Part shown: positions 1 to 64,000 of the stretch, piece after piece
Position numbering within the stretch: position 1 is the stretch's first letter
Layout: each line of letters opens with the position of its first letter
DNA from: an uncultured delta proteobacterium
Lineage (GTDB): Bacteria; Desulfobacterota; Binatia; UBA9968
Direction of reading: 5' to 3'
DNA: 64,000 bases
Assembly: GCA_963804165.1 (NCBI GenBank)
Contig: CAWDPO010000035.1
Coordinates: 1 to 64,000 of the forward strand
The notes under the pieces: generated by a model
What the model saw: the letters and a program-made list of their open reading frames with translations, nothing else
The model's database searches: none
What the model was told of the DNA's origin: nothing
Program-made: the position numbers and the translations under genes

Positions 1-1
1 T

Positions 2-400
2 CGTTTCCGCGTGCCGAAGGACGATTATACGACCAACACGTACTACATTGATTTCTACCCGCACAAGAACGGGAAGCCGACACAGCCGGTGCCGCTTCGA
101 GTCAAAAAATTCAGAAGGAGTGTTCCTGGCGTCTACGATCGGGTGCAAGACGGCTGGTGGAATCTTCCCAACCGGGAGCAGGATCGCGTGGCGCAGGAAA
201 GCCAAGGCGTTATCGCGGATCGAACGAAGGAGCACCTGGCGACGTCGGATCAGGGAATCTTGATGCTGCGCAAGCTGATTCGCGACTCGATCGAAGCCGT
301 GCAGCAAGGCAAGGATCCGATCGGCGTGATTCGAGATCACGGAGACAACGCTCCGATTACGTTCGACTCGAGCCGGGATGCCGTCGCAGCGCTGAGCTGA
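2..400 (+). CDS. Rieske aromatic oxygenase alpha subunit, C-terminal part (5' truncated by window edge)
   Basis: Frame open from position 2; C-terminal motif QDRVAQESQG.IADR..EHLATSD.GILMLRK is paralogous to the end of 3645..4805. Confidence 0.8.
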   Translation, partial: RFRVPKDDYTTNTYYIDFYPHKNGKPTQPVPLRVKKFRRSVPGVYDRVQDGWWNLPNREQDRVAQESQGVIADRTKEHLATSDQGILMLRKLIRDSIEAVQQGKDPIGVIRDHGDNAPITFDSSRDAVAALS

Positions 401-487
401 AAACGAGGAGTCATGATGGTGCCGCAATTTGCCGGATTGTTTCCGTCTCTGTTCGGGCAGAGGTTTAAAAGTAGCGTTGAATTGCAG

Positions 488-690
488 TGTTGTCCTGAGG
501 CGATAGCCGAAGGATCTCGCCTTCGTCAGTGGACGAGAATGCGAGATTCTTCGCTGGCGCTCAGAATGACATCGAAGCGACTTTCGCGATTGCGACGCGG
601 TCTCTTGCGGGAAAAGGTTAGGGAGAGGGGGCAATTCTATCTTCAAGCACCCTTACCTCCTTCCTCTCCCGTCAAGGGAGAGGAGGTCGG
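488..690. repeat. Two adjacent REP-like palindromic elements
   Basis: TGTTGTCCTGAG..GAAGGATCTCGC / GCGAGATTCTTC..CTCAGAATGACA imperfect hairpin (488-571), then a GGGAGAGGG / CCTCTCCC-type element (602-686). Confidence 0.6.
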
Positions 691-711
691 AAAGCCCAGC
701 GGAGGTGATAA

Positions 712-1783
712 ATGCAGCGTGGGTTTATTGTGGCCGCTCGTTGCGGGAGTGATTTTCGCGGCGGTATCCCTCCTTACCACATCGGCACAGGCCCAGAAGC
801 TGGAACAAATTATTGCGGATGCGAAGAAGGAAGGGGAAGTCACGCTGGTCGCCAGCGCTTCGACGTTCGGCGGCAAGAAAGGCTTCGCCGAGCTGGAAAA
901 TCATTTTGCCAAGCGCTACGGCTTCAAGGCGAGGCTCAATCTCACCGGCGGTCCGAGCTTCCCGCAAGTCGCTGCGCGGATCATCACCGAGCAAAAAGCC
1001 GGCGCAAAGTCATCGACCGATCTTTATCTGGGCTCGGACGGCACCTATGTGACGATGCATCAGGAGAAGGCGCTGCAGATGGTCAATTGGTCGGGAATTT
1101 TTCCCTGGGTGACCAAGGAGATGGAAATTTTTCCGCAGGAGTCGGTGCTGGTTTACGCGTCGTTTCACGGCATTATTTACAACTCCAACTCGATTCCCAA
1201 GGACAAGGCGCCGAAGAGCTACGAAGATCTGATCGACCCAGCGTTGTCGCCGACCTGGGCGGGAAAGATGGCGATTCCCGCCTACATCCATTGGTTGGTT
1301 CGGGTGTCGCCGATCTGGGGCAGAGAAAAGGTTTTGGCTTTTGCGCGCAAGCTCGCGCCGTTGGTGGGTGGACGTTTGCGCCAGGGCGAGGAGGAGCGGA
1401 TCGTCAGCGGTGAGTTCCCCGTCATGGCGAGCACAGGCGGGGCGCTCGAAGCGATGTGGAAATGGCAGGCAAAGAGCGCGCCTCTCGTGGGTCTACCTGG
1501 GTCGACACCGGCGACGATGTCTTATTATCAACTGGCCGTGCCGAAGAACTCGGTCCATCCGAATATGGCCAAGCTATTAATCGCGCTGATGGCGACCCGG
1601 GAAGGCCAGAGTGTGCTGGAGAAGCATGATATGCGCAGTTCTTACCTGATCGACGGCACGCTGATGGCGAAGTACATGAAGGCCAACAAGCTCAAGCTGC
1701 AGGATCCCAAGGAACTCAACGAGGTGTTTCAAAAAGCGGACAGCAGTCTCGACGAGGAGTTGACGAAGATTTTATTAAAGTAG
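712..1783 (+). CDS. ABC transporter extracellular solute-binding protein (iron/polyamine-type family); probable extra base near 734
   Basis: GGAGGT RBS precedes ATG 712 (MQRGFIV). Removing one base at GGCCGCTC joins it to LVAGVIFAAVSLLTTSAQA (signal peptide) of ORF 413..1783; motifs IIYN, APKSYEDL, HPNMAKL. Confidence 0.8.
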
Positions 1784-1823
1784 AGACGGGTTTGAAACCC
1801 GCCCCAGAAGCCTACAACGCCGC

Positions 1824-3569
1824 ATGTCGACACAGGTTCTCACTATTGATCAACCGCGACCGCTGGTGAATTGGTCGAAGCTTTGGCTCCTGGCGATAGC
1901 CGGTTTCGCGGCGCTATCGATCCTCACTCTGCTGGGGATGATCATCTGGATGAGCCTGCGCACGGGCGTGCCCGGCCAGCCTTCGGCTTACACCTTGAAG
2001 AACTACGCGGCGCTGCTCGGCGATTCCTACACGTATAAGGTCATGACCACCACGCTGATTTTCGCAGCGGTCACGATCGCTGTCTCGGTTCCACTCGGAT
2101 TCATTTTCGCCTGGTTTATCGAACGGACCGACATGCCGTACAAGACGGTGGCGATGAGCGTGCTCAGCATCGGTATCTTGTTCCCGACTTTTCTCAAGGC
2201 GATGGGCTGGGTGTTCTTGCTCCATCCGCGGATCGGGGTGATCAATATTTTCATGATGCAACTCTTTGGTCTGACCAACGCGCCGCTCAATATCGCGACG
2301 GTTCCCGGAATCGGTTTCGTTCAGGGCATGACATTGACGCCGCTGGCGTACGTGATGATTTCGGCGGCCATGCGGGGCATGAATCCGGCACTGGTGGAAG
2401 CCGCCAACGTTCACGGCGTGAGCAAGTTGCGCACGCTTGTTCGGATAGAGCTGCCGCTCATCTGGCCGGCGCTCTTTTCGGCGATCATCTGGATGCTGAC
2501 TGTCGCCATCGCGGCCTTCGACGTGCCCGGCGTGATCGGCATGGCGAACAACATCTTTACCTTCAGCACGGCTATTTACTTCATGATCAACCCCAACGAA
2601 GGGCTGCCGCGCTACGGGCTCAGCGGGGCATACGGCACAATCATGGTCGGCGTGTCTTTGATCCTGATGATTCCCTACTTCATAGCGCTCAAGCAAAGCC
2701 ACAAGTATCAAATCATCTCCGGCAAATCCTACCAGCCGCGCCCGGTTGAGCTCGGGCGCTGGTGGTTGATCGCATGGGGATTGCTGGGATCGTATTTTTT
2801 ACTCGCTTTTGTCTTGCCTTTATTGGCGATTTTTTGGGTATCTTTGCTGCCGTACGTGCAGGCGCCATCACGCCAAGCGCTGTCGGTCATCTCGTTCGAA
2901 CGATACACCCAGATCGCTTTCGATAGCGCGCTCTTGGGAGCGGCGTGGAACACGGTGCTGCTCATGGTGCTGGTTCCGACAATCATCGTTGTCTTCTGTT
3001 CGGCGATCTCATGGATCGTGACGCGCTCACGGCTGCGTTGGCGCGTCGCGCTCGACGCCATCGCCTTTCTGCCCCATCCGGTGCCCAATCTCCTTTTCGC
3101 TCTGGCCATCGCCTATTTGGCCTTGTTGGTCTCCAACGTGATTCCGCTCTACGGCACCATTTTTGTCCTTATGGCGGTTTACGTTGTCTGCTGGATCAGC
3201 TTCGGCACGCGGGTGCTGAACAACAGTATGATCCAAGTGCATCGCGAACTGGAAGAAGCCGCGCAGGTCGGCGGCGTGTCCACTTTCCGCATTCTCGCCA
3301 AGGTGATCGTCCCGTTGATCAAGCCGGGACTGATTTACACTTGGATTTGGACTTCGCTCTCCGCTTACCGCGAGCTGACGATGGCGGTGTTTTTGGCGTC
3401 GCCGAAAAGCCAGGTATTGTCGACTTATATTTGGGGCCAGTGGCACGGCGGCGGACTCGGCGACGCGGCGGCGATCGCGATCGTCATGATCGCGGTGATG
3501 TCGCCGCTAGTGACGAGCTTTTGGATCTACGCGCGCAAGCAGCAGCACGTGGCGTCGTCGGCGACATAA
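1824..3569 (+). CDS. ABC transporter permease, fused two-domain FbpB-like
   Basis: About 12 hydrophobic segments and two EAA loops (LVEAANVHG, LEEAAQVGG). Confidence 0.9.
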   Translation: MSTQVLTIDQPRPLVNWSKLWLLAIAGFAALSILTLLGMIIWMSLRTGVPGQPSAYTLKNYAALLGDSYTYKVMTTTLIFAAVTIAVSVPLGFIFAWFIERTDMPYKTVAMSVLSIGILFPTFLKAMGWVFLLHPRIGVINIFMMQLFGLTNAPLNIATVPGIGFVQGMTLTPLAYVMISAAMRGMNPALVEAANVHGVSKLRTLVRIELPLIWPALFSAIIWMLTVAIAAFDVPGVIGMANNIFTFSTAIYFMINPNEGLPRYGLSGAYGTIMVGVSLILMIPYFIALKQSHKYQIISGKSYQPRPVELGRWWLIAWGLLGSYFLLAFVLPLLAIFWVSLLPYVQAPSRQALSVISFERYTQIAFDSALLGAAWNTVLLMVLVPTIIVVFCSAISWIVTRSRLRWRVALDAIAFLPHPVPNLLFALAIAYLALLVSNVIPLYGTIFVLMAVYVVCWISFGTRVLNNSMIQVHRELEEAAQVGGVSTFRILAKVIVPLIKPGLIYTWIWTSLSAYRELTMAVFLASPKSQVLSTYIWGQWHGGGLGDAAAIAIVMIAVMSPLVTSFWIYARKQQHVASSAT

Positions 3570-3644
3570 GACGAAAGAATGCGCAGCGACAAAAACCCGC
3601 CCAATCGCCACAGCGTCTGATGCGAAAGATCGGAGGCATTTGCC

Positions 3645-4805
3645 ATGACGGCCACCACGGGAACGCCGAGCGTGACGAGCGACGGTGTCGATTTCGTCCA
3701 CACCGGACCGGAAACGCTCGCCGGACGGTATCTGAGAATGTTTTGGCAGCCGGTTTATGTTTCCGAGGAGTTGAAAGCGGGTGACGCAGCACCGATTCAC
3801 ATCATGGGCGAAAGCTTCACGCTCTATCGCGGCGCGAGCGGCGCGCCATACGTCGTTGATTTTCGCTGCGCCCATCGTGGCACACAGCTGTCGGTCGGCT
3901 GGGTCGAGGACGATTGCATCCGTTGTTTTTATCACGGCTGGAAATATGACGGCGCCGGCCAATGCATCGAGCAGCCCGCGGAAAACGAAAGTTTCGCGCA
4001 GAAAGTAACCCTACGTAGCTGCCCCACGCAGGACTATTTGGGTCTGATCTTCGCCTATTTCGGGGCTGGCGCCGCGCCGCCGCTGCCACGCTATCCCGAA
4101 TTGGACGAGGACGGAGAGCTCGACGTCGGCACGTATATCCGCCACTGCAATTATTTCAACACGCTGGAGAACGGCGTTGACCAAGCGCACGTGCCGTTTA
4201 CCCACGCGAAATCGAACTTCACCAAGTTCGGTCTCAACTGGGACATTCCAAAAATCACCGCCGAAGAAACCGACTACGGCGTGGCGATGTACGGCACACG
4301 CGCCAACGGTGTCGCGCGGATCAACCATTACCTCATGCCGAACATTCTCTACATTAAAGGCTCGCCGGAGAGCGCGAAAGAAGGTTGGCGCGAAGCGTTC
4401 GCGTGGCGCGTGCCGGTCGATGACGTGAGCCATCGGAGCTTCAACATCGCCCTCGTTCACGTGACCGGTGACGCGGCGCTGCGTTTTCGCGAGCGTCAAC
4501 GTCGACACCAAGAGATGATCTCGAAGCTGCCGGCTGCCAACGAAATGGCGGCCGCAGCGCTCGCCGGAAAACTCAGCCTGCACGACATCGAGGAGCGCCC
4601 CGATCTGGTGAACATTCAAGATCACGTCGCCCAAGAAGGGCAGGGAGCGATTCCCAACCGACAAGCTGAGCGTTTGGGGCGATCGGATACGGCGATTATT
4701 CTCATGCGGCAGATCTGGCGTCGCGAGCTGCGCGCCTTGGCCGAGGGGAAACCTCTAAAGCAATGGTCGCGCCCCGAGCGATTGGTGGCAACGAGCGGCG
4801 TGTAA
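3645..4805 (+). CDS. Rieske [2Fe-2S] oxygenase alpha subunit (phthalate 4,5-dioxygenase/VanA-like family)
   Basis: CAHRG...CFYHGW Rieske ligands; ENGVDQAHVPFTH and QD mononuclear Fe site. Confidence 0.9.
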   Translation: MTATTGTPSVTSDGVDFVHTGPETLAGRYLRMFWQPVYVSEELKAGDAAPIHIMGESFTLYRGASGAPYVVDFRCAHRGTQLSVGWVEDDCIRCFYHGWKYDGAGQCIEQPAENESFAQKVTLRSCPTQDYLGLIFAYFGAGAAPPLPRYPELDEDGELDVGTYIRHCNYFNTLENGVDQAHVPFTHAKSNFTKFGLNWDIPKITAEETDYGVAMYGTRANGVARINHYLMPNILYIKGSPESAKEGWREAFAWRVPVDDVSHRSFNIALVHVTGDAALRFRERQRRHQEMISKLPAANEMAAAALAGKLSLHDIEERPDLVNIQDHVAQEGQGAIPNRQAERLGRSDTAIILMRQIWRRELRALAEGKPLKQWSRPERLVATSGV

Positions 4806-4816
4806 GAAAAATTCCT

Positions 4817-5893
4817 ATGGCAAGTAGAAATCGCTACGTGCCCCGGCTTCTCTGTCTGCTGGCGATCCTCGCCGGTTGGCCGTGTTCTGTTTTGGCCGAG
4901 ACCGCGGAGCAATTGATCTCGGCTGCAAAGAACGAGAAGGAGCTTTTCTTCGTCGCCGGTCCGACGACATTCGGTGGCAAGAAAGGGCTTGCGGAAATCG
5001 AGGCGGCTTTCAACAAGCGCTTCGGATTGAACGCCCGGATTCGATTCAGCGCCGGCCCCGAGATGAACGCGATGGCGGCGCGGGTGATCAGCGAATTCAA
5101 AGCGGGCGGCAAAGCATCGACCGACATCTATCTCGGCTCCCTCGGACAATACGCCAACCTGCTTCGGGAAGACACTTTGGAGGAAGTCACGTGGTCCGGG
5201 ATATTTCCCTGGATTGCCAGGGCGATGGAAGAGATCGTTGGCAAGAGAGGTGTGCTGGTTTATTCGTCGCCGCGCGGCATCATTTACAACGTGAATCTGG
5301 TACCAGCGGACAAAGCGCCAAAGAGTTATGAGGACTTGATCGATGCGCGGCTGAGCCGGACTTGGGCGGGAAAGATCGCGGTGCCGCCTTATCCCAATTG
5401 GCTTGTCGAGTTGTCGCTGATCTGGGGCGAAGAAAAGCTCAAAGATTTTACCCGCAAGCTCGTCGCGCTCAACGGCGGCTGGCTGCGCTACGGCGAGGAA
5501 GAGCGCGTGATCAGCGGCGAATTTCCGATCATGGCGAACATCGGCGACGCGCTGGCGACCATGTGGAAGTGGCAAGCGAAAGGCGCGCCGCTAGTCGCGG
5601 TGCTCGGCTCGACTCCCGGCGATGCTTCTTATTTTCATCTTGGCGTACCGAAGAACTCCGGCCATCCCAATCTGGCCAAACTCTTCGTCGCGTTCATGAT
5701 CTCGAAAGAAGGCCAGGCGCTGATCGAGAAACATGAGCTGCGCTCGTCCCATCTGGTGGAAGGTTCGCGGATGGCGAAATATCTGCTCGACAACAAGATC
5801 AGACTGCAGGAGCCAAAAGATTTATTCAATTTTTATCTCAAAGGCGGCGGCGCCAAGTTGAATGAAGAGCTGGTGAAGATGCTGAAGCAGTAA
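4817..5893 (+). CDS. ABC transporter extracellular solute-binding protein, paralogue of 712..1783
   Basis: Signal peptide; shared TFGGKKG.AE, STD.YLGS, APKSYEDLID and MWKWQAK motifs. Confidence 0.85.
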   Translation: MASRNRYVPRLLCLLAILAGWPCSVLAETAEQLISAAKNEKELFFVAGPTTFGGKKGLAEIEAAFNKRFGLNARIRFSAGPEMNAMAARVISEFKAGGKASTDIYLGSLGQYANLLREDTLEEVTWSGIFPWIARAMEEIVGKRGVLVYSSPRGIIYNVNLVPADKAPKSYEDLIDARLSRTWAGKIAVPPYPNWLVELSLIWGEEKLKDFTRKLVALNGGWLRYGEEERVISGEFPIMANIGDALATMWKWQAKGAPLVAVLGSTPGDASYFHLGVPKNSGHPNLAKLFVAFMISKEGQALIEKHELRSSHLVEGSRMAKYLLDNKIRLQEPKDLFNFYLKGGGAKLNEELVKMLKQ

Positions 5894-6097
5894 GGTTGAA
5901 GAGTTCCAATCGTTCAAAACGTTCCAATTGATTTTCGGGCGCTATTCTTATCCTTCCCAGAATTTTTCCCTCGCCCGCCTCCGGGAGAGGGTGAGGGTCA
6001 GGGCGACCGCCGGTCGCCCTTGCCAATTCCCCTCACCGTGCAAGCCGGTGTGAAGCAGTCCGTTGATCTTTCCTTTTCTCTCCGCTAAGCGAAGGGG

Positions 6098-6838
6098 ATG
6101 TCTTTCGTTGCGCGCTTTCGCCAAGGAATGAAAGCGGCGATTCCGATCTGGATCGCTTTCGTGCCGTCGTCGATCGCCTGGGGCATCGCGGCGCAGCGCC
6201 ACGGCCTGTCGTTCGACGAGGTCATTCTCATGTCCGCGTGGGTTTATTCCGGGCCGGCGCAATTCGCCGTCCTCGGACCGCTCGCCGAGAATAGATCGGC
6301 GCTACAAGTTCTGGTTGCCGGGTTTCTGATGAACTTGCGCTTCCTGCCGATGAGCACGGCGCTGGCGCCGTTTTTTCGCGGCGTACGGCGACTACCGTTG
6401 CTGATCTCGTCCCACGTGGTCAGCGCCAGCAGCTTTATAGTGCCGTATCTACAGTTTCAGAAAGAGCGCGATGGAACTATCGCCGATTCGCAAGGACCGG
6501 CGGGCGGCTACGCCAATCTGGCGTTTTTCTTAGGCGTTGGCGTGACCAGCTTCATCGTCTGGGTCGTCGGAACCGGCGCAGGATTCGGTATCGCATCGGG
6601 TTTTACCGCGGGATTCGACGAAGCGCTGCGATTTATTTTACCCGGTTATTTCGCCGGTTTGTTGGTCGTGGAAATGAAAGGTTGGGCGATGCCGTTGATT
6701 TGTGCCGGCAGCTTGATCGCCGCGCTGCCCGGTGCCCTCGCTAATCCCGCGTGGGGTTGGCTTATCATGGCGATCGTCGTGGCAACTCTAGTTTGGGGAA
6801 TCGAACAGTGGAAATTAGCCGCATCCAAATCATACTGA
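6098..6838 (+). CDS. azlC: AzlC family exporter permease
   Basis: MSAWVYSGPAQFA and NLRFLPMS motifs; hydrophobic. Confidence 0.8.
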   Translation: MSFVARFRQGMKAAIPIWIAFVPSSIAWGIAAQRHGLSFDEVILMSAWVYSGPAQFAVLGPLAENRSALQVLVAGFLMNLRFLPMSTALAPFFRGVRRLPLLISSHVVSASSFIVPYLQFQKERDGTIADSQGPAGGYANLAFFLGVGVTSFIVWVVGTGAGFGIASGFTAGFDEALRFILPGYFAGLLVVEMKGWAMPLICAGSLIAALPGALANPAWGWLIMAIVVATLVWGIEQWKLAASKSY

Positions 6839-7128
6839 TCATGGGAACGATGGCTTTCGCCGTGCGCGCCCTGCCGCAGCTGTTTTTCGCGGGACAGAAA
6901 TTTCCCGAGGCTTGGGATCGCTGGCTGCGCTATGTTTCCTATGGTTTGATCTGCAGCATTATCACGGTCACGCTGTTTATGTCGGGCGCACGCTTGGACA
7001 CCGGCGCGGCGCCGCGGCGAGCGCTGGCTCTGACCGTCACTATCTGGATCGCGCACAAAACCAAAAGCGCGGTGACAGGCATGATCGTTGGCGCGTTTTT
7101 GGTGTTGGTTCTGTCGTGGCTCCAATGA
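6808..7128 (+). CDS. azlD: AzlD family membrane protein
   Basis: GTG start overlapping azlC end; IILIMGTMAFAVRALP...WLRYV; small hydrophobic partner. Confidence 0.75.
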   Translation: MEISRIQIILIMGTMAFAVRALPQLFFAGQKFPEAWDRWLRYVSYGLICSIITVTLFMSGARLDTGAAPRRALALTVTIWIAHKTKSAVTGMIVGAFLVLVLSWLQ

Positions 7129-7321
7129 AAATCGTGCCAGCGCGGGTCATCCCGCGAGCCGCGAAGCAGCAACCGCTCCGGAGAAGAAATCCGCGCCGAT
7201 TTATTGACAGAAGTGATAGTGCGGTGTTAGCTAGGCTCGCTGCCAGGCCTATCGGCAGGCGAAAATCTACTCCGAAATGGCATCGAGAGCTTAGACGAAA
7301 ATTACCGAGCAAGGAGCCGTT

Positions 7322-8314
7322 ATGAACTTGATCGATTGCCACGCCCATTGTCTGCCGCCGACGATATTGGACGCGCTGCGCGAATTTGCGGCGGGCAGCT
7401 ACCTGGGGCGAAGTCTCTATGCGGACGAGGGCTTCAGCTCGCTGGAGAAGCACCTGACGTTAATGGATCGCTTCGGGGTGGAGAAGGAAGTGATCAACTA
7501 CGGCAACCTGCTCGTGCCGGCGGCGCGGGCGCGCAAATTGCCGATGGACCAAGTCGTCAAGATGGTCAACGACTACATCGCCGAAGCCTCGCGCATCGCG
7601 CCCGGCCGTTTCATCCCGGCGGCGGCGGTGGACCCGATGGGCGGCGAGGCGGCGATGCTGGAGCTCGACCGCGCTGTGGAGAGGCTCGGGCTCTTCGGCA
7701 TTTCTCTTTCGACCAATCTCGACGGGCGCGCGCTCGACGATCCGATGTACGAACCGATTTTCGAGCGGGCGAAAGCGTGGAACATGCCGCTCTGGGTGCA
7801 CCCCGGACAGGTGCCGCAAGCCTGGCAACAGGCACTCGGCCTCAACAATCGCTATCTCAACAGCGGCGTGGGTTTTCTGCTCGATGACATGCTCTGTCTA
7901 GTAAAAATGATCACCGCTAACGTCTTCGATCACTGGTGGGGCGTCAAATTCGTGTTCTGCCAGCTCGGGGGATTCTTGCCGTTCACGATGGGACGATTCG
8001 ATCAGCAGTTTTTTTTCGAGCGCCGGGTTTACGAGCAGGAGAAACGACCCATGCCGGAATATCTGCAGCGGCGCGTGGTGGAGTACTGCCAGGCTTTTTA
8101 CGTCGACACGCACACCGCCGACGCCTCGGCGATCCGCTGCGCACTCGATTGCATGAGCGCCGATCGCATCGTGCTTGGCGGCGACTATCCGATCTCGCCT
8201 CCGGAGATTGGTCTAGGCTATACCATTCCGCAATTGGACAAAGTTGGGTTGTCGCCCAACGACCGAGCCAAGATCGAGCGCGGCAACGCGTCGAAGCTGT
8301 TGAACCTGCCGTGA
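7322..8314 (+). CDS. Amidohydrolase_2 family protein (ACMSD-like decarboxylase/hydratase)
   Basis: IDCHAH, LWVHP and LGGDYP motifs; AAGGAG RBS. Confidence 0.85.
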   Translation: MNLIDCHAHCLPPTILDALREFAAGSYLGRSLYADEGFSSLEKHLTLMDRFGVEKEVINYGNLLVPAARARKLPMDQVVKMVNDYIAEASRIAPGRFIPAAAVDPMGGEAAMLELDRAVERLGLFGISLSTNLDGRALDDPMYEPIFERAKAWNMPLWVHPGQVPQAWQQALGLNNRYLNSGVGFLLDDMLCLVKMITANVFDHWWGVKFVFCQLGGFLPFTMGRFDQQFFFERRVYEQEKRPMPEYLQRRVVEYCQAFYVDTHTADASAIRCALDCMSADRIVLGGDYPISPPEIGLGYTIPQLDKVGLSPNDRAKIERGNASKLLNLP

Positions 8315-8508
8315 ATAGACTGCTGATGGTTTCAGATTGCTGCGGAAACTTCGGAATGCTTCGAGAGCCTCAGCATGAACGGAAGATAGCCAACGAAATA
8401 GAGATTTCTCCGTGCGTTCCTTCGATAAACTCAGGACAGGCTCTGAGCCGCGTCGAAGGACTCCGACATATTTTTACATGGACCCAGTTAGGATTCTGAA
8501 GGAGTAAA

Positions 8509-9273
8509 ATGAGTAGCGACAAACCCGCCGCTCTCGTTACCGGCGCTGCCACAGGCATCGGCCGCAGCGTCGCCATCGCGCTCGCCAAAAACGGTTATGA
8601 CGTGGTCGTCAACTACAGCCGAAGTGAGGATGCGGCGAAGTTTACGGCGCGGGAAGCCGAAGCAGCGGGAGCCAAAACACTGCTTTGCCGCGCCGATGTC
8701 AGCGACGACAAAGCGGTAAGAGCGATGCTTGCCGCGGCGGAAAAAGAATTCGGCCGGCTCGACGTATTGATCAACAACGCCGGCACCACCGTCGATATCG
8801 AGCCGAAAAATTTCGAGGAAATGACCGTCGAGGCATGGAATCGCGTGTTCTCAGTCAATGTGCTCGGTTTATTTCTCGTCACTCGCGCGGCAACTCCGCT
8901 GCTGAAAAAATCGCCCAACGGTTGCGTCGTCAACACGTGCAGCATCGCCGGCGTGCGCCCAAGCGCGCAACCGTTGCCTTACGCCGCGAGCAAAGCGGCA
9001 GTGGCCAACCTGACCAAGACGCTCGCCAACGCGCTGGGCCCGCAGATCCGCGTCAATGCCGTCGCGCCCGGCTGGATCGAGGGCGAGTGGATGAAAAAAA
9101 CGCTGGCCGGAAACTATGAAGGGCTGATGGCGCGCCGAGCGAAATACACACCGCTCAACCGTTGCTGCACGGAGGATGACGTTGCCGACAGCATGCTCAG
9201 CCTGATTTTGCATAACCGCTTCGTAACCGGCGAGATCATTATCGTCGACGGTGGCTTCGCGAGCACGACATAA
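8509..9273 (+). CDS. Short-chain dehydrogenase/reductase
   Basis: TGAATGIG, NNAG, YAASK, VNAVAPG and DGG motifs. Confidence 0.92.
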   Translation: MSSDKPAALVTGAATGIGRSVAIALAKNGYDVVVNYSRSEDAAKFTAREAEAAGAKTLLCRADVSDDKAVRAMLAAAEKEFGRLDVLINNAGTTVDIEPKNFEEMTVEAWNRVFSVNVLGLFLVTRAATPLLKKSPNGCVVNTCSIAGVRPSAQPLPYAASKAAVANLTKTLANALGPQIRVNAVAPGWIEGEWMKKTLAGNYEGLMARRAKYTPLNRCCTEDDVADSMLSLILHNRFVTGEIIIVDGGFASTT

Positions 9274-9283
9274 AAAATAAGTT

Positions 9284-9411
9284 GGTTCCACGGGTTCCAA
9301 TCGTTCCAAATGTTCCAATCGTCCGAATACGGTACAACTCATCGAAATTTCTGAAATGGTAACGTCTCCGAAAACCCTGGAACTACCGGAACGGTTGGAA
9401 CGTATGGAACC
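9284..9411. repeat. 9-bp-period palindromic element (GTTCCAATC)n...(TTGGAAC)n
   Basis: Tandem GTTCCA units on the left arm and inverted TGGAAC units on the right arm; single arms also at 5903-5928, 20596-20620 and 59530-59566. Confidence 0.7.
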
Positions 9412-9435
9412 GTCCTCGCGTAGCGAGGAGAGAAG

Positions 9436-11103
9436 ATGCTAGACGGCGTGGTTCGATTTCCCCCGGAGTTTGCTGCGCGCTATCGCGCCAAGGGATATTG
9501 GGAAGATTTGGCGCTGCGCGACACGTTCGACGAAGCATTCGTTCGCTCTGGAGACCGGGTGGCGGTCATCGATGGCGATCGGTCGGTCACTTACGGTCAA
9601 CTCAACGCGCGCGCGACTCGACTCGCGCTGAATTTGCTCGATCGAGGGTTTCCACCCGCTCGATCGCGTGGTCGTGCAACTACCCAACGTCGTCGAGTTC
9701 GTTTATCTGTATTTTGCCCTGCAGAAGATCGGTTGCGTCCCGATGATGGCGCTGCCGACGCATCGCTATCTAGAGATGAGCCAGTTCGCCGAACTGTCGG
9801 GCGCCACGGCCTGCGTCACGCTGGACAAAGCAAAAGATTTCGATTTCCGCGAGCTGGTCGAGACGAATTCGCGGTGCGAACAAAACGCGTAAAGTTCGGC
9901 AATCGTACTAGGCGACGCGCCCGCGGGTTTTCTCTCGCTCGACAGAATTGATCGAGCGGCCGAGCCAACGCTCGGTGAACGACCTTAAGAGCATTGGCAT
10001 CGATCCCGAACGATCCCGCGGTATTTCAATTATCGGGCGGTACCACCGGCATGCCCAAGCTGATTCCGCGCACGCACAACGATTATATTTACAATTCCAA
10101 GATCGCGTCGGCCGGTGACCGGCGTCGGCGACGACCAGCGTATTGCTCGATGTGCTTGCCGATCGCCCACAATTTGCCGCTGGCCTGTCCGGGGCTGCAG
10201 GGCTACCTCTTGCAAGGGCGCGCAAGATGGTGCTCTCGCACTCGACACGCGCGAGCGAAGATCGTCTTTCGCTTTGATCGAGAAGCATCGCGTTACGCAT
10301 ATTCGGTCGTGCCGGCGTTGCTCATCCGTTTGCTCACCGATCCACTCGATCGCAAAATTCGATCTTTCGTCCCTGCGAGTCATTCAAACGGGCGGACAGC
10401 GCCTCCAGCCCGAAGTGCGCCGACGAGCCAAGGAGCTAATTCCAAGCGTCTCCGTTCAGGAGAATTTCGGCATGGCCGAAGGCATGTTGATGTTCGTGCG
10501 CTTCGACGATCCGCGCCGATGTGCGCTGGAAACCGTCGGCCGACCGACTGTCCCGACGATGAGATCAAACTGCTAGACGACGACGACAACGAAGTCGCGC
10601 CCGGCGAAGTCGGCGAGATTCTGCTGCCGCGGGCCGTACACGCTGCGCGGCTACTTACGGTGCGCCCGAGCACAATGCGCGAGCGTTTTCAGTCGCGACG
10701 GTTTTTATCGTTCCGGCGATCTGATGCGTCAGCATCCGTCGGGAAACTACATGGTCGAGGGGCGCAAGAAGGATCTCATCAACCGCGGCGGCGAGAAGAT
10801 CAGCGCCGAGGAAATTGAGAATCTCATCCTCTCCCACCCGCGGTGCAAAACGTCGCTTGCGTGCCGATGCCCGATCCGGTGCTGGGCGAACGCATGTGCG
10901 CTTATGCAGTTCTGCGCGCCGGCAATACCTTGACGTTGCAAGAGCTCGTCGGTTTCCTCGTGAGCGAAGAGATTGCCAAGCACAAATTGCCGGAACGCTT
11001 GGAAGTCATCGAAGAATTTCCTTTGTCGCCCTTCGGCAAGGTTTCCAAGAAAGATCTGTCGGAAAGAATAACGCAGCGGCTCAAGTCCGAAGGTAAACTC
11101 TGA
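9436..11103 (+). CDS. EntE/DhbE-like aryl-acid adenylate ligase, split by multiple frameshifts (probably sequencing errors; could be a pseudogene)
   Basis: Fragments in alternating frames: [92 protein letters not shown]. Confidence 0.85.
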
Positions 11104-11131
11104 TTTCTCGATGGCGAGAGGAGAAAAGACC

Positions 11132-12133
11132 ATGCGCAGCGCTCATTGCACTTTGTTACGCCGGCTCGCAGCCGTATCTTTGATCGTGGGAATTTCGGCG
11201 TTCCACACGGAAGCCGTGCTGGCGGCGGACAGACTCATTGGCCTGCACTCTGCGCAGGTCATGTCGCAGTCGATGCCCTGGATCGCTCAGGAAGCCGGAC
11301 TATTTAAGAAATACGATTTGGATTTTCGACTGGTCTTTATTCCTTCCTCGCCGGTGGCCACCGCCGCGACGTTGAACGGCGATGCGGAGATCGGCGTGAC
11401 GGGCGCTGTCGGCAACGTGCGTGCTTACGTACAGGGCTTCACCGACTTGGTATTCATCGGCGGCATGAAAAACATCTTAACTCATAGCGTGCTCGGCAAG
11501 CCTGACATTAAGCGCCCCGAAGATCTCAAAGGAAAGAAAGTCGCCGTCGGACGGTTCGGCGGTAACACCCATTATTTCGTCATTCAGGCGCTGAGGCGGC
11601 TCGGCATGGACGCCGCTAAGGATATTCAGACGATTCAGACCGGTGGTGGTCCTGAAACACTCGCCGCATTGGTGAGCGGTAGCGTCGATGCGGCCGGTCT
11701 GGTGGCGCCGGGGGACTCCGCTGCCGTTGCAAAGGGATTTCGCTACGTGATCAATGGCCCCGAAATGCGCATCCCCTACGGCGCAACCCAGGTGGTAACG
11801 CTGCGCTCGGTGATCAATAAACGCGGACCGGTGATCGGCAGATTCATGCGCGCAATGGGCGAAGCGTCGAAGATTATTCACACCGATAGAAAGTTTGTGT
11901 ATAAGGTCCTCGGCAAATATTTGCGGATTACCGATACCAAGGTACTCGATGCGGCATACCAATCTGAGATTCCGGCCCTTGAGCGGCGATTGGAAGTTGC
12001 TGACTCGGCGCTGCAAGCCTCCCTCGATGAAATCGCGCCGCAGGATGCGCGGGCGAAGTCCATCAAACCGCAGGATATGATCGATCGGCGCTATTTGGTC
12101 GAGCTGGAAAAGAGCGGCGTGTTTGACAAGTGA
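11132..12133 (+). CDS. ABC substrate-binding protein, SsuA/NMT1 (NitT/TauT) family
   Basis: Signal peptide; PWIAQEAGLFKKYDLD and DLKGKKVAV motifs; AGGAG RBS. Confidence 0.85.
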   Translation: MRSAHCTLLRRLAAVSLIVGISAFHTEAVLAADRLIGLHSAQVMSQSMPWIAQEAGLFKKYDLDFRLVFIPSSPVATAATLNGDAEIGVTGAVGNVRAYVQGFTDLVFIGGMKNILTHSVLGKPDIKRPEDLKGKKVAVGRFGGNTHYFVIQALRRLGMDAAKDIQTIQTGGGPETLAALVSGSVDAAGLVAPGDSAAVAKGFRYVINGPEMRIPYGATQVVTLRSVINKRGPVIGRFMRAMGEASKIIHTDRKFVYKVLGKYLRITDTKVLDAAYQSEIPALERRLEVADSALQASLDEIAPQDARAKSIKPQDMIDRRYLVELEKSGVFDK

Positions 12134-12165
12134 AAACGGCAATAGCCAAAAAAAAGAGGAGAAAC

Positions 12166-13194
12166 ATGCCAACACGCGCGATAGATATTCACCACCACTA
12201 CGTTCCCGAGGGAGTGGTCGGAGAGGCGAAGCGGCACGGCAAAGCGCTCGGCATCGAAGTGTCCGAAGATAACGACCGGACCATCCGATTTTCCTTCAAT
12301 GGTGGCCCTAGGTATCCATTGCTACAGGGCTTGACGGATGTGGAGCGGCGGCTGGAGATGATGGAAAAGAGCAAAATAGCGCTGGCAGCGCTCGATCCGA
12401 GCACGCAGCTTCTCGGTTATGATCTCAAAGGAGAACAGGCGGAGAGATGGTGTCGCGTCTACAATGAATGCGTTAAAGAATTCCTGAAGAAATATCCGGA
12501 TCGCTTTACGGCGATGGCAGCAGTTCCCATTCAGGAGCCTAAGCTCGCTGCCAGAGTGCTTGAGCACGCGGTTACCGAGCTCGATTTTCGCGGTGCTTAC
12601 ATCGCCACGAACGTCAATCACCGTTATTATGACAGCGAAGACTTCGATGCTTTCTGGGCCAAGGCACAAGAGTTGGACGTGTTGGTCTTCATGCACCCGG
12701 ACAATCCAGCAGGAACGGAGCTGATGGGCTCCTTTGGTATGCGACTCGTATGTGGCAATCCCGCTGACACGACGTTCTCTCTCGGTCTTCTAATTTACAG
12801 CGGCGTCTTCGACCGGTTCCCCAATTTAAAAGTTTGCACATGCCATGGTGGTGGATTTTTCCCTTATCACGTGGGCCGATTCGATCGAGAATATCTTACC
12901 GGAAAGCAAGCGACCCGGCGCGCCGACCGTCCGAACTCACCGCGTTGCACTGCCGCGCCGAGTGCTTACCTCAAGAACTTGTACTTCGACACACTGGTTT
13001 ATGATGTGGAAACGCTCGACTTTCTTCGGCGCAAAGTCGGTGCGGAGCACTTGATGCTTGGAACTGATTTTCCTTATATCCTCGGCGATTGGGAATGCGT
13101 CGACAAAGTCGAAGCGCTGCCGTGCTCGGAAGCCGAAAAGCGAGCGGTTCTCGAACACAACGCGAGCAGGTTGCTAAAGATTTCCGCGGCTTGA
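12166..13194 (+). CDS. Amidohydrolase_2 family protein (ACMSD-like)
   Basis: IDIHHH, FMHP, HGGG, LYFDT and LGTDFP motifs. Confidence 0.88.
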   Translation: MPTRAIDIHHHYVPEGVVGEAKRHGKALGIEVSEDNDRTIRFSFNGGPRYPLLQGLTDVERRLEMMEKSKIALAALDPSTQLLGYDLKGEQAERWCRVYNECVKEFLKKYPDRFTAMAAVPIQEPKLAARVLEHAVTELDFRGAYIATNVNHRYYDSEDFDAFWAKAQELDVLVFMHPDNPAGTELMGSFGMRLVCGNPADTTFSLGLLIYSGVFDRFPNLKVCTCHGGGFFPYHVGRFDREYLTGKQATRRADRPNSPRCTAAPSAYLKNLYFDTLVYDVETLDFLRRKVGAEHLMLGTDFPYILGDWECVDKVEALPCSEAEKRAVLEHNASRLLKISAA

Positions 13195-13361
13195 CAAACA
13201 TCGGCTGGTGGCCGCTGGGTCTCAAATCATGAATGACGCGGTTCCTTTCGGTCACCGCATCCCGCGCCATTGCCATCGGATGCTGACAACTCCAATGGGC
13301 GGTGGTTCAATTTCAGAAATACTTGTAGGGGCGACCCTGTGTGGTCGCCCATCTGGGTTGA

Positions 13362-13390
13362 TTGACACCCGCCGTTACGGTTGATAGTTT
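13362..13390 (+). promoter_or_regulatory. Putative sigma70 promoter of the Sec-glutaredoxin-DinB gene
   Basis: TTGACA (13362-67), 17-bp spacer, TAGTTT (13385-90), about 40 nt upstream of ATG 13429. Confidence 0.5.
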
Positions 13391-13428
13391 CCGCGCAGTT
13401 TAACCGTTCATTTCGAGGCGACACGACG

Positions 13429-14202
13429 ATGGAAAATATCAATGATCGATTCGTCCTGTTCACCCAACCCGGCTGAAGCAGTTGCCTTAGAACGAAAGAG
13501 TTTCTTTCGAGAAAAAGGCATCGACTTTTTCACCCTTGACGTTTTGAACGACCCGGCAGGGCGAGAACAGCTACTCAGGCTCGGCGTGCAGACGGTGCCG
13601 GTGCTGGCAAGAGGGAGCAGTATATCTTCTGCCAGAACCTGGAGGACGTCGCCGAATTTGTCGGCTTGCAGGGAACCGGTCACACTCCGCTTCCTCCCGC
13701 AATGCTGGTCGAAAAATGGCTCGCCGTGCTGCGCGCTGCGCAACGCTACATCCACCAGATTCCCAACGCACGACTCGGCGAGCGTGCGATCGACAACCGC
13801 GATCGCTCAATCCGGCTGTTGAGCCATCATGTCTTTCGCATCGGCGAAGCCTTCCTCGAGACCGCGATCGACGACGTAGAATACTGGGCAAACAATGCCA
13901 ACGTGCCGCCCGATGATGGAAGCTGCACCACCGGAATAGAGATCGTGGCTTACGGCGAAGGTATTATCGAGCGCATCGAGAATTGGTGGGCCCAGCTCGA
14001 TGATAGATCCTGCCAGCAAAAGGTTAAAACATTCTACGGCACGCCGCCGATGCACCAGCTCTTCGAGCGCTCGACGTGGCACTCGGCACAGCACACGCGC
14101 CAATTGATGACCGTGCTCGAGCGCTTCGGTATAGAACCAGACGGCAGGCTCTCGGCTGAAGATCTCGCGGGTTTACCTCTGCCTGAGCGGGTGTGGGACT
14201 AG
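13429..14202 (+). CDS. Selenocysteine-containing glutaredoxin (UxxC) fused to a DinB-like domain; two compensating indels (about 13515 and 13615)
   Basis: ATG 13429 reads MENINDRFVLFTQPG-TGA(13474)-SSCLRTKEFL, then KGIDF..DV.ND...TVPV (glutaredoxin cis-Pro), YIFCQNLEDVAEFVG, then ORF 13666..14202 with LSHHVF and WHSAQH. Confidence 0.8.
13483..13520 (+). promoter_or_regulatory. SECIS-like stem-loop after UGA 13474
   Basis: Apical stem CGAAAGA/TCTTTCG with loop GTT (G at 13500); lower stem TGCCTT/AAGGCA. Confidence 0.6.
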
Positions 14203-14381
14203 CACGGCCATGGGCGTGACGAGGACTGTTCGCGTGCTGCACGAGCGAATGGAAAGGCGTGTGAAGAATCGCCACCAGGTTTCCTACAGTGTTCCACTAA
14301 ATCAACTGCAGCTTAGATCATCAGGAACGACTGCTTCGTAATCGTATCGAAACCTACTACCTCTACCGGAAAAAGGAGAAG

Positions 14382-15407
14382 GTGAAGATGCAGCAGAAAA
14401 AAGTGCTGGGGATTCTCTTGGCTGTCATTTTCGTCGGGGCCGTCGCCGGTCCGGCGCGCACACAGGACAGTTCGAGAAAGCTTTTGGTTGCCTACGCCGG
14501 TTTGATTTCTACGCACGCGAGCGTTTGGCTCGGCGAAGAGCAAGGCTTTTACAAAAAGCATGGGCTCGATATCACTTCTGTTTTTATATCGAGCGGGTCG
14601 GTAACATCCCAGGCACTAATCGCCGGAGAGGCTAAGTTGGCTTCCACCAGCGTAGGTCCCACAGCGGGCGCCGTGGCAGGGGGAGCCGATCTCGTGATCG
14701 TGGCGGGAACGATCCACATTCTCCCTTATCAGTTTTGGGTTTTACCCCAGGTGCGCCAGCCCGCCGATCTGAAAGGGAAGCGAGTCGCCATCAGTACTTT
14801 TGGCTCCGGCAGTCACCTGGCGGCCGAAGTGGCGCTGCATTCGCTCGGCTTGGACCCCGTGCGAGATAAGATCGCGATCATGCAGGTAGGAACCCAGCCG
14901 GATCGAGTGGCGGCGCTGGCGAGCGGCAGGATCGATGCGACGCCTTTGGAGCCCGGCTTTGGACAAGCGGCAAAAGAAAAGGGACTCACGGTGATGGTCG
15001 ACCTGACCAAAACTGATGTTCCTTACCTGAACACCGTGCTCGTCGCGTCGCGGCGTTTTCTTAAAGAGAGTCCGCAACAGGTCGAGTCATTTCTCAAAGG
15101 CACCATCGACGGCTTTGCTTTTCTGCCGAACCCAGCCAATGAGAAGGCAGTCAAGAGTGTGCTCGCCAGGCGTTTGAAGCTCAGCACGCCGCAGAGCATT
15201 CAAATCATGTACGATGCTACTCTGGAGATCCATGCCAAGACCAAGTTGCCAAACGTTCCGCTGGCAGGCGTGCAGAACATGATCGATGCTTTACTCCGGA
15301 CGAATCCGCGCATGGCCAAGCTTAAGGCCGCCGATCTCGTCGATAGTTCATTCATGGATCGGCTGGAAAAATCAGGCTATGTTCAGGAAGCCATGAAAAA
15401 AAATTGA
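14382..15407 (+). CDS. ABC substrate-binding protein, SsuA/NMT1 family
   Basis: Signal peptide; QGFYKKHGLD and DLKGKRVAIS motifs; AAGGAG RBS. Confidence 0.85.
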   Translation: MKMQQKKVLGILLAVIFVGAVAGPARTQDSSRKLLVAYAGLISTHASVWLGEEQGFYKKHGLDITSVFISSGSVTSQALIAGEAKLASTSVGPTAGAVAGGADLVIVAGTIHILPYQFWVLPQVRQPADLKGKRVAISTFGSGSHLAAEVALHSLGLDPVRDKIAIMQVGTQPDRVAALASGRIDATPLEPGFGQAAKEKGLTVMVDLTKTDVPYLNTVLVASRRFLKESPQQVESFLKGTIDGFAFLPNPANEKAVKSVLARRLKLSTPQSIQIMYDATLEIHAKTKLPNVPLAGVQNMIDALLRTNPRMAKLKAADLVDSSFMDRLEKSGYVQEAMKKN

Positions 15408-15492
15408 CGGAGATCGCAATATGCTCGCCGGTATCACGGCGCGACCTCGGTCGGTGCGATTACGGCAAGACGCGGCGCTGGAGAAGGGCGAA

Positions 15493-15918
15493 CTATTTTG
15501 CCTTTGGAGCTATTGGACTCACGAGGTCACGCTCGGAAAGGTGGGCGACAGTTTCTCCGGTTTCGGCAAAGGTTCGGGTCACGTCCGTGGAGGTATAAAT
15601 CCATAAGATCGCGAGCGGGGTCGTGCCGACGTTCACGAAGCGGTGCGGCTGGTTCGCCGGAACGAGCGTCGTGTCGTAAGCGTGCAGCCGATGGCGCTGG
15701 CCGTCGAGCTCGGCCTCGGCCTCCCCTTCGAGAATCGTCACTTGCTCATCGCAGTTATGAGAATGCATTGGAACCTTGGCGCCGACCGGGAACCGGGTGA
15801 TCCCCGTCGTTAAATGCTTCGAGCCAAGCTCTTTCGTAACCAAGGGAATCGTTTGAATCCCATTGCCGCGATCGACCACGGGCAACGAATCGATTCTCAG
15901 AACATGGGCGTCTGCCAT
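15493..15918 (-). CDS. Cupin domain protein
   Basis: HSHNCDEQ and PANQPHRF cupin motifs. Confidence 0.85.
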   Translation of the reverse strand: MADAHVLRIDSLPVVDRGNGIQTIPLVTKELGSKHLTTGITRFPVGAKVPMHSHNCDEQVTILEGEAEAELDGQRHRLHAYDTTLVPANQPHRFVNVGTTPLAILWIYTSTDVTRTFAETGETVAHLSERDLVSPIAPKAK

Positions 15919-15974
15919 TGGAATATCTCCTTCCGGAAATCAGACTGTGCGGCGAACACTAACAAGGAGTCGAT

Positions 15975-16931
15975 ATGCGAATCAAGTTGATTCCGTTTCT
16001 TGTGATTCTCACTGTGCTTGTCGGCGTATGCTCGGCGTCGGCGCAGCTCAAGAAGGTTAGGTTTTCCACGACCGGGATTTCTATTTCCGAGCTGCCCTTC
16101 AAAGTCGCCCAACTCAAGGGGTTTTGGCGCGAGGAAGGCCTTGACGTCGAGACCATTCTCATTCGCGGCGCTGTGGGAATGCAGGCGCTGTTGGGCGGCT
16201 CGGTCGATTACACATCGGCTTCGGGCTCAACGATTGCCGCGGCCGTCCGCGGTCTGCCGGTCAAGCTCGTATTTGTTTCTTCGGCAAAGCCGCAGTTTGA
16301 ACTCATCGCCCAGCCCCAGATCAAATCCGTCCAGGAACTCAAGGGAAAAATCGTCGGCATTTCATCCCGCGGTGGTTCCAATGATCTCATGATGCAAATG
16401 ATCCTGCAGAAAAACGGCCTCGCGCCAAACAAGGACGTTACAACGCTCATCATCGGCGCCCAAGAAGAAACGGTGATCGCCCTGCGAACGGGCCGAATTG
16501 CCGCAGCCTTGATCACTCCGCCGAGAAACTTCATTCTCCAACGTGATGGGTTCAACCGCATCGCTTATTCCGGGGATTACATGACCACCTATGCGAACGG
16601 TGGGATTGGCGTCGCCGACGAAAAAATAAAAAGCAATCCCGCCGAGGTTCTCGCCTTTGTCAGGGGCACGATCAAGGGCCTACAGTTTTCCATGAAAAAT
16701 CGTGCCGAGATGGTGAAGATCATGCCGGGATACTTGGGTATCAAGGATGTAACGCTGATAGACCAGCTCTACGATCTCTACTTGACCCGCCAGTCGATCG
16801 ACGGATCGGTCGATGACAACTGGATGAAAGGCGCCATCGAGTTCACGCAGAAGACTCTTGGCGCCGCCACCAAAGAGGTTGCACCGAGTCAGGTCTTCGA
16901 TTTCAGCTTCGCCCAGAAGGCGGTGCGATAA
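15975..16931 (+). CDS. ABC substrate-binding protein, SsuA/NMT1 family
   Basis: Signal peptide; GFWREEGLDVE and ELKGKIVGIS motifs; AAGGAG RBS. Confidence 0.85.
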   Translation: MRIKLIPFLVILTVLVGVCSASAQLKKVRFSTTGISISELPFKVAQLKGFWREEGLDVETILIRGAVGMQALLGGSVDYTSASGSTIAAAVRGLPVKLVFVSSAKPQFELIAQPQIKSVQELKGKIVGISSRGGSNDLMMQMILQKNGLAPNKDVTTLIIGAQEETVIALRTGRIAAALITPPRNFILQRDGFNRIAYSGDYMTTYANGGIGVADEKIKSNPAEVLAFVRGTIKGLQFSMKNRAEMVKIMPGYLGIKDVTLIDQLYDLYLTRQSIDGSVDDNWMKGAIEFTQKTLGAATKEVAPSQVFDFSFAQKAVR

Positions 16932-17023
16932 ACAGCGGTGCGCAGGTCGGCGACCGCTTGACGTGCGTCGCGAACCGCCCCGCTATGAGCGGGTCTCTCT
17001 CGCCCGACCCCGATCACCCTCGA

Positions 17024-18523
17024 TTAACCTGCGGAGGCGGCGCGCCATAATTTCCGTACCGCCGGCGCCGCCATCACGATCAAGATGAGGACCGTAGCGA
17101 CGATAAACGCAAGGCTGATCGGCCGGGTGACGAACACGGAAGGGTCCCCGCGCGAGACCTGCAACGTCCGCCGCAGGTTTTCCTCCACCATCGGCCCGAG
17201 CACGAAGCCGAGCATCATCGGTACCGGGCTGCAATCGAGCATTCTCCAAACGATGCCGAGGATACCGAATATCGCCATCAGATAGATATCGAACGAGCTG
17301 CTGTTCACGCTGTAGATACCGATGGCCGAGAACGCCATGATAGCGGGGAAGAGCATGCGATAGGGTAACTTAAGCAGGCTCACCCAGATACCGATAAGCG
17401 GCAGATTGAGTACGACCAGCATCACGTTGCCGATCCACATGCTCGCGATCAGCCCCCAGAACAGGTCGGGCTTGTCGGTCATCACCTGCGGGCCGGGCGC
17501 GATGCCGAAAATCATGAGCGCGCCGAGCATGAGCGCCATCGTCCCGCTGGCGGGGATTCCCAAGGTGAGCATCGGAATAAACTTGCACTGCGCGTCCGCG
17601 TTGTTGGCAGATTCCGGTCCCGCCACGCCCTCGATTGCGCCGTGGCCGAAGCGCGACGGGTCTTTGGCCAGTTTCTTCTCGATCATATAGGACGAGAACG
17701 ACGCGATCGCCGGCGTTGTCCCCGGCAGTACGCCGAAGAACGCGCCGACTCCGGTTCCTCTGACGATCGCGCCGAAGGACTGTTTCAGATCGTCTTTCGT
17801 GGGAAAGAGGTGCGTCACCTTGGAGGTGAAGACCTGGCGTTCCTCGGGGTCGCTCAAGTTGCTCAAGATTTCGCCCACCGCAAACACCCCCACCGCGATC
17901 GTCACGACACCGATGCCGTCCGCCAGCTCGTAGAATCCAAAGGTGAAGCGCTTGATCCCTGAATTGACGTCGGCGCCGACGATGCCGAGCAACAAGCCAA
18001 CGACAACCATTGCCAGCGACTTTGCCATGTCGCCGTGGGCGAGCACCGCCGCAGCGACCAGACCCATCAGCATCAGCGAGAAATATTCCGCCGAGCTGAA
18101 CTTGAGCGCGAACTCCGCGAGCGGCGGGGCGAACAGCGCGATCAACAGCGTGCAGACGGTGCCGGCGAAAAACGAGCCGATCGCCGCAATCGCGAGGGCC
18201 GCGCCGGCGCGCCCCTGCCGGGCCATCTGGTAACCGTCAATGCACGTGACCACCGAGGCGGTCTCCCCCGGCAGGTTGACCAGGATGGAAGTGGTCGAGC
18301 CGCCGTACATCGCGCCGTAGTAAATGCCGGCGAGCATGATCATGGCCGCAACCGGCGGCACGTTGAAGGTGAGCGGTAGCAGCATCGCGATGGTCGCCGT
18401 CGGCCCGATACCCGGCAGCACGCCGATCAAGGTGCCCACCAGTACGCCGATGAAGCAATAGAGCAGGTTCTGTAGCGAGAGCGCGACGCCGAACCCGAAG
18501 ATCAGATGGTTGAAGAGTTCCAC
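17024..18523 (-). CDS. tctA: Tripartite tricarboxylate transporter TctA
   Basis: GTLIGVLPGIG, YGGSTTSILVNLPGE and GPESANNA motifs. Confidence 0.93.
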   Translation of the reverse strand: MELFNHLIFGFGVALSLQNLLYCFIGVLVGTLIGVLPGIGPTATIAMLLPLTFNVPPVAAMIMLAGIYYGAMYGGSTTSILVNLPGETASVVTCIDGYQMARQGRAGAALAIAAIGSFFAGTVCTLLIALFAPPLAEFALKFSSAEYFSLMLMGLVAAAVLAHGDMAKSLAMVVVGLLLGIVGADVNSGIKRFTFGFYELADGIGVVTIAVGVFAVGEILSNLSDPEERQVFTSKVTHLFPTKDDLKQSFGAIVRGTGVGAFFGVLPGTTPAIASFSSYMIEKKLAKDPSRFGHGAIEGVAGPESANNADAQCKFIPMLTLGIPASGTMALMLGALMIFGIAPGPQVMTDKPDLFWGLIASMWIGNVMLVVLNLPLIGIWVSLLKLPYRMLFPAIMAFSAIGIYSVNSSSFDIYLMAIFGILGIVWRMLDCSPVPMMLGFVLGPMVEENLRRTLQVSRGDPSVFVTRPISLAFIVATVLILIVMAAPAVRKLWRAASAG

Positions 18524-18532
18524 GGCGACGTG

Positions 18533-18985
18533 TCAGAAACCTTTGATCAGCGGATACGGCAGCCCGAGGCCCGAGATGAATATGGCGACCGAGAGCGTGG
18601 TCAGAATAACGGTAAGCAACAGGACCTCGACGAACTTGAACTCTCGCCCCGCGGAGGCCGACCCGAAGATGAGGACCGCCAGCGCAGGTATGAAGCCGGC
18701 ATGGGGCATCAAAACGCCAAACGCGACGAGTGAGAGAGGCAGCACGATCAACGCCCGAAGCGAGCAGCGAACCGCGATCTTCTCGCTCGTACGCAGGCCG
18801 ATGGCCATTGCGTAGAGGCCGAACAGGACGAGAATCCCGCCGAGCACGCTCGGGAAGTAGCCGGGCCCCATCCGCATCGTGCTGCCGAACGGGTAACCGC
18901 GGGCGATGAAGATCGACGCGGCGCCGATCGTGATCAACATGATGCCGGCCCAGAAATTTTTGTTGTGGCGCAACTCTATTTTCAT
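18533..18985 (-). CDS. tctB: Tripartite tricarboxylate transporter TctB
   Basis: MGPGYFP motif; 4 TM segments; adjacent to tctA. Confidence 0.88.
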   Translation of the reverse strand: MKIELRHNKNFWAGIMLITIGAASIFIARGYPFGSTMRMGPGYFPSVLGGILVLFGLYAMAIGLRTSEKIAVRCSLRALIVLPLSLVAFGVLMPHAGFIPALAVLIFGSASAGREFKFVEVLLLTVILTTLSVAIFISGLGLPYPLIKGF

Positions 18986-19007
18986 TGGAAGGTTACATCA
19001 GGAGGGC

Positions 19008-19155
19008 GAATCAAAAATCCGACAAAATAAATTCAAATCAGAAAATCCAAAACAGTGAATTCGATCTGTCCCGTTTGGAGCATTTTAAGTTGTTTTGTTT
19101 TTCATCATTTTGAATTTGTTTCGAGCTTCGTGCTTCGGATTTCGTGCTTCGAATT
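19008..19155. repeat. 7-bp-period TTCG-type palindromic element
   Basis: TTTCGAGCTTCGTGCTTCGGATTTCGTGCTTCGAATT arm with a degenerate opposite arm; similar element at 20259-20411. Confidence 0.55.
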
Positions 19156-19247
19156 TTTTTGTTCTGGCGCGTTTGCGTCCCTTCGACGTTGCTCAGAAGA
19201 TGCTTTGCGCCTTTGCGCGAGTCGTCTTTCTCCCGAAATCAGAACTT

Positions 19248-20222
19248 CTACTCCGCTTTGATGTTGGCTTCCTTTATGACCTTTCCCCATTTAGCCGTTT
19301 CGGCCACGATGTACGGGCCGAACTCGGCCGGGCCGAGTTTGTCCACTTCTGCGCCTTGGTCCCCGAACACCTTCTGTGTTTCCGCCGAGCTCAGGATGCC
19401 CGAGATCTCCTTGTACAGCCGGTCGATGATCGGGCGCGGCGTGCCGGCAGGCGCAAGGATTCCCCACCAGTTGTTTGCTTCGTAGCCGGGGACGCCAGCT
19501 TCTGCGATCGTCGGCACGTCGGGCAAGGAGACGCTGCGCTTCGCGCCGCCGGTGCCCAGCGCCTTGACCTTGCCGGACTTGATATGGGGCATGAACTGAA
19601 TGAGCGAGCCGAGCGCTGCATGGGTATGGCCTCCGATCACGTCGATCATCGCCGGACCGCCGCCTTTGAACTGGATAATGCCGACGTCGACCCCGGTCAG
19701 GGACTTGAAAAGCTCACTGCCGAGATGCTGAAAACTGCCGACGCCCGCCGACGCGAAATTTAGCTGGCCGGGTTTTTCCTTGGCGAGCGCGATGAACTCT
19801 TTGACGGAGTTGACGGGCACGCCTGGATGGACAGCGAAAACGTTTGGGCCGGTTCCGACCTTGGCGACCGGGCTGAAGGCCTTGACCGGATCATAGGGTA
19901 ATTTGTAGAGAGACGTATTGATGGCGTAGGCGGAAGAAATGACGAGCAGCGTATGACCATCGGGATCCGATTTCGCTGCGGCTTCAGTGCCGATGACGCC
20001 TCCTGCTCCACCGCGGTTGTCGGCGACGACTTGCTTGCCGAGCCGTTCGGTCAATTTGGTGGCGATGAACCGGCCCACGATGTCGTTGCTCCCGCCCGGC
20101 GGAAAAGGAATGATGAGGCGCACCGCCTTGCTCGGATAAGTCTGTCCCGCCGCTATCCCGGAACCCAGCGCAATCGCGGAAACGAGCATCATCGGGGTAA
20201 GATTTCTTAATCTGTGCTTCAT
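19248..20222 (-). CDS. tctC: Tripartite tricarboxylate transporter substrate-binding protein (Bug/TctC)
   Basis: PFPPGGSND, NRGGAGG, PDGHTLL and FKGGGPA motifs. Confidence 0.92.
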   Translation of the reverse strand: MKHRLRNLTPMMLVSAIALGSGIAAGQTYPSKAVRLIIPFPPGGSNDIVGRFIATKLTERLGKQVVADNRGGAGGVIGTEAAAKSDPDGHTLLVISSAYAINTSLYKLPYDPVKAFSPVAKVGTGPNVFAVHPGVPVNSVKEFIALAKEKPGQLNFASAGVGSFQHLGSELFKSLTGVDVGIIQFKGGGPAMIDVIGGHTHAALGSLIQFMPHIKSGKVKALGTGGAKRSVSLPDVPTIAEAGVPGYEANNWWGILAPAGTPRPIIDRLYKEISGILSSAETQKVFGDQGAEVDKLGPAEFGPYIVAETAKWGKVIKEANIKAE

Positions 20223-20651
20223 TTTGCCTGTCTCCTTACTCGATTTTCACTAAAATCAAATCCGAAATCCGCAGCTCGAAATCCGAAACAAGCGAGGGTC
20301 GAGGTCGGGTGTCGAGGGGAAAATCCCTTATCCCTTGACACTCATAACTCGACACCCTTTTTGCTTTTTGATCATTCGGATTTGTTTCGAATTGCGAATT
20401 TCGAGTTTCGTACTTTTCTGGCTTTACGTTGTCACGACCGCACAGCATCCGCAGAACGGTTGCATTCTATATCCAATGCGCTCACGTCGGTCAAACTTCG
20501 TCGCATCCGAAAAGCCTTACTTCAGGTTGCAACGCCGTCAGACTGTCAGTAATTTCGGCTGGTCAAAAAGATTTCAGAGGTGAGACGCGGACTGCTTGAA
20601 CGGTTTGAACGGTTTGAACCTTTCGTTTCCGTAGCGTAATGGAGGCTTTCG

Positions 20652-21626
20652 ATGAAGATCGCGGTGATCGATGACTATCAAGACGCCTTTCGCACGCTTC
20701 GCTGCTTCGGGAAACTCGAGGGCCACGAGGTGCTGGTCTATAACGATACGGAAAAGGATCCGGCTCGTCTCGCCGAGCGCTTGAAAAACACTGAAGCGGT
20801 CATCCTCACCCAGGGCCGCTCGCCCATGCCGCGCGCGCTGATCGAACGCCTGCCCAAGCTCAGGCTCATCAGTCAGACCGGGCGCAGCACGGGACACATC
20901 GATATCGCTGCCTGCACCGAGCACGGCGTGGTCATCTCGGCGGCTGGCTTCGCTACGCCGCACCCGACCGCGGAGCTTACCTGGGGCCTGATCTTCGCCG
21001 CGCTGCGGCACATCCCGTACGAAGTTAAGAGGCTGAGAGAGGGACACTGGCAATCGACGCTCGGGGTTTGCGTGAAGGGAAAGACCCTTGGCATCTACGC
21101 TTATGGCCGCATCGGCAGTTTGGTGGCGCATGCGGGACGCGCGTTTGGCGCGCGGGTAATATGCTGGGGTCGAGAGGGATCACTGGCGCGGGCGAAAGAG
21201 GACGGATACGAAGTCGCGCAAAGCCGAAGCACCTTCTTCACCGAATGCGACATCCTGAGTCTCCACATCCCGCTCAATACTGATACGCGCGGCATCGTTA
21301 CAGACGAGGATCTCGCGCGCATGAAAACCACCGCGCTGATCGTCAACACGAGCCGCGCAGGCGTCATCGCCGAAGGCGTGCTCGTCGAGGCTCTAAAGGT
21401 CGGGCGGCCGGGCTTCGCAGCAGTCGATGTGTTTGAAGAGGAACCTGTGATCGGCGCGTCTCACCCGCTACTCAAAATGAATAACGTGATCGCCACCCCT
21501 CATCTGGGCTACGTCGAAAGGGAGAACTATGAGCTTTACTACGGACTCGTGGTCGATCAGATTCTCGCCTACGCGGGCGGCCACCCCATCAACGTGCTCA
21601 ATCCCGAGGCGATCGGCAAGCGGTAA
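20652..21626 (+). CDS. D-2-hydroxyacid dehydrogenase family protein
   Basis: YAYGRIG, VNTSRA, DVFEEEP and TPHLGY motifs; GGAGG RBS. Confidence 0.9.
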   Translation: MKIAVIDDYQDAFRTLRCFGKLEGHEVLVYNDTEKDPARLAERLKNTEAVILTQGRSPMPRALIERLPKLRLISQTGRSTGHIDIAACTEHGVVISAAGFATPHPTAELTWGLIFAALRHIPYEVKRLREGHWQSTLGVCVKGKTLGIYAYGRIGSLVAHAGRAFGARVICWGREGSLARAKEDGYEVAQSRSTFFTECDILSLHIPLNTDTRGIVTDEDLARMKTTALIVNTSRAGVIAEGVLVEALKVGRPGFAAVDVFEEEPVIGASHPLLKMNNVIATPHLGYVERENYELYYGLVVDQILAYAGGHPINVLNPEAIGKR

Positions 21627-21659
21627 ATGAGCAAAGCTACGCAACAGGGTGAGGCGCTG

Positions 21660-21947
21660 CAGGGAACGAGGACCGCGCTGAGAAGGGCGCGCCGGCCGAA
21701 GAGATAAACAAAGCCGAGGCCGAGATCGCCACCAGTCTGAGCGAGGTGACAGCTCTGATCGAGCAGGTGCGCGCCAAGAAAAATAACTCCTCTCAGCAAA
21801 ATAGGAATTGGCAGATTGAGCTGGCCTCCTCGCCGATTCGCGCAATCCCTTCGCGCATCGAGACCTCAAAGCATCGTGCCACATTTGAGTCGGTAGATCG
21901 CATGACTACCACGCGCAAAATGCCCATCGCGGATTGATTGCGCCGCG
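21660..21947 (+). repeat. Degenerate direct-repeat copy of 29952..30240
   Basis: Shared blocks AACAAAGCCGAGGCCGAGATCG, GAGGTGACAGCTCTGATCGAGC, GCGCGCCAAGAAAAATAACTC and CCCATCGCGGATT. Confidence 0.85.
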
Positions 21948-22151
21948 AACCGAGTCCACGGGCTAGATCTGGCGGGCTTTTGTGCGCGTCTCTAGTAACC
22001 GCAGCGCTTCTCGCTTGAACTCCGGGCTAAAGCTCTTTCGCTTGGTCATCGAACGCCTCCTCAGGGATTTGTTGTCCCTTTTTCGGTGTGCCGTCAAACC
22101 GCGGCCTAGCTCAGCACGACCCATCTCCCGAGCAAATCAAAGATCCGATGT

Positions 22152-22327
22152 TGATAGACCAGCTCTACGAGTCTCTACTTGACCCGCCAGTCGGTCGACG
22201 GATCGGTCGATGAAAACTGGATGAAAGGCGCCATCGAGTTCACGCAGAAGACCCTAGGCGCCGCCACCAAAGAGATTACACCGAGTCAGGTCTTCGATTT
22301 CAGCTTCGCGAGAAGGCGGTGCGGTAA
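22152..22327 (+). pseudogene. Duplicated 3' end of the SBP gene 15975..16931 (copy of 16756..16932)
   Basis: Near-identical text, e.g. AACTGGATGAAAGGCGCCATCGAGTTCACGCAGAAGAC, with indels. Confidence 0.9.
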
Positions 22328-23011
22328 AATCACCTGCTTTCGCTTTTTTACCGCCCAATATGTGATTTTCTCAAACCGTTGCCGAAATCTTGAATCACCG
22401 CCGCTTCCCGGCGGCAAATGAAAGGAAGAGCTTTGCATATCCCTGCGGAGCCTGATCACCAATAATACATTGGCAGCGCGTGCCGGAATCTCACACTGCA
22501 ACGATTGGCAAACCGTCAACACGAACTTTTGGCGTTGGACTACCGAAATCTGCGCCAAGCGCACGAATCAACCCGTCCCTGAGTGCCGGCAGTTAAAGGA
22601 GTTTAGCGCACAGCTTTCTCGCGAGGTTGATATTTTGCAGGCTCAAGCTGCTTAGCTGGAGGCCGAGCGAAACAGCGCTCGACAGGATCTTGCCGACGTG
22701 ACAGATTCGATGATGCGGCTGCGCAATCGGCTGGTCGAATTGCCGCTTTTTCGAGCTGCGGTTGAAGTCCCTCGCCCGCATCGCCGCAGCGCGTTTGGGG
22801 AAGAGAATCACGGCGCTGCGTAGCGGCGCCAATCGTTAAGGGATCAGACAGATTTAGTTCGATCACTGCAGGTTGAAAAGACCAAATACTCCTGTCCAGA
22901 TTCATTTTCCTACCACAAAAGACCAAAAATTCCACTTGACAAGCGTCTCGGGTATGTTTAATGGTGCCTCAGTTTTATCTCCCCCTCTCGGTAAATATTG
23001 GAGGTGCGTCC

Positions 23012-26000
23012 ATGGAAGTTTCCAGGCGTGACTTTCTCCGGTTCTCCGTTGGCGCAGCCGGCGGTACCGCATTGGCGGGCCTTGCCGGCTCCGGGGTCAA
23101 TCTCGGACCGGTTGTCGCCCGAGCTCAAGAGCTACGAATCAAAAATGCCAAGGTGACCCCGAGCGTCTGTCCTTATTGCTCGGTCGGCTGCGGTACGCTC
23201 ATCCACACCATCGACGGCAAGATCGTTAACATCGAAGGCGATCCTCGTAGCCCCCACAATGAGGGAACGCTCTGCCCCAAGGGAGCGGCTATCTTCCAGC
23301 TTCACGTCAATCCGAATCGTCCTACGCAAGTCCTGCATCGCGCCGCGGGCGCGGCCGATTGGGAAGTGTGGGACATCGAGCGCGCGATGACTCGGATCGC
23401 CGAGCTGACCAAAAAGACGCGGGACGAGACCTTCATCGAAAAGCTTCCCAATGACAAGCTCGTCAACATGACGCCCGCCATCTTTGCGTTGGGCGGCGCC
23501 ACGCTCGAGGTCGAGTTCAACCACGTTTGCCAGAAACTCATGCGCGGCCTGGGAGTGGTCGCCATCGAGAATCAGGCACGGATATGACACAGCTCTAGCG
23601 TCCCCGGTCTGGGGACCCGATTCGGCCGCGGCGCAGCGACACTCTATCCTCGGAGCATGGCCGACTCCGACTGCATCGTCGTGATGGGTTCCAATATGGC
23701 GGAAAACCATCCCGTCGCCTTCCGCTGGCCTATGAAAGCTAAGGTCGAGCACGGCGCCAAGATCATCCACGTCGATCCACGTTTCACCCGCACCAGCGCA
23801 GTAGCTGATATTTACGCTCCGGTCCGCGCGGGATCGGACATCGCCTTCCTGGGCGGTGTCATCAATTACGTGATCAACAGCGAGAAGTGGAACAAAGATC
23901 CGTTCTTCAAGAGCTTCGTGGTGAACTACACGAATGCCGCGACGATCATCAACGAGGACTTCAAGGACACCGAAGACCTGGACGGAGTTTTTTCGGGACT
24001 ACTGCAATCCAAGGGCGGGGTAAACGAATGGCCGTTCAACGGTTTCACCAATCAGTACGACGGCGCGAGCTGGCAGTATGCTCGCACCAAAGTTGGGGCG
24101 CAGGGGGAGGCTGCCGCGTCGACCGCCCGGTCCGGCGAGACCAAGGTCAGTACCGGCGCGACCGGGCAAAAAGACGCGCCCCAGACAGCTCAGGCAGCGG
24201 CTAAGTCGTCGCAGGGGCCGCCATTCGCGCCACTGGTGGCGTCCCTGGTGAAGCCAGCGGTTCTCCGCGACGACACGCTGCAGAATCCGAGGACGGTTTT
24301 CCAGATCGTCAAGAAGCATTTCGCGCGCTACACGCCGGAGATGGTGGAGAAGAGCACCGGCTGTCCCAGGGAAATGTTTCTAAAAGTCGCCGAGACCATT
24401 CTGGCGAATTCGGGCGCGGAGCGGACGACTTCATTCGCCTACGCCGTTGCCTGGACGCAGCACACCTATGGAGTGCAAATCATCGGCGCCTGCGCGCTGC
24501 TTCAGCTTCTCCTGGGGAATATCGGCCGGCCCGGCGCGGGCGTCATGGCGCTCCGCGGCCACGCCTCCATCCAGGGCTCGACGGACGTTCCCACGCTGTA
24601 CCACTCGATCCAGGGCTATATGTCGGCGCCGACGGCGCTCAAGAAACACGACACCTTGCACGATTACCTCGCCGCTGAGACTCTGCCGACGGGCTATTGG
24701 GCGAACATGCCGAAATTCGTCGTTTCGTATCTGAAGTCCATATATGGGGACGCTGCCACCAAGGAAAACCAATTCGGCTGGGACTGGCACCCGAAGATTC
24801 TTGGCGACCACTCGCACATGGCCATGTTCGTGGCGATGAACGCAGGCAGGGTGAAGGGGATGTTTTGCGTCGGGCAGAATCCGGCCACGTCAGTGAATGC
24901 CAAGCTGGACCGGTCGGCGCTAAGGAAGCTCGAATGGCTGGTCGTGAAAGATAACTGGCTCACCGAGACCGCTACTTATTGGAAGAATGCGCCGGAGGTC
25001 AAGAAGGGCGAAGTCAAGACCGCGGATATCAAGACCGAAGTCTTTTTCCTGCCCGCCACCCAGGTCGCCGAGGTCGAAGGCACGTTCACCAACACGCAAC
25101 GCCTGCTGCAATTTCATCACAAAGCCGCCGAGGCGCCCGGCGATTGCCGGTCCGATACCTGGTTTTACTACGATCTCGGCAAGCGCTTGAAGAAACTCTA
25201 CGCGCAATCGACATCGCCGCGCGACGAGGGTTTTAAAAATCTCATCTGGGATTATGAGCACGAGAACGAAAACGAGCGCAAGAAGGGCGAGCCTTCGGCG
25301 TTGAAAATTCTAAAAGAGCTCAACGGCTTTTTCACGGCAGATCCCGCGCGTCACTGCGTTGGTTTCGGCGAGCTGGCGGACGATGGTTCGACAACGTGCG
25401 CGTCGTGGATTTACTCGGGGGTTTTGCCGGCGGCGGGCAAGAATCTCGCCGATCGACGCACACCTGACGCGCCGGGCAAACCCGGCGCTCAACTGGAGTG
25501 GGGCTGGGCATGGCCGGCGAACCGGCGGGTCATGTACAATCGCGCCTCCGCCGATCCCGAAGGAAAGCCATGGAGCGAGAGGAAAAAGTGGGTATGGTGG
25601 GATGGGGAGGCGAAAAAATGGGTCGGCTATGATGTGCCGGACTACATCGCGACGAAACCGCCCACCGACAAAGCGAAGCCAGGCGCGGCAGGCATGGATG
25701 CGCTCCCCGGCACCGCTCCTTTCATTATGCGGCCGGACGGCGTGGGTTGGCTGTTCGTGCCGGCAGGCCTGGTAGACGGGCCGCTGCCGACGCACTACGA
25801 GCCGGTCGAGTCGCCGGTCAATAACTCGCTCTACAAGCAGCAAAATAGCCCGGTCATCAAATACTGGAAGGATCCCGGCAACGAGCTGGCGAAGCTAGGC
25901 GATCCAAAGTTCCCGTATGTGATCACCACGTATCGGCTGACCGAGCACTACCTGGCGGGCGGCATGAGCCGCTGGTTGCCGTGGCTAACCGAGTTGCAGC

Positions 26001-26299
26001 CCGAACTTTTCGTCGAGATCAGTCCCGAGCTGGCGCAGGAGAAAGGCATCAAGAATCTCGACTGGTGCAAAATCTCCAGCCCGCGCACGCAGATCCGCGC
26101 GAAGGCTCTGGTCACGCGGCGCATGCAGCCATTCAAGATCGACGGCAAGGTCATCCACCAGGTCGGCATGCCCTGGCACTGGGGTTATGAAGGCTTATCG
26201 ACCGGCGACGTGGTCAACGAGCTGACGTCCCTCATCGCTGATCCGAACGTTTCGATGCACGAGGGAAAAGCGTTTGTGTGTAACGTGGAGAAAGCGTGA
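23012..26299 (+). CDS. fdnG: Formate dehydrogenase alpha subunit, selenocysteine-containing, Tat-exported
   Basis: GGAGG RBS; SRRDFLR Tat motif; CPYCSVGC..C; ENQARI-TGA(23585)-HSS in frame with ORF 23657..26299; ALRGH motif. Confidence 0.93.
23600..23616 (+). promoter_or_regulatory. SECIS element of fdh alpha
   Basis: GTCCCC-GGTCT-GGGGAC hairpin 12 nt after the UGA. Confidence 0.8.
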
Positions 26300-26300
26300 C

Positions 26301-26386
26301 GAAGAATGGAGTGATGGAATAATGGAGTACTGGAGTAATGATTTGCCGAAACCCGACACTCCATCAGTCCAACACTCCAATTCTTC
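26301..26386. repeat. 8-bp-period palindromic element (TGGAGTRA)n...(YACTCCA)n
   Basis: Tandem ATGGAGT units and inverted ACTCCA units; same family at 44975-45066 and 47247-47316. Confidence 0.75.
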
Positions 26387-26398
26387 TTAGGAGGTTTT

Positions 26399-27199
26399 AT
26401 GCCTGAGCCAATGGGATTCTACACCGACACGACGGTCTGCATCGGCTGCAAGGCGTGCGAGGTCGCCTGCAAAGAATGGAATCAGTTGCCCAGCACCAAC
26501 GGCGGCGTGAATACGTTGAGCGGCGATAGCTATGACAACACGCGCAAGCTCGACGGCATCCACTGGCGCCATGTAAAATTCATCGAGCAGTTCACTGAAG
26601 ATCGCAAGGACGGGCGCTGGCTCTTGATGAGCGACGTGTGCAAGCACTGCGTGAACGCGCCTTGCCTCGAAGTCTGTCCCACCGGTGCGATCGCGCGCAC
26701 CGAGTTCGACACGGTCGTCATTCAGTCCGACGCATGCAACGGCTGCCGAGACTGTATCTCCGCCTGTCCTTTTGGCGTCATCGATATCAACCCGGCATCG
26801 GGAATCGCCCAAAAGTGCACGCTCTGTTACGATCGGCTTCAAGTCGGTATGGAGCCCGCTTGCTCGAAGGCCTGCCCGACCGATTCGATTCAGTTCGGCA
26901 CGATCCGGGAGCTGCGCGAGACCGCCAACCAGCGAGTTGCCCAACTCCAGAAGGCGGGCGAGAGCCGCGCGTATCTTTACGGCGCGGATGAAAAAATGCT
27001 TGGCGGTCTGAACTCATTTTACTTGCTGGTGGATAAACCGGAAGTTTACGGCTTGCCGCCCGACCCGAAAATGCCCACGCGCAATCTCGCATCCGGCTCG
27101 TGGTTCTCCGTCTTGGGCGCCGTTCTGGTCGGTCTGATGGGGGTCATCAATTTTCGCAATCGCGGCGCCAGTGTCGAAGGTCGGGAGGAACGGCCATGA
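26399..27199 (+). CDS. fdnH: Formate dehydrogenase beta (4Fe-4S dicluster) subunit with C-terminal TM anchor
   Basis: CIGCKACEVAC, CKHC..APCLEVCP, CNGCRDCISACP and KCTLC..PACSKACP motifs. Confidence 0.9.
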   Translation: MPEPMGFYTDTTVCIGCKACEVACKEWNQLPSTNGGVNTLSGDSYDNTRKLDGIHWRHVKFIEQFTEDRKDGRWLLMSDVCKHCVNAPCLEVCPTGAIARTEFDTVVIQSDACNGCRDCISACPFGVIDINPASGIAQKCTLCYDRLQVGMEPACSKACPTDSIQFGTIRELRETANQRVAQLQKAGESRAYLYGADEKMLGGLNSFYLLVDKPEVYGLPPDPKMPTRNLASGSWFSVLGAVLVGLMGVINFRNRGASVEGREERP

Positions 27200-28101
27200 A
27201 TACGTTTCCCTCCAGCACCTATTTTAGCGCGCCGCCGGATTGGGGTTGGCTCATTGTTTTTTACTTTTTTTTCGGCGGCCTCGCCGGAGGAAGTTATTTT
27301 CTGGCGGTGCTCATCGATTTCTTCGGAAGAGAAGAAGACCGCCCGCTCGCGCGCCTGGGCTATTACATCGCGTTCCCGTGTATCGTGATCAGCGGCTTGC
27401 TGTTGACTCTCGATCTTACTCGGCCGCTGCGCTTCTGGCATATGCTGATCGAGTCGAACACTTTTCGCCCGATGTTCAAATATTGGTCCCCCATGTCGGT
27501 CGGATCCTGGGCGCTTTTGATATTCGGAGTATTCGCCTTGCTATCTTTTCTCGGAGCCCTTGCTGAAGACGATCGTTTGGCTTGGCCGGCCGGACGCAGA
27601 ATTCGCCCGCCTTCGATGCTGGGGCGCATCATCGGCTTGATTGGCGGACTTTTCGGATTCTACGTCGCCGGTTACACGGGGGTCCTTCTCGCCGTGACCA
27701 ACCGCCCCATCTGGTCGGACACTCCTCTCCTCGGTATGCTTTTCGTCGTTTCGGCTGCATCGATATCGGCCGCATTGATGATTCTCCTCGCGCAACGATC
27801 CCGATGGACTATGCCCGGTCTTGTCGCGCTGCACCGCATGGACACATGGGTCGTCGCGTTGGAATTTCTTGTTTTGATCGGCGTCATGATATCGCTCGGG
27901 CCCGTATTCCGCGCATGGCTGAACGCCTGGGGCCTCCTGCTCTTTTTCGGCGTCATCGTGCTGGGAATGCTTATTCCTTTGGCGCTCTTTTGGCGCCGAG
28001 AATGGCTTGGCGATCGTAACGTGACGACGGCGGCTGCATTGATCTTGGTCGGCGGCTTTATTCTTCGCCTGGTGATCGTCTTCTCGGCTCAAGGAGTGTG
28101 A
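27196..28101 (+). CDS. NrfD/PsrC family membrane anchor subunit
   Basis: YFFFGGLAGG, DLTRPLRFWH, SPMSVGSW and YTGVLL..T.RP.W motifs. Confidence 0.88.
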   Translation: MNTFPSSTYFSAPPDWGWLIVFYFFFGGLAGGSYFLAVLIDFFGREEDRPLARLGYYIAFPCIVISGLLLTLDLTRPLRFWHMLIESNTFRPMFKYWSPMSVGSWALLIFGVFALLSFLGALAEDDRLAWPAGRRIRPPSMLGRIIGLIGGLFGFYVAGYTGVLLAVTNRPIWSDTPLLGMLFVVSAASISAALMILLAQRSRWTMPGLVALHRMDTWVVALEFLVLIGVMISLGPVFRAWLNAWGLLLFFGVIVLGMLIPLALFWRREWLGDRNVTTAAALILVGGFILRLVIVFSAQGV

Positions 28102-28102
28102 T

Positions 28103-28336
28103 GTGAATCTTGCGGTGATCCTTCTAACCGCTCTTTCGTTCTACCTTGTCGGCTGCGCGAGCCCGGAGACGACGCGGACGCGCGGCGGCGGTCCGGGTGC
28201 TGACGTGGGCAACCGAGGCAAATTCGTGGAAATGCACGAAGGCTCACAACCTTTCTGGAAAACGCCGAAGATTATTCCCGCTAAACATCCACCTTTAGAC
28301 CCCGCCAACCAGGCGCATGAGCTGAGCCGCCGATGA
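28103..28336 (+). CDS. Small hypothetical lipoprotein in the fdh operon
   Basis: Hydrophobic N-terminus with lipobox LVGC; tightly coupled to both neighbours. Confidence 0.65.
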   Translation: MNLAVILLTALSFYLVGCASPETTRTRGGGPGADVGNRGKFVEMHEGSQPFWKTPKIIPAKHPPLDPANQAHELSRR

Positions 28337-29220
28337 CCACTTCCTTAAATACGGCCGTGCTGGATCTGGGTCGCCAGTATCCGGAGTGGCAGCCGTGGCT
28401 TACTGTCATCGAGGAAGTCCTGCGTGAAGCGACAGATTCGCAGTGGGAGGCGTCGGTTGCCGAGCCACCGGAGTCCCAAGAAAGCAAAGTTCCGCTGCTG
28501 GCAGGCGCCACGCTCTCCATGGACATTACTGCTGTAGGCCGTTGGTCGGAACGGCTGATGCGAGCCGCGTATCGAAGCGGCGCGCCAAAGATGTCGACGC
28601 TCAATGGAGTCCCGCAGAAGCGCTTGAACACCGTCGATCTATTCAAATCCTCGCTCTGCCAGAACGGCAAGTGGCTTGGCGAGGCCGCCGTTGAGCTTGA
28701 CGTGGACGTGGACGCGCTCCAAGCTGTAGCGCTCCTCATACCGGTTCCTTTCCTGCAAGCTTGCAACCGCCGCTGGGCGTCTTCGATCGCTGAAAGCTGG
28801 ACGGAAGGCTATTGCCCCGTGTGCGGCGCCTGGCCGGCCTTAGCCGAAGTGAGAGGGATCGAGCGCAGCCGCTACCTGCGCTGCGGGCGCTGCGGTGGCG
28901 GTTGGCAAGCTCAGTGTTTGTCTTGCCCGTATTGCGGCACGACGGACCATGAAGAGCTGGTCTCTCTCGTGCCGGAGAAAAGCGGCTCGAATGGCGCGAT
29001 CGACGCGTGCAAGCGCTGTCTCGGTTACGTCAAAACTTTTACCACGCTTCAGGGCAGTCCGCCCGCCAACGTCATGGTCGATGATCTGGCCAGCGTGGAT
29101 CTCGATATCGCGGCCCTGCAGCAAGGCTACCGACGCCCCGAGGGGGCAGGCTATTCCCTCGACATCAAAATTATACCTAAGCCGAGATTCAGCGAGAGGA
29201 TCTTGTCTTGGCGAACATGA
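28333..29220 (+). CDS. fdhE: Formate dehydrogenase accessory protein FdhE
   Basis: CPVCG, RYLRCGRC, CPYCG, CKRCLGYVK and DDLASVDLD motifs. Confidence 0.9.
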   Translation: MTTSLNTAVLDLGRQYPEWQPWLTVIEEVLREATDSQWEASVAEPPESQESKVPLLAGATLSMDITAVGRWSERLMRAAYRSGAPKMSTLNGVPQKRLNTVDLFKSSLCQNGKWLGEAAVELDVDVDALQAVALLIPVPFLQACNRRWASSIAESWTEGYCPVCGAWPALAEVRGIERSRYLRCGRCGGGWQAQCLSCPYCGTTDHEELVSLVPEKSGSNGAIDACKRCLGYVKTFTTLQGSPPANVMVDDLASVDLDIAALQQGYRRPEGAGYSLDIKIIPKPRFSERILSWRT

Positions 29221-29603
29221 GTCATTCGACGCTACGACCTGCGCAGGTTTGCGGCGCTTTACTCGCCGCGCTCGAAGCTGCCGAAGGACGGCGGCGAAGC
29301 CGTAAGCGCGACCAAACGCCCGACGCTATAGGTCTGACGATAAAGCGAGAGCTGCTCCAGCGCGCAGTGCAAGAGAATCCGAATCCTGAAGCATTCGAAG
29401 AGTGGCTGCTTCATAGCGCTCTGGCATGCGCACCGCAATCGTCCGGAGCCGTGACCGCCATGGCGCGCGCCATTTATGACGAGTGGAAGCTTGCGCATTC
29501 CATGAACGAATTCAAAATTTGGTTGGACAGCGGCGCGCCGTCCGACGATGCGAATGAAGGGAAACCCAAAGGCGGCCGATCCGAGCAGGCAGAGGCCAAA
29601 TGA
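29217..29603 (+). CDS. Hypothetical protein
   Basis: ATGA overlap with fdhE stop; coding-like composition (RKRDQTPDAIGL, FEEWLL). Confidence 0.65.
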   Translation: MSHSTLRPAQVCGALLAALEAAEGRRRSRKRDQTPDAIGLTIKRELLQRAVQENPNPEAFEEWLLHSALACAPQSSGAVTAMARAIYDEWKLAHSMNEFKIWLDSGAPSDDANEGKPKGGRSEQAEAK

Positions 29604-29705
29604 CTTATCTCTCACCGGCGGCAAAAGCTCGCGTATAGGCGGAGCCAAGGCGCTGCTCGAATTCGACGGCGAGCCGCTCATTGTTCACATCGTGCGCGCT
29701 CTTGA
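29600..29705 (+). pseudogene. mobA: N-terminal stub of molybdenum cofactor guanylyltransferase MobA
   Basis: Frame from 29611 reads LTGGKSSRIGGAKALLEFDGEPLIVHIVRAL, matching the MobA LAGG.S.RMG..KALL motif. Confidence 0.7.
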
Positions 29706-29930
29706 CTGGCTCCGCCACGGCTGTTGAGCGAGGCTCTTCCCACCCCTGTCGCCCACGGTGTAGTTTTGACGGCTGCCGAACTCAAGGAAATGATTCGCGG
29801 ATACTACCAAGCGAGAGGATTGGATGAGAGCGGCTTGGTTACGGGAAGGAAACTGCGCAAGCTGGAGATTCTCAAAGCTCCGGCCGTAGGAGTCAAGTCA
29901 TGCCAAGCGATGAAACACGCCGCGTGCTGA
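29704..29930 (+). pseudogene. C-terminal stub of an aldehyde:ferredoxin oxidoreductase (AOR family)
   Basis: DWL-PRLLSEALP...ELKEMIRGYYQARGLDESG...KLRKLEI resembles the AOR C-terminus (LP.R...YY..RGWD..G). Confidence 0.65.
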
Positions 29931-30097
29931 AGCTATTTGGCGTCGCCGTGACAGGGTACGAGGACTGCGTTGAGAAGGGTGCGCCGGCCGAGGAGATGAA
30001 CAAAGCCGAGGCCGAGATCGGCGCCAGTCTTAACGAGGTGACAGCTCTGATCGAGCGGTTGCGCGCCAAGAAAAATAACTCTTCTCAGCAAAAGTAG
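29900..30097 (+). CDS. Small hypothetical helical protein
   Basis: AGGAG RBS before ATG; a decayed copy lies at about 21660-21815. Confidence 0.6.
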   Translation: MPSDETRRVLKLFGVAVTGYEDCVEKGAPAEEMNKAEAEIGASLNEVTALIERLRAKKNNSSQQK

Positions 30098-30142
30098 GAA
30101 TTGCAAGATTGAGCTAGCCCCGCCGCCGATTCTGCAAACCCC

Positions 30143-30244
30143 TCGCGCATCGAGGCCTCAAAGCATTACCCCACACTTGAAACGATGGAAAGAATTGCTA
30201 CCGCTCTCAAAGTTCCCATCGCGGATTTGATTGCGGTGCGCTAG
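30143..30244 (+). pseudogene. C-terminal remnant of an XRE-family HTH regulator
   Basis: Reads SRIEASKHYPTLETMERIATALKVPIADLIAVR*; no start codon. Confidence 0.6.
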
Positions 30245-30388
30245 GCGTTTTGTAATGCGGTGTGACAGGAAATCTGGCCAAGTCTAGCGTTGTATAGATT
30301 TTCACTTTCGAACGAATCGTGACGCAGGTAAAATACTGGCATCAACTATTTAACTCCGCATTTGGCCTCTTCCCTGCCTAGCAATGGG

Positions 30389-30541
30389 TCATCGGTCTTT
30401 TGCATCGCTATAGCCAACACCGTAAATAGTGACAAAGAGTTCTTTTATAAGCTTCTTCTCCGAGTCGTTACAGCTTAGATGCTTGATAACAACGTCGAGA
30501 ATTGGAAATCGCTTGTTCAGGGGTTCATATGTGTCGATCAT
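30389..30541 (-). CDS. Small hypothetical protein (50 aa)
   Basis: GGAGG RBS before MIDTYEPLNK...; AT-rich region. Confidence 0.4.
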   Translation of the reverse strand: MIDTYEPLNKRFPILDVVIKHLSCNDSEKKLIKELFVTIYGVGYSDAKDR

Positions 30542-30892
30542 GTTGCACCCTCCGATGGAGGGTCGATTTTTACGGCAAATCGACCACAAATGTCAAAAGG
30601 GGGGTGATTTCAGTCTGACTTATGCTCGTCAATCCAATCGCGAGCAGCGACTAAGGCCGCGCAGGCAGACCTCAGGGCAGTGCTATCATCGTGATCGGGC
30701 GTGACGTTATGGGAAGGCTTGAATTCAGGCAGATCGTTAAATATTCCACCTAACTTTCAATTCGCGAAACTCAAATGATGCTCGTACTCGCTCAGTCCAA
30801 AGAGGGCCTATGTCTTCGTCTTTTATCTGACACATTGCTTTACCGGAATTCATTAGGGCGTGGGTTTTAGCACAACGGCGACCGTTTTCCCC

Positions 30893-31222
30893 TTAGCTCC
30901 CTCTACTCTGCACGGCTATGATCCGATCCTTGATCCTTTTGAACGTGGCATCAGGAACGACCTTTTTTGAGATCAGTTCGTCCTTTTTCTGGTAAGGACG
31001 ATTATCGACAATTCTTTGTGCGTGAGCTTCGTCAATGCCTGGAAGCGCTTTCAGGTGGTCAATCGGTGCAGAGTTAATATCCAGCGGCTTGATTCTTGTA
31101 GGGACAACAATGCGATCAGCTGGAGGTCGATTTCTAACCTCCCCTGCCTGAATCCAATCTGGCGTTAAGCCAATAGAAACGCTGGCAATGAGCGCTCCAG
31201 CCACGATGTTGCATAAAAGCAT
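30893..31222 (-). CDS. ComEA-like helix-hairpin-helix protein
   Basis: LDINSA...LKALPGIDEAHAQRIVDNRPY; signal-like N-terminus. Confidence 0.8.
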   Translation of the reverse strand: MLLCNIVAGALIASVSIGLTPDWIQAGEVRNRPPADRIVVPTRIKPLDINSAPIDHLKALPGIDEAHAQRIVDNRPYQKKDELISKKVVPDATFKRIKDRIIAVQSRGS

Positions 31223-31916
31223 AATTTGTTATCGGCTGGAGAATACTACACCGCGAAAACCAATTTAACCAGCATGCTATTCGGTCACAGCAGTGCCAGA
31301 AAGTCGACCGAAAAAGCGATCCACTCTGATTCGACCCATTACAAATTCGAAATTGAGTCATTGGAACTCGGAATGCGCCACACTGATGCCATGCTTGCTT
31401 TGCCTCAATTACGAAACCTATGCCGCATCACCGACAATCGAAGCAACCCTTCACTTTTTTGCAAGGAGAAATCGACGCTCTAACCCGATTACATTTAGTC
31501 CTGCTTTTAAACAGGCGAAGTTACCGTTCAGTCAAAGCGCGTCAAATTCTCACAGGTGGATCTGATTCCTTTATAAATTACCAACCGTCTGTTCAAAAAT
31601 CAGGGTACGGCCCTTGCTCAAGGTTGCAGTCGCCGGGGCAGGTAACCGCAACTGGATACCACATCTTGATTCCTGCCCCGGACCAAGTCACTAGCAGAAC
31701 GCTGTGCTCGCGAAATCTCGACCCTCATAACCGATTTCAACGGAACGATTTTTCACGACGAGCGGCGTGACGGTTTTTTTATGTTATCTGGTTGCGCTGT
31801 AACGAAAAGATTCGAATTAAGAACCGGGCGAGCAGGTTGCTCCCGTTTTCGATTCTATACTAGAGTGCGTGTACCTTGACGACATAGTAAGCGCCGACCG
31901 ATCGGTTTAACGCATC

Positions 31917-32294
31917 ATGCAACCGTCTCTTCTTTTCGTGGACGACGAACCAAACTTTTTGGTGCTGGTAGACCGAGTTCTTTCCAAAGAAGGCTATCGA
32001 ATAACTACCGCGCTCGATAGCCGCCAAGCACTTGTCTATGTCGATTGCGTAGACTTCTCCGTCGCTATTCTCGATATCAAAATGGCTCCGATTGATGGCA
32101 TTGAAGTCCTGGCGCGAATCAAAAAGCGCAGTCCATCGACGCGTGTCATTATGGTCACCGGATATCCAACGGAAGAGAATCGCGCCGAGTGCATCAAACT
32201 TGGCGCGGACGGTTACTTGACCAAACCCATTAATCTCTCAGAATTGATGACCCTGCTCCGTGATTTAATGCTTTCCGACACCCCGCCGAGTTAA
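31917..32294 (+). CDS. Single-domain response regulator
   Basis: FVDDE, ILDIKM, MVTG and YLTKP motifs. Confidence 0.88.
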   Translation: MQPSLLFVDDEPNFLVLVDRVLSKEGYRITTALDSRQALVYVDCVDFSVAILDIKMAPIDGIEVLARIKKRSPSTRVIMVTGYPTEENRAECIKLGADGYLTKPINLSELMTLLRDLMLSDTPPS

Positions 32295-32806
32295 ACGAGG
32301 AGGTTATCGTGTAGGGGGCAAATTTGATCCGGTCACCAATCGCTCGGTAGTGTCTCAGTTTGAATCAAAATCTGTGGGGGTTTTTACACGCCGCGAGTCT
32401 TTCGATAGTCGCTAGAGTTTTTTCTTCGAGCAGTTTCCATGTTTGCTGTTGCTCGGCAATCTCTTGCTTTGCGGTGCGTTCGCGGAGTCGTTGAAGGAGT
32501 AATCGTCGGTCGTTGATTCGTTCGGGGTCGAGCATCGTTCACCCATCAATAATGAGCAGTGGTCTCCGACTTGGACGAGTTTGGGGTTTGATTCAACTGC
32601 TGAATTATCCACAGCAGCAATTTTCTCTGGCACTCATATCGCCAAGTGCGGCGTCAATTCAAGGGGGATCAGATAGAGTATGGGATCAAACACTCATCGG
32701 CTACGATCCGGGCAAGCTCCAATCCAAATTATACGGCTTATAACGTGGCGAGTTTTTATTAACCGAGTGGCATCAAATCAGCGGTTTGTAGAGAAATATT
32801 TGTGAA

Positions 32807-33187
32807 TCATTTTTGTTGAAGACCTAACTCTTGTGCCGTGTCCTCATCAAGGGTCCCAGTCGCATTAAGTTGGTTTGACCGTTGAAACAACCTTATAGCC
32901 TCGCTCGTCCTTTCGTTCATCTTGCCGTCCACCGGCCCCGAGTAAATACCATCATCTTTCAAAGTTTGCTGCGCTTGGATTATCCGATCTGTACTCGGAT
33001 ATTTGTCGTAGCTCGATCTCAGGCGCTGGAGGATAATTGCTTCCATCAAGTCACCGACATCCGCAGTTCTTCCCGAGTGGACCGTTCCCGATCCGCTCGA
33101 CACGCTCCTTCTATCTTCGGAAACCAGTACGAACAAGGCACACAGGGCCGCGAGAATTGCTAGTAAATCACCGAATATGCTTCTCAT
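32807..33187 (-). CDS. Peptidoglycan-binding domain protein
   Basis: QQTLKDDGIYSGPVDG...T.EAIRLFQ...L.ATG.LD; N-terminal TM. Confidence 0.8.
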   Translation of the reverse strand: MRSIFGDLLAILAALCALFVLVSEDRRSVSSGSGTVHSGRTADVGDLMEAIILQRLRSSYDKYPSTDRIIQAQQTLKDDGIYSGPVDGKMNERTSEAIRLFQRSNQLNATGTLDEDTAQELGLQQK

Positions 33188-33604
33188 GACATGTCCGTGC
33201 GAGATTTGATTGGATTTCCGTCATGGCTATGAGCGGATGGTCGCGAAACTTCATAGCCATTTGCGCGTCTCCTCCTGCAAAAGAGAACCTGACACACAAA
33301 AGCGATCCGAGTCAGAACGTATCTCTAATATCACCCGGTAAACAGCTCCGATCAAGGCGTCCCTCAAGATTTCCATAATCGTCTTGCTGGACCGTGCTCG
33401 GTTGCGGGTCCCGCCTCAATTCCAGCGCTGTATTGCACGTCGACGGGGGACTTCTTGAACAGCGATGCGTAAACCGTGGAGGCTGCCAGGTACGTACCCA
33501 AGAGACTGGGGTGCCGCTTGTCGCTCCGTACAAATTCAACTCAGTTCGCTGTTTGATGGCCCGTGCGAAGGCTAGCCCTGCCGGGATTACAAGCGCGTTG
33601 TTCT

Positions 33605-33700
33605 GTCCGGCTGTCTCGCCAGCACGATTGTGGCGCGGCCCGGACGGTCGAAGGGCGTTCCATCTTCTTGGAAGCCGGTGCTCGTCCAGGGCGCAATCGC
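33605..33700. repeat. 96-bp copy of an internal segment of the SnoaL-like gene (39828..39923)
   Basis: GTCCGGCTGTCTCGCCAGCACGAT...GAAGGGCGTTCCATCTTCTTGGAAGCCGGT nearly identical at both sites. Confidence 0.9.
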
Positions 33701-33867
33701 TCTCGCCTCGGCTCTTTCATCCTAAACCACTTCTCCTGTTATCCTTTTCCCTCTCTCCTTACTCCAATAATCTTTCACTACGTAATGCCGGTTGAATCTC
33801 TATCGCGAAAGCAGGGCCACAGACCGGAGTTGACAACCCTCTCTCGGCCGGGGAGAATGCGCCCCGT

Positions 33868-34716
33868 GTGAGCGCAACTATCCTCCGCGTTGTCCTTGTC
33901 GTCTTTTCCTTTCTGGTCATTATCAGCCTTTGGGGTTTTTATTCTTCCATTCGCCCGCCGAAATTGGTTTCCTCACTCACCCCGCGCGATCTAAAGCTGG
34001 CTTACCAGGACGTGTCGTTCAGAACGGCAGACGGACTCACGCTTCGCGGTTGGCATATCCCATCCATTAAAACTACCGGGAAGACCCTGGTTCTGCTTCA
34101 TGGCTATCCCGCGGACAAGGGAGACATCTTGCCTGCCTTGGCGTTTCTGCATGAAGATTTCAACCTTCTATTGTTCGATTTTCGCTATCTGGGGAAAAGC
34201 GAGGGGAGCTATTCCACCGCCGGAGCCAAAGAGGTCGAGGATCTCCTGGCGGCCATTCAATTTCTCAAAACGAGAGGGGTAAAAGAAGTGGGCGTGTGGG
34301 GGTTCTCCATGGGTGGCGCCGTGGCTTTGATGGCGATCGAGAAGGCTCCCGAGATCAGAGCGGTCATTGCAGAATCGAGTTACGCCAGTCTCGCGCAAAT
34401 GGCGTTGCAGCTCTTTAGAATTCCCGTGCTCAATTATCCCATCGCCTATCTTGTCGGTTTGTGGGCCAAGCTTTTTCTTGGCATCGACCTAAGAGATGTC
34501 TCACCGGAAGAACGAGTCCGCAATAGCACGGTTCCCATTCTCTTAATCCATTCCTCGGCTGATGCCGTGATCCCCTTTTCCCATGCGCAATTATTGCAGG
34601 AAGCACTGGCAAAGAATTCCCGCGCTGAATTTTGGTTCAATGACGGTGGCGCTCACGGCCAGCTGGCTGCCGATTACCAGAGTAGGGTGAGAACTTTTTT
34701 TCACAAAAACTTGTAG
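33868..34716 (+). CDS. Alpha/beta hydrolase, membrane-anchored
   Basis: LLHGY, GFSMGG nucleophile elbow, D.VIP and GAH motifs. Confidence 0.88.
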   Translation: MSATILRVVLVVFSFLVIISLWGFYSSIRPPKLVSSLTPRDLKLAYQDVSFRTADGLTLRGWHIPSIKTTGKTLVLLHGYPADKGDILPALAFLHEDFNLLLFDFRYLGKSEGSYSTAGAKEVEDLLAAIQFLKTRGVKEVGVWGFSMGGAVALMAIEKAPEIRAVIAESSYASLAQMALQLFRIPVLNYPIAYLVGLWAKLFLGIDLRDVSPEERVRNSTVPILLIHSSADAVIPFSHAQLLQEALAKNSRAEFWFNDGGAHGQLAADYQSRVRTFFHKNL

Positions 34717-34851
34717 GAGCAGAAGGCTAAACCACTTCCGTGCCTAACTTGCACAAGTTGCCTATCTTGGACGCGCGCAGAGAATGAGCCGGACTCGGAA
34801 AAAATGGGGATCGAGCAAGTTTTGCAAGTCAGACAAGAGTTTTGGGTTCGT

Positions 34852-35904
34852 TTATCGGCTCAAATATTTTTTCATCAGGCCGTTGGTAAAGTCTTGAATC
34901 GCCGGCGACACAATCAAGAGTTGCCGCAGGATGGGGTCCGCTTCGTCGGCCAAGAGTATCTGCGCATCTTCGCCGCTGACTCTTTTCACTTCAGCCTTAA
35001 ATTCCGCACCTTCTCTCATGCGGGCGAAGCCGTCTCGCAAAACGCGCAGGATCTCCGCCGGCGTTTTCGGCGCCGCGTGAAACGGACGGCCCACGCTGTC
35101 TGATCCCGCCCAGATCGTATAGGCTTGCCACGGCGTCCCGCTTGGTCGTTGCTCCTTCGCGACATCGTCAAACACCGGCACATCGGGGAACTCGGACCTC
35201 CGTTGGAATGACCCGGCTGCGGTCAGCATGCCTTGCTGGACGAACGGGTGAAAACCCTCGCCGACGAGCTTGCGCAGCGTGGGCAAAGTGGCGGTGGGGT
35301 AGATGTCGGTTTCGTTTCTTTCGAAGGCGAGAAGAATCTCTCCTCCGCCGGGATAGCCTTGCACCCAGCGCACGTTCCATTTCAAAAACTCCGCTCCCCA
35401 TATAAAGATCGCGTTCCAGCTCTCGTCTCCCGATCGGACACCGACTTTGAGAGGTTCGCCGGCGCCGGTGAGGCGACTGAGACTTTGTTTCCGGATCAGA
35501 GCCACGGAAGTTCCACGGCGAACGCTGCCGATCACCGGCCAATTTCTGAGATCATGTTTGGCCTCTTTAACGCCCATCGCCTGCTGATTGATGCTGGTGG
35601 TGCTGGTGTAGTGAAGCGTCAAGCCGTCGGGCTTGGCAAATTGTTCGAACCAGTTGCTGGCGACCGTGCCGCCGGCCCCGGGCATGTTTTGCACGATGAT
35701 CGTCGGATTCCCCGGAATGCTAGCCGGTAAGAAGCGCGCCAGCATCCGAGACTCCGCGTCTACTCCACCGCCGCCGGGAAAACCCGCGATGATGCGAATC
35801 GTCTTGCCTTTGAAATAAGGTTCTTGGGCAGGCGAAAGATTTATGCCTAAAAGAAAAATAATCGAGAAGGCAATAACAATCCGAAAGCCTAGTTTCGTCG
35901 CCAT
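34852..35904 (-). CDS. Bug/TctC-like substrate-binding protein
   Basis: GFPGGGGVD, NMPGAGG, KPDGLTL and GYPGG motifs. Confidence 0.82.
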   Translation of the reverse strand: MATKLGFRIVIAFSIIFLLGINLSPAQEPYFKGKTIRIIAGFPGGGGVDAESRMLARFLPASIPGNPTIIVQNMPGAGGTVASNWFEQFAKPDGLTLHYTSTTSINQQAMGVKEAKHDLRNWPVIGSVRRGTSVALIRKQSLSRLTGAGEPLKVGVRSGDESWNAIFIWGAEFLKWNVRWVQGYPGGGEILLAFERNETDIYPTATLPTLRKLVGEGFHPFVQQGMLTAAGSFQRRSEFPDVPVFDDVAKEQRPSGTPWQAYTIWAGSDSVGRPFHAAPKTPAEILRVLRDGFARMREGAEFKAEVKRVSGEDAQILLADEADPILRQLLIVSPAIQDFTNGLMKKYLSR

Positions 35905-35910
35905 AAATAA

Positions 35911-36016
35911 TTTCTCCTCGAATGTTCGGTAAAGGCCGAAACTCTAATTTTCATTGACTAATCCTTTACACCGGATGGAGGTTCGGAGTCCGTTACCCAA
36001 TGGCGCGTGATTCTAG
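35911..36016. repeat. About 105-bp degenerate direct repeat, second copy at 37433..37536
   Basis: TTTCTCC..GAATGTTyGGTAAAG.CCGAAA.TCTA ... ATGGCGCGTGATTCTAG present in both. Confidence 0.8.
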
Positions 36017-36052
36017 ATCAAGGATTGACAATTGTGCTTACCCGGCGACGTT

Positions 36053-37309
36053 TTATTTTTCCATCGCCGCCAGCATCGCGTCTTTTTCAGCGCGTATTCT
36101 GGGGTGATAACAGTCGACCGGCTGCGTGCCGATGAGTCCGACACAGGCGTTGCAATCCACGCACCGCGGTCCCGAGGTTCCATCGTGCAAGTGGCGATAC
36201 AGCAGCGGATCGGCGATAAACCCGCGGCCGACGGAAACCGCGTCGCACAGACTTTGTTCGATGGCGGCCTGCATTGCTTTCCGGCTAAGAAACCCACCGA
36301 CGCAAATGACCGGAATGGATAACGCTTGTTTGAATTGGCGCGCGTAGTGAAGATTGAAACCTTCGCGACGTTTAAAGAGGAGGTTGAAAAGAAGCGCCAT
36401 CAACGGCCAGAACAAATTGAAAGCAATCCTGCGCCACAGCGCCAGATGGCGCACGCCCCCCGACGCCATATGGCTCAAACAGCGACCGAAGGTTCCACGT
36501 ACCATCGGAAAGCCGGACTCGTACTGGCCGACGGACACCTCGACAGCATCGATGCCTTCCTGCTCCATCGCCTTCGCGATCTTAACCAGCTCGGGCGTTT
36601 TTAAGCCGGGCCGCAGCGGCAGGTAATCGGACCCGTTGAGCTTGATGATCACCGGGTAGTCCTTACCGACACGCGCGCGCATCGCGCGATATAGATCGCG
36701 CAAGAATCGCATGCGCTTCTCGAACGAGCCCCCGTAGTCGTCGGTGCGTTTGTTGGTGTACGGCGTGAGAAACTGATTGACTAGATAGCCGTGTCCGGCG
36801 TGAATCTGCACGCCGTCGAAGCCGGCCTCCTTGCAGCGGGCAGCGGCGTCAGCGAACTGTTGCACGATGCGTTCGATTTCCGCCACGGTCAACGCACGCG
36901 GTCGCGTGCCGGTCGACAAGTCTTTGACGCTCGACGCGGACAATGCCTCGGGTAATCCGGCGAAGCTAGGAATAACCTGGCGTCCACAATGATTCAGCTG
37001 CGCGAAGATCTTGGTGCCGTGCACATGCATTGACTCGACCAGCTGCTTGAGCGCCGGAATTTTACTGTCGTCATCTACGCCCATTTGTAATGGCGTGGAT
37101 TTGCCGTCAAGACTGGGGTAGACATTCCCGGTAATGATGAGTGGCACGCCGCCTTTGGCCATCGGCAGGTAGAAGTCAATATGTTGCTGCGTGGCAAAGC
37201 CATCCGACGTGGCGCGCGTTTCCGAGGTCGCGGTCTTAATGATCCGTCCAGTAATGGAGAGCTTGCCGATGGCGAGGGGTGTAAAAAGAATGCTTTCGTT
37301 CGGTGACAT
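36053..37309 (-). CDS. NADH:flavin oxidoreductase (Old Yellow Enzyme family)
   Basis: QLNHCGRQ, AGFDGVQIHAGHGYLVNQFL, NKRTDDYGGS, GR..IADP and C-terminal CVDCNAC. Confidence 0.92.
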   Translation of the reverse strand: MSPNESILFTPLAIGKLSITGRIIKTATSETRATSDGFATQQHIDFYLPMAKGGVPLIITGNVYPSLDGKSTPLQMGVDDDSKIPALKQLVESMHVHGTKIFAQLNHCGRQVIPSFAGLPEALSASSVKDLSTGTRPRALTVAEIERIVQQFADAAARCKEAGFDGVQIHAGHGYLVNQFLTPYTNKRTDDYGGSFEKRMRFLRDLYRAMRARVGKDYPVIIKLNGSDYLPLRPGLKTPELVKIAKAMEQEGIDAVEVSVGQYESGFPMVRGTFGRCLSHMASGGVRHLALWRRIAFNLFWPLMALLFNLLFKRREGFNLHYARQFKQALSIPVICVGGFLSRKAMQAAIEQSLCDAVSVGRGFIADPLLYRHLHDGTSGPRCVDCNACVGLIGTQPVDCYHPRIRAEKDAMLAAMEK

Positions 37310-38030
37310 AGCGGACCTCCGTAGTATCGCAAGCCAGCGATTAAGCTTACATCAGCCCGGGCTGTACGCGCCATACAGCCATCTACCTCGTACGAAGCTC
37401 ATCTGACAAGAAAAAAGCAATGTCCCCTTTGATTTCTCCGAATGTTTGGTAAAGTCCGAAATTCTATTCTCCAAAGACCAATCTTTAACGTCGGATGAAG
37501 GTCCACCAGTCCGTGACCGATGGCGCGTGATTCTAGTGAATCGTTGGTTGCTGAGTCAAATCCCTTTTTCCGTAAATCGGAAGGTTTCCCTGCCGACTTC
37601 CGTGGCTCACTCGCCGAACTCGGAGGCGCCGAGAGAATGAGCGCGCAAGTTTCGTAAGTCTAGACACGGTCACCACGGTCACGAGTTCCACGGTCATGAT
37701 TACCTGTTGTCCTAGACTTCAAGACTTGTGCCGATTCTCTGAGCGGGACGAGGAGGAATTGGGGAGCGAGTAGGGCTGTATTTCAATACGGTCGGCAACG
37801 CGGTTATGCGCGCGGTGGGAGAATCCGACGCGCTTGATGACGCAGTGGCTGAAAGACCGAAAAAGTGAATTTAAGAATCAAGAGGACTGCCCCCGAACCT
37901 TTCGAACCTTTACCCTCGCAATTTGCTTCCGAGACCGCTCAGGCCCAATAATTCACTCAGGATTTGACCGCGATATAGAACGGTGAGACCTGCGTTTTTT
38001 AGCACAAGCCCGCCCGCTCGTCTTTACGAG

Positions 38031-38216
38031 CTACTTGTTGTTCGGCGGGAGCTTGTCGCTTTCCCCAAGGTTTTTCTTAGCAATGCATTCGCCGCACATT
38101 TCATGAGTACGAGGAAAATCTAATAACGTAACGTAATCTTGCTCTGGCCAATAAGAGCAATTCCTGCAGAAATGCCAGGTCTGCGCCCCGATTTTCCTTC
38201 TGTATTCTGCCGCCAT
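38031..38216 (-). CDS. Small Cys-rich hypothetical protein (two CxxC)
   Basis: GAGGAGG RBS; TWHFCRNC.YWP...MCGEC. Confidence 0.6.
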   Translation of the reverse strand: MAAEYRRKIGAQTWHFCRNCSYWPEQDYVTLLDFPRTHEMCGECIAKKNLGESDKLPPNNK

Positions 38217-38703
38217 CTGCGGCCTCCTCAGGTAAGACTTCTAATCGACCTGCATGCGCTTTCCCTCTGCCATTCGCTTGGTGAATGCTGACGCTTCCCT
38301 TACCGAAAGACTCAACCGGCTTGTTTTGGTGTTTCGTCTTGGGCCGCCTACTCCGATCAGGCGCACATACGTTCGCCAGCCCCCTACCAATCGGATCACC
38401 GTCTACGACACGTGGCACATATTCGGAATCCGTAAATGTTACAGCGCCGTCGCATGGATTAGAAATGTAGAGCTGCTAGCAGCGTGGCTAAGGCGACGCT
38501 GGACAGCACCCATTTCCAAGAGAAACGACGGCGTCGGGTTCGACTGCGAAAACTCCTGCCGCATGTTCCGCTAGACCACGTCAACCCGTGGTATTTCTTA
38601 TTCGCGAATTGCCCACCAGTGGAGTGCGTAGACTTTAGGAGGGGAGGTGCTTTACGTGAAGGATCAATGTTGCGCACGTGAATATGGCGACCGAGCTGCG
38701 GAC

Positions 38704-38958
38704 TCACCGCAACGTTGGTATCAACTCAGCTTTTGGCTCATTTTCCAACGTGTCAAACTGCTCTTTCGGAATACGAGCGGCTAAAAGGACATGGCGTAAT
38801 TTGTCGGGCCAGGCGTTGTCCTGAAGGACGGACTTGGCGCGCTGTTTTATGATCATAGCAAGCGTAACACAGAGCGACATCGACGATGCGCTCTCAGTCC
38901 GTTTAGGATAGTGCCGCGCCCAAATCATTCCAATATCCTCGTTCTCTAATCGATCCAT
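38704..38958 (-). CDS. Small hypothetical protein
   Basis: 84-aa ORF with AAAGG RBS; no family recognised. Confidence 0.4.
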   Translation of the reverse strand: MDRLENEDIGMIWARHYPKRTESASSMSLCVTLAMIIKQRAKSVLQDNAWPDKLRHVLLAARIPKEQFDTLENEPKAELIPTLR

Positions 38959-39737
38959 TTCGCGCCTTTCCGATGCTTAATCGTGTAGCGAATTCGTGCC
39001 TTGGATGGCTCTTCGTGTATCAATGCCAGTGTCCAACCTGCTTCATACATTCTTGAATGGCGTGCGTGATGCTGGTTGTTAGTTGAATTTTGAGGCGTCT
39101 ACACCTAGATACGTATCCGGTCGCAAGCGGCGCTGCAGGTACGTATTTTTCGGCCAATCCCACCTTCGCCGTGGAAGAGCTTCACCGTTGTAAGTCGCGC
39201 CGTTTACTTTGCTCTGCAAGAATACCACCTGCCAGTAACTGGGTTTATGTAGATTTACATCGATGGACTTCATTTTCGCTCTCCCTACTGTCCACTTTTT
39301 CTAGACATGAATCGATAAGCCAAAGGTTGGAGCAAGGCCTGTACCAATGTTAACGATTCTTCGAATGAGGGGAATTTTGTCATGTCGTGAAAAATCCTGG
39401 CCGCTTAAGACCATTTTGAGCGGACGAGCCAAGCCAGGATATGAGAGGGTTTTTCCTACCGTGGAGCAGAATGTGTGAGGCGAAAGCCGACAGTCTTGAT
39501 TGATTACTATTTCAGCGGAGGTAGAACTTAGTCGCCATGGTGGTAATCTGGTTAATCGAAATCAAGCGCACAGCGATGACGCGGGTATACGCACGGCAAG
39601 ACCCGTTGCTCCTTTCTGAGATCCGAGTCTAACTTCTTAGTTTGGGCGCAAAGAGTATATATGAAGCTACGCGATCATCCGCTGTTGACCCGCAACAGCG
39701 GCACACGGCATCTTACGGTCCTTCGAAACTTGCTCAC

Positions 39738-40202
39738 CTACTGCGCCTTCACCTCGCGTGTCCCATGGCTATCCTGCGGTACGCCGCGCGCCAATGACAT
39801 GTGCGAATGAACGCCGAGCCAGCGCCCGTCCGGCTGTCTCGCCAGCACGATCGTGGCGCGGCCCGGACGGTCGAAGGGCGTTCCATCTTCTTGGAAGCCG
39901 GTACTCGTCCAGGGCGCGATCGCGACCGCCATAGCGCTGTCCGGCGAGGCCATGACCATGGTGTTCGCCAGGTCGAAGCGGAACTCCGCCGTGCGCGGCC
40001 AGACATTGTCCCATTGCCGTTCGGTCCATGCCGATAGGCTCTTCACAAGTTCCTGGTAAGTGCCGAAGATGACGATGTCGGTGTGCCAGAACGGACGCGC
40101 CGCCGCATAGTCGACCTCGCGCACGCAAGCGGCGAAGCGGTCGAGCCAATCGCGCACCTCCGCCGCGGTCGCGGCATCGGCTTCCGGTAGGGCCAGGTTC
40201 AT
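39738..40202 (-). CDS. SnoaL-like / NTF2-fold protein
   Basis: GAGG RBS; GRATIVL...W..VHSHMS C-terminal motif. Confidence 0.8.
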   Translation of the reverse strand: MNLALPEADAATAAEVRDWLDRFAACVREVDYAAARPFWHTDIVIFGTYQELVKSLSAWTERQWDNVWPRTAEFRFDLANTMVMASPDSAMAVAIAPWTSTGFQEDGTPFDRPGRATIVLARQPDGRWLGVHSHMSLARGVPQDSHGTREVKAQ

Positions 40203-40291
40203 TTTGCACCTCTCGTCATCTTGCCTGCTGTCCTTTCGGACCTCGCAGTATCCGCCTCAAAAAAAAAGCGTGACGAAAAGATTAGATCGCT

Positions 40292-41356
40292 TCAACGCGG
40301 TGGCATTGGGCGGGGATCGGCGAGGTGCTTGTATAGCGCAATCGTTTCGGGATCACGCGGTAGATCTTTTATGGCCGCCTCGATTGCTTCCGCCGGTATC
40401 GGCGAGGGATCGACGCCCGTGAGCTTTTTGAATTCTTTGGCGAAGCCGGGATCTTTGAACGATTTTGCCATAGCGTCGCGCAGAATGCTGACCAGCTCTT
40501 TCGGCGTGCCGGGCGCCAAGATATAGGGCCAGCGCGGATAGTCGAATGCCCTATACAAGTTCAGCAACCGATGGTCCATCTCGCTCTTGGCAAAGCTATC
40601 GATCTCGGGAGTCGCGCGGGAATAGGGTGGAATGTATCGGCCTTTGGGCACGGTAATGATCGTGTGAAAGTGCACCTTTTCCGCAAGGGATGGATTCTGT
40701 TGCATGGTGGCGCTCGACATGGAGCCGCCGTCCACCTCACCTTGGAGCAGCGCCACGTCTCGCTCCGCAGATGAATAGCCGACGACGAATTTGGGCTCTT
40801 TCAACCCCAACAAATAAGCGGCGAGCCGCCCGTTGATGTAGGTGATATGTCCCACCGAATTGGCGCCGATCCGAAGCCCCGTCGCCGCCCGCAGTTTCTC
40901 CACGCTATCGAGCCCCGCTTCTTTCCGGGTGACGAACGCGGTGGGACTGCCGCTTTCCGTGGAGCCAAGATAAATGAGCTTGTCCAGATCGTAGTTAGTC
41001 CCGGCCAAGCCGAGGATCGGCCCGCTGACCAGCACGTTGCCGACCGCGCAGATCGTGAGGCCATCCGGTTTAGCTCCGGAGTAAATGTAATTGATTGCCG
41101 TTCTGCCGGCGGCGCCCTGCTTATGCTCGATGATGACTGTGGGTTCGCCTGGGATATATTTTTTCAAGTACGGAATCAGGGCGCGCGCCTGTAAATCACC
41201 GTAGCCGCCCGGCGTTCCACCGCGGAGAATCGTCAGGGTCTTCCCTTGATAATAAGCAGTCTGCGCCCAGGATAAACCCGGTACGGCGCAAGCATAAATC
41301 GACCAAAGAGCGACAAAAGCACGCAGCCAGCGAAAATTATTCTTTGTTGGTTTCAT
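40292..41356 (-). CDS. Bug/TctC-like substrate-binding protein
   Basis: YYQGKT, GGTPGGYGD, GAAGR and KPDGLTI motifs; start uncertain. Confidence 0.8.
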   Translation of the reverse strand: MKPTKNNFRWLRAFVALWSIYACAVPGLSWAQTAYYQGKTLTILRGGTPGGYGDLQARALIPYLKKYIPGEPTVIIEHKQGAAGRTAINYIYSGAKPDGLTICAVGNVLVSGPILGLAGTNYDLDKLIYLGSTESGSPTAFVTRKEAGLDSVEKLRAATGLRIGANSVGHITYINGRLAAYLLGLKEPKFVVGYSSAERDVALLQGEVDGGSMSSATMQQNPSLAEKVHFHTIITVPKGRYIPPYSRATPEIDSFAKSEMDHRLLNLYRAFDYPRWPYILAPGTPKELVSILRDAMAKSFKDPGFAKEFKKLTGVDPSPIPAEAIEAAIKDLPRDPETIALYKHLADPRPMPPR

Positions 41357-41515
41357 CTTTGGGCGGAATGTCGAAGAACAAGTCGAATCTTTCGTCGACT
41401 CTCTTCGGGACATCACCATATGCTTCTCAAAAGAATCGTGCGACGAAAAATTTAGTCTCAGACGTTTTATTATTTATTTCTCTTGCCTCGTACTCCTACT
41501 ATTTTCAGACCGGAG

Positions 41516-41602
41516 CTAATTCGCTCTATCCGGCCGCACGCCCATGTGGGAAAGCACGCGCAATAGAGTATCGGAGCCGGTGAGTCCTTCGGTTTCTATC
41601 AT
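41516..41602 (-). pseudogene. N-terminal stub resembling a thiamine-diphosphate-dependent enzyme
   Basis: AAGGAG RBS then MIETEGLTGSDTLLRVLSHMGV, like the TG.D.L...L...GV start of TPP enzymes; stops after 28 aa. Confidence 0.45.
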
Positions 41603-41639
41603 GTCGGTCTCCTTCTAAACGGATCCCTCCGAACCGTTG

Positions 41640-41729
41640 GTTCAAGGTTCAATGTTCAAAGTGTTCGGATCTTCAATGAACTGCGTAACCTCGATCCCAA
41701 CCTTGAACTTTGAACGTTGAACCTTGAAC
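41640..41729. repeat. 7-bp-period palindromic element (GTTCAAN)n...(NTTGAAC)n
   Basis: GTTCAAGGTTCAATGTTCAAA / CCTTGAACTTTGAACGTTGAACCTTGAAC; same family at 63798-63898. Confidence 0.75.
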
Positions 41730-41736
41730 AAGTGAA

Positions 41737-42744
41737 TTACAATTTGTCTCCCCACAATTTTTTTAGAAAACCGCTGTCGCGCATTTCATTGGTGAATCGC
41801 GGATCATAGAACTCCTCGGTTTTCACCGATGTCGTCTGCGGCATCGATTTGCCGATGAGCGCGAGGATGAGCTCGATCCCTTTGGGATCGACTTGGAGGG
41901 TTCGTTCCATGGCCGCCCCCTCAGATTCGATTGCATGAGTCACCACGTCGCGGTCATCGACTTTAGTATATTTGGTGACGATCTGAGCGGTGCCCTCTCT
42001 GTTCGTTAGATAATAGTGCACGGCTTCGGCGTACGCGCGCATGAACTTATGCAGGTCGGCTTGCTTGCGCTCCACGGTGTTGCGCGCGGAGAGCAGAACC
42101 GTCGCGGCAAAGGGAATCTTCATCGCCGTGATATCGAGGATCACCTTGTACCCCAGTCGCTGCGCGAAAAGGTCGTGCGGCGTGCTCGTGGTCAGCGCGT
42201 CGATGGTTCCCGCTTTGAGCGCGGGAATTCCCTGGCCGATAGTTCCCAGCTGAATGTATTGAAGATCTTTGAGCGGATCCATTTGGAATCGGCCAAGGGC
42301 GGCTTGAGTGAACATGTCAGGATTCGAACCGACTCGATCGATGCCGAGCCTTTTTCCTTTTAGATCCTGGACACTGACGATTTCCTTTCGGCCAACGATC
42401 GCGCCGGTCATACGGTTTTTGCTCTGGCCGATCATGATCAAATTCTTTGCCCCGCCAGAGATCGCCCTCGTCGGGGCGAACCCGCCGATGATCCCGACAT
42501 CGACATCGCCGGATAGAATGGATGTCGTTCCCAGCGGACCGGAGGCGATAAATACGAGCCTTACGTCCAGGCCTTGTTTCTTGAAAAATCCGGCCTCCTT
42601 GGCGATCCACATGGGCGCCATCGAGACCACCGGAGCAGTGTAGAATGCCGTCAGCGGAGATAGCTGCGCCGCCGCTTCTTTGACGGGACCGATAAATGTT
42701 GGAAGAAGAATACCGATCAACGCCGCGAGCTTGGGAAAAGCCAT
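41737..42744 (-). CDS. ABC substrate-binding protein, SsuA/NMT1 family
   Basis: MWIAKEAGFFKKQGLDV and DLKGKRLG motifs; AAGGAGG RBS. Confidence 0.85.
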   Translation of the reverse strand: MAFPKLAALIGILLPTFIGPVKEAAAQLSPLTAFYTAPVVSMAPMWIAKEAGFFKKQGLDVRLVFIASGPLGTTSILSGDVDVGIIGGFAPTRAISGGAKNLIMIGQSKNRMTGAIVGRKEIVSVQDLKGKRLGIDRVGSNPDMFTQAALGRFQMDPLKDLQYIQLGTIGQGIPALKAGTIDALTTSTPHDLFAQRLGYKVILDITAMKIPFAATVLLSARNTVERKQADLHKFMRAYAEAVHYYLTNREGTAQIVTKYTKVDDRDVVTHAIESEGAAMERTLQVDPKGIELILALIGKSMPQTTSVKTEEFYDPRFTNEMRDSGFLKKLWGDKL

Positions 42745-42998
42745 GGTCGTGTGCCTCCTTTTGGGGCCTGAGGTGGTGTCGGCTAGACGGGCCGGCAGGC
42801 AACCGCGGGCTGGTTAATACGACGCCTCGCCCCGAATACCTCAACCTAGGGACGATGTCCAGATATCAATTGGCCGAGCTGCGCCGCGCTGATTCGCGGG
42901 TCTATGTTGACATCGTCGTTAGTGATCAACTACGTTTGGCCGCAACAGCAGAACAGTGGGCATGACAGTTGACGGTGGATCGAAAACCGAAAGAATCT

Positions 42999-43952
42999 AT
43001 GAGTGAAAGCAGAACCGGTAGCTGGCGTATAGACCTGCACCACCACGTGGTGCCGCCGGAGTTTGCCGACGACTCCATGCCGATCAAGCTGCCGGACACC
43101 GAAGAGCAACTCCGCTCGATGGAGCAGTGGCATATTCGCGCGGCAATTACTTCTCTCACGCCGCGCGTGCTTTTGAAAAATCTTCACCGCCTGCGCGAAG
43201 TGGCGCGTGCCTGCAACGAATTTCAGGCACAACGGGTGCGCGACAATAGAGCGCGCTTCGGCTCTTTCGCTCTACTGCCGCTCCCCGACGTTGACGGCGC
43301 TTTGGAGGAAATGTCCTATGCGCTCGACGTTTTGCGCCTCGACGGGATCGGACTTTTTTCTAGCGTCAACGACCACTATCTGGGCGATTCGCGCTTCGAT
43401 CCGGTTTTCGACGAGCTCAACCGGCGCGGCGCGGTGGTGTTCATTCATCCAACCCACTGCGAAGCGCCGGAGCATGCGCGCTTGGACGCGCCGCCTTTCG
43501 TCGTCGAATATGTCATGGACACCACTCGCGCTATCGTCAACCTCATTTATTCCGGCACGATTAAACGCTGCCCGAATATCCGCCTCATCGTTGCTCACGG
43601 AGGCGGCGCCGTACCGTTTCTGGCACAAAGAATCGCGATGATGCAGGGGCATCGCGGGGCCAAAGGTATCACCGATGTAATCCCGAGCTTGCGCTCGTTG
43701 TATTACGAGATCGCCAGCACGACTTCGGCGTTCGCGCTCCGTTCTTTGCAGGAGCTTGCCGATCCGACGCATATACTCTGGGGATCTGACTTGCCTTTCG
43801 TTTACGGTACGCGGCTCCAGGAGGAGATCGATCATTGGCAACATTATGATGGTTTCGATGCCGCCGGCCGAGCCGCGATTGAGCAGGTCAATGCGCTCAG
43901 TCTTTTTCCGCGTTTGGCGCCGGCGCCGAGCGGGCCGGGCGCTCGGCCCTAA
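42999..43952 (+). CDS. Amidohydrolase_2 family protein (aromatic acid decarboxylase-like)
   Basis: IDLHHH, FIHPT, AHGGG and WGSDLPF motifs. Confidence 0.88.
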   Translation: MSESRTGSWRIDLHHHVVPPEFADDSMPIKLPDTEEQLRSMEQWHIRAAITSLTPRVLLKNLHRLREVARACNEFQAQRVRDNRARFGSFALLPLPDVDGALEEMSYALDVLRLDGIGLFSSVNDHYLGDSRFDPVFDELNRRGAVVFIHPTHCEAPEHARLDAPPFVVEYVMDTTRAIVNLIYSGTIKRCPNIRLIVAHGGGAVPFLAQRIAMMQGHRGAKGITDVIPSLRSLYYEIASTTSAFALRSLQELADPTHILWGSDLPFVYGTRLQEEIDHWQHYDGFDAAGRAAIEQVNALSLFPRLAPAPSGPGARP

Positions 43953-43975
43953 GCTATTCTTACGAGGAGGAAACT

Positions 43976-44965
43976 ATGAACATGAGCAAACAACGGCGGA
44001 TGCTGTTCGGTCTGATCATATTTTCCGTGACGTTCGCGGGTTTCGCGCGCGCCGTGTGGAGCGGCGAAGCAAACCGCTTTCTTGTCAGCTACGGCGGCAC
44101 CGCCGGTTACCAACTTCCGCTTTGGGTGAATAAAGAATTGGGCTTCAGCAAAAAGCACGGCGTCGATCTGGAGATTATTTTGATACAAGCCGGCTCGCCG
44201 AACATCCAAGCTCTGGTCGGCGGCAGCCTTCAGTTGACTCAAACGGCGGCCTCTTCGGCGGTGATCGGCGCGACCCAGGGGGCGCCGGTGGTGATCGTGG
44301 CGACCCTGGAAAACAAGCTGCCGATGCTGCTCGTCTCCCGTCCTGAGATCAAAGAGCCGCAGCAACTGCGCGGCAAGGTCATCGGTATCAACCGTTTCGG
44401 CGGCTCCAACGACGCGGCGGTGCTGATGGCGGTGAAGGCGTGGAAAATGCAGCCGAGCGACATCAAAATGCTGCAAACCGGCGGAACCTCTGCGCGCATG
44501 GCGGCGCTGATGACCAAGAAGGTCGATGCGACCGTGCAGTCCTATCCCGAGATCTACCAGGCACGCAAGCTCGGCATGAACGTTTTGGCCGACATCGGCG
44601 ACTTTGGCTTTTTCACCAACACTTCGAACATCGTCACACGCTCCTACCTTCAACAGAATCGAGCCGCCATCAAAGGATTCATAAAAGGACAAATCGAAGG
44701 CATCCATTATGTGAAGACGAACAAAGAAGGCAGCCTAAAGATTCTCCGCAAGTATCTACAGATCACCGATCCCGAAGCCGTCGAAGGAACTCATAAGTTC
44801 TTCGCCGACCGGTTGAGTAGAGCGCCGCGCACGGAATTGGAAGGAATCAGGAATATCCTGACTTCGATCGACGCGGGGCAGAAAAATCCGGCGGAATTTA
44901 TCGACATGAGCATGATCGACGAAATCGAAAAAGAAGGCTTCGTGCAGAAGTTGTATGGGAACTGA
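43976..44965 (+). CDS. ABC substrate-binding protein, SsuA/NMT1 family
   Basis: GAGGAGG RBS; signal peptide; KKHGVDLE and LRGKVIGI motifs. Confidence 0.85.
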   Translation: MNMSKQRRMLFGLIIFSVTFAGFARAVWSGEANRFLVSYGGTAGYQLPLWVNKELGFSKKHGVDLEIILIQAGSPNIQALVGGSLQLTQTAASSAVIGATQGAPVVIVATLENKLPMLLVSRPEIKEPQQLRGKVIGINRFGGSNDAAVLMAVKAWKMQPSDIKMLQTGGTSARMAALMTKKVDATVQSYPEIYQARKLGMNVLADIGDFGFFTNTSNIVTRSYLQQNRAAIKGFIKGQIEGIHYVKTNKEGSLKILRKYLQITDPEAVEGTHKFFADRLSRAPRTELEGIRNILTSIDAGQKNPAEFIDMSMIDEIEKEGFVQKLYGN

Positions 44966-45085
44966 AGGAATGGGGAATTGGAGTGATGGAGTGCTGGAGT
45001 GATGGGTTCGGAAATCTCGTTTCTTCGACAATACTCCAGTACTCCAATACTCCATCACTCCAATTCAGTGAGAGGAGAGCCGTGG

Positions 45086-46074
45086 ATGGCAGCGAAAATC
45101 AGATTGTCGGTGGCGATCGGCGATTACGAAATCATTCGCGCTTTGAAAGAGGGCGCCGTCGAAGCCGACGGCCTCGAGCTCGTCGTTTTGACCGGTCACG
45201 GACCGCGCGAGCGGCACTGGCGCATGGCGCGCAATCAGGAGTTCGACGTCTGCGAGTTCAACGTCGGCGGATATTTGATGTCGCGCGACCACGGCGATCC
45301 GCTGGCGGCGATTCCGGTGTTTTTGCACCGCCGCTTCCGTCATGGCTTCGCCTTCGTGAACGTCAATGCCGGCATCAAAACGCCGAAGGATTTGATCGGC
45401 AAACGGGTCGGCGGTACCAACTTTCAGCCGGCGGGAAATATCTGGCTGCGCGGCATTTTCGAAGCAGCATTACGGCGTGCCGCACAAAGAGATCACCTGG
45501 GTCGTCGACCGCAGTGAGGATGTGCCGTTTGATCCCCCGCCGGGTTTGAAGATCGAGATGATTCCCGCAGGCAAGTCGATGGACAGCATGCTCGCCGAGG
45601 GCGAGATCCCGGCGATGATCAATCCCTACATTCCCGAGCCGATAGTCAACGGCGACAAGCGGGTCGCGCGCTTGTTTCCAGACTACAAAACAGTTGAGCG
45701 CGAGTATTTTCAACAAACCGGCATCTTTCCGATCATGCATGTGACGGTGATCAAGCAGGAGATCGTCGATAAATATCCATGGGCGCCGGTCAGTCTGGTC
45801 AAGGCGTTTGAGAAGGCAAAGAATATGGCCTACAAGCGCGCTCGCCAATCCGAGAATCACGCCGCTCGCATGGGTCCGAACCGAGTATGAAGAAGAGCGA
45901 AAAATTCTCGGTCCCGATCCGTGGGCCTATGGGCTGGGGGAATCGAATCGAAAAAATCTCGAAACCGCTATTCGCTACTGTCACCAACAAGGATTGACCA
46001 AAAAAGCCATGTCCATCGAAGAGTTATTCATCGATACCGATCCTGAAGACGGCGGCGACGTCGATCATGTGTGA
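45086..46074 (+). CDS. 4,5-dihydroxyphthalate decarboxylase-like (periplasmic-binding fold) protein, frameshifted near 45465 and 45840
   Basis: LSVAIGDY, EFDVCE, IPVFLHRRFRHG, WLRGIF, TGIFPIMH and DPWAYG...N motifs across three frames. Confidence 0.75.
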
Positions 46075-46242
46075 GTATGAACAATCTGGATTGCCTGAGT
46101 GATGTCACTCGGGATGTCGATCAAATTCGCACGAGATCTCCCCTTTGTTAAAGGGAGAGACCAAGAGATGATTTCGCTTTTGCGAACGCTCCGGCAGAGT
46201 TAAGGAAAGCGCGTTAACACAGGAGGAGTGCAATGATTTCCT

Positions 46243-47241
46243 TTGTCACTTAAAAAAGTTGTTTTCATCGCTATTGTGTTCTCATGCGGTTTATCGATGG
46301 GGCATGCCGGCGAAGCACCCCAGAAGCTGCGCGTCGCCTACGCCGCGGTCACAGCGGCGTTTTCGATTCCTTGGATCGCCAAAGAAGCGGGAATATTTCA
46401 GAACCATGGTCTGGACGTGGAGCTTGTCTATATCGCCGCGGGTTCGCGCGCCGTGCAAACCCTGGTCGGCGGCAGCATCGACGTCGCGGCGATCGGCGGC
46501 CCGGCCGGCGTGGACGCGAAGCTTGCGGGAGCGGATACGGTTTACGTCGCCATTCCGGTTAATCGCGTGATCGTCTTTACGGTCGCGCAGCCGCAAATCC
46601 AGCGGGTCGAGGAAATGCGCGGCAAGAGCATCGGTGTTACTCGTGTCGGAACGGTGACGGATTTTTTCACGCGAATATTCCTGCGCCAAAACGGGCTCGT
46701 GCCGGATAAAGACGTCATGATCCGGCAGATGGGCGGCTTGCCCGAGACCGTGGCCGGGCTCAAGGCGGGGCTGATCGAGGGCGGCACGTTCGGTTTTCCC
46801 GCCGTGCTACACGCTCAAGCCGCCGGTTTCCGCGTCTTGGTCGATTACAACAAGGCTGGCTACCGCTATCCGCTTTCTACCGTAATCGTAACGCAAAAAT
46901 TGCTACGGAGCCGGGAATCTGCCGTCCGCAAATTTCTCGAGTCTCACATCGAGGCGGTCCATCGATTCAAGACCGATCCCGACTTCACGATGAAGGTCAT
47001 CGGAAAATATACCAATACGACCGACCGCGGGATGCTCGAGGAAACGCAGCGCGTCTATGCCGACGCATTCGAGAGGGTTCCGTATCCCAACGTGGAAGAC
47101 ATGAAGCTCGGCATCACACAGGTCAGCGAAACCAACCCGCGCGCCAAGGGCGCCGACCCCAAGGAGTTTGTCGATCCGCGCCTGCTGAAAGAGATCGAGG
47201 CAAGCGGCTTTGTAAAGAAGCTTTATGGCGATGGGAAGTGA
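46243..47241 (+). CDS. ABC substrate-binding protein, SsuA/NMT1 family
   Basis: PWIAKEAGIFQNHGLDVE and MRGKSIGVTR motifs. Confidence 0.85.
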   Translation: MSLKKVVFIAIVFSCGLSMGHAGEAPQKLRVAYAAVTAAFSIPWIAKEAGIFQNHGLDVELVYIAAGSRAVQTLVGGSIDVAAIGGPAGVDAKLAGADTVYVAIPVNRVIVFTVAQPQIQRVEEMRGKSIGVTRVGTVTDFFTRIFLRQNGLVPDKDVMIRQMGGLPETVAGLKAGLIEGGTFGFPAVLHAQAAGFRVLVDYNKAGYRYPLSTVIVTQKLLRSRESAVRKFLESHIEAVHRFKTDPDFTMKVIGKYTNTTDRGMLEETQRVYADAFERVPYPNVEDMKLGITQVSETNPRAKGADPKEFVDPRLLKEIEASGFVKKLYGDGK

Positions 47242-47333
47242 AGGATTGGAGTGATGGAGTACTGGAATGCTGGAGTAGTGGGGTTTGGCCCATCACTCCT
47301 TTATTCCGACACTCCAGTGCTGCCAATTTTGCC

Positions 47334-48483
47334 GTGCTTATTAACATCGTCGGCGCCGGTCCGGCCGGTTTGTTGTTCGCGCTGCTGATCAAGCGGCGTT
47401 TTCCGCCGTGGCGCGTCCGCGTCTTCGAACAAAATCCGCCCGACGCCACTTTCGGTTTCGGCGTGGTATTTTCCTTGAACGCGCTCGCGTTTCTGGAACG
47501 CGACGTGCCGGATTTCAGGCGCAATTGATCGACCGCGCTGGAATCCTGGCCGATGCAGCGCATCGTTCACCGCGATGAGCGCGTGGACATCGACGGCAAC
47601 GGGTTTTCGGCCATCGGCCGGCTGGAGCTCAATCAATTTCTCCAGGACCTTTGCGCCGCCGCCGGAGTGGAGATCGAGTATCGCCGGGTCATCGCATCGC
47701 TCGATGAAGTTCAAGACTGCGATCTGCTCGTCGGCGCCGACGGCGCCAACTCGTGTCGTGCGCCGGGCTTTGGAACAGAATTCGAACCGCAATTGGAGTG
47801 GCTCACCAATCGCTTCGCCTGGTACGGCACCCGGCAACTATTCGAGTGCCTCAGCTTGACTTTTCGCGCCAACGAACGACGGGTCGTTTGTCGCGCACCA
47901 TTATCGCCATAGCCGTGCGATGAGCACCTTTGTCGTCGAGTGCGATGAACCGACGTGGCGGCGCGCCGGTCTCGACCGCATGTCGGATGAAGACAGCCGC
48001 GTGTATTGCGAGCGCGTGTTCGCGCCGGATCTTGCCGGCCATTCGCTGGTTTCCAACAAATCGATCTGGCGGCAATTCCCGCTGCTTACAACGCGGCGAT
48101 GGCATGGTGGAAATGTCTTATTGATCGGCGACGCGCTGCGCACGGTGCATTTTTCCATCGGTTCGGGCACACGACTCGCTTTCGAGGACGCCATCGCACT
48201 CGACCGCGCCTTCGCCGAAGCGGGTGACGATGTGCCGGATGCATTAGCCGGGTTCGAGCGGGAACGGCGACCGGTTGTGGAAAAGATCGTCGCCGCGGCT
48301 AACGCCAGCTCTTTCTGGTATGAGCGCCTGAACGAGAAAATGGAACTAGAACCCTGGCAGCTCGCCTACGACTACATGACGCGCAGCGGACGCATGACCG
48401 ACGAGCGGCTGCGCGAGCTGTCGCCGAAATTCATGGCGCGCGTAGAGATGGAGAGAGCGGCGAAGACTCGAGGTGAGAGTTAA
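47334..48483 (+). CDS. FAD-dependent monooxygenase (salicylyl-CoA 5-hydroxylase N-domain-like), several frameshifts at 47515-47920
   Basis: GAGPAGL, FEQNPPDATFGFGVVFS, GADGANS, GDALRTVHFSIGSGTRLAFEDA and YDYMTRSGR motifs. Confidence 0.8.
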
Positions 48484-48620
48484 GAAACGCGAATTCGAAA
48501 TCTTCGGTCGCTTGTCCGATTTCCTCACGGCTCATGACACTCGCTCTTGCCTTTCCGGACAAAGGCCAGCACCATTTTGTCTACTAGCCGAGCGTTTAGA
48601 TCTGAGGCATTATTAAAATC

Positions 48621-49310
48621 ATGTCGCAGGACGAGCTCAACACTCCGACCGGCGTAGAAGAGGTCATTGATCTGGACGATCCGGAGCCGCGCTGGCCCGC
48701 GTTCGTCACGGTTATCGCAGTGGGCGGTCTTTATACCGCATTACCCGATGCGCTTACGATGGGTCCTCGTTGGTTGTTCCCATCCGCGGTTCTGGCTCTG
48801 CTGGTGCCGACCATCGTATCGCATCACGCTGGCAAACATCGAGTGAATGCGATTTTTGGGTTTGCCGTGGACGCGGTTCTCACCATCGGTCTGATTATTT
48901 CGGTCATACTCCTGATCGGCGCGCTACCAGCGCATAAAGAATCGCCTCTGGAACTCCTGCTGTCGGCGGCTTCGCTTTGGGCGACGAATATTCTTGTGTT
49001 TGCTCTGTGGTATTGGCGTCTGGACGCGGGCGGACCGCACCAGCGCGATCGGAGTGGCGGATACCCGGACGGAGCCTTCCTCTTCCCGCAGATGACGATG
49101 AGTAAAGAGGCGCTGAGAACAGCAGGCCAGCAGGACTGGTCGCCGAATTTCGTCGATTATTTGTTTCTGGCCTTTAATGCCAGCACGGCATTTTCGCCGA
49201 CCGACGCGCCGGTGTTGGCGCGCTGGGCAAAAGCCCTGATGATGCTGCAATCACTGCTCTCGCTGCTGATTATCGCGCTGCTGGCGGCGCGCGCGGTCAA
49301 CATTCTATAG
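48621..49310 (+). CDS. DUF1345-like membrane protein
   Basis: Several TM segments; FLFPQ, W.PNFVDYLFLAF and STAFSPTD motifs. Confidence 0.7.
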   Translation: MSQDELNTPTGVEEVIDLDDPEPRWPAFVTVIAVGGLYTALPDALTMGPRWLFPSAVLALLVPTIVSHHAGKHRVNAIFGFAVDAVLTIGLIISVILLIGALPAHKESPLELLLSAASLWATNILVFALWYWRLDAGGPHQRDRSGGYPDGAFLFPQMTMSKEALRTAGQQDWSPNFVDYLFLAFNASTAFSPTDAPVLARWAKALMMLQSLLSLLIIALLAARAVNIL

Positions 49311-49366
49311 CCATCCGTCGCGCAAGCGCTCACGCAAAAGGCAGTCACTGGAGCCGCCTGGCGCGA

Positions 49367-49696
49367 TCATTTTTCAACTTCAAGCCGGTTCACCACGCTT
49401 TGTACGCCGCGAGATTCCCAGGCGATCTTGATCGCCTGTTCGCGCGCTTCGAGAGATTTCACAGTCCCGCTGAGGTAGACCGTGCCGCCGCTGGAGACGA
49501 CTGTCACGCCACCGAGATCCGCTTTTTTGTCGGCTATCAGGCGATCTCGCACGGATTTCGAAAGCGCCTCATCCTGCGGCGTTTCGACAGCCGGAACTCC
49601 GACAGTGATAGAGTCGGTTCGCATCGTTTGACAGGCAAAAACAAATGGTAGAATCAACAACCCAGCGAAGAGTCTGGGTGCGGCGGCGCTTTTCAT
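49367..49696 (-). CDS. BON domain lipoprotein
   Basis: Lipobox VFAC; G.VYLSGTV...A..IA....GV.SVVNRL; AGGAG RBS. Confidence 0.82.
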   Translation of the reverse strand: MKSAAAPRLFAGLLILPFVFACQTMRTDSITVGVPAVETPQDEALSKSVRDRLIADKKADLGGVTVVSSGGTVYLSGTVKSLEAREQAIKIAWESRGVQSVVNRLEVEK

Positions 49697-49734
49697 GGTG
49701 TGCTCCTGCTCACCGGTCGAAAACTCAACATGGC

Positions 49735-50493
49735 TCACTCAAACATGACGCGGCGGGGACGCCAGTTGTGCGCTCGGTGAGCTTTTAGATAATCCTCGCG
49801 AGTGAATATCTTGACCAGCGCCACGCCGGCGATGAAGCCACCGACGTGGGCCCAGAAGGCGACGCCGCCCACGTCACCGCCGACGCTTGCGAGCCCGCTG
49901 ATAAACTGAATGAGGAACCAGTAGCCGAGCATCACCCATGCCGGCATGGAGATCGACGTAAAGATGATAATTAACGGCACAAATGCAAAAACGCGAACTT
50001 TGGGAAAGAGGATCAAATACGCGCCCATGACGCCGCTGATGGCCCCCGAAGCGCCGACCATCGGAATCACGGAATCGGGACTGGCCAGCACCTGGCCCAT
50101 CGCCGCCGCCAGCCCGCACAACAAATAAAAAGCGATGAATCGCAGCCGCCCCATCGAGTCTTCGACGTTGTTGCCGAAGATCCACAAGAACCACATGTTT
50201 CCCAGCAGATGCATCCACGATCCGTGGAGAAACATGGAAGTGAATAAATGCGACACCTGACGGCCGGGATCGGTAAGACAAAGAACCCCTTCTCCCATCG
50301 GAAAGCGGGTGCCCACGGGGAGCGAAAGTGTGAGCTCGCCGGGAATGAGGCCGAGGTTACAAACGGAACCCGCGAGCGGTAAATCGGCGCCGGCGCCTTG
50401 CACGAAGATCCAAACCAGGACATTCAGTGCGATGATTCCCGCCGTGACTATGGCCGTGCGCTGCGTCTCATTCTCGTCGCGGTAGGGAAACAT
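49735..50493 (-). CDS. Rhomboid family intramembrane serine protease
   Basis: FLHGSWMHLLGNM, GASGAISG and AHVGGF motifs. Confidence 0.92.
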   Translation of the reverse strand: MFPYRDENETQRTAIVTAGIIALNVLVWIFVQGAGADLPLAGSVCNLGLIPGELTLSLPVGTRFPMGEGVLCLTDPGRQVSHLFTSMFLHGSWMHLLGNMWFLWIFGNNVEDSMGRLRFIAFYLLCGLAAAMGQVLASPDSVIPMVGASGAISGVMGAYLILFPKVRVFAFVPLIIIFTSISMPAWVMLGYWFLIQFISGLASVGGDVGGVAFWAHVGGFIAGVALVKIFTREDYLKAHRAHNWRPRRVMFE

Positions 50494-50909
50494 GTTGGCT
50501 ATTGGATGTCGCTAGGGTTAGGCATCACTCCAAGCCGAGAACACCACTCATTCTTTACAAGCCAGCGAACCACTTACCAGGGTAACGACGCCGCCGCCAC
50601 GGTTCAAGAGCATTGGCAAAATTTTGGCGATCGGAAGATTTCCCCATTCTCTCACAAAGCTTTTGCCACGACCGTATCAAACTTAAGGCATTTGCCGTTT
50701 TTACAACAATACGAAATCCGTACTGATGGTTTCGCTCGTCGGGCGGGGTTTTTTGGTTGTCACAATGGCGGCCGATTCCGCGCCCTTATGCCCGTGTTTG
50801 CGACTCATCCATTTCTTCTTCTTCATTGCATTAAATCGACCGGTAAAATAGAGTTTTTCGCGAAACGGCGGCACGCGCCTTATCGCGCCGGCAGATTTTT
50901 GAGGACTCT

Positions 50910-51956
50910 ATGATCTTTCGTGAACTCAATCGCAGCAAGTGCAAGACCTATCTTATCGGAAGTGAGATCGAGCATGTGGCTCTCCTAGTGGATCCGGTCC
51001 GCGAGAAGGTCGACCGATATCTCGCGCTGTTGGCTTATCATTCTCTTCGACTGCAGTCCGTCTTGGACACACACACTCATGCCGACCATCGCACCGCGAG
51101 TTTCGATTTAAAGGAGCTTACGGGCGCCAAGGTCATCATGCACCGCAAAGCGCCGGCGCCACACGTCGATACGCACGTGGATGAAGGCGAGGAGATTCTC
51201 GTCGGTGAACTACGACTCAAAGTCCTGCACACACCGGGTCACACGCCAGACGGTATCAGTCTTTTTGCCGGCGACCGGGTGATGACCGGAGACACGTTGC
51301 TCATCCGCGGAACCGGGCGGTGCGATTTCGCAGGCGGCGATGCCGGCGAGCAGTTCGACGCAATAACGCAAAAACTTTTCGCGCTACCGGACGAGACTCT
51401 GGTTTTTCCGGCACACGATTATCGAGGCAATACGCGATCCAACATCGGCGATGAGAAGCGTCTCAATCCGCGGCTTTGCGGTAAAACGCGCGACCAATAC
51501 ATCGACGTGATGAACAACCTAGGGCTGCCTTTGCCGGATAACATCCAAGAGGTTCTGCAACCGAATCAATCGGCCATGGACGATGACCGTCTGCGGTTTC
51601 CATCTCTCGGCGAATTGAATCAAGTCCGGCAGCTCGGCGCCGCGCAGGTCCAACTATTATTGACGGAGACGGCACCGGCGCCGATCATCGTCGATGTCCG
51701 CGAGCCCGAAGAATACAACGGCGAGCTTGGCCATATCCGCTCGAGCATTCTTGTGCCGCTCAAAGATCTCACCGCTCGCGCCGACGAATTGGTCCAGCAC
51801 AAAGACCGGCACGTGATCGTGGTTTGTCGCGCGGGAGTTCGGAGCACGACGGCGGCAGCGATTCTCACCGCTCTGGGTTTCGAGGAAGTTTCCAACCTCA
51901 AGGGCGGGATGCTGGAGTGGAACGACGCCAAGCTTCCAGTGGAGCAGGGGATTTAA
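50910..51956 (+). CDS. MBL-fold persulfide dioxygenase (ETHE1-like)-rhodanese fusion
   Basis: THTHADH, TPGHT, TGDTLLIRGTGRCDF, PAHDY; rhodanese DVREPEE...GHI and CRAGVRS. Confidence 0.88.
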   Translation: MIFRELNRSKCKTYLIGSEIEHVALLVDPVREKVDRYLALLAYHSLRLQSVLDTHTHADHRTASFDLKELTGAKVIMHRKAPAPHVDTHVDEGEEILVGELRLKVLHTPGHTPDGISLFAGDRVMTGDTLLIRGTGRCDFAGGDAGEQFDAITQKLFALPDETLVFPAHDYRGNTRSNIGDEKRLNPRLCGKTRDQYIDVMNNLGLPLPDNIQEVLQPNQSAMDDDRLRFPSLGELNQVRQLGAAQVQLLLTETAPAPIIVDVREPEEYNGELGHIRSSILVPLKDLTARADELVQHKDRHVIVVCRAGVRSTTAAAILTALGFEEVSNLKGGMLEWNDAKLPVEQGI

Positions 51957-52139
51957 CAGTTCCATAATTCACCGATCAAACAGTAACGATTCACGGTCGA
52001 TCTCATCCATAGATGGCTGATACCGCCAACGATAAAGTTATTCCAGCCTGTCCGAGCTAGGTCAAAAGTTGTATTAATTGGCAATATATTGGGCGATATT
52101 GACTCAATAAATAAGGCTATAGTAGTATTCGGGCCATTT

Positions 52140-52814
52140 ATGGGGCCCATCAAAGTCGTTATTGCCGACGATCACACTTTATTCCGTGAGGGCCTTAAAC
52201 GCGTGCTCTCCCTGGAGACGGAAATCCTCGTGGTGGGGGAGGCCTCAAACACCACCGAAGCGGTCCAGGTGGTCACGCGAATGCACCCCGATATTCTTTT
52301 GCTGGATCTCAAGATGCCGAGTGGCGATACCGATGAATCGCTGCGGCGGGTTGCCGAGTGCAGTCCGACAACCAAAGTGATTATTCTTACCGCACATTGC
52401 GAAGCAGAAAATCTTCTCAGCACGGCGCGAGCCCACGCACGCGGTTACGTCCTCAAAGGGGTTTCGGTGCCGACTCTCGTCGACGCGATAAAAAAAGTGA
52501 ACGCGGGAGCGATTTGGGTCGATCGAGAGCTGACGGCCGGGGATGATTTCGAGCGGATAGCGCGCAGCCTGCCGTTCGAGGTCGGCCCGCCGGCCAACGA
52601 GACTATAAACAGCTTGACGAAACGAGAATTGGAGATTCTGCAGTTGGTGGCGGAGGGGTTGTCGAATGAAGAGATCGGGAAAAAAGTCTTTATCAGCACC
52701 AAAACCGTCAAGACTCACCTCACCAATATCTTCGACAAACTGGAAGTTAACAATCGCTTCAAAGCCGCACTTTGTGTCATGCCCAATCCGTTGAAACGTA
52801 TCGCGCCACGATAA
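52140..52814 (+). CDS. NarL/FixJ family response regulator
   Basis: ADDH and LLDLKMP receiver motifs; LuxR HTH LTKRELEILQLVAEGLSNEEIG..TVKTH. Confidence 0.9.
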   Translation: MGPIKVVIADDHTLFREGLKRVLSLETEILVVGEASNTTEAVQVVTRMHPDILLLDLKMPSGDTDESLRRVAECSPTTKVIILTAHCEAENLLSTARAHARGYVLKGVSVPTLVDAIKKVNAGAIWVDRELTAGDDFERIARSLPFEVGPPANETINSLTKRELEILQLVAEGLSNEEIGKKVFISTKTVKTHLTNIFDKLEVNNRFKAALCVMPNPLKRIAPR

Positions 52815-53338
52815 CGCACGATTCTTGAAATTACATTCCACATTGCAGAACACGCTCGCCAGGCGCGGCAATAGGAGCATAAATATTCTGTTGGCGCGAA
52901 TATCTGAGATGCAGGGTCGCAGTTCGCTTCTCCCGTGCCTCGACCCATGACGTCTTTGCTCAAGTGACAACCGTTGAGGTTGCCGGGATTAAGAATGAAA
53001 TGATAAATGCTACGATTCGCTCACGACAGTTTACGCGCAGGTTTGGAGAGTCGATTTCAGCCTCAGGCACAGGTGATTGACACGTTGGAATCCTTTCGGA
53101 TAACTTTTCGCCGTGAACCACAACAGGTGACATAACAACGATGAGGTCTCGGTCACATGTCCTGAGCAAAGGGCTGGGTGAAACTTAACAGGTGCTCGTC
53201 GGCAAAGCTCACGTCGTACGGTCAAGTCTTTGATTCTTGCACGACTCGCTTTTGTTCGTGGGGATCGGAGTCGAATCACGATCGGAGTTTTCACTTAGCT
53301 TGTGGTGGCTAAACCGGACGAAAAAGGAGGGCAAAGAG

Positions 53339-53731
53339 ATGGCAAAAACGACCATGAACCCCGAGGGGCTGCCGGTTCCGCGCGGTAGTTATTCGCTGGT
53401 GGCGATTGCGCAACCGGGCCGGATGGTGTTCATCGCCGGTCAGACGGCCTCAGATCCGCAAGGTAACGTCGTTGGAATCGGCGACGTGCGCGCCCAGACA
53501 CGCTATGTGATCGGAAAAATTCAGCGCGCCGTCGAAGCCGCCGGCGGGACGATCGACGATGTTGTCGCCATGAACATTTTTACGACAGACGTTCGTTATC
53601 ATCGGGACATCAACGAAACGAGACGCGAAGTCCTGGGCTCCAACTTTCCGACCAGCACGATGGTGCAAGTCGTCGCTTTGGCGCGTCCCGAGTTGATGCT
53701 CGAAATCAACGCCACGGCAGTCATCGCGTAA
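53339..53731 (+). CDS. RidA family protein
   Basis: AAGGAGG RBS; YS, FIAGQ and FPTSTMVQV..L....MLEI motifs. Confidence 0.88.
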   Translation: MAKTTMNPEGLPVPRGSYSLVAIAQPGRMVFIAGQTASDPQGNVVGIGDVRAQTRYVIGKIQRAVEAAGGTIDDVVAMNIFTTDVRYHRDINETRREVLGSNFPTSTMVQVVALARPELMLEINATAVIA

Positions 53732-53914
53732 CATTTGTTGACGGTGGGTCTGGCCACGACGGCAATGGCAATGGAGTCTTGACTAAGGGCTGCCATCCGC
53801 GTCGACGATGATTTGACATCGGAACTGTTGCTCGGTTACCCTGAAATATTCCGGCGACGCAAATTACGACGCGCCTAGACACTGCTAAAGGGCGCAATGA
53901 ATTAGGAGACTGCG

Positions 53915-55012
53915 ATGGCTAAACCTGAAATCAGATCGGAAGCGGACGCATTTCGCGCGGCATTCCACGAGCGCATGCACGCTAACAACATGTACGGATT
54001 ATGGGAGCTGGCGAGCCAGATGACGCCGCATCCGCAGCCTAAAATGGTTCCGCACTTGTGGCCGTGGACGACGACTGAATCGATCATTGAAGAATCGGCT
54101 CGCGCGGTGCCTGTCGGCGACGAACGGCGGGCGTTGCAGCTATTCAATCCCGGGCTAGCCGGCCGTTGGGCGACAACGAACAATCTCATCGCCGCGGTGC
54201 AAATTCTTCTGCCGGGAGAAGTCGCGCGCGCGCATCGCCACACGCCGACGGCAATCCGCTTCATCATCGAGGGCACCGGAGCTTATACGGCCGTCGATGG
54301 CGAGCGGATTTATATGGAGCCCGGCGATTTGATTCTGACGCCGAGTTGGGCCTGGCATGATCACGGCAACGAAACGAAAGAGCGGGTGGTGTGGATGGAC
54401 GGGCTCGACATTCCTTTGGTCGCGTCGCTGGAGGCGATGTTTTTCCAATTCTATTCTGCCCCGCAAGTACCGGCGTCGCGTCCGCCGAATGCTTCCCGAC
54501 AAATGTACGGCCACGCGCATATCACCCCGACGTGGGTCAAGGAGAAATCGCAGTCGTCACCGTTGCTGCTCTACTCTTGGACTCAAGCCTCGCAAGCGCT
54601 CGACGCTTTGCGCGACCACGAGGGCAGCGCGTGCGATGGTGTGTTGCTGGAATACCGTCATCCGCAGACCGGCGGACCGGTGTTGCCGACGATGGCTTGC
54701 ATGGTGCAGCTGCTGCGGCCGGGCAAGCACACGAAAGCGCACCGCCATACCGGCAGCGCGGTTTATCACGTTGTAAAGGGCGGAGGTTTCACGATCATCG
54801 ACGGTCAACGCTTCAATTGGCAGAAAGGCGACATTTTCGCGCTGCCACCGTGGGCGTTGCACGAGCACGCCAATACTTCGGCGAGCGCCGATGCGGTGCT
54901 GTTCTCGATCCAGGATTTGCCGGTGCTCCAAGCGCTAGGTCTCTATTACGAAGAAGAACTTAAAGAGAACGACAGCAAGCAGAAAGTTACATCGATTTTT
55001 AAGGCGGCGTGA
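53915..55012 (+). CDS. Gentisate 1,2-dioxygenase family bicupin
   Basis: ERRALQLFNPG, AHRHTPTAIRF, TPSWAWHDH, WMDGLDIP and HRHTGSAVYHV motifs. Confidence 0.88.
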   Translation: MAKPEIRSEADAFRAAFHERMHANNMYGLWELASQMTPHPQPKMVPHLWPWTTTESIIEESARAVPVGDERRALQLFNPGLAGRWATTNNLIAAVQILLPGEVARAHRHTPTAIRFIIEGTGAYTAVDGERIYMEPGDLILTPSWAWHDHGNETKERVVWMDGLDIPLVASLEAMFFQFYSAPQVPASRPPNASRQMYGHAHITPTWVKEKSQSSPLLLYSWTQASQALDALRDHEGSACDGVLLEYRHPQTGGPVLPTMACMVQLLRPGKHTKAHRHTGSAVYHVVKGGGFTIIDGQRFNWQKGDIFALPPWALHEHANTSASADAVLFSIQDLPVLQALGLYYEEELKENDSKQKVTSIFKAA

Positions 55013-55193
55013 ATTGCACGTACCGGCTATCGAGGTCATTTTCAAATCTCCCCTGGCCCTATTTTTCAAAGAGGGGAAGCGGTCTGTATTAGCGATGACC
55101 CTCACCCTTCCCTCTCCCGACAAGGGGTAGGGGGGGTTTGCTTTTCATGACCTTCGCGAGTAACGGTCGGGTCACGGTCTTCTTCTCTAATAG

Positions 55194-56907
55194 TCAATGC
55201 GACAGTCCGAACGAGCTGATATCTCCCTCCAGAAAAAAATGTCCCGATGATATTGCCGCGGGTGATCGGCAGATCGAGATGCGATGGATGCGACTCGTCG
55301 TGGTGGATCGTGATGCGCGCGGGACGCGGGCGGCGGATATGATTGCGCGCTAAGGCTTGCAGTGAATTCACCGCGGGCTCATCATCGGCGCCTTTGATGC
55401 GGATAGCGATGCGCTCGCCGGCTTGAAACAGGCGCGCGGTCGGCACGATGGGGATTTTCAGTTCGTATATCCTGCCCGGTTCCAGAGGTTCGCGTTTTTC
55501 GTGGGCTTGGATCGGCTCCCAAGGTTCGCTGTCATCGCGCAGCATGCGCTGCGACGCGCGCAGCCAGCCGCGGGTGAGCTCGTGTTCGTTGCCATCGCGA
55601 TCGATCAGCAGCAGCGTGGTAAACAACAGCGTATCCGTATCGGTTGTCGACACGTAAAGCGTCAGCACGCTCGGGCCGAGCACTTCGGTATTCTCCACTA
55701 GTAGCGGCGTCGAGTAGGTAAGCACGCCGTGCTCGAAGCTCGATTCGTCGAACGAATCCCCGCCTTCGGCGGGCCAAAGCTCGTGCTCGCTGAGCATGCC
55801 ATCCTTGTGCAAGTAAAACGTCGTCCAGCACGCCTCGGGCGGCGGCCAATCGCTTAAATTTTTCCATTCGCCTGTGGGCGGAATGAAGCAACGGATCGGC
55901 GGCTCGTCCATAATGCCGGTGTCTATACCTTTGAGCCAATAATCGAACCAGCGCAGCGATTCGTCTTGGTATTGATACACCGGACGGTCGAGATAAACTC
56001 CCGGGCCGATGACCATTTTTTTTGGCCCGCGCCATTTTTTCCATGCCGAGAACGCTCCCGGTAGATGTAGACCGTAATTGCCCCAGCATGCGCCGAGATA
56101 GGCGGGAATCGTCGCCTTTTCATCTTGCGCGCTGTGCTCGCGCCAAAACGGGCCGTCGAATGGATGCAACACGAAGTCGACGATCAGCGCGTTGGTGCCC
56201 GCATCGGGGTTCTGCAGCGCTTCGCGCAGCCCCGGCTGCGCCACGATCTCTTCGTCGCGCAGCGCTAGCGCGATCGCTTCTTTGTATGCGGGTTCGCCGT
56301 GTTTCTCTTTGTAGAGGCTTCGATAGTTAGGTTTGTGCAGACTGTTGCGCCAGTGACTGATGAAACCGTGCGCCAGGATACCGCCGTGATAACAGCGGTG
56401 GCGATAGTCGTCGGTGCCGGCGAACGGCGCGAAGATCGCTTTGAGTGGCGCGGGTCCGAGCGCGGCGACTGCTTTGGCCAGGCGCGCGAAGTAAGAGACG
56501 CCGAACATTCCGACCACGCCGTTGCTCCACGGTTGCGCGGCGAGCCAGTCGATCAAATCGCAAATATCGCGCACTTCCTGCGGCCCCATCAATTGATAGA
56601 AGCCTTCGGAGTTGCCGCTGCCGCGGACGTTGAAAACCGCGTGCACGTAACCGCGGCGCGCAAAGAAGGTCGAGTCGCCGCTTTCCATGTAACCGCGCAT
56701 CGGTGTGAAGCCGACGGGGAGCATCGGTGGCGATTGCAAATTCTTGTTGTACGCATGGGCGCCGAGGATGACGGGAAACTTCTCGTCTGATTTTGGTCGA
56801 TAGATATCGCCGTCAAGCAACGGGCCGTCAGGCATGCGCACTTTGACGTCGCGATCGACGACGACGTCGTATTTTCGCTCCGACGTGGACCATTGACGCG
56901 TGAACAT
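55194..56907 (-). CDS. CocE/NonD family hydrolase; probable extra base near 55225 (true stop probably 55194)
   Basis: GGGAGG RBS before MFTRQW; RGSGNSEG, W...QPWSNG.VGMFGVSY and TRGWLRAS motifs. Confidence 0.85.
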
Positions 56908-57052
56908 GAGTTTTGACCTCCCTGACGAAATCCCAATTACTCCAGGCGGAAGTGATTGTCCAGCACACGTCGGTGCCTTGACACTTCGGAGCACCGAACG
57001 TTATTCTCACACGCTATCTGCATTTAAGCGGACCGTGGGAGTAACTGGAATC

Positions 57053-57895
57053 GTGAGAATTATCGATCTTCACTGCTACCCCAATACTGAGCCCTGGATC
57101 AAATCGCAGGGGCCGTACGTCGAGGCGTTGGCGAAATACTGGAATCGAGCTTGGACGTGGAAGAGCGAAGCGGAGGTCCTCAAAGAGTTCAAGCAAGCCG
57201 GCGTCGAGGCGATGCTCGTCGCTTTCGACATCGAGTCCGTTACAGGCGCGCCGCCGTGCACCAATGAATACGTCGCCAAGTTGCGCGATGATCATCCCGG
57301 CGTTATTCGCCAGGCCTGGGGTGCGGTCGACCCGCTCAAAGGCGCGCAGGCGATCGAGGACGCAAAGAGGGCGATCGAAGAACTAAGGTTATTCGGTTTT
57401 CACTTCCATCCGATCATGGGTCATTTTTCCGTCGATGAACGCAAACTCTATCCGCTTTGGGAAACGATCAACGCGTTCAAAGTTCCGGTGATGATTGACG
57501 TGGGTACGACGGGTATGGGCGCGGGCATGCCCGGCGGTCTCGGCGCCGTGATTCGCCACGCGCATCCCGCGGCGATCGATCAACTGGCCGCCGACTTTCC
57601 TGAACTAAATATCGTCGCGGCACATCCAGGTTGGCCGTGGACCGACGAGATGCTTGCTGTGGCGCTGCACAAGGGAAATGTCTCGTGGGAACTGTCGGGT
57701 TGGGCGCCGAAATATTTCCCCGACGTGCTGAAGCGCGATATCAAAGGCCGGCTGAAAGACAAGATCATGTTCGGCAGCGACTATCCGAGCATTCCCTACG
57801 ACCGGATTTTTAAAGAATGGAAAGAGTTGGGTTACTCGGATGAACTGATGGAGAAAGTCTATCATCAGAACGCCGAGCGAATTCTTGGGCTCTGA
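57053..57895 (+). CDS. Amidohydrolase_2 family protein
   Basis: IIDLHCY, AHPGWPW, LSGWAPKYF and FGSDYP motifs. Confidence 0.88.
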   Translation: MRIIDLHCYPNTEPWIKSQGPYVEALAKYWNRAWTWKSEAEVLKEFKQAGVEAMLVAFDIESVTGAPPCTNEYVAKLRDDHPGVIRQAWGAVDPLKGAQAIEDAKRAIEELRLFGFHFHPIMGHFSVDERKLYPLWETINAFKVPVMIDVGTTGMGAGMPGGLGAVIRHAHPAAIDQLAADFPELNIVAAHPGWPWTDEMLAVALHKGNVSWELSGWAPKYFPDVLKRDIKGRLKDKIMFGSDYPSIPYDRIFKEWKELGYSDELMEKVYHQNAERILGL

Positions 57896-57914
57896 CCTGG
57901 TTCGCTCTGCCGAA

Positions 57915-59103
57915 TCACTTCTGCGTTCGCAGTGCCGGCTCTTCGTCGGTGCGCTCGCGCACGGCGCCAATTAATGCCGCGTAGAGTAGCAGCGGCACTG
58001 ACGAGACGAGAATCATCGCAACAAGGATGTCGCCGGTGCCGGCAATGAGCTGTGCCGCGAGCAACGGCGCCAATACGCCCGCCGTGTAGTGCAGCGACAT
58101 AATGACGCCGGCGGCGGTGCCGGCGCTGCCGGGTGGCGCAGTTTCCTGCGCAAGTGCGACGACCAGAGCCGGGACGGACGCCTTGAGTAATCCAAAAACA
58201 AATATTCCTGCTGCCAGACCGGTCGCAGAATCTAGCCAATAGAACACCATGAAGGCCGCCGCTGCGGCTGGAAGGGCGCTCAGAGCGATGATGCGTTTAC
58301 GGCCAAATTTGTCGGACAACGATCCAAGGGTAAACGATCCGAGCATATTAGCCACGCTCAAAACACCCATGATCCAACCGGTTTCTTGAAGACTGAGCGC
58401 CTTAGCGGCGCGCAACGCGGTTGGAGTCCAAGCGGCGGAGCTCCAGAATACAGATCCACCGATGAATTCAGCGAGCGGCTAAAATCGCCGTCGATGTGGA
58501 AAGCGCGGATTTGATAGGACCCGAGCGCGCGGCCGCTCGTGTTCGGCGCTGATCTCGAATCCAATAAAACTGTAGCAACATGTCCGCGGCCGCGATCAGT
58601 CCTACTGTAAGAAACGCCGTGCGCCATCCGTTGGCCACGACGACACGACTTGCCAATACGGCTCCTATGGCCCCGCCGATGCCGTAAGTTACGGAAACGA
58701 GGCTAGCGCCAAGACCGCGCCGATGCGGTAGCAGATCGGACATGATGGCGTAAAGCGAGGGCGATGTGAAGCCGTAGCCGACGCCTGTCACGCCGAGGCA
58801 ACAAAAAAACAACAGCGTGGCATGACTGAACGCCGCGAGAGTGAAGCCCGCGGCTAAAAGGGTAAGCCCGGTGATGAGGACGGTTTTTCGGCCGATACCG
58901 TCGGCAAGCCGGCCGGCAATGCCGCTCGTAAGAGCGGCGACGACCATCATGACGGAGAAGAGACTGCCTCCGGCGAGTTCAGAAAGTGAAAAGGTGCCGC
59001 GGATCTCGGGTAGCGCGATCCCGAGCGTCGCCACCATCATGGACGGCATCAGGTTCGCGCAGGGAACGATGCCAACGGACAGACGATCCGGTCGCGCAGG
59101 CAC
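57915..59103 (-). CDS. MFS transporter, one frameshift near 58476
   Basis: Motif A in both halves (GRLADGIGRK, GSLSDKFGRK); removing one base gives ILALAEFIGGSVFWSS and joins the two ORFs. Confidence 0.82.
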
Positions 59104-59133
59104 GGATGATTGTTGTTCCTCGATGAAGAATTC

Positions 59134-59481
59134 CTATTTCAGCGGAATGAAAACGTAGTGCCGCGGCTGATTTCCGACGACTCGCGTGATATGGCCGCGC
59201 CCGGTGGTGTCTTCGGCGAGCATCACGTCGCCCGGTCCAAATCTGCGAACCGTGCCGTCGCCGGTTTCGATCTCGACCTGGCCGGAAAGAGTGATGACGT
59301 ATTGCCGTTTCGGCACGGGGTGATAAGCGCTTAAATGAGACGGCGGCGACGAGCGAAACATGATGCCGTGGGTAGGTTGCAGCGCGGAGGCTTGCATGTG
59401 TCCAATCGAATTCAGCTCGATCTCGACGTCTTCGAAATGCGATTCGTTGTCCGTTCCCGTGTAAAGTCTGACGATCTTCAT
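59134..59481 (-). CDS. Cupin-like protein
   Basis: Y.G.D.ESHF, HP.P.RQ...TLSG and EDTTGRGH motifs; GGAG upstream. Confidence 0.75.
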   Translation of the reverse strand: MKIVRLYTGTDNESHFEDVEIELNSIGHMQASALQPTHGIMFRSSPPSHLSAYHPVPKRQYVITLSGQVEIETGDGTVRRFGPGDVMLAEDTTGRGHITRVVGNQPRHYVFIPLK

Positions 59482-59721
59482 GAGCCGGTTTGTAGGAGAA
59501 TCGCTCGGGAAAAGCAAACCAAAACTTTTGTTCCAGACGTTTCAATCGTTCCAAAGGTTCCAAAGGTTTAGGTCGGGAGCAGAAAGCAAAGCCTGAAGCA
59601 CGGATGAATTTGTGCCGAGCGTGTCTTGGCTTCGCTGCTTTACTGTGGCGGGGAAAATAGCCTATAAACCTTCTGAGCAACGCATTACTTACAAGAGTTG
59701 CGACAAATAGGAGCCATTCCC

Positions 59722-61152
59722 ATGAGTGAAGAGATTTTGAATCAATTGGCCTCAGACTTGAACAGGTTGCTCGCCGAGCCCGTCGGTAGTCGGAGAGTGA
59801 AGATCACCGACCTGACACCGAGAGACGGGCAGCAGTGCAAGCTGGCGACGCGCGTCACCACCGACGATCTCCTGCCGCTATGCGCCTCCATCGACAATTG
59901 CGGTTTCTACGCGGTGGAAGTGTGGGGCGGCGCCACGTTCGACGTCTGCATGCGCTATCTCAAAGAAGATCCGTGGGAGCGGCTGCGACGGATGAAAGCG
60001 GTGATGCCCAAAACCAAACTGCAGATGCTTTTGCGCGGCCAACATATTCTCGCCTATCGGCCGTACACCGATAAAATCGTCTACAAGTTCGTCGAACGCG
60101 CGATCGCCAACGGCATGAACGTGTTTCGCATATTCGAAGCGACCAATGATTTTAGAAACATCGAGTCTGCCACGAAGGCCGTAAAAGAGCTTGGCGGTGA
60201 GGCCCACGTCGAAGTGAACTATACCGTGAGCCCGGTTCATACTCTGGAGAAATGGATGGAGTACGCCGAACAATTGATCGAGGTTGGCGCGGATTGGTTG
60301 TCGCTCAAAGACGCGACCGGCATCATGACGCCTTTCGATTGTTACAGAATCGTCAAAGGCATTAAAGACCGCGCCAAGGGCAAGCTGCCGGTGTTGCTCC
60401 ACTGTCACGACATGGGCGGGACATCGAGCATGTGCCACCTCATGGCGATTCTCGCCGGCGTCGACATGATCGACACGGTGTTGTCGCCGTTGTCGTTTGG
60501 CTCGGCGCATCCCGCAACTGAGACCATGGTGGCCTCGTTGAAAGGCACTCCGTTCGACACCGGCATCGACGTAAAGATCTTGGAAGAGCCCGCGCAGATC
60601 ACTCGGCAGATCAAAGAAAAGTACGAGAAATACGAAACCGGATACACCGGCGTGAGCGCCGATGTGTTCATTCACAAAGTGCCCGGAGGCATGATCTCCA
60701 ACATGGTCGCGCAATTAAAAGAAGCCAAGCGGATGGATCTGATGGACGCCGCGTTGAAAGAAACGCCGAGCGTCGAAAAAGACCTCGGTCATCCGCCGCT
60801 GCTCACGCCGACAAGCCAGATCGTCGGTGTCCAAGCCGTGCTCAATGTATTGTCCGGCGAACGTTACAAGATCGTCAGCAGAGAGACGAGTGATTACGTC
60901 AAGGGCAAGTATGGCCGCCCGCCTGGCCCGGTGAATAAGGAACTGATCAAGAAAATAATGAAAGACAAAGAGCCGGATTACTCGCTGCGCTCCGGCGAAA
61001 TGGCCGATCCGGCGGATTGGGAGAAAGCAGCCAAAGATCTCGGCCCGCTGGCGAAGTGCGATGAGGATGTTCTCTTAGGCGTCTTGTTCCCGATGCAGGC
61101 CAAGGAATTTTTGACGTTGAGGGAAGGCGGAAATCAAAATCAACCACAGTAG
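59722..61152 (+). CDS. Pyruvate/oxaloacetate carboxyltransferase (PycB/OadA/transcarboxylase 5S-like) without a biotinyl domain
   Basis: RDGQQ, EVWGGATFD, EDPWERLR, QMLLRG, LKD, HCH, PGGMISN and LTPTSQIVG motifs; no MKM biotin motif. Confidence 0.88.
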   Translation: MSEEILNQLASDLNRLLAEPVGSRRVKITDLTPRDGQQCKLATRVTTDDLLPLCASIDNCGFYAVEVWGGATFDVCMRYLKEDPWERLRRMKAVMPKTKLQMLLRGQHILAYRPYTDKIVYKFVERAIANGMNVFRIFEATNDFRNIESATKAVKELGGEAHVEVNYTVSPVHTLEKWMEYAEQLIEVGADWLSLKDATGIMTPFDCYRIVKGIKDRAKGKLPVLLHCHDMGGTSSMCHLMAILAGVDMIDTVLSPLSFGSAHPATETMVASLKGTPFDTGIDVKILEEPAQITRQIKEKYEKYETGYTGVSADVFIHKVPGGMISNMVAQLKEAKRMDLMDAALKETPSVEKDLGHPPLLTPTSQIVGVQAVLNVLSGERYKIVSRETSDYVKGKYGRPPGPVNKELIKKIMKDKEPDYSLRSGEMADPADWEKAAKDLGPLAKCDEDVLLGVLFPMQAKEFLTLREGGNQNQPQ

Positions 61153-61209
61153 GAGCACGATCATCGCGCCGGTTCGCGATTTGTAACCCTAGGTATTTGA
61201 AGTTGGCAT

Positions 61210-61232
61210 TATAATAGACTAAGCTTAGTCTA
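61210..61232 (+). promoter_or_regulatory. -10 box and palindromic operator of the TA operon
   Basis: TATAAT (61210-15) overlapping the perfect 18-bp palindrome TAGACTAAGCTTAGTCTA (61215-32). Confidence 0.7.
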
Positions 61233-61235
61233 GTC

Positions 61236-61475
61236 ATGGAAAAAGTTAATATCCACCAAGCGAAAACACAGCTTTCTCGGCTCGTTGAATTGGCGGCCAG
61301 TGGGAAGGAAATCATCATAGCAAAGGCCGGGAAGCCTGTTGCCCGCTTGGTCCCCTATGTGACTAAAACTGAACCCCGAAGATTGGGTCAACTGCGCGGC
61401 AAGATTAAAATCAAGAAAAATTTCGACGCCCCCCTTCCTGCAAAATTGTTGGATGAGTTCGAAAGCAAGCGCTAA
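61236..61475 (+). CDS. Phd/YefM family antitoxin
   Basis: VNIHQAKTQLSRLVE...GKEIIIAKAGKPVARLVP. Confidence 0.92.
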   Translation: MEKVNIHQAKTQLSRLVELAASGKEIIIAKAGKPVARLVPYVTKTEPRRLGQLRGKIKIKKNFDAPLPAKLLDEFESKR

Positions 61476-61478
61476 AAC

Positions 61479-61874
61479 GTGCGGCTGCTTCTTGATACCC
61501 ATATCTTGCTGTGGGGGTTGTCGGACGACCAACGGCTAAATAAATCCGCCCGCGAGATCCTCGTGAATCCGAGCAATGAAATTTTTGTCAGTGCAGCTTC
61601 GATTTGGGAGGTCGCGATCAAGGCTGCGTTGGGTCGGATTGAGATCGAGGTGGACGATCTCGATGCGGCGGTCGAGGATGCTCATTTTCAACCGCTACCG
61701 ATTACTTTTCGCCATGCAGCGACTGCCGGGCGGCTTCCGGGTGTCCATCGCGACCCGTTCGATCGGATGCTCGTGGCCCAGGCGAGCGTGGAAGAATTGC
61801 GAATCGTTACGCATGACCGAGTCTTCGAGCGCTATGGCCTCGTTGCCGCGGGGCTGCCCCCGATTTTGGTCTGA
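61479..61874 (+). CDS. vapC: VapC/PIN domain toxin
   Basis: LLLDTH, SAASIWEVAIK, HRDPFDRMLVAQA and VTHD motifs. Confidence 0.92.
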   Translation: MRLLLDTHILLWGLSDDQRLNKSAREILVNPSNEIFVSAASIWEVAIKAALGRIEIEVDDLDAAVEDAHFQPLPITFRHAATAGRLPGVHRDPFDRMLVAQASVEELRIVTHDRVFERYGLVAAGLPPILV

Positions 61875-61930
61875 TTGACAATCAATTCCGTTGGGCGCGC
61901 AGTCCGTGAACTTCATCGGATATCTTTCTT

Positions 61931-62836
61931 ATGCCCGAGTTTCCCGACGTCACTGTTTACATCGAAGCGCTCTCAGAGCGTGTGTTGAATCAACCGATTC
62001 AGAAGATCCGTATCGGCAGTCCTTTTGTCGTGCGCTCCTTCGACCCGCCGATCAGCGCGGTGGAGACAAAGAAAGTTTTAGCTCTGCGCCGGCTTGGCAA
62101 GCGCATCGTCTTTGAGCAGGAAGACGATCTTTTTCTAATCGTTCATCTGATGATTGCCGGGCGGTTTCACTGGAAGCCGAAAGGCGCGAAGATCGCCCGC
62201 AAGTATGGGCAGGCGGCGTTCGATTTTCCCCACGGAACATTGCTCTTGACTGAAGCGGGAACCAAGAAGCGCGCGTCGATTCATCTAGTCCGAGGCCAAA
62301 CCGCCTTGCAAGAACATGATCCCGGCGGTCTGGAGGTTCTCGAAGCAAGCCTTGCTCAATTTCGCGAAGCGCTGACGCGCGAAAATCACACTTTGAAACG
62401 CTCGCTCACCGATCCGCATGTATTCAGCGGTATCGGCAACGCCTATTCCGATGAGATTCTCCATCACGCGCGGCTTTCGCCGATTCGCCTGACGCAGCAA
62501 ATGCCGCACGCGGAGATCGACCGTCTTTATCATGCAGTCCGAGAGTCGCTCGCTGAATGGGTCGAGCGACTGCGAAAGGAACGCGGAACCGGCTTCCCCG
62601 AAAAAGTCACCGCATTCCGTCCCGACATGGCCGTGCACGGTAAATACCGCAAACCCTGCCCGGTATGCGGTTCACCGGTGCAGCGCATCGTGCATGCGGA
62701 AAACGAGACCAACTACTGCGCCAAGTGCCAGACAGGAGGAAAGCTGTTAGCCGATCGGAGTTTGTCGCGATTGCTTAAAGACGATTGGCCACGAACGTTG
62801 GAGGAGTTGGAGGAAATTAAGACGGGTCGCATCTAG
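61931..62836 (+). CDS. Fpg/Nei family DNA glycosylase
   Basis: MPEFPDV N-terminus; HLMIAG; SGIGNAYSDEIL (H2TH); CPVC...CAKCQ zinc finger. Confidence 0.9.
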   Translation: MPEFPDVTVYIEALSERVLNQPIQKIRIGSPFVVRSFDPPISAVETKKVLALRRLGKRIVFEQEDDLFLIVHLMIAGRFHWKPKGAKIARKYGQAAFDFPHGTLLLTEAGTKKRASIHLVRGQTALQEHDPGGLEVLEASLAQFREALTRENHTLKRSLTDPHVFSGIGNAYSDEILHHARLSPIRLTQQMPHAEIDRLYHAVRESLAEWVERLRKERGTGFPEKVTAFRPDMAVHGKYRKPCPVCGSPVQRIVHAENETNYCAKCQTGGKLLADRSLSRLLKDDWPRTLEELEEIKTGRI

Positions 62837-62864
62837 AAAGAATAGACGGTACGCAAAGCGCACC

Positions 62865-63146
62865 CTACGAAACTAACTCATCAACGACTTTCCACTCGAA
62901 CATATCCCTAAAATCGGCAAAACACTGCTCACAAATCCACCGGTAATCATCTCTGGTCGCATATCCCTGATGCAACGCGTGTGGTAAATCTTCAACCACA
63001 AACTTGGCCGAGCAGAACTCGCAATGATCATGTTCCCATTTCGGATTCTTCGGATACTCGCGGTATCGACAATGTACCAAGGTCACGCCCTGTAAGTACT
63101 TCTCCTGAACTTGGAGTCGCCAATCTGATTTGTTGTCTGTGGGCAT
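62865..63146 (-). CDS. Hypothetical protein with putative Zn ligands
   Basis: WEHDHCEFC and WICEQCF motifs. Confidence 0.65.
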   Translation of the reverse strand: MPTDNKSDWRLQVQEKYLQGVTLVHCRYREYPKNPKWEHDHCEFCSAKFVVEDLPHALHQGYATRDDYRWICEQCFADFRDMFEWKVVDELVS

Positions 63147-63197
63147 CGCGGTATTTAGAGTATGCGCTTTCGCACCAACTGAGATTGCTATGTGCTT

Positions 63198-63788
63198 TTA
63201 CTTCATGGCCACAAACCCAGGCTGCGCCTTTACTCGTTCGATCCATGTTCGAACCTTCGGAAAATCATCCAGCGGAAATCCACCTTCATGCGCGACATGC
63301 GTATAAGCAAAGAGAGCGATGTCGGCGATCGAGTAATCGCCGACAAAGAAATCTTTCTTGGAGAGATGATCTTCCATAATTTTAAGCGCCGCCCAGCCGC
63401 CGTCGCGTTTCGAGGCGAGCAGCGCGGTATTTTCCGGTGACTCAGGCTTGTGCTGAATCCAGAAGCGAGAAGTGGCGATGTACGGTTCGTGACTGTATTG
63501 TTCGAAGCACATCCATTGGAAAATCAGCGCGAATTTCTGGCGGTCTTCGGGGAGAAATTTTGTTCCTTTGGCGAGATACGCAAGGATGGCGTTGGATTCC
63601 GCGAGAACAAAGCCGTTGTCGTCGAGCACCGGCGTCCGGCCATTCGGATTAATCTTTAAGAACTCCGCGGTTCGGCTTTCGCCTTTCAAGATATCGACTT
63701 CGACGATCTCGCACGGAATGCTGAGATGGGCGAGCAGCAAGCGAACTTTGTAGGAATTGCCGGAGTAGGCGACGTTGTAAAGTCTCAT
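63198..63788 (-). CDS. Glutathione S-transferase family protein
   Basis: SGNSYKVRL, NPNGRTPVL, ESNAILAYLA and SIADIAL motifs. Confidence 0.92.
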   Translation of the reverse strand: MRLYNVAYSGNSYKVRLLLAHLSIPCEIVEVDILKGESRTAEFLKINPNGRTPVLDDNGFVLAESNAILAYLAKGTKFLPEDRQKFALIFQWMCFEQYSHEPYIATSRFWIQHKPESPENTALLASKRDGGWAALKIMEDHLSKKDFFVGDYSIADIALFAYTHVAHEGGFPLDDFPKVRTWIERVKAQPGFVAMK

Positions 63789-63905
63789 GAGTAACCGCCG
63801 TTCAAAAGTTCAAGGTTCAAAGTTCAAGGTAAGAACGCTGCAAAAACACAGTCACTGTTCCGATCACCTTGAACGTTGAACGATTGAACTTTGAGCGGGT
63901 ACTTT

Positions 63906-64000
63906 CTAGATCTGCGGCTCTAGGATTTCCAATCCATCCAAGCGGTCGATAAGAAAAAGCTTGCCGTCGTCGGCGCGGAAGACGTCGTTGCTCTGGACCG
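63906..64000 (-). CDS. C-terminus of an LVIVD-repeat-like protein (truncated by window edge)
   Basis: Reads VQSNDVFRADDGKLFLIDRLDGLEILEPQI*. Confidence 0.55.
   Translation of the reverse strand, partial: VQSNDVFRADDGKLFLIDRLDGLEILEPQI

What the first reader, a model, noticed from the sequence alone, without database searches (positions are those of the whole stretch)
13429..14202. Hidden selenoprotein: UxxC glutaredoxin fused to a DinB/S-transferase-like domain
Seen: from ATG 13429 the frame reads FVLFTQPG-TGA-SSCLRTKEFL, so the UGA occupies the first Cys of a glutaredoxin CxxC motif. A hairpin (CGAAAGA-GTT-TCTTTCG, lower stem TGCCTT/AAGGCA) places a G-first loop 23 nt after the UGA. After two compensating single-base indels in short homopolymers, the glutaredoxin (TVPV cis-Pro) runs into ORF 13666..14202, giving about 257 aa with LSHHVF and WHSAQH. 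A sigma70-like promoter lies upstream. Known: bacterial SECIS elements lie just 3' of the UGA; UxxC thioredoxin-fold selenoproteins exist; DinB/YfiT proteins use a three-His metal site and include thiol S-transferases and mycothiol-dependent maleylpyruvate isomerase. Inference: a single-chain enzyme coupling a selenol redox centre to a thiol-transfer or isomerase site, possibly serving the aromatic catabolism around it. The ORF track misses it entirely.
Basis: partly seen in the sequence, partly recalled or inferred. Interest (0 to 1): 0.85.

Follow-up and report, generated by a model that had tools for sequence, protein, structure and literature searches.

The report
Selenocysteine glutaredoxin-DinB fusion gene
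This is a real gene for a selenium-containing two-domain redox enzyme that gene callers cut short at its selenocysteine codon, and the two frame breaks in this copy are most likely errors of an indel-prone assembly.

Summary
From ATG 13429 the frame reads FVLFTQPG-TGA-SSC-LRTKEFLS. A 7-bp hairpin lies 16 nt after the TGA. Two single-base indels, +1 near 13511-13516 and -1 at 13613-13616, separate three pieces of one 257-codon gene.

Every related locus I read that keeps its N-terminus has TGA at this codon, and 35 of 36 have the same 17-nt hairpin core. In another order, 18 of 19 Sec-form loci carry that core and 0 of 10 Cys-form loci do. Full-length Cys homologues with the same glutaredoxin + DinB architecture exist. 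The genome holds selA, selB, selD, tRNA-Sec and a Sec formate dehydrogenase.

So the TGA very probably encodes selenocysteine in a UxxC glutaredoxin fused to a DinB/YfiT-type domain.

The indels are probably assembly errors. Compared with two relatives, this genome shows 26 frame switches in 162 orthologous ORFs, and its selB is broken in the same way. A real pseudogene is not excluded.

No family model or review text that I searched lists this fusion. Earlier agents of this scan found the same family in at least 20 other genomes, so this window adds another, damaged, copy. The link to aromatic catabolism is not supported.

The parts
13429..14202 (+). Whole gene, 257 codons plus stop, for a Sec-containing glutaredoxin-DinB fusion protein. 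In this assembly it is interrupted by two single-base indels.
   Evidence: Translations in three frames. The C-terminal 200 aa are 90-91% identical to metagenome proteins. The gene is 774 nt, as in the intact homologues.
13474..13476 (+). In-frame TGA read as selenocysteine, the first position of the U-S-S-C redox motif.
   Evidence: TGA is at this codon in 16 of 16 same-genus loci, in 33 of 34 named-genome loci printed with the N-terminus (the other, L075, is shifted upstream) and in L020 at 29% identity. TGC or TGT is at the same column in 10 Cys-form loci.
13493..13509 (+). SECIS hairpin core CGAAAGA-GTT-TCTTTCG. It is encoded within the codons for T-K-E-F-L-S.
   Evidence: RNAfold. The core is identical in 35 of 36 sequences. 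Four of its codons are among only 6 single-codon columns out of 132. It is present in 18 of 19 Sec forms and 0 of 10 Cys forms of another order.
13483..13520 (+). Extended stem, TGCCTT / AAGGCA, around the core hairpin.
   Evidence: Predicted in this copy. The 3' arm varies in homologues, for example CAC or CAG in L058 and L061, so the lower stem is not conserved.
13510..13516 (+). First indel: one extra base in AGAAAAA. Homologues read TCG-AAA-AAA-GGC or TCG-AGG-AAA-GGC.
   Evidence: Alignment to L041 and L044. A 92%-like public contig lacks one base at 13511.
13613..13617 (+). Second indel: one base missing at GGG/AG. Homologues read GGN-GAN.
   Evidence: Alignment. The same public contig has one extra base here.
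13450..13665 (+). Glutaredoxin/NrdH-like domain, residues about 8-79, with the cis-Pro motif TVPV.
   Evidence: PF00462 scores 45.6 bits on the intact homologue P0122. The best solved relative is glutaredoxin 7c10_A, E 1.9e-18. P57 is invariant in 49 sequences.
13690..14199 (+). DinB/YfiT-like four-helix-bundle domain, residues about 88-257.
   Evidence: The AlphaFold model has pLDDT 85.2. Foldseek hits are 6iz2 (TM by target 0.82), 1rxq (0.68) and 2nsf. PF12867 is over its cut-off in the Cys homologues but under it here.
13828..13830 (+). His134 codon (LSHHVF), the candidate first ligand of a three-His metal site.
   Evidence: Invariant in A1 and at least 90% conserved in A2. The assignment to the metal site is inferred.
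14080..14094 (+). H218-S-A-Q-H222 (WHSAQH), the candidate second and third His ligands.
   Evidence: H222 is invariant and H218 at least 90% conserved in 49 sequences. The assignment is inferred.

Best explanation
The locus encodes a 257-residue selenoprotein. During translation the UGA at 13474-13476 is recoded as selenocysteine. SelB-GTP-Sec-tRNA(Sec) is recruited by a small SECIS hairpin (13493-13509) that lies 16 nt downstream, inside the coding sequence.

The product has two domains. The N-terminal domain is glutaredoxin/NrdH-like, with a Sec-Ser-Ser-Cys redox centre. The C-terminal domain is a DinB/YfiT-type four-helix bundle, with conserved His134, His218 and His222.

The mechanism below is inferred, not shown. 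The DinB domain binds a metal and a thiol-reactive substrate or a thiol adduct, as DinB-superfamily S-transferases do. The fused U-x-x-C centre supplies the nucleophile, or resolves the resulting mixed (selenyl)sulfide. It then closes to a Se-S bond and is re-reduced by a cellular thiol system. This would be a single-chain analogue of the thioredoxin-fold plus helical-domain layout of GSTs.

In this assembly the gene carries one inserted and one deleted base, 105 nt apart. These are most likely consensus errors of an indel-prone assembly, so the organism probably has an intact gene.
For: What is shown:
- TGA sits at the active-site column in every related locus read that keeps the N-terminus: 16 of 16, 33 of 34 printed with one frame-shifted upstream, and L020 at 29% identity. 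The sets overlap in genomes.
- Gene calls in public data start after the TGA: 120 of 120 listed hits are 200-238 aa.
- Full-length Cys homologues with PGC[ST]SC plus DinB exist.
- The hairpin core is identical in 35 of 36 sequences.
- Only 6 of 132 conserved degenerate codon columns use a single codon: the TGA, four hairpin codons and one other.
- In another order, 18 of 19 Sec forms have the core, the 19th has a different hairpin at the same place, and 0 of 10 Cys forms have it.
- The Sec machinery is in the genome: selA (610 bits), selB (357 bits), selD with its own TGA (385 bits) and tRNA-Sec (76 bits, anticodon TCA). A Sec formate dehydrogenase lies in the same window.
- Fold: pLDDT 85.2, with DinB/YfiT and Grx/NrdH matches.

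Evidence that the indels are errors:
- There are 26 distinct frame switches in 162 orthologous ORFs (180 kb aligned) against two relatives.
- The genome's own selB is split over three frames, while 18 relatives have it whole.
- Completeness is 80.9% for 7.5 Mb in 46 contigs.
- A 92%-like public contig lacks both indels.
Against: No selenium incorporation, expression or activity was shown. Everything about function is inferred from folds and conserved residues.

Two indels in 0.77 kb is more than the measured mean rate of about 1 per 7 kb predicts. rpoB, rpoC and secA (about 11 kb) have none, and 10 further window ORFs showed no split domains. The breaks could therefore be real, and the coincidence with a broken selB could mean real decay of the Sec trait.

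No run holding this exact sequence was found: the best run holds 0.24 of the sampled words. The reads could not be checked.

The DinB Pfam match of the window copy is below the gathering score (18.2 against 24.8 bits).

I could not read model coordinates, so I do not know whether Sec16 faces the His site.

Neighbours give no functional clue.
Confidence: 0.7

Rival explanations
1. The two indels are real. This strain carries a recently inactivated pseudogene of the selenoprotein, possibly as part of a decaying selenocysteine trait, because its selB is also frame-shifted.
For: There are two breaks in 0.77 kb here and two in 1.9 kb of selB. There are none in about 11 kb of rpoB, rpoC and secA, and no split domains in 10 other window ORFs. 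Frame 1 meets a TGA at 13537-13539.
Against: The genome-wide rate of 26 frame switches in 162 orthologous ORFs is far above what a free-living 7.5-Mb bacterium would carry as pseudogenes. No other damage is visible: the C-terminal 200 aa are 90-91% identical to homologues and have no stops. selA, selD (with its TGA), tRNA-Sec and the 1120-codon Sec formate dehydrogenase are intact. Another few-contig relative (G018) shows frame breaks in the same two genes, which fits assembly quality better than parallel decay.
Confidence: 0.25
2. The TGA is an ordinary stop. The real product is a stand-alone DinB-like protein starting downstream, as annotated in public data, and the upstream glutaredoxin-like frame is a remnant.
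For: All 120 listed public gene calls start after the TGA. No protein holding the N-terminal 45 residues was found in the 5.8-billion-protein collection.
Against: The 15 codons upstream of the TGA, with an ATG, stay open and conserved in every locus read. A remnant would not keep TGA, the partner Cys, the cis-Pro and a Sec-form-specific hairpin across phyla. The downstream starts of the public calls fall inside the glutaredoxin fold.
Confidence: 0.03
3. The gene is read through two programmed ribosomal frameshifts (+1, then -1) in this organism.
For: The two shifts cancel and lie in short runs.
Against: None of the other loci read needs any shift at these places. The same genome shows such switches in many unrelated genes. 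No known shift signal was seen.
Confidence: 0.01

Closest known systems
Stand-alone selenoprotein glutaredoxin (Grx, PF00462, UxxC). It is listed as experimentally verified in the 2026 review PMC13188914, where I read passages with 'find'. The closest solved chains are 7c10_A and 7c12_A, 'Glutaredoxin'.
   Same: It has the same fold and the same position of Sec, at the first residue of the CxxC motif. There is a similar V/T-K-E-F-L-S stretch after the motif. The profile of the family hits 7c10_A at E 1.9e-18 over residues 7-87.
   Different: The known proteins are about 84 residues long with a single domain. This one carries a 170-residue DinB-type domain in the same chain. That 7c10 is the Clostridium oremlandii enzyme comes from earlier notes of this scan and my own recall, not from a call.
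DinB/YfiT superfamily (PF12867, PF05163). Examples are YfiT of Bacillus subtilis (1rxq), DR0053 (6iz2), and the N-terminal domain of mycothiol-dependent maleylpyruvate isomerase (2nsf).
   Same: It has the same four-helix-bundle fold, with TM by target of 0.68-0.82. His residues are conserved at one early and two late (H-x3-H) positions.
   Different: The known members are stand-alone proteins or are fused to other domains, and they use a free low-molecular-weight thiol. That they act as thiol S-transferases is recalled knowledge and was not tested here. Here a redox-active glutaredoxin with Sec is fused in front. The window copy scores under Pfam's cut-off.
Cys-form glutaredoxin-DinB fusion proteins, named 'glutaredoxin', 'DinB family protein' or 'hypothetical protein' in public data.
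   Same: They have the same two-domain architecture and length (250-276 aa), 27-44% identity, and the same invariant C, C, P, H, R and Q positions.
   Different: They carry Cys in place of Sec and lack the hairpin: 0 of 10 loci read have it. None is characterised as far as my searches show.
Uxx-star and HUGP/GUXX-star glutaredoxin-like selenoproteins (NF041212, NF041114, NF041211, NF045501).
   Same: They have a glutaredoxin-like fold with Sec, and some are fusion selenoproteins. The N-terminal domain gives weak matches to them.
   Different: All scores are far under the curated cut-offs, for example 36.3 against 66 bits. The motif and the fusion partner differ.
Glutathione S-transferases and Grx2-type proteins (a thioredoxin-fold head plus a helical body).
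   Same: The overall layout of an N-terminal thioredoxin fold followed by a helical domain is analogous. Foldseek lists many GSTs.
   Different: Those alignments have an rmsd of 11-15 A and TM of 0.22-0.33. The helical domain is a different fold, so this is an analogy and not membership.

Membership tests
Bacterial selenoprotein gene | An in-frame UGA is conserved among orthologues at a position where other homologues have Cys. | tested here: met
   TGA is present in all loci read that have the N-terminus in frame. TGC or TGT is at the same column in 10 loci, and C in 59 full-length proteins.
Bacterial selenoprotein gene | A SECIS stem-loop lies shortly 3' of the UGA with G in the apical loop. 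The spacing rule is recalled from the bSECISearch literature. | tested here: met
   The hairpin is at +19 to +35 and the loop GUU begins 23 nt after the UGA. The sequence is fixed at synonymous sites. It is specific to Sec forms. One Sec form has a different hairpin at the same place. No dedicated SECIS predictor was available.
Bacterial selenoprotein gene | selA, selB, selD and tRNA-Sec are present in the genome. | tested here: met
   All four score over their curated cut-offs. selB is split over three frames in this assembly.
Bacterial selenoprotein gene | Selenium is incorporated into the protein. | not testable with these tools
   This needs 75Se labelling or mass spectrometry.
Glutaredoxin (PF00462) | The profile match is over the gathering score. 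| tested here: met
   The intact homologue P0122 scores 45.6 bits against a cut-off of 22.9. In the window the domain is split: 27.4 bits for the frame-2 piece and 18.8 bits for the frame-1 piece.
Glutaredoxin (PF00462) | A C/U-x-x-C active site and a cis-Pro (TVP) loop. | tested here: met
   U16 and C19 are invariant, as is P57 in 49 sequences.
Glutaredoxin (PF00462) | Glutathione-dependent disulfide reductase activity. | not testable with these tools
   The closest profiles are NrdH/YruB-like. As I recall, those are often reduced by thioredoxin reductase rather than glutathione.
DinB/YfiT superfamily (PF12867, PF05163) | The profile match is over the gathering score. | tested here: inconclusive
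   The window copy scores 18.2 bits against a cut-off of 24.8, and P0122 has no DinB hit at E 0.01 or better. The Cys homologues P0127, P0130 and P0131 score 29-35 bits, over the cut-off.
DinB/YfiT superfamily (PF12867, PF05163) | A four-helix-bundle fold. | tested here: met
   Foldseek gives 6iz2 with TM 0.82 and rmsd 2.9, and 1rxq with TM 0.68. The family profile hits 6iz2 at E 1.3e-4.
DinB/YfiT superfamily (PF12867, PF05163) | A three-His metal site. | tested here: inconclusive
   H134, H218 and H222 are conserved. I did not see a residue-by-residue alignment to the ligands of a solved member, and no coordinates of the model were available.
Uxx-star glutaredoxin-like selenoproteins (NF041212 and relatives) | A score over the curated cut-off. 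| tested here: not met
   The scores are 36.3 against 66 bits, 25.2 against 100, and 21.5 against 97.
Mycothiol-dependent maleylpyruvate isomerase | A DinB-like N-domain plus the isomerase C-terminal domain, with mycothiol dependence. | tested here: not met
   There is only a fold match to the 2nsf N-domain, with TM by query 0.42. The protein ends after the DinB domain, so there is no second domain.

The most novel reading that the evidence does not exclude
Glutaredoxin-DinB fusions may be a widespread selenoprotein family that is missing from the current inventories. In this reading, a protein-borne selenol replaces the free low-molecular-weight thiol of DinB-type S-transferases, giving a self-contained metal-dependent selenol transferase or reductase. 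Two further observations fit it. Sec and Cys have been exchanged at least three times in the family. One 17-nt SECIS core is kept identical in genomes labelled as Binatia, Burkholderiales, Acidobacteriota and others, which suggests that the Sec form spreads horizontally.
Probability: 0.25. Interest if true: 0.7.

Novelty: new variant of a known kind. Interest (0 to 1): 0.5.

Why it matters
Sec-containing thioredoxin-fold proteins are a known kind. A Sec glutaredoxin fused to a DinB-type domain, however, is not named in the two reviews, the database paper or the preprint that I searched by term. It also reaches no NCBIfam model's cut-off.

The family is common in soil and freshwater metagenomes, with 3250 hits. 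It is cut short in all 120 public gene calls listed, and in the 12 whose sequences I read the call starts after the Sec codon. Redox and selenium budgets inferred from those annotations therefore miss it.

It also offers a tractable pair of natural Sec and Cys forms of one enzyme. The function of DinB-superfamily proteins is largely open, and a covalently attached redox partner is a strong hint about their chemistry.

For this window the practical lesson is different. The assembly carries about one frame-breaking indel per 7 kb of coding sequence, so broken genes in it should not be read as biology without reads.

Tried and rejected
- **Reads.** No public run holds this sequence. The best run holds 0.24 of the sampled words. 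The four runs I laid are Logan contigs of relatives, so the indels could not be checked in the source. One contig of run X3 is identical over 13613-13813 and stops aligning exactly at the second indel, with four unaligned letters. That is at most a weak hint.
- **N-terminal search.** A search with residues 1-45 in the 5.8-billion-protein collection found nothing. A 45-residue query is weak at that database size, so this does not show absence.
- **Related loci.** The search for related loci with the diverse alignment A2 failed for lack of a conserved stretch. A1 worked.
- **Folding energy.** It does not separate Sec from Cys forms, with means of -13.2 and -14.2 kcal/mol. Only the specific conserved hairpin does.
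- **Rfam.** There was no relevant match around the gene.
- **Gene neighbourhood.** NMT1-like binding proteins occur in 13 of 32 loci, Amidohydro_2 in 11, other binding proteins in 8, MmgE/PrpD in 7 and a ThiD-like kinase in 5. There is no conserved partner, and these families are highly paralogous in these genomes, so I draw no function from them.
- **Same-phylum sample.** The sample of 401 genomes mostly returned small stand-alone Grx-like selenoproteins, not fusions.
- **tctB-tctA.** The same-frame junction at 18533-18535 is two genes, not a read-through.
- **Protein Atlas.** A natural Cys form returned only clusters with generic names.
- **Model coordinates.** They are not available in the Python box, so I could not measure the Sec-to-His distance.

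Full report
**What is in the sequence**

From ATG 13429 the + strand reads MENINDRFVLFTQPG, then TGA (13474-13476), then SSCLRTKEFLS. This frame runs into another TGA at 13537-13539. The glutaredoxin continues in the next frame as EKGIDFFTLDVLNDPAGREQLLRLGVQTVPVLARG. It returns to the first frame as QYIFCQNLEDVAEFVGLQGTGH and runs to the stop at 14200-14202.

Pfam finds the Glutaredoxin model split accordingly. Model positions 2-22 are in frame 1 (18.8 bits) and positions 16-54 in frame 2 (27.4 bits). There is a weak DinB_2 match on the C-terminal 200 residues (18.2 bits, under the 24.8 cut-off).

The energy is -17.2 kcal/mol and z = -2.6.

The promoter claim is not borne out by the scan. A perfect TTGACA is present at 13362-13367, but the -10 candidate matches only 3 of 6.

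**Homologues keep the frame, the fusion and the TGA**

The C-terminal part has 3250 relatives at E <= 0.001 among 3507 candidates. They come mainly from JGI and ENA metagenomes. All 120 best are 200-238 aa long. Twelve that I read run without interruption through LGVQTVPVLAKGGQYIFCQNLEDVAEFVGLQGTGH, so the Grx half and the DinB part are one frame in them. Their called starts all lie after the Sec codon.

In 41 related genomes, 20 have a match. In the 16 relatives' loci that hold the N-terminus, 16 of 16 have an ATG about 15 codons upstream, the conserved F-x-L-F-T-Q-P-G, then TGA, then S-S-C. One of these, L006, is from the unpublished genome G005. The count is 15 of 15 without it.

A scan of named genomes returned 38 loci. 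They are mostly titled Candidatus Binatia or 'Deltaproteobacteria bacterium'. A few are titled Burkholderiales/Betaproteobacteria, Acidiferrales, Chloroflexota, Udaeobacter or Nitrospira. Of the 34 with the N-terminal region, 33 show TGA in frame at the motif and one (L075) is frame-shifted just upstream. These genomes overlap with those; for example, L041 equals L002.

A distant member, L020 at 29% identity, also has TGA, in Y-R-P-G-U-F-T-C.

**The hairpin is under selection as RNA and goes with Sec**

The 17-nt core is identical in 35 of 36 sequences, and L070 has one change.

In 31 distinct Sec-form genes, 132 codon columns have a conserved degenerate amino acid. They use 3.0 codons on average. 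Only 6 use a single codon: the TGA, the K, E, L and S codons of the hairpin, and one other column. The F codon of the hairpin is TTT in 30 of 31.

As a control I sampled 301 genomes of the order that holds locus L066. Thirty-seven have the fusion. Of 51 matches that span the motif, 41 contain one TGA and 10 contain none. Three of the 41 are from the unpublished genome G649.

I read 29 loci, leaving out G649's:
- 19 are Sec forms. Eighteen have the exact core. One, L133, has a different hairpin at the same place (GGACC..AGAG-UUC-CUCU..GGUCC).
- 10 are Cys forms (TGC or TGT). They use varied codons for the same T/V-K-E-F-L residues, and none has the core.

Folding energy alone does not separate the two groups.

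**Cys homologues and the family tree**

A profile search of 1.84 billion representative proteins found 3953 proteins at E <= 0.001 and 179 at E <= 1e-30. Many of the best 150 are full-length, 250-276 aa, with P-G-C-[ST]-S-C. Six that I scanned carry Glutaredoxin, and five of them also carry DinB_2 or DinB over the cut-off. Their sources name them 'glutaredoxin' or 'hypothetical protein'. Atlas clusters call them 'DinB family protein' or 'glutaredoxin domain-containing protein'.

In 49 aligned sequences the invariant positions are U/C16, C19, P57, G204, H222, R224 and Q225. H134, H218, W217, E213 and R214 are at least 90% conserved.

A quick maximum-likelihood tree of 47 Sec and 59 Cys rows needs at least 4 Sec/Cys changes, of which starred branches force 3. 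Forty Sec rows fall in one group with support 86. Rows left out were the window's broken copy, L049, L154 (unpublished), L160-L162 (missed by my pattern), and partial loci.

**The organism decodes Sec**

The genome has the following, all over their cut-offs:
- selA at 610 bits.
- selB at 357 bits.
- selD at 385 bits, with its own in-frame TGA.
- tRNA-Sec at 76 bits, which ARAGORN calls tRNA-SeC with anticodon TCA.

The window itself holds a TAT-signal molybdopterin formate dehydrogenase with TGA at 23585-23587.

**Are the two indels real?**

DNA alignment shows one extra base in TCGAGAAAAAGGC and one missing base in AGAGG-GAG.

No public run holds this sequence. A 92%-like contig in one run lacks both indels.

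Several housekeeping genes are whole: rpoB, rpoC and secA. Ten other window ORFs are unbroken by the Pfam test.

Against that, selB of this genome is split over three frames: GTPase and barrel, then wing_2, then wing_3. Eighteen relatives have it in one 637-668-aa frame.

For a genome-wide measure I took 267 long ORFs from 400 kb of two relatives (G014, G004) and ran tblastn against this genome. Of these, 162 had an orthologue at >= 65% identity, giving 180 kb aligned. Those showed 28 frame-switch events, 26 of them distinct, which is about one per 7 kb. Most lie in short runs of 2-5 identical bases.

With 80.9% completeness for 7.5 Mb in 46 contigs, this points to an indel-prone consensus. 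G018, another few-contig relative, shows frame breaks in this same gene and a shortened selB match.

I therefore put about 0.7 on assembly error and 0.25 on a real pseudogene. The clustering of two breaks in each of two Sec-related genes keeps the second reading alive.

**Structure and likely function**

AlphaFold on the 14-sequence alignment gives pLDDT 85.2 and pTM 0.80. It shows a beta-alpha-beta-alpha-beta-beta-alpha head followed by four long helices.

Foldseek matches the body to DinB/YfiT proteins (6iz2, 1rxq) and to the N-domain of mycothiol-dependent maleylpyruvate isomerase (2nsf). It matches the head to Grx/NrdH proteins. The GST hits have an rmsd of 11-15 A and reflect layout only.

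By sequence, the head is closest to glutaredoxin 7c10_A, at E 1.9e-18.

Everything about chemistry is inferred. I expect a metal at H134/H218/H222 and a U-x-x-C centre acting on a thiol adduct or electrophile bound there.

Neighbours vary between loci.

**Is it known?**

My full-text searches found nothing relevant:
- selenoprotein + DinB + glutaredoxin: 2 papers, irrelevant.
- 'selenoprotein families' + DinB: 0 papers.
- selenocysteine + 'DinB superfamily': 1 paper, irrelevant.
- selenoprotein + YfiT: 1 paper, irrelevant.

Using 'find', 'DinB' occurs 0 times in the main text of each of these:
- the 2026 review PMC13188914;
- the 2022 review PMC9312934;
- the BSepDB paper PMC13326102;
- the 2022 preprint on eight new families.

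The two reviews list Grx (PF00462, UxxC) and several Grx-like families. I read only the passages around the search terms, and supplements were closed, so the fusion could be filed there under 'Grx'. No NCBIfam model reaches its cut-off.

Earlier agents of this scan reported the same family in at least 20 other genomes, with the same verdict. This window is a further copy, not a first sighting.

Noticed in passing
window 22940-29217 (+): A formate dehydrogenase operon. The alpha subunit has a TAT signal and an in-frame TGA at 23585-23587 (IENQARI-U-HSSSVPGLG), with a hairpin GTCCCC-GGTCT-GGGGAC just downstream. After it come an Fe-S subunit, an NrfD-like membrane subunit and FdhE. This is a second selenoprotein gene in the window.
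   Followed up: partly
own genome, contig C16 about 140942-142891 (locus L022:664-2613, minus strand): selB is split over three reading frames (GTPase and barrel, then wing_2, then wing_3). It sits beside an intact selA and a selD that carries its own TGA. Eighteen same-genus genomes have selB whole.
   Followed up: yes
own genome, whole: About one frame switch per 7 kb of coding sequence relative to two relatives: 26 distinct events in 162 orthologous ORFs, mostly in short base runs. Two of them lie on the window's contig, beyond the window (C35 near 76788 and 88500). Broken genes in this assembly need reads before any biological reading.
   Followed up: yes
L133 (genome G734): A Sec form that groups with Cys forms in the tree. 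It has W-Q-P-H-U-T-S-C and a different hairpin at the same distance. This may be an independent Cys-to-Sec change with its own SECIS.
   Followed up: partly
L078 and L044 (two contigs of one named MAG); L075; L017 (G018): L078 is a second copy in the same genome as L044, broken after K-K-G and matching only residues 1-86. L075 is frame-shifted just upstream of the Sec codon. L017 has an extra A in a run at about codon 77. All are from few-contig or 'contig_'-named assemblies.
   Followed up: no
own genome, contig C43:209770-210012 (-): A glutaredoxin-only match with two TGA and one TAG inside. It may be a small Uxx-star-type selenoprotein. Such stand-alone Sec Grx-like genes were the commonest hit across 401 genomes of the phylum.
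   Followed up: no
window 13330-13351: An inverted repeat, GGGCGACC...GGTCGCCC, lies between the upstream amidohydrolase gene and the selenoprotein gene. A relative's contig has a similar palindrome at the same place.
   Followed up: no
window 11111-13194, 14382-16931 and 42966-44965: Repeated pairs of NMT1/THI5-like binding proteins and Amidohydro_2 enzymes, with a cupin at 15493-15918. The same families flank the gene in a third of related loci. TenA- and ThiD-like genes flank it in a few, which hints at a thiamine-pyrimidine theme. I did not test this.
   Followed up: partly
window 29800-33300 and 37400-39600: Stretches with only short open frames and lower third-position G+C. They may be non-coding, foreign or badly assembled.
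   Followed up: no
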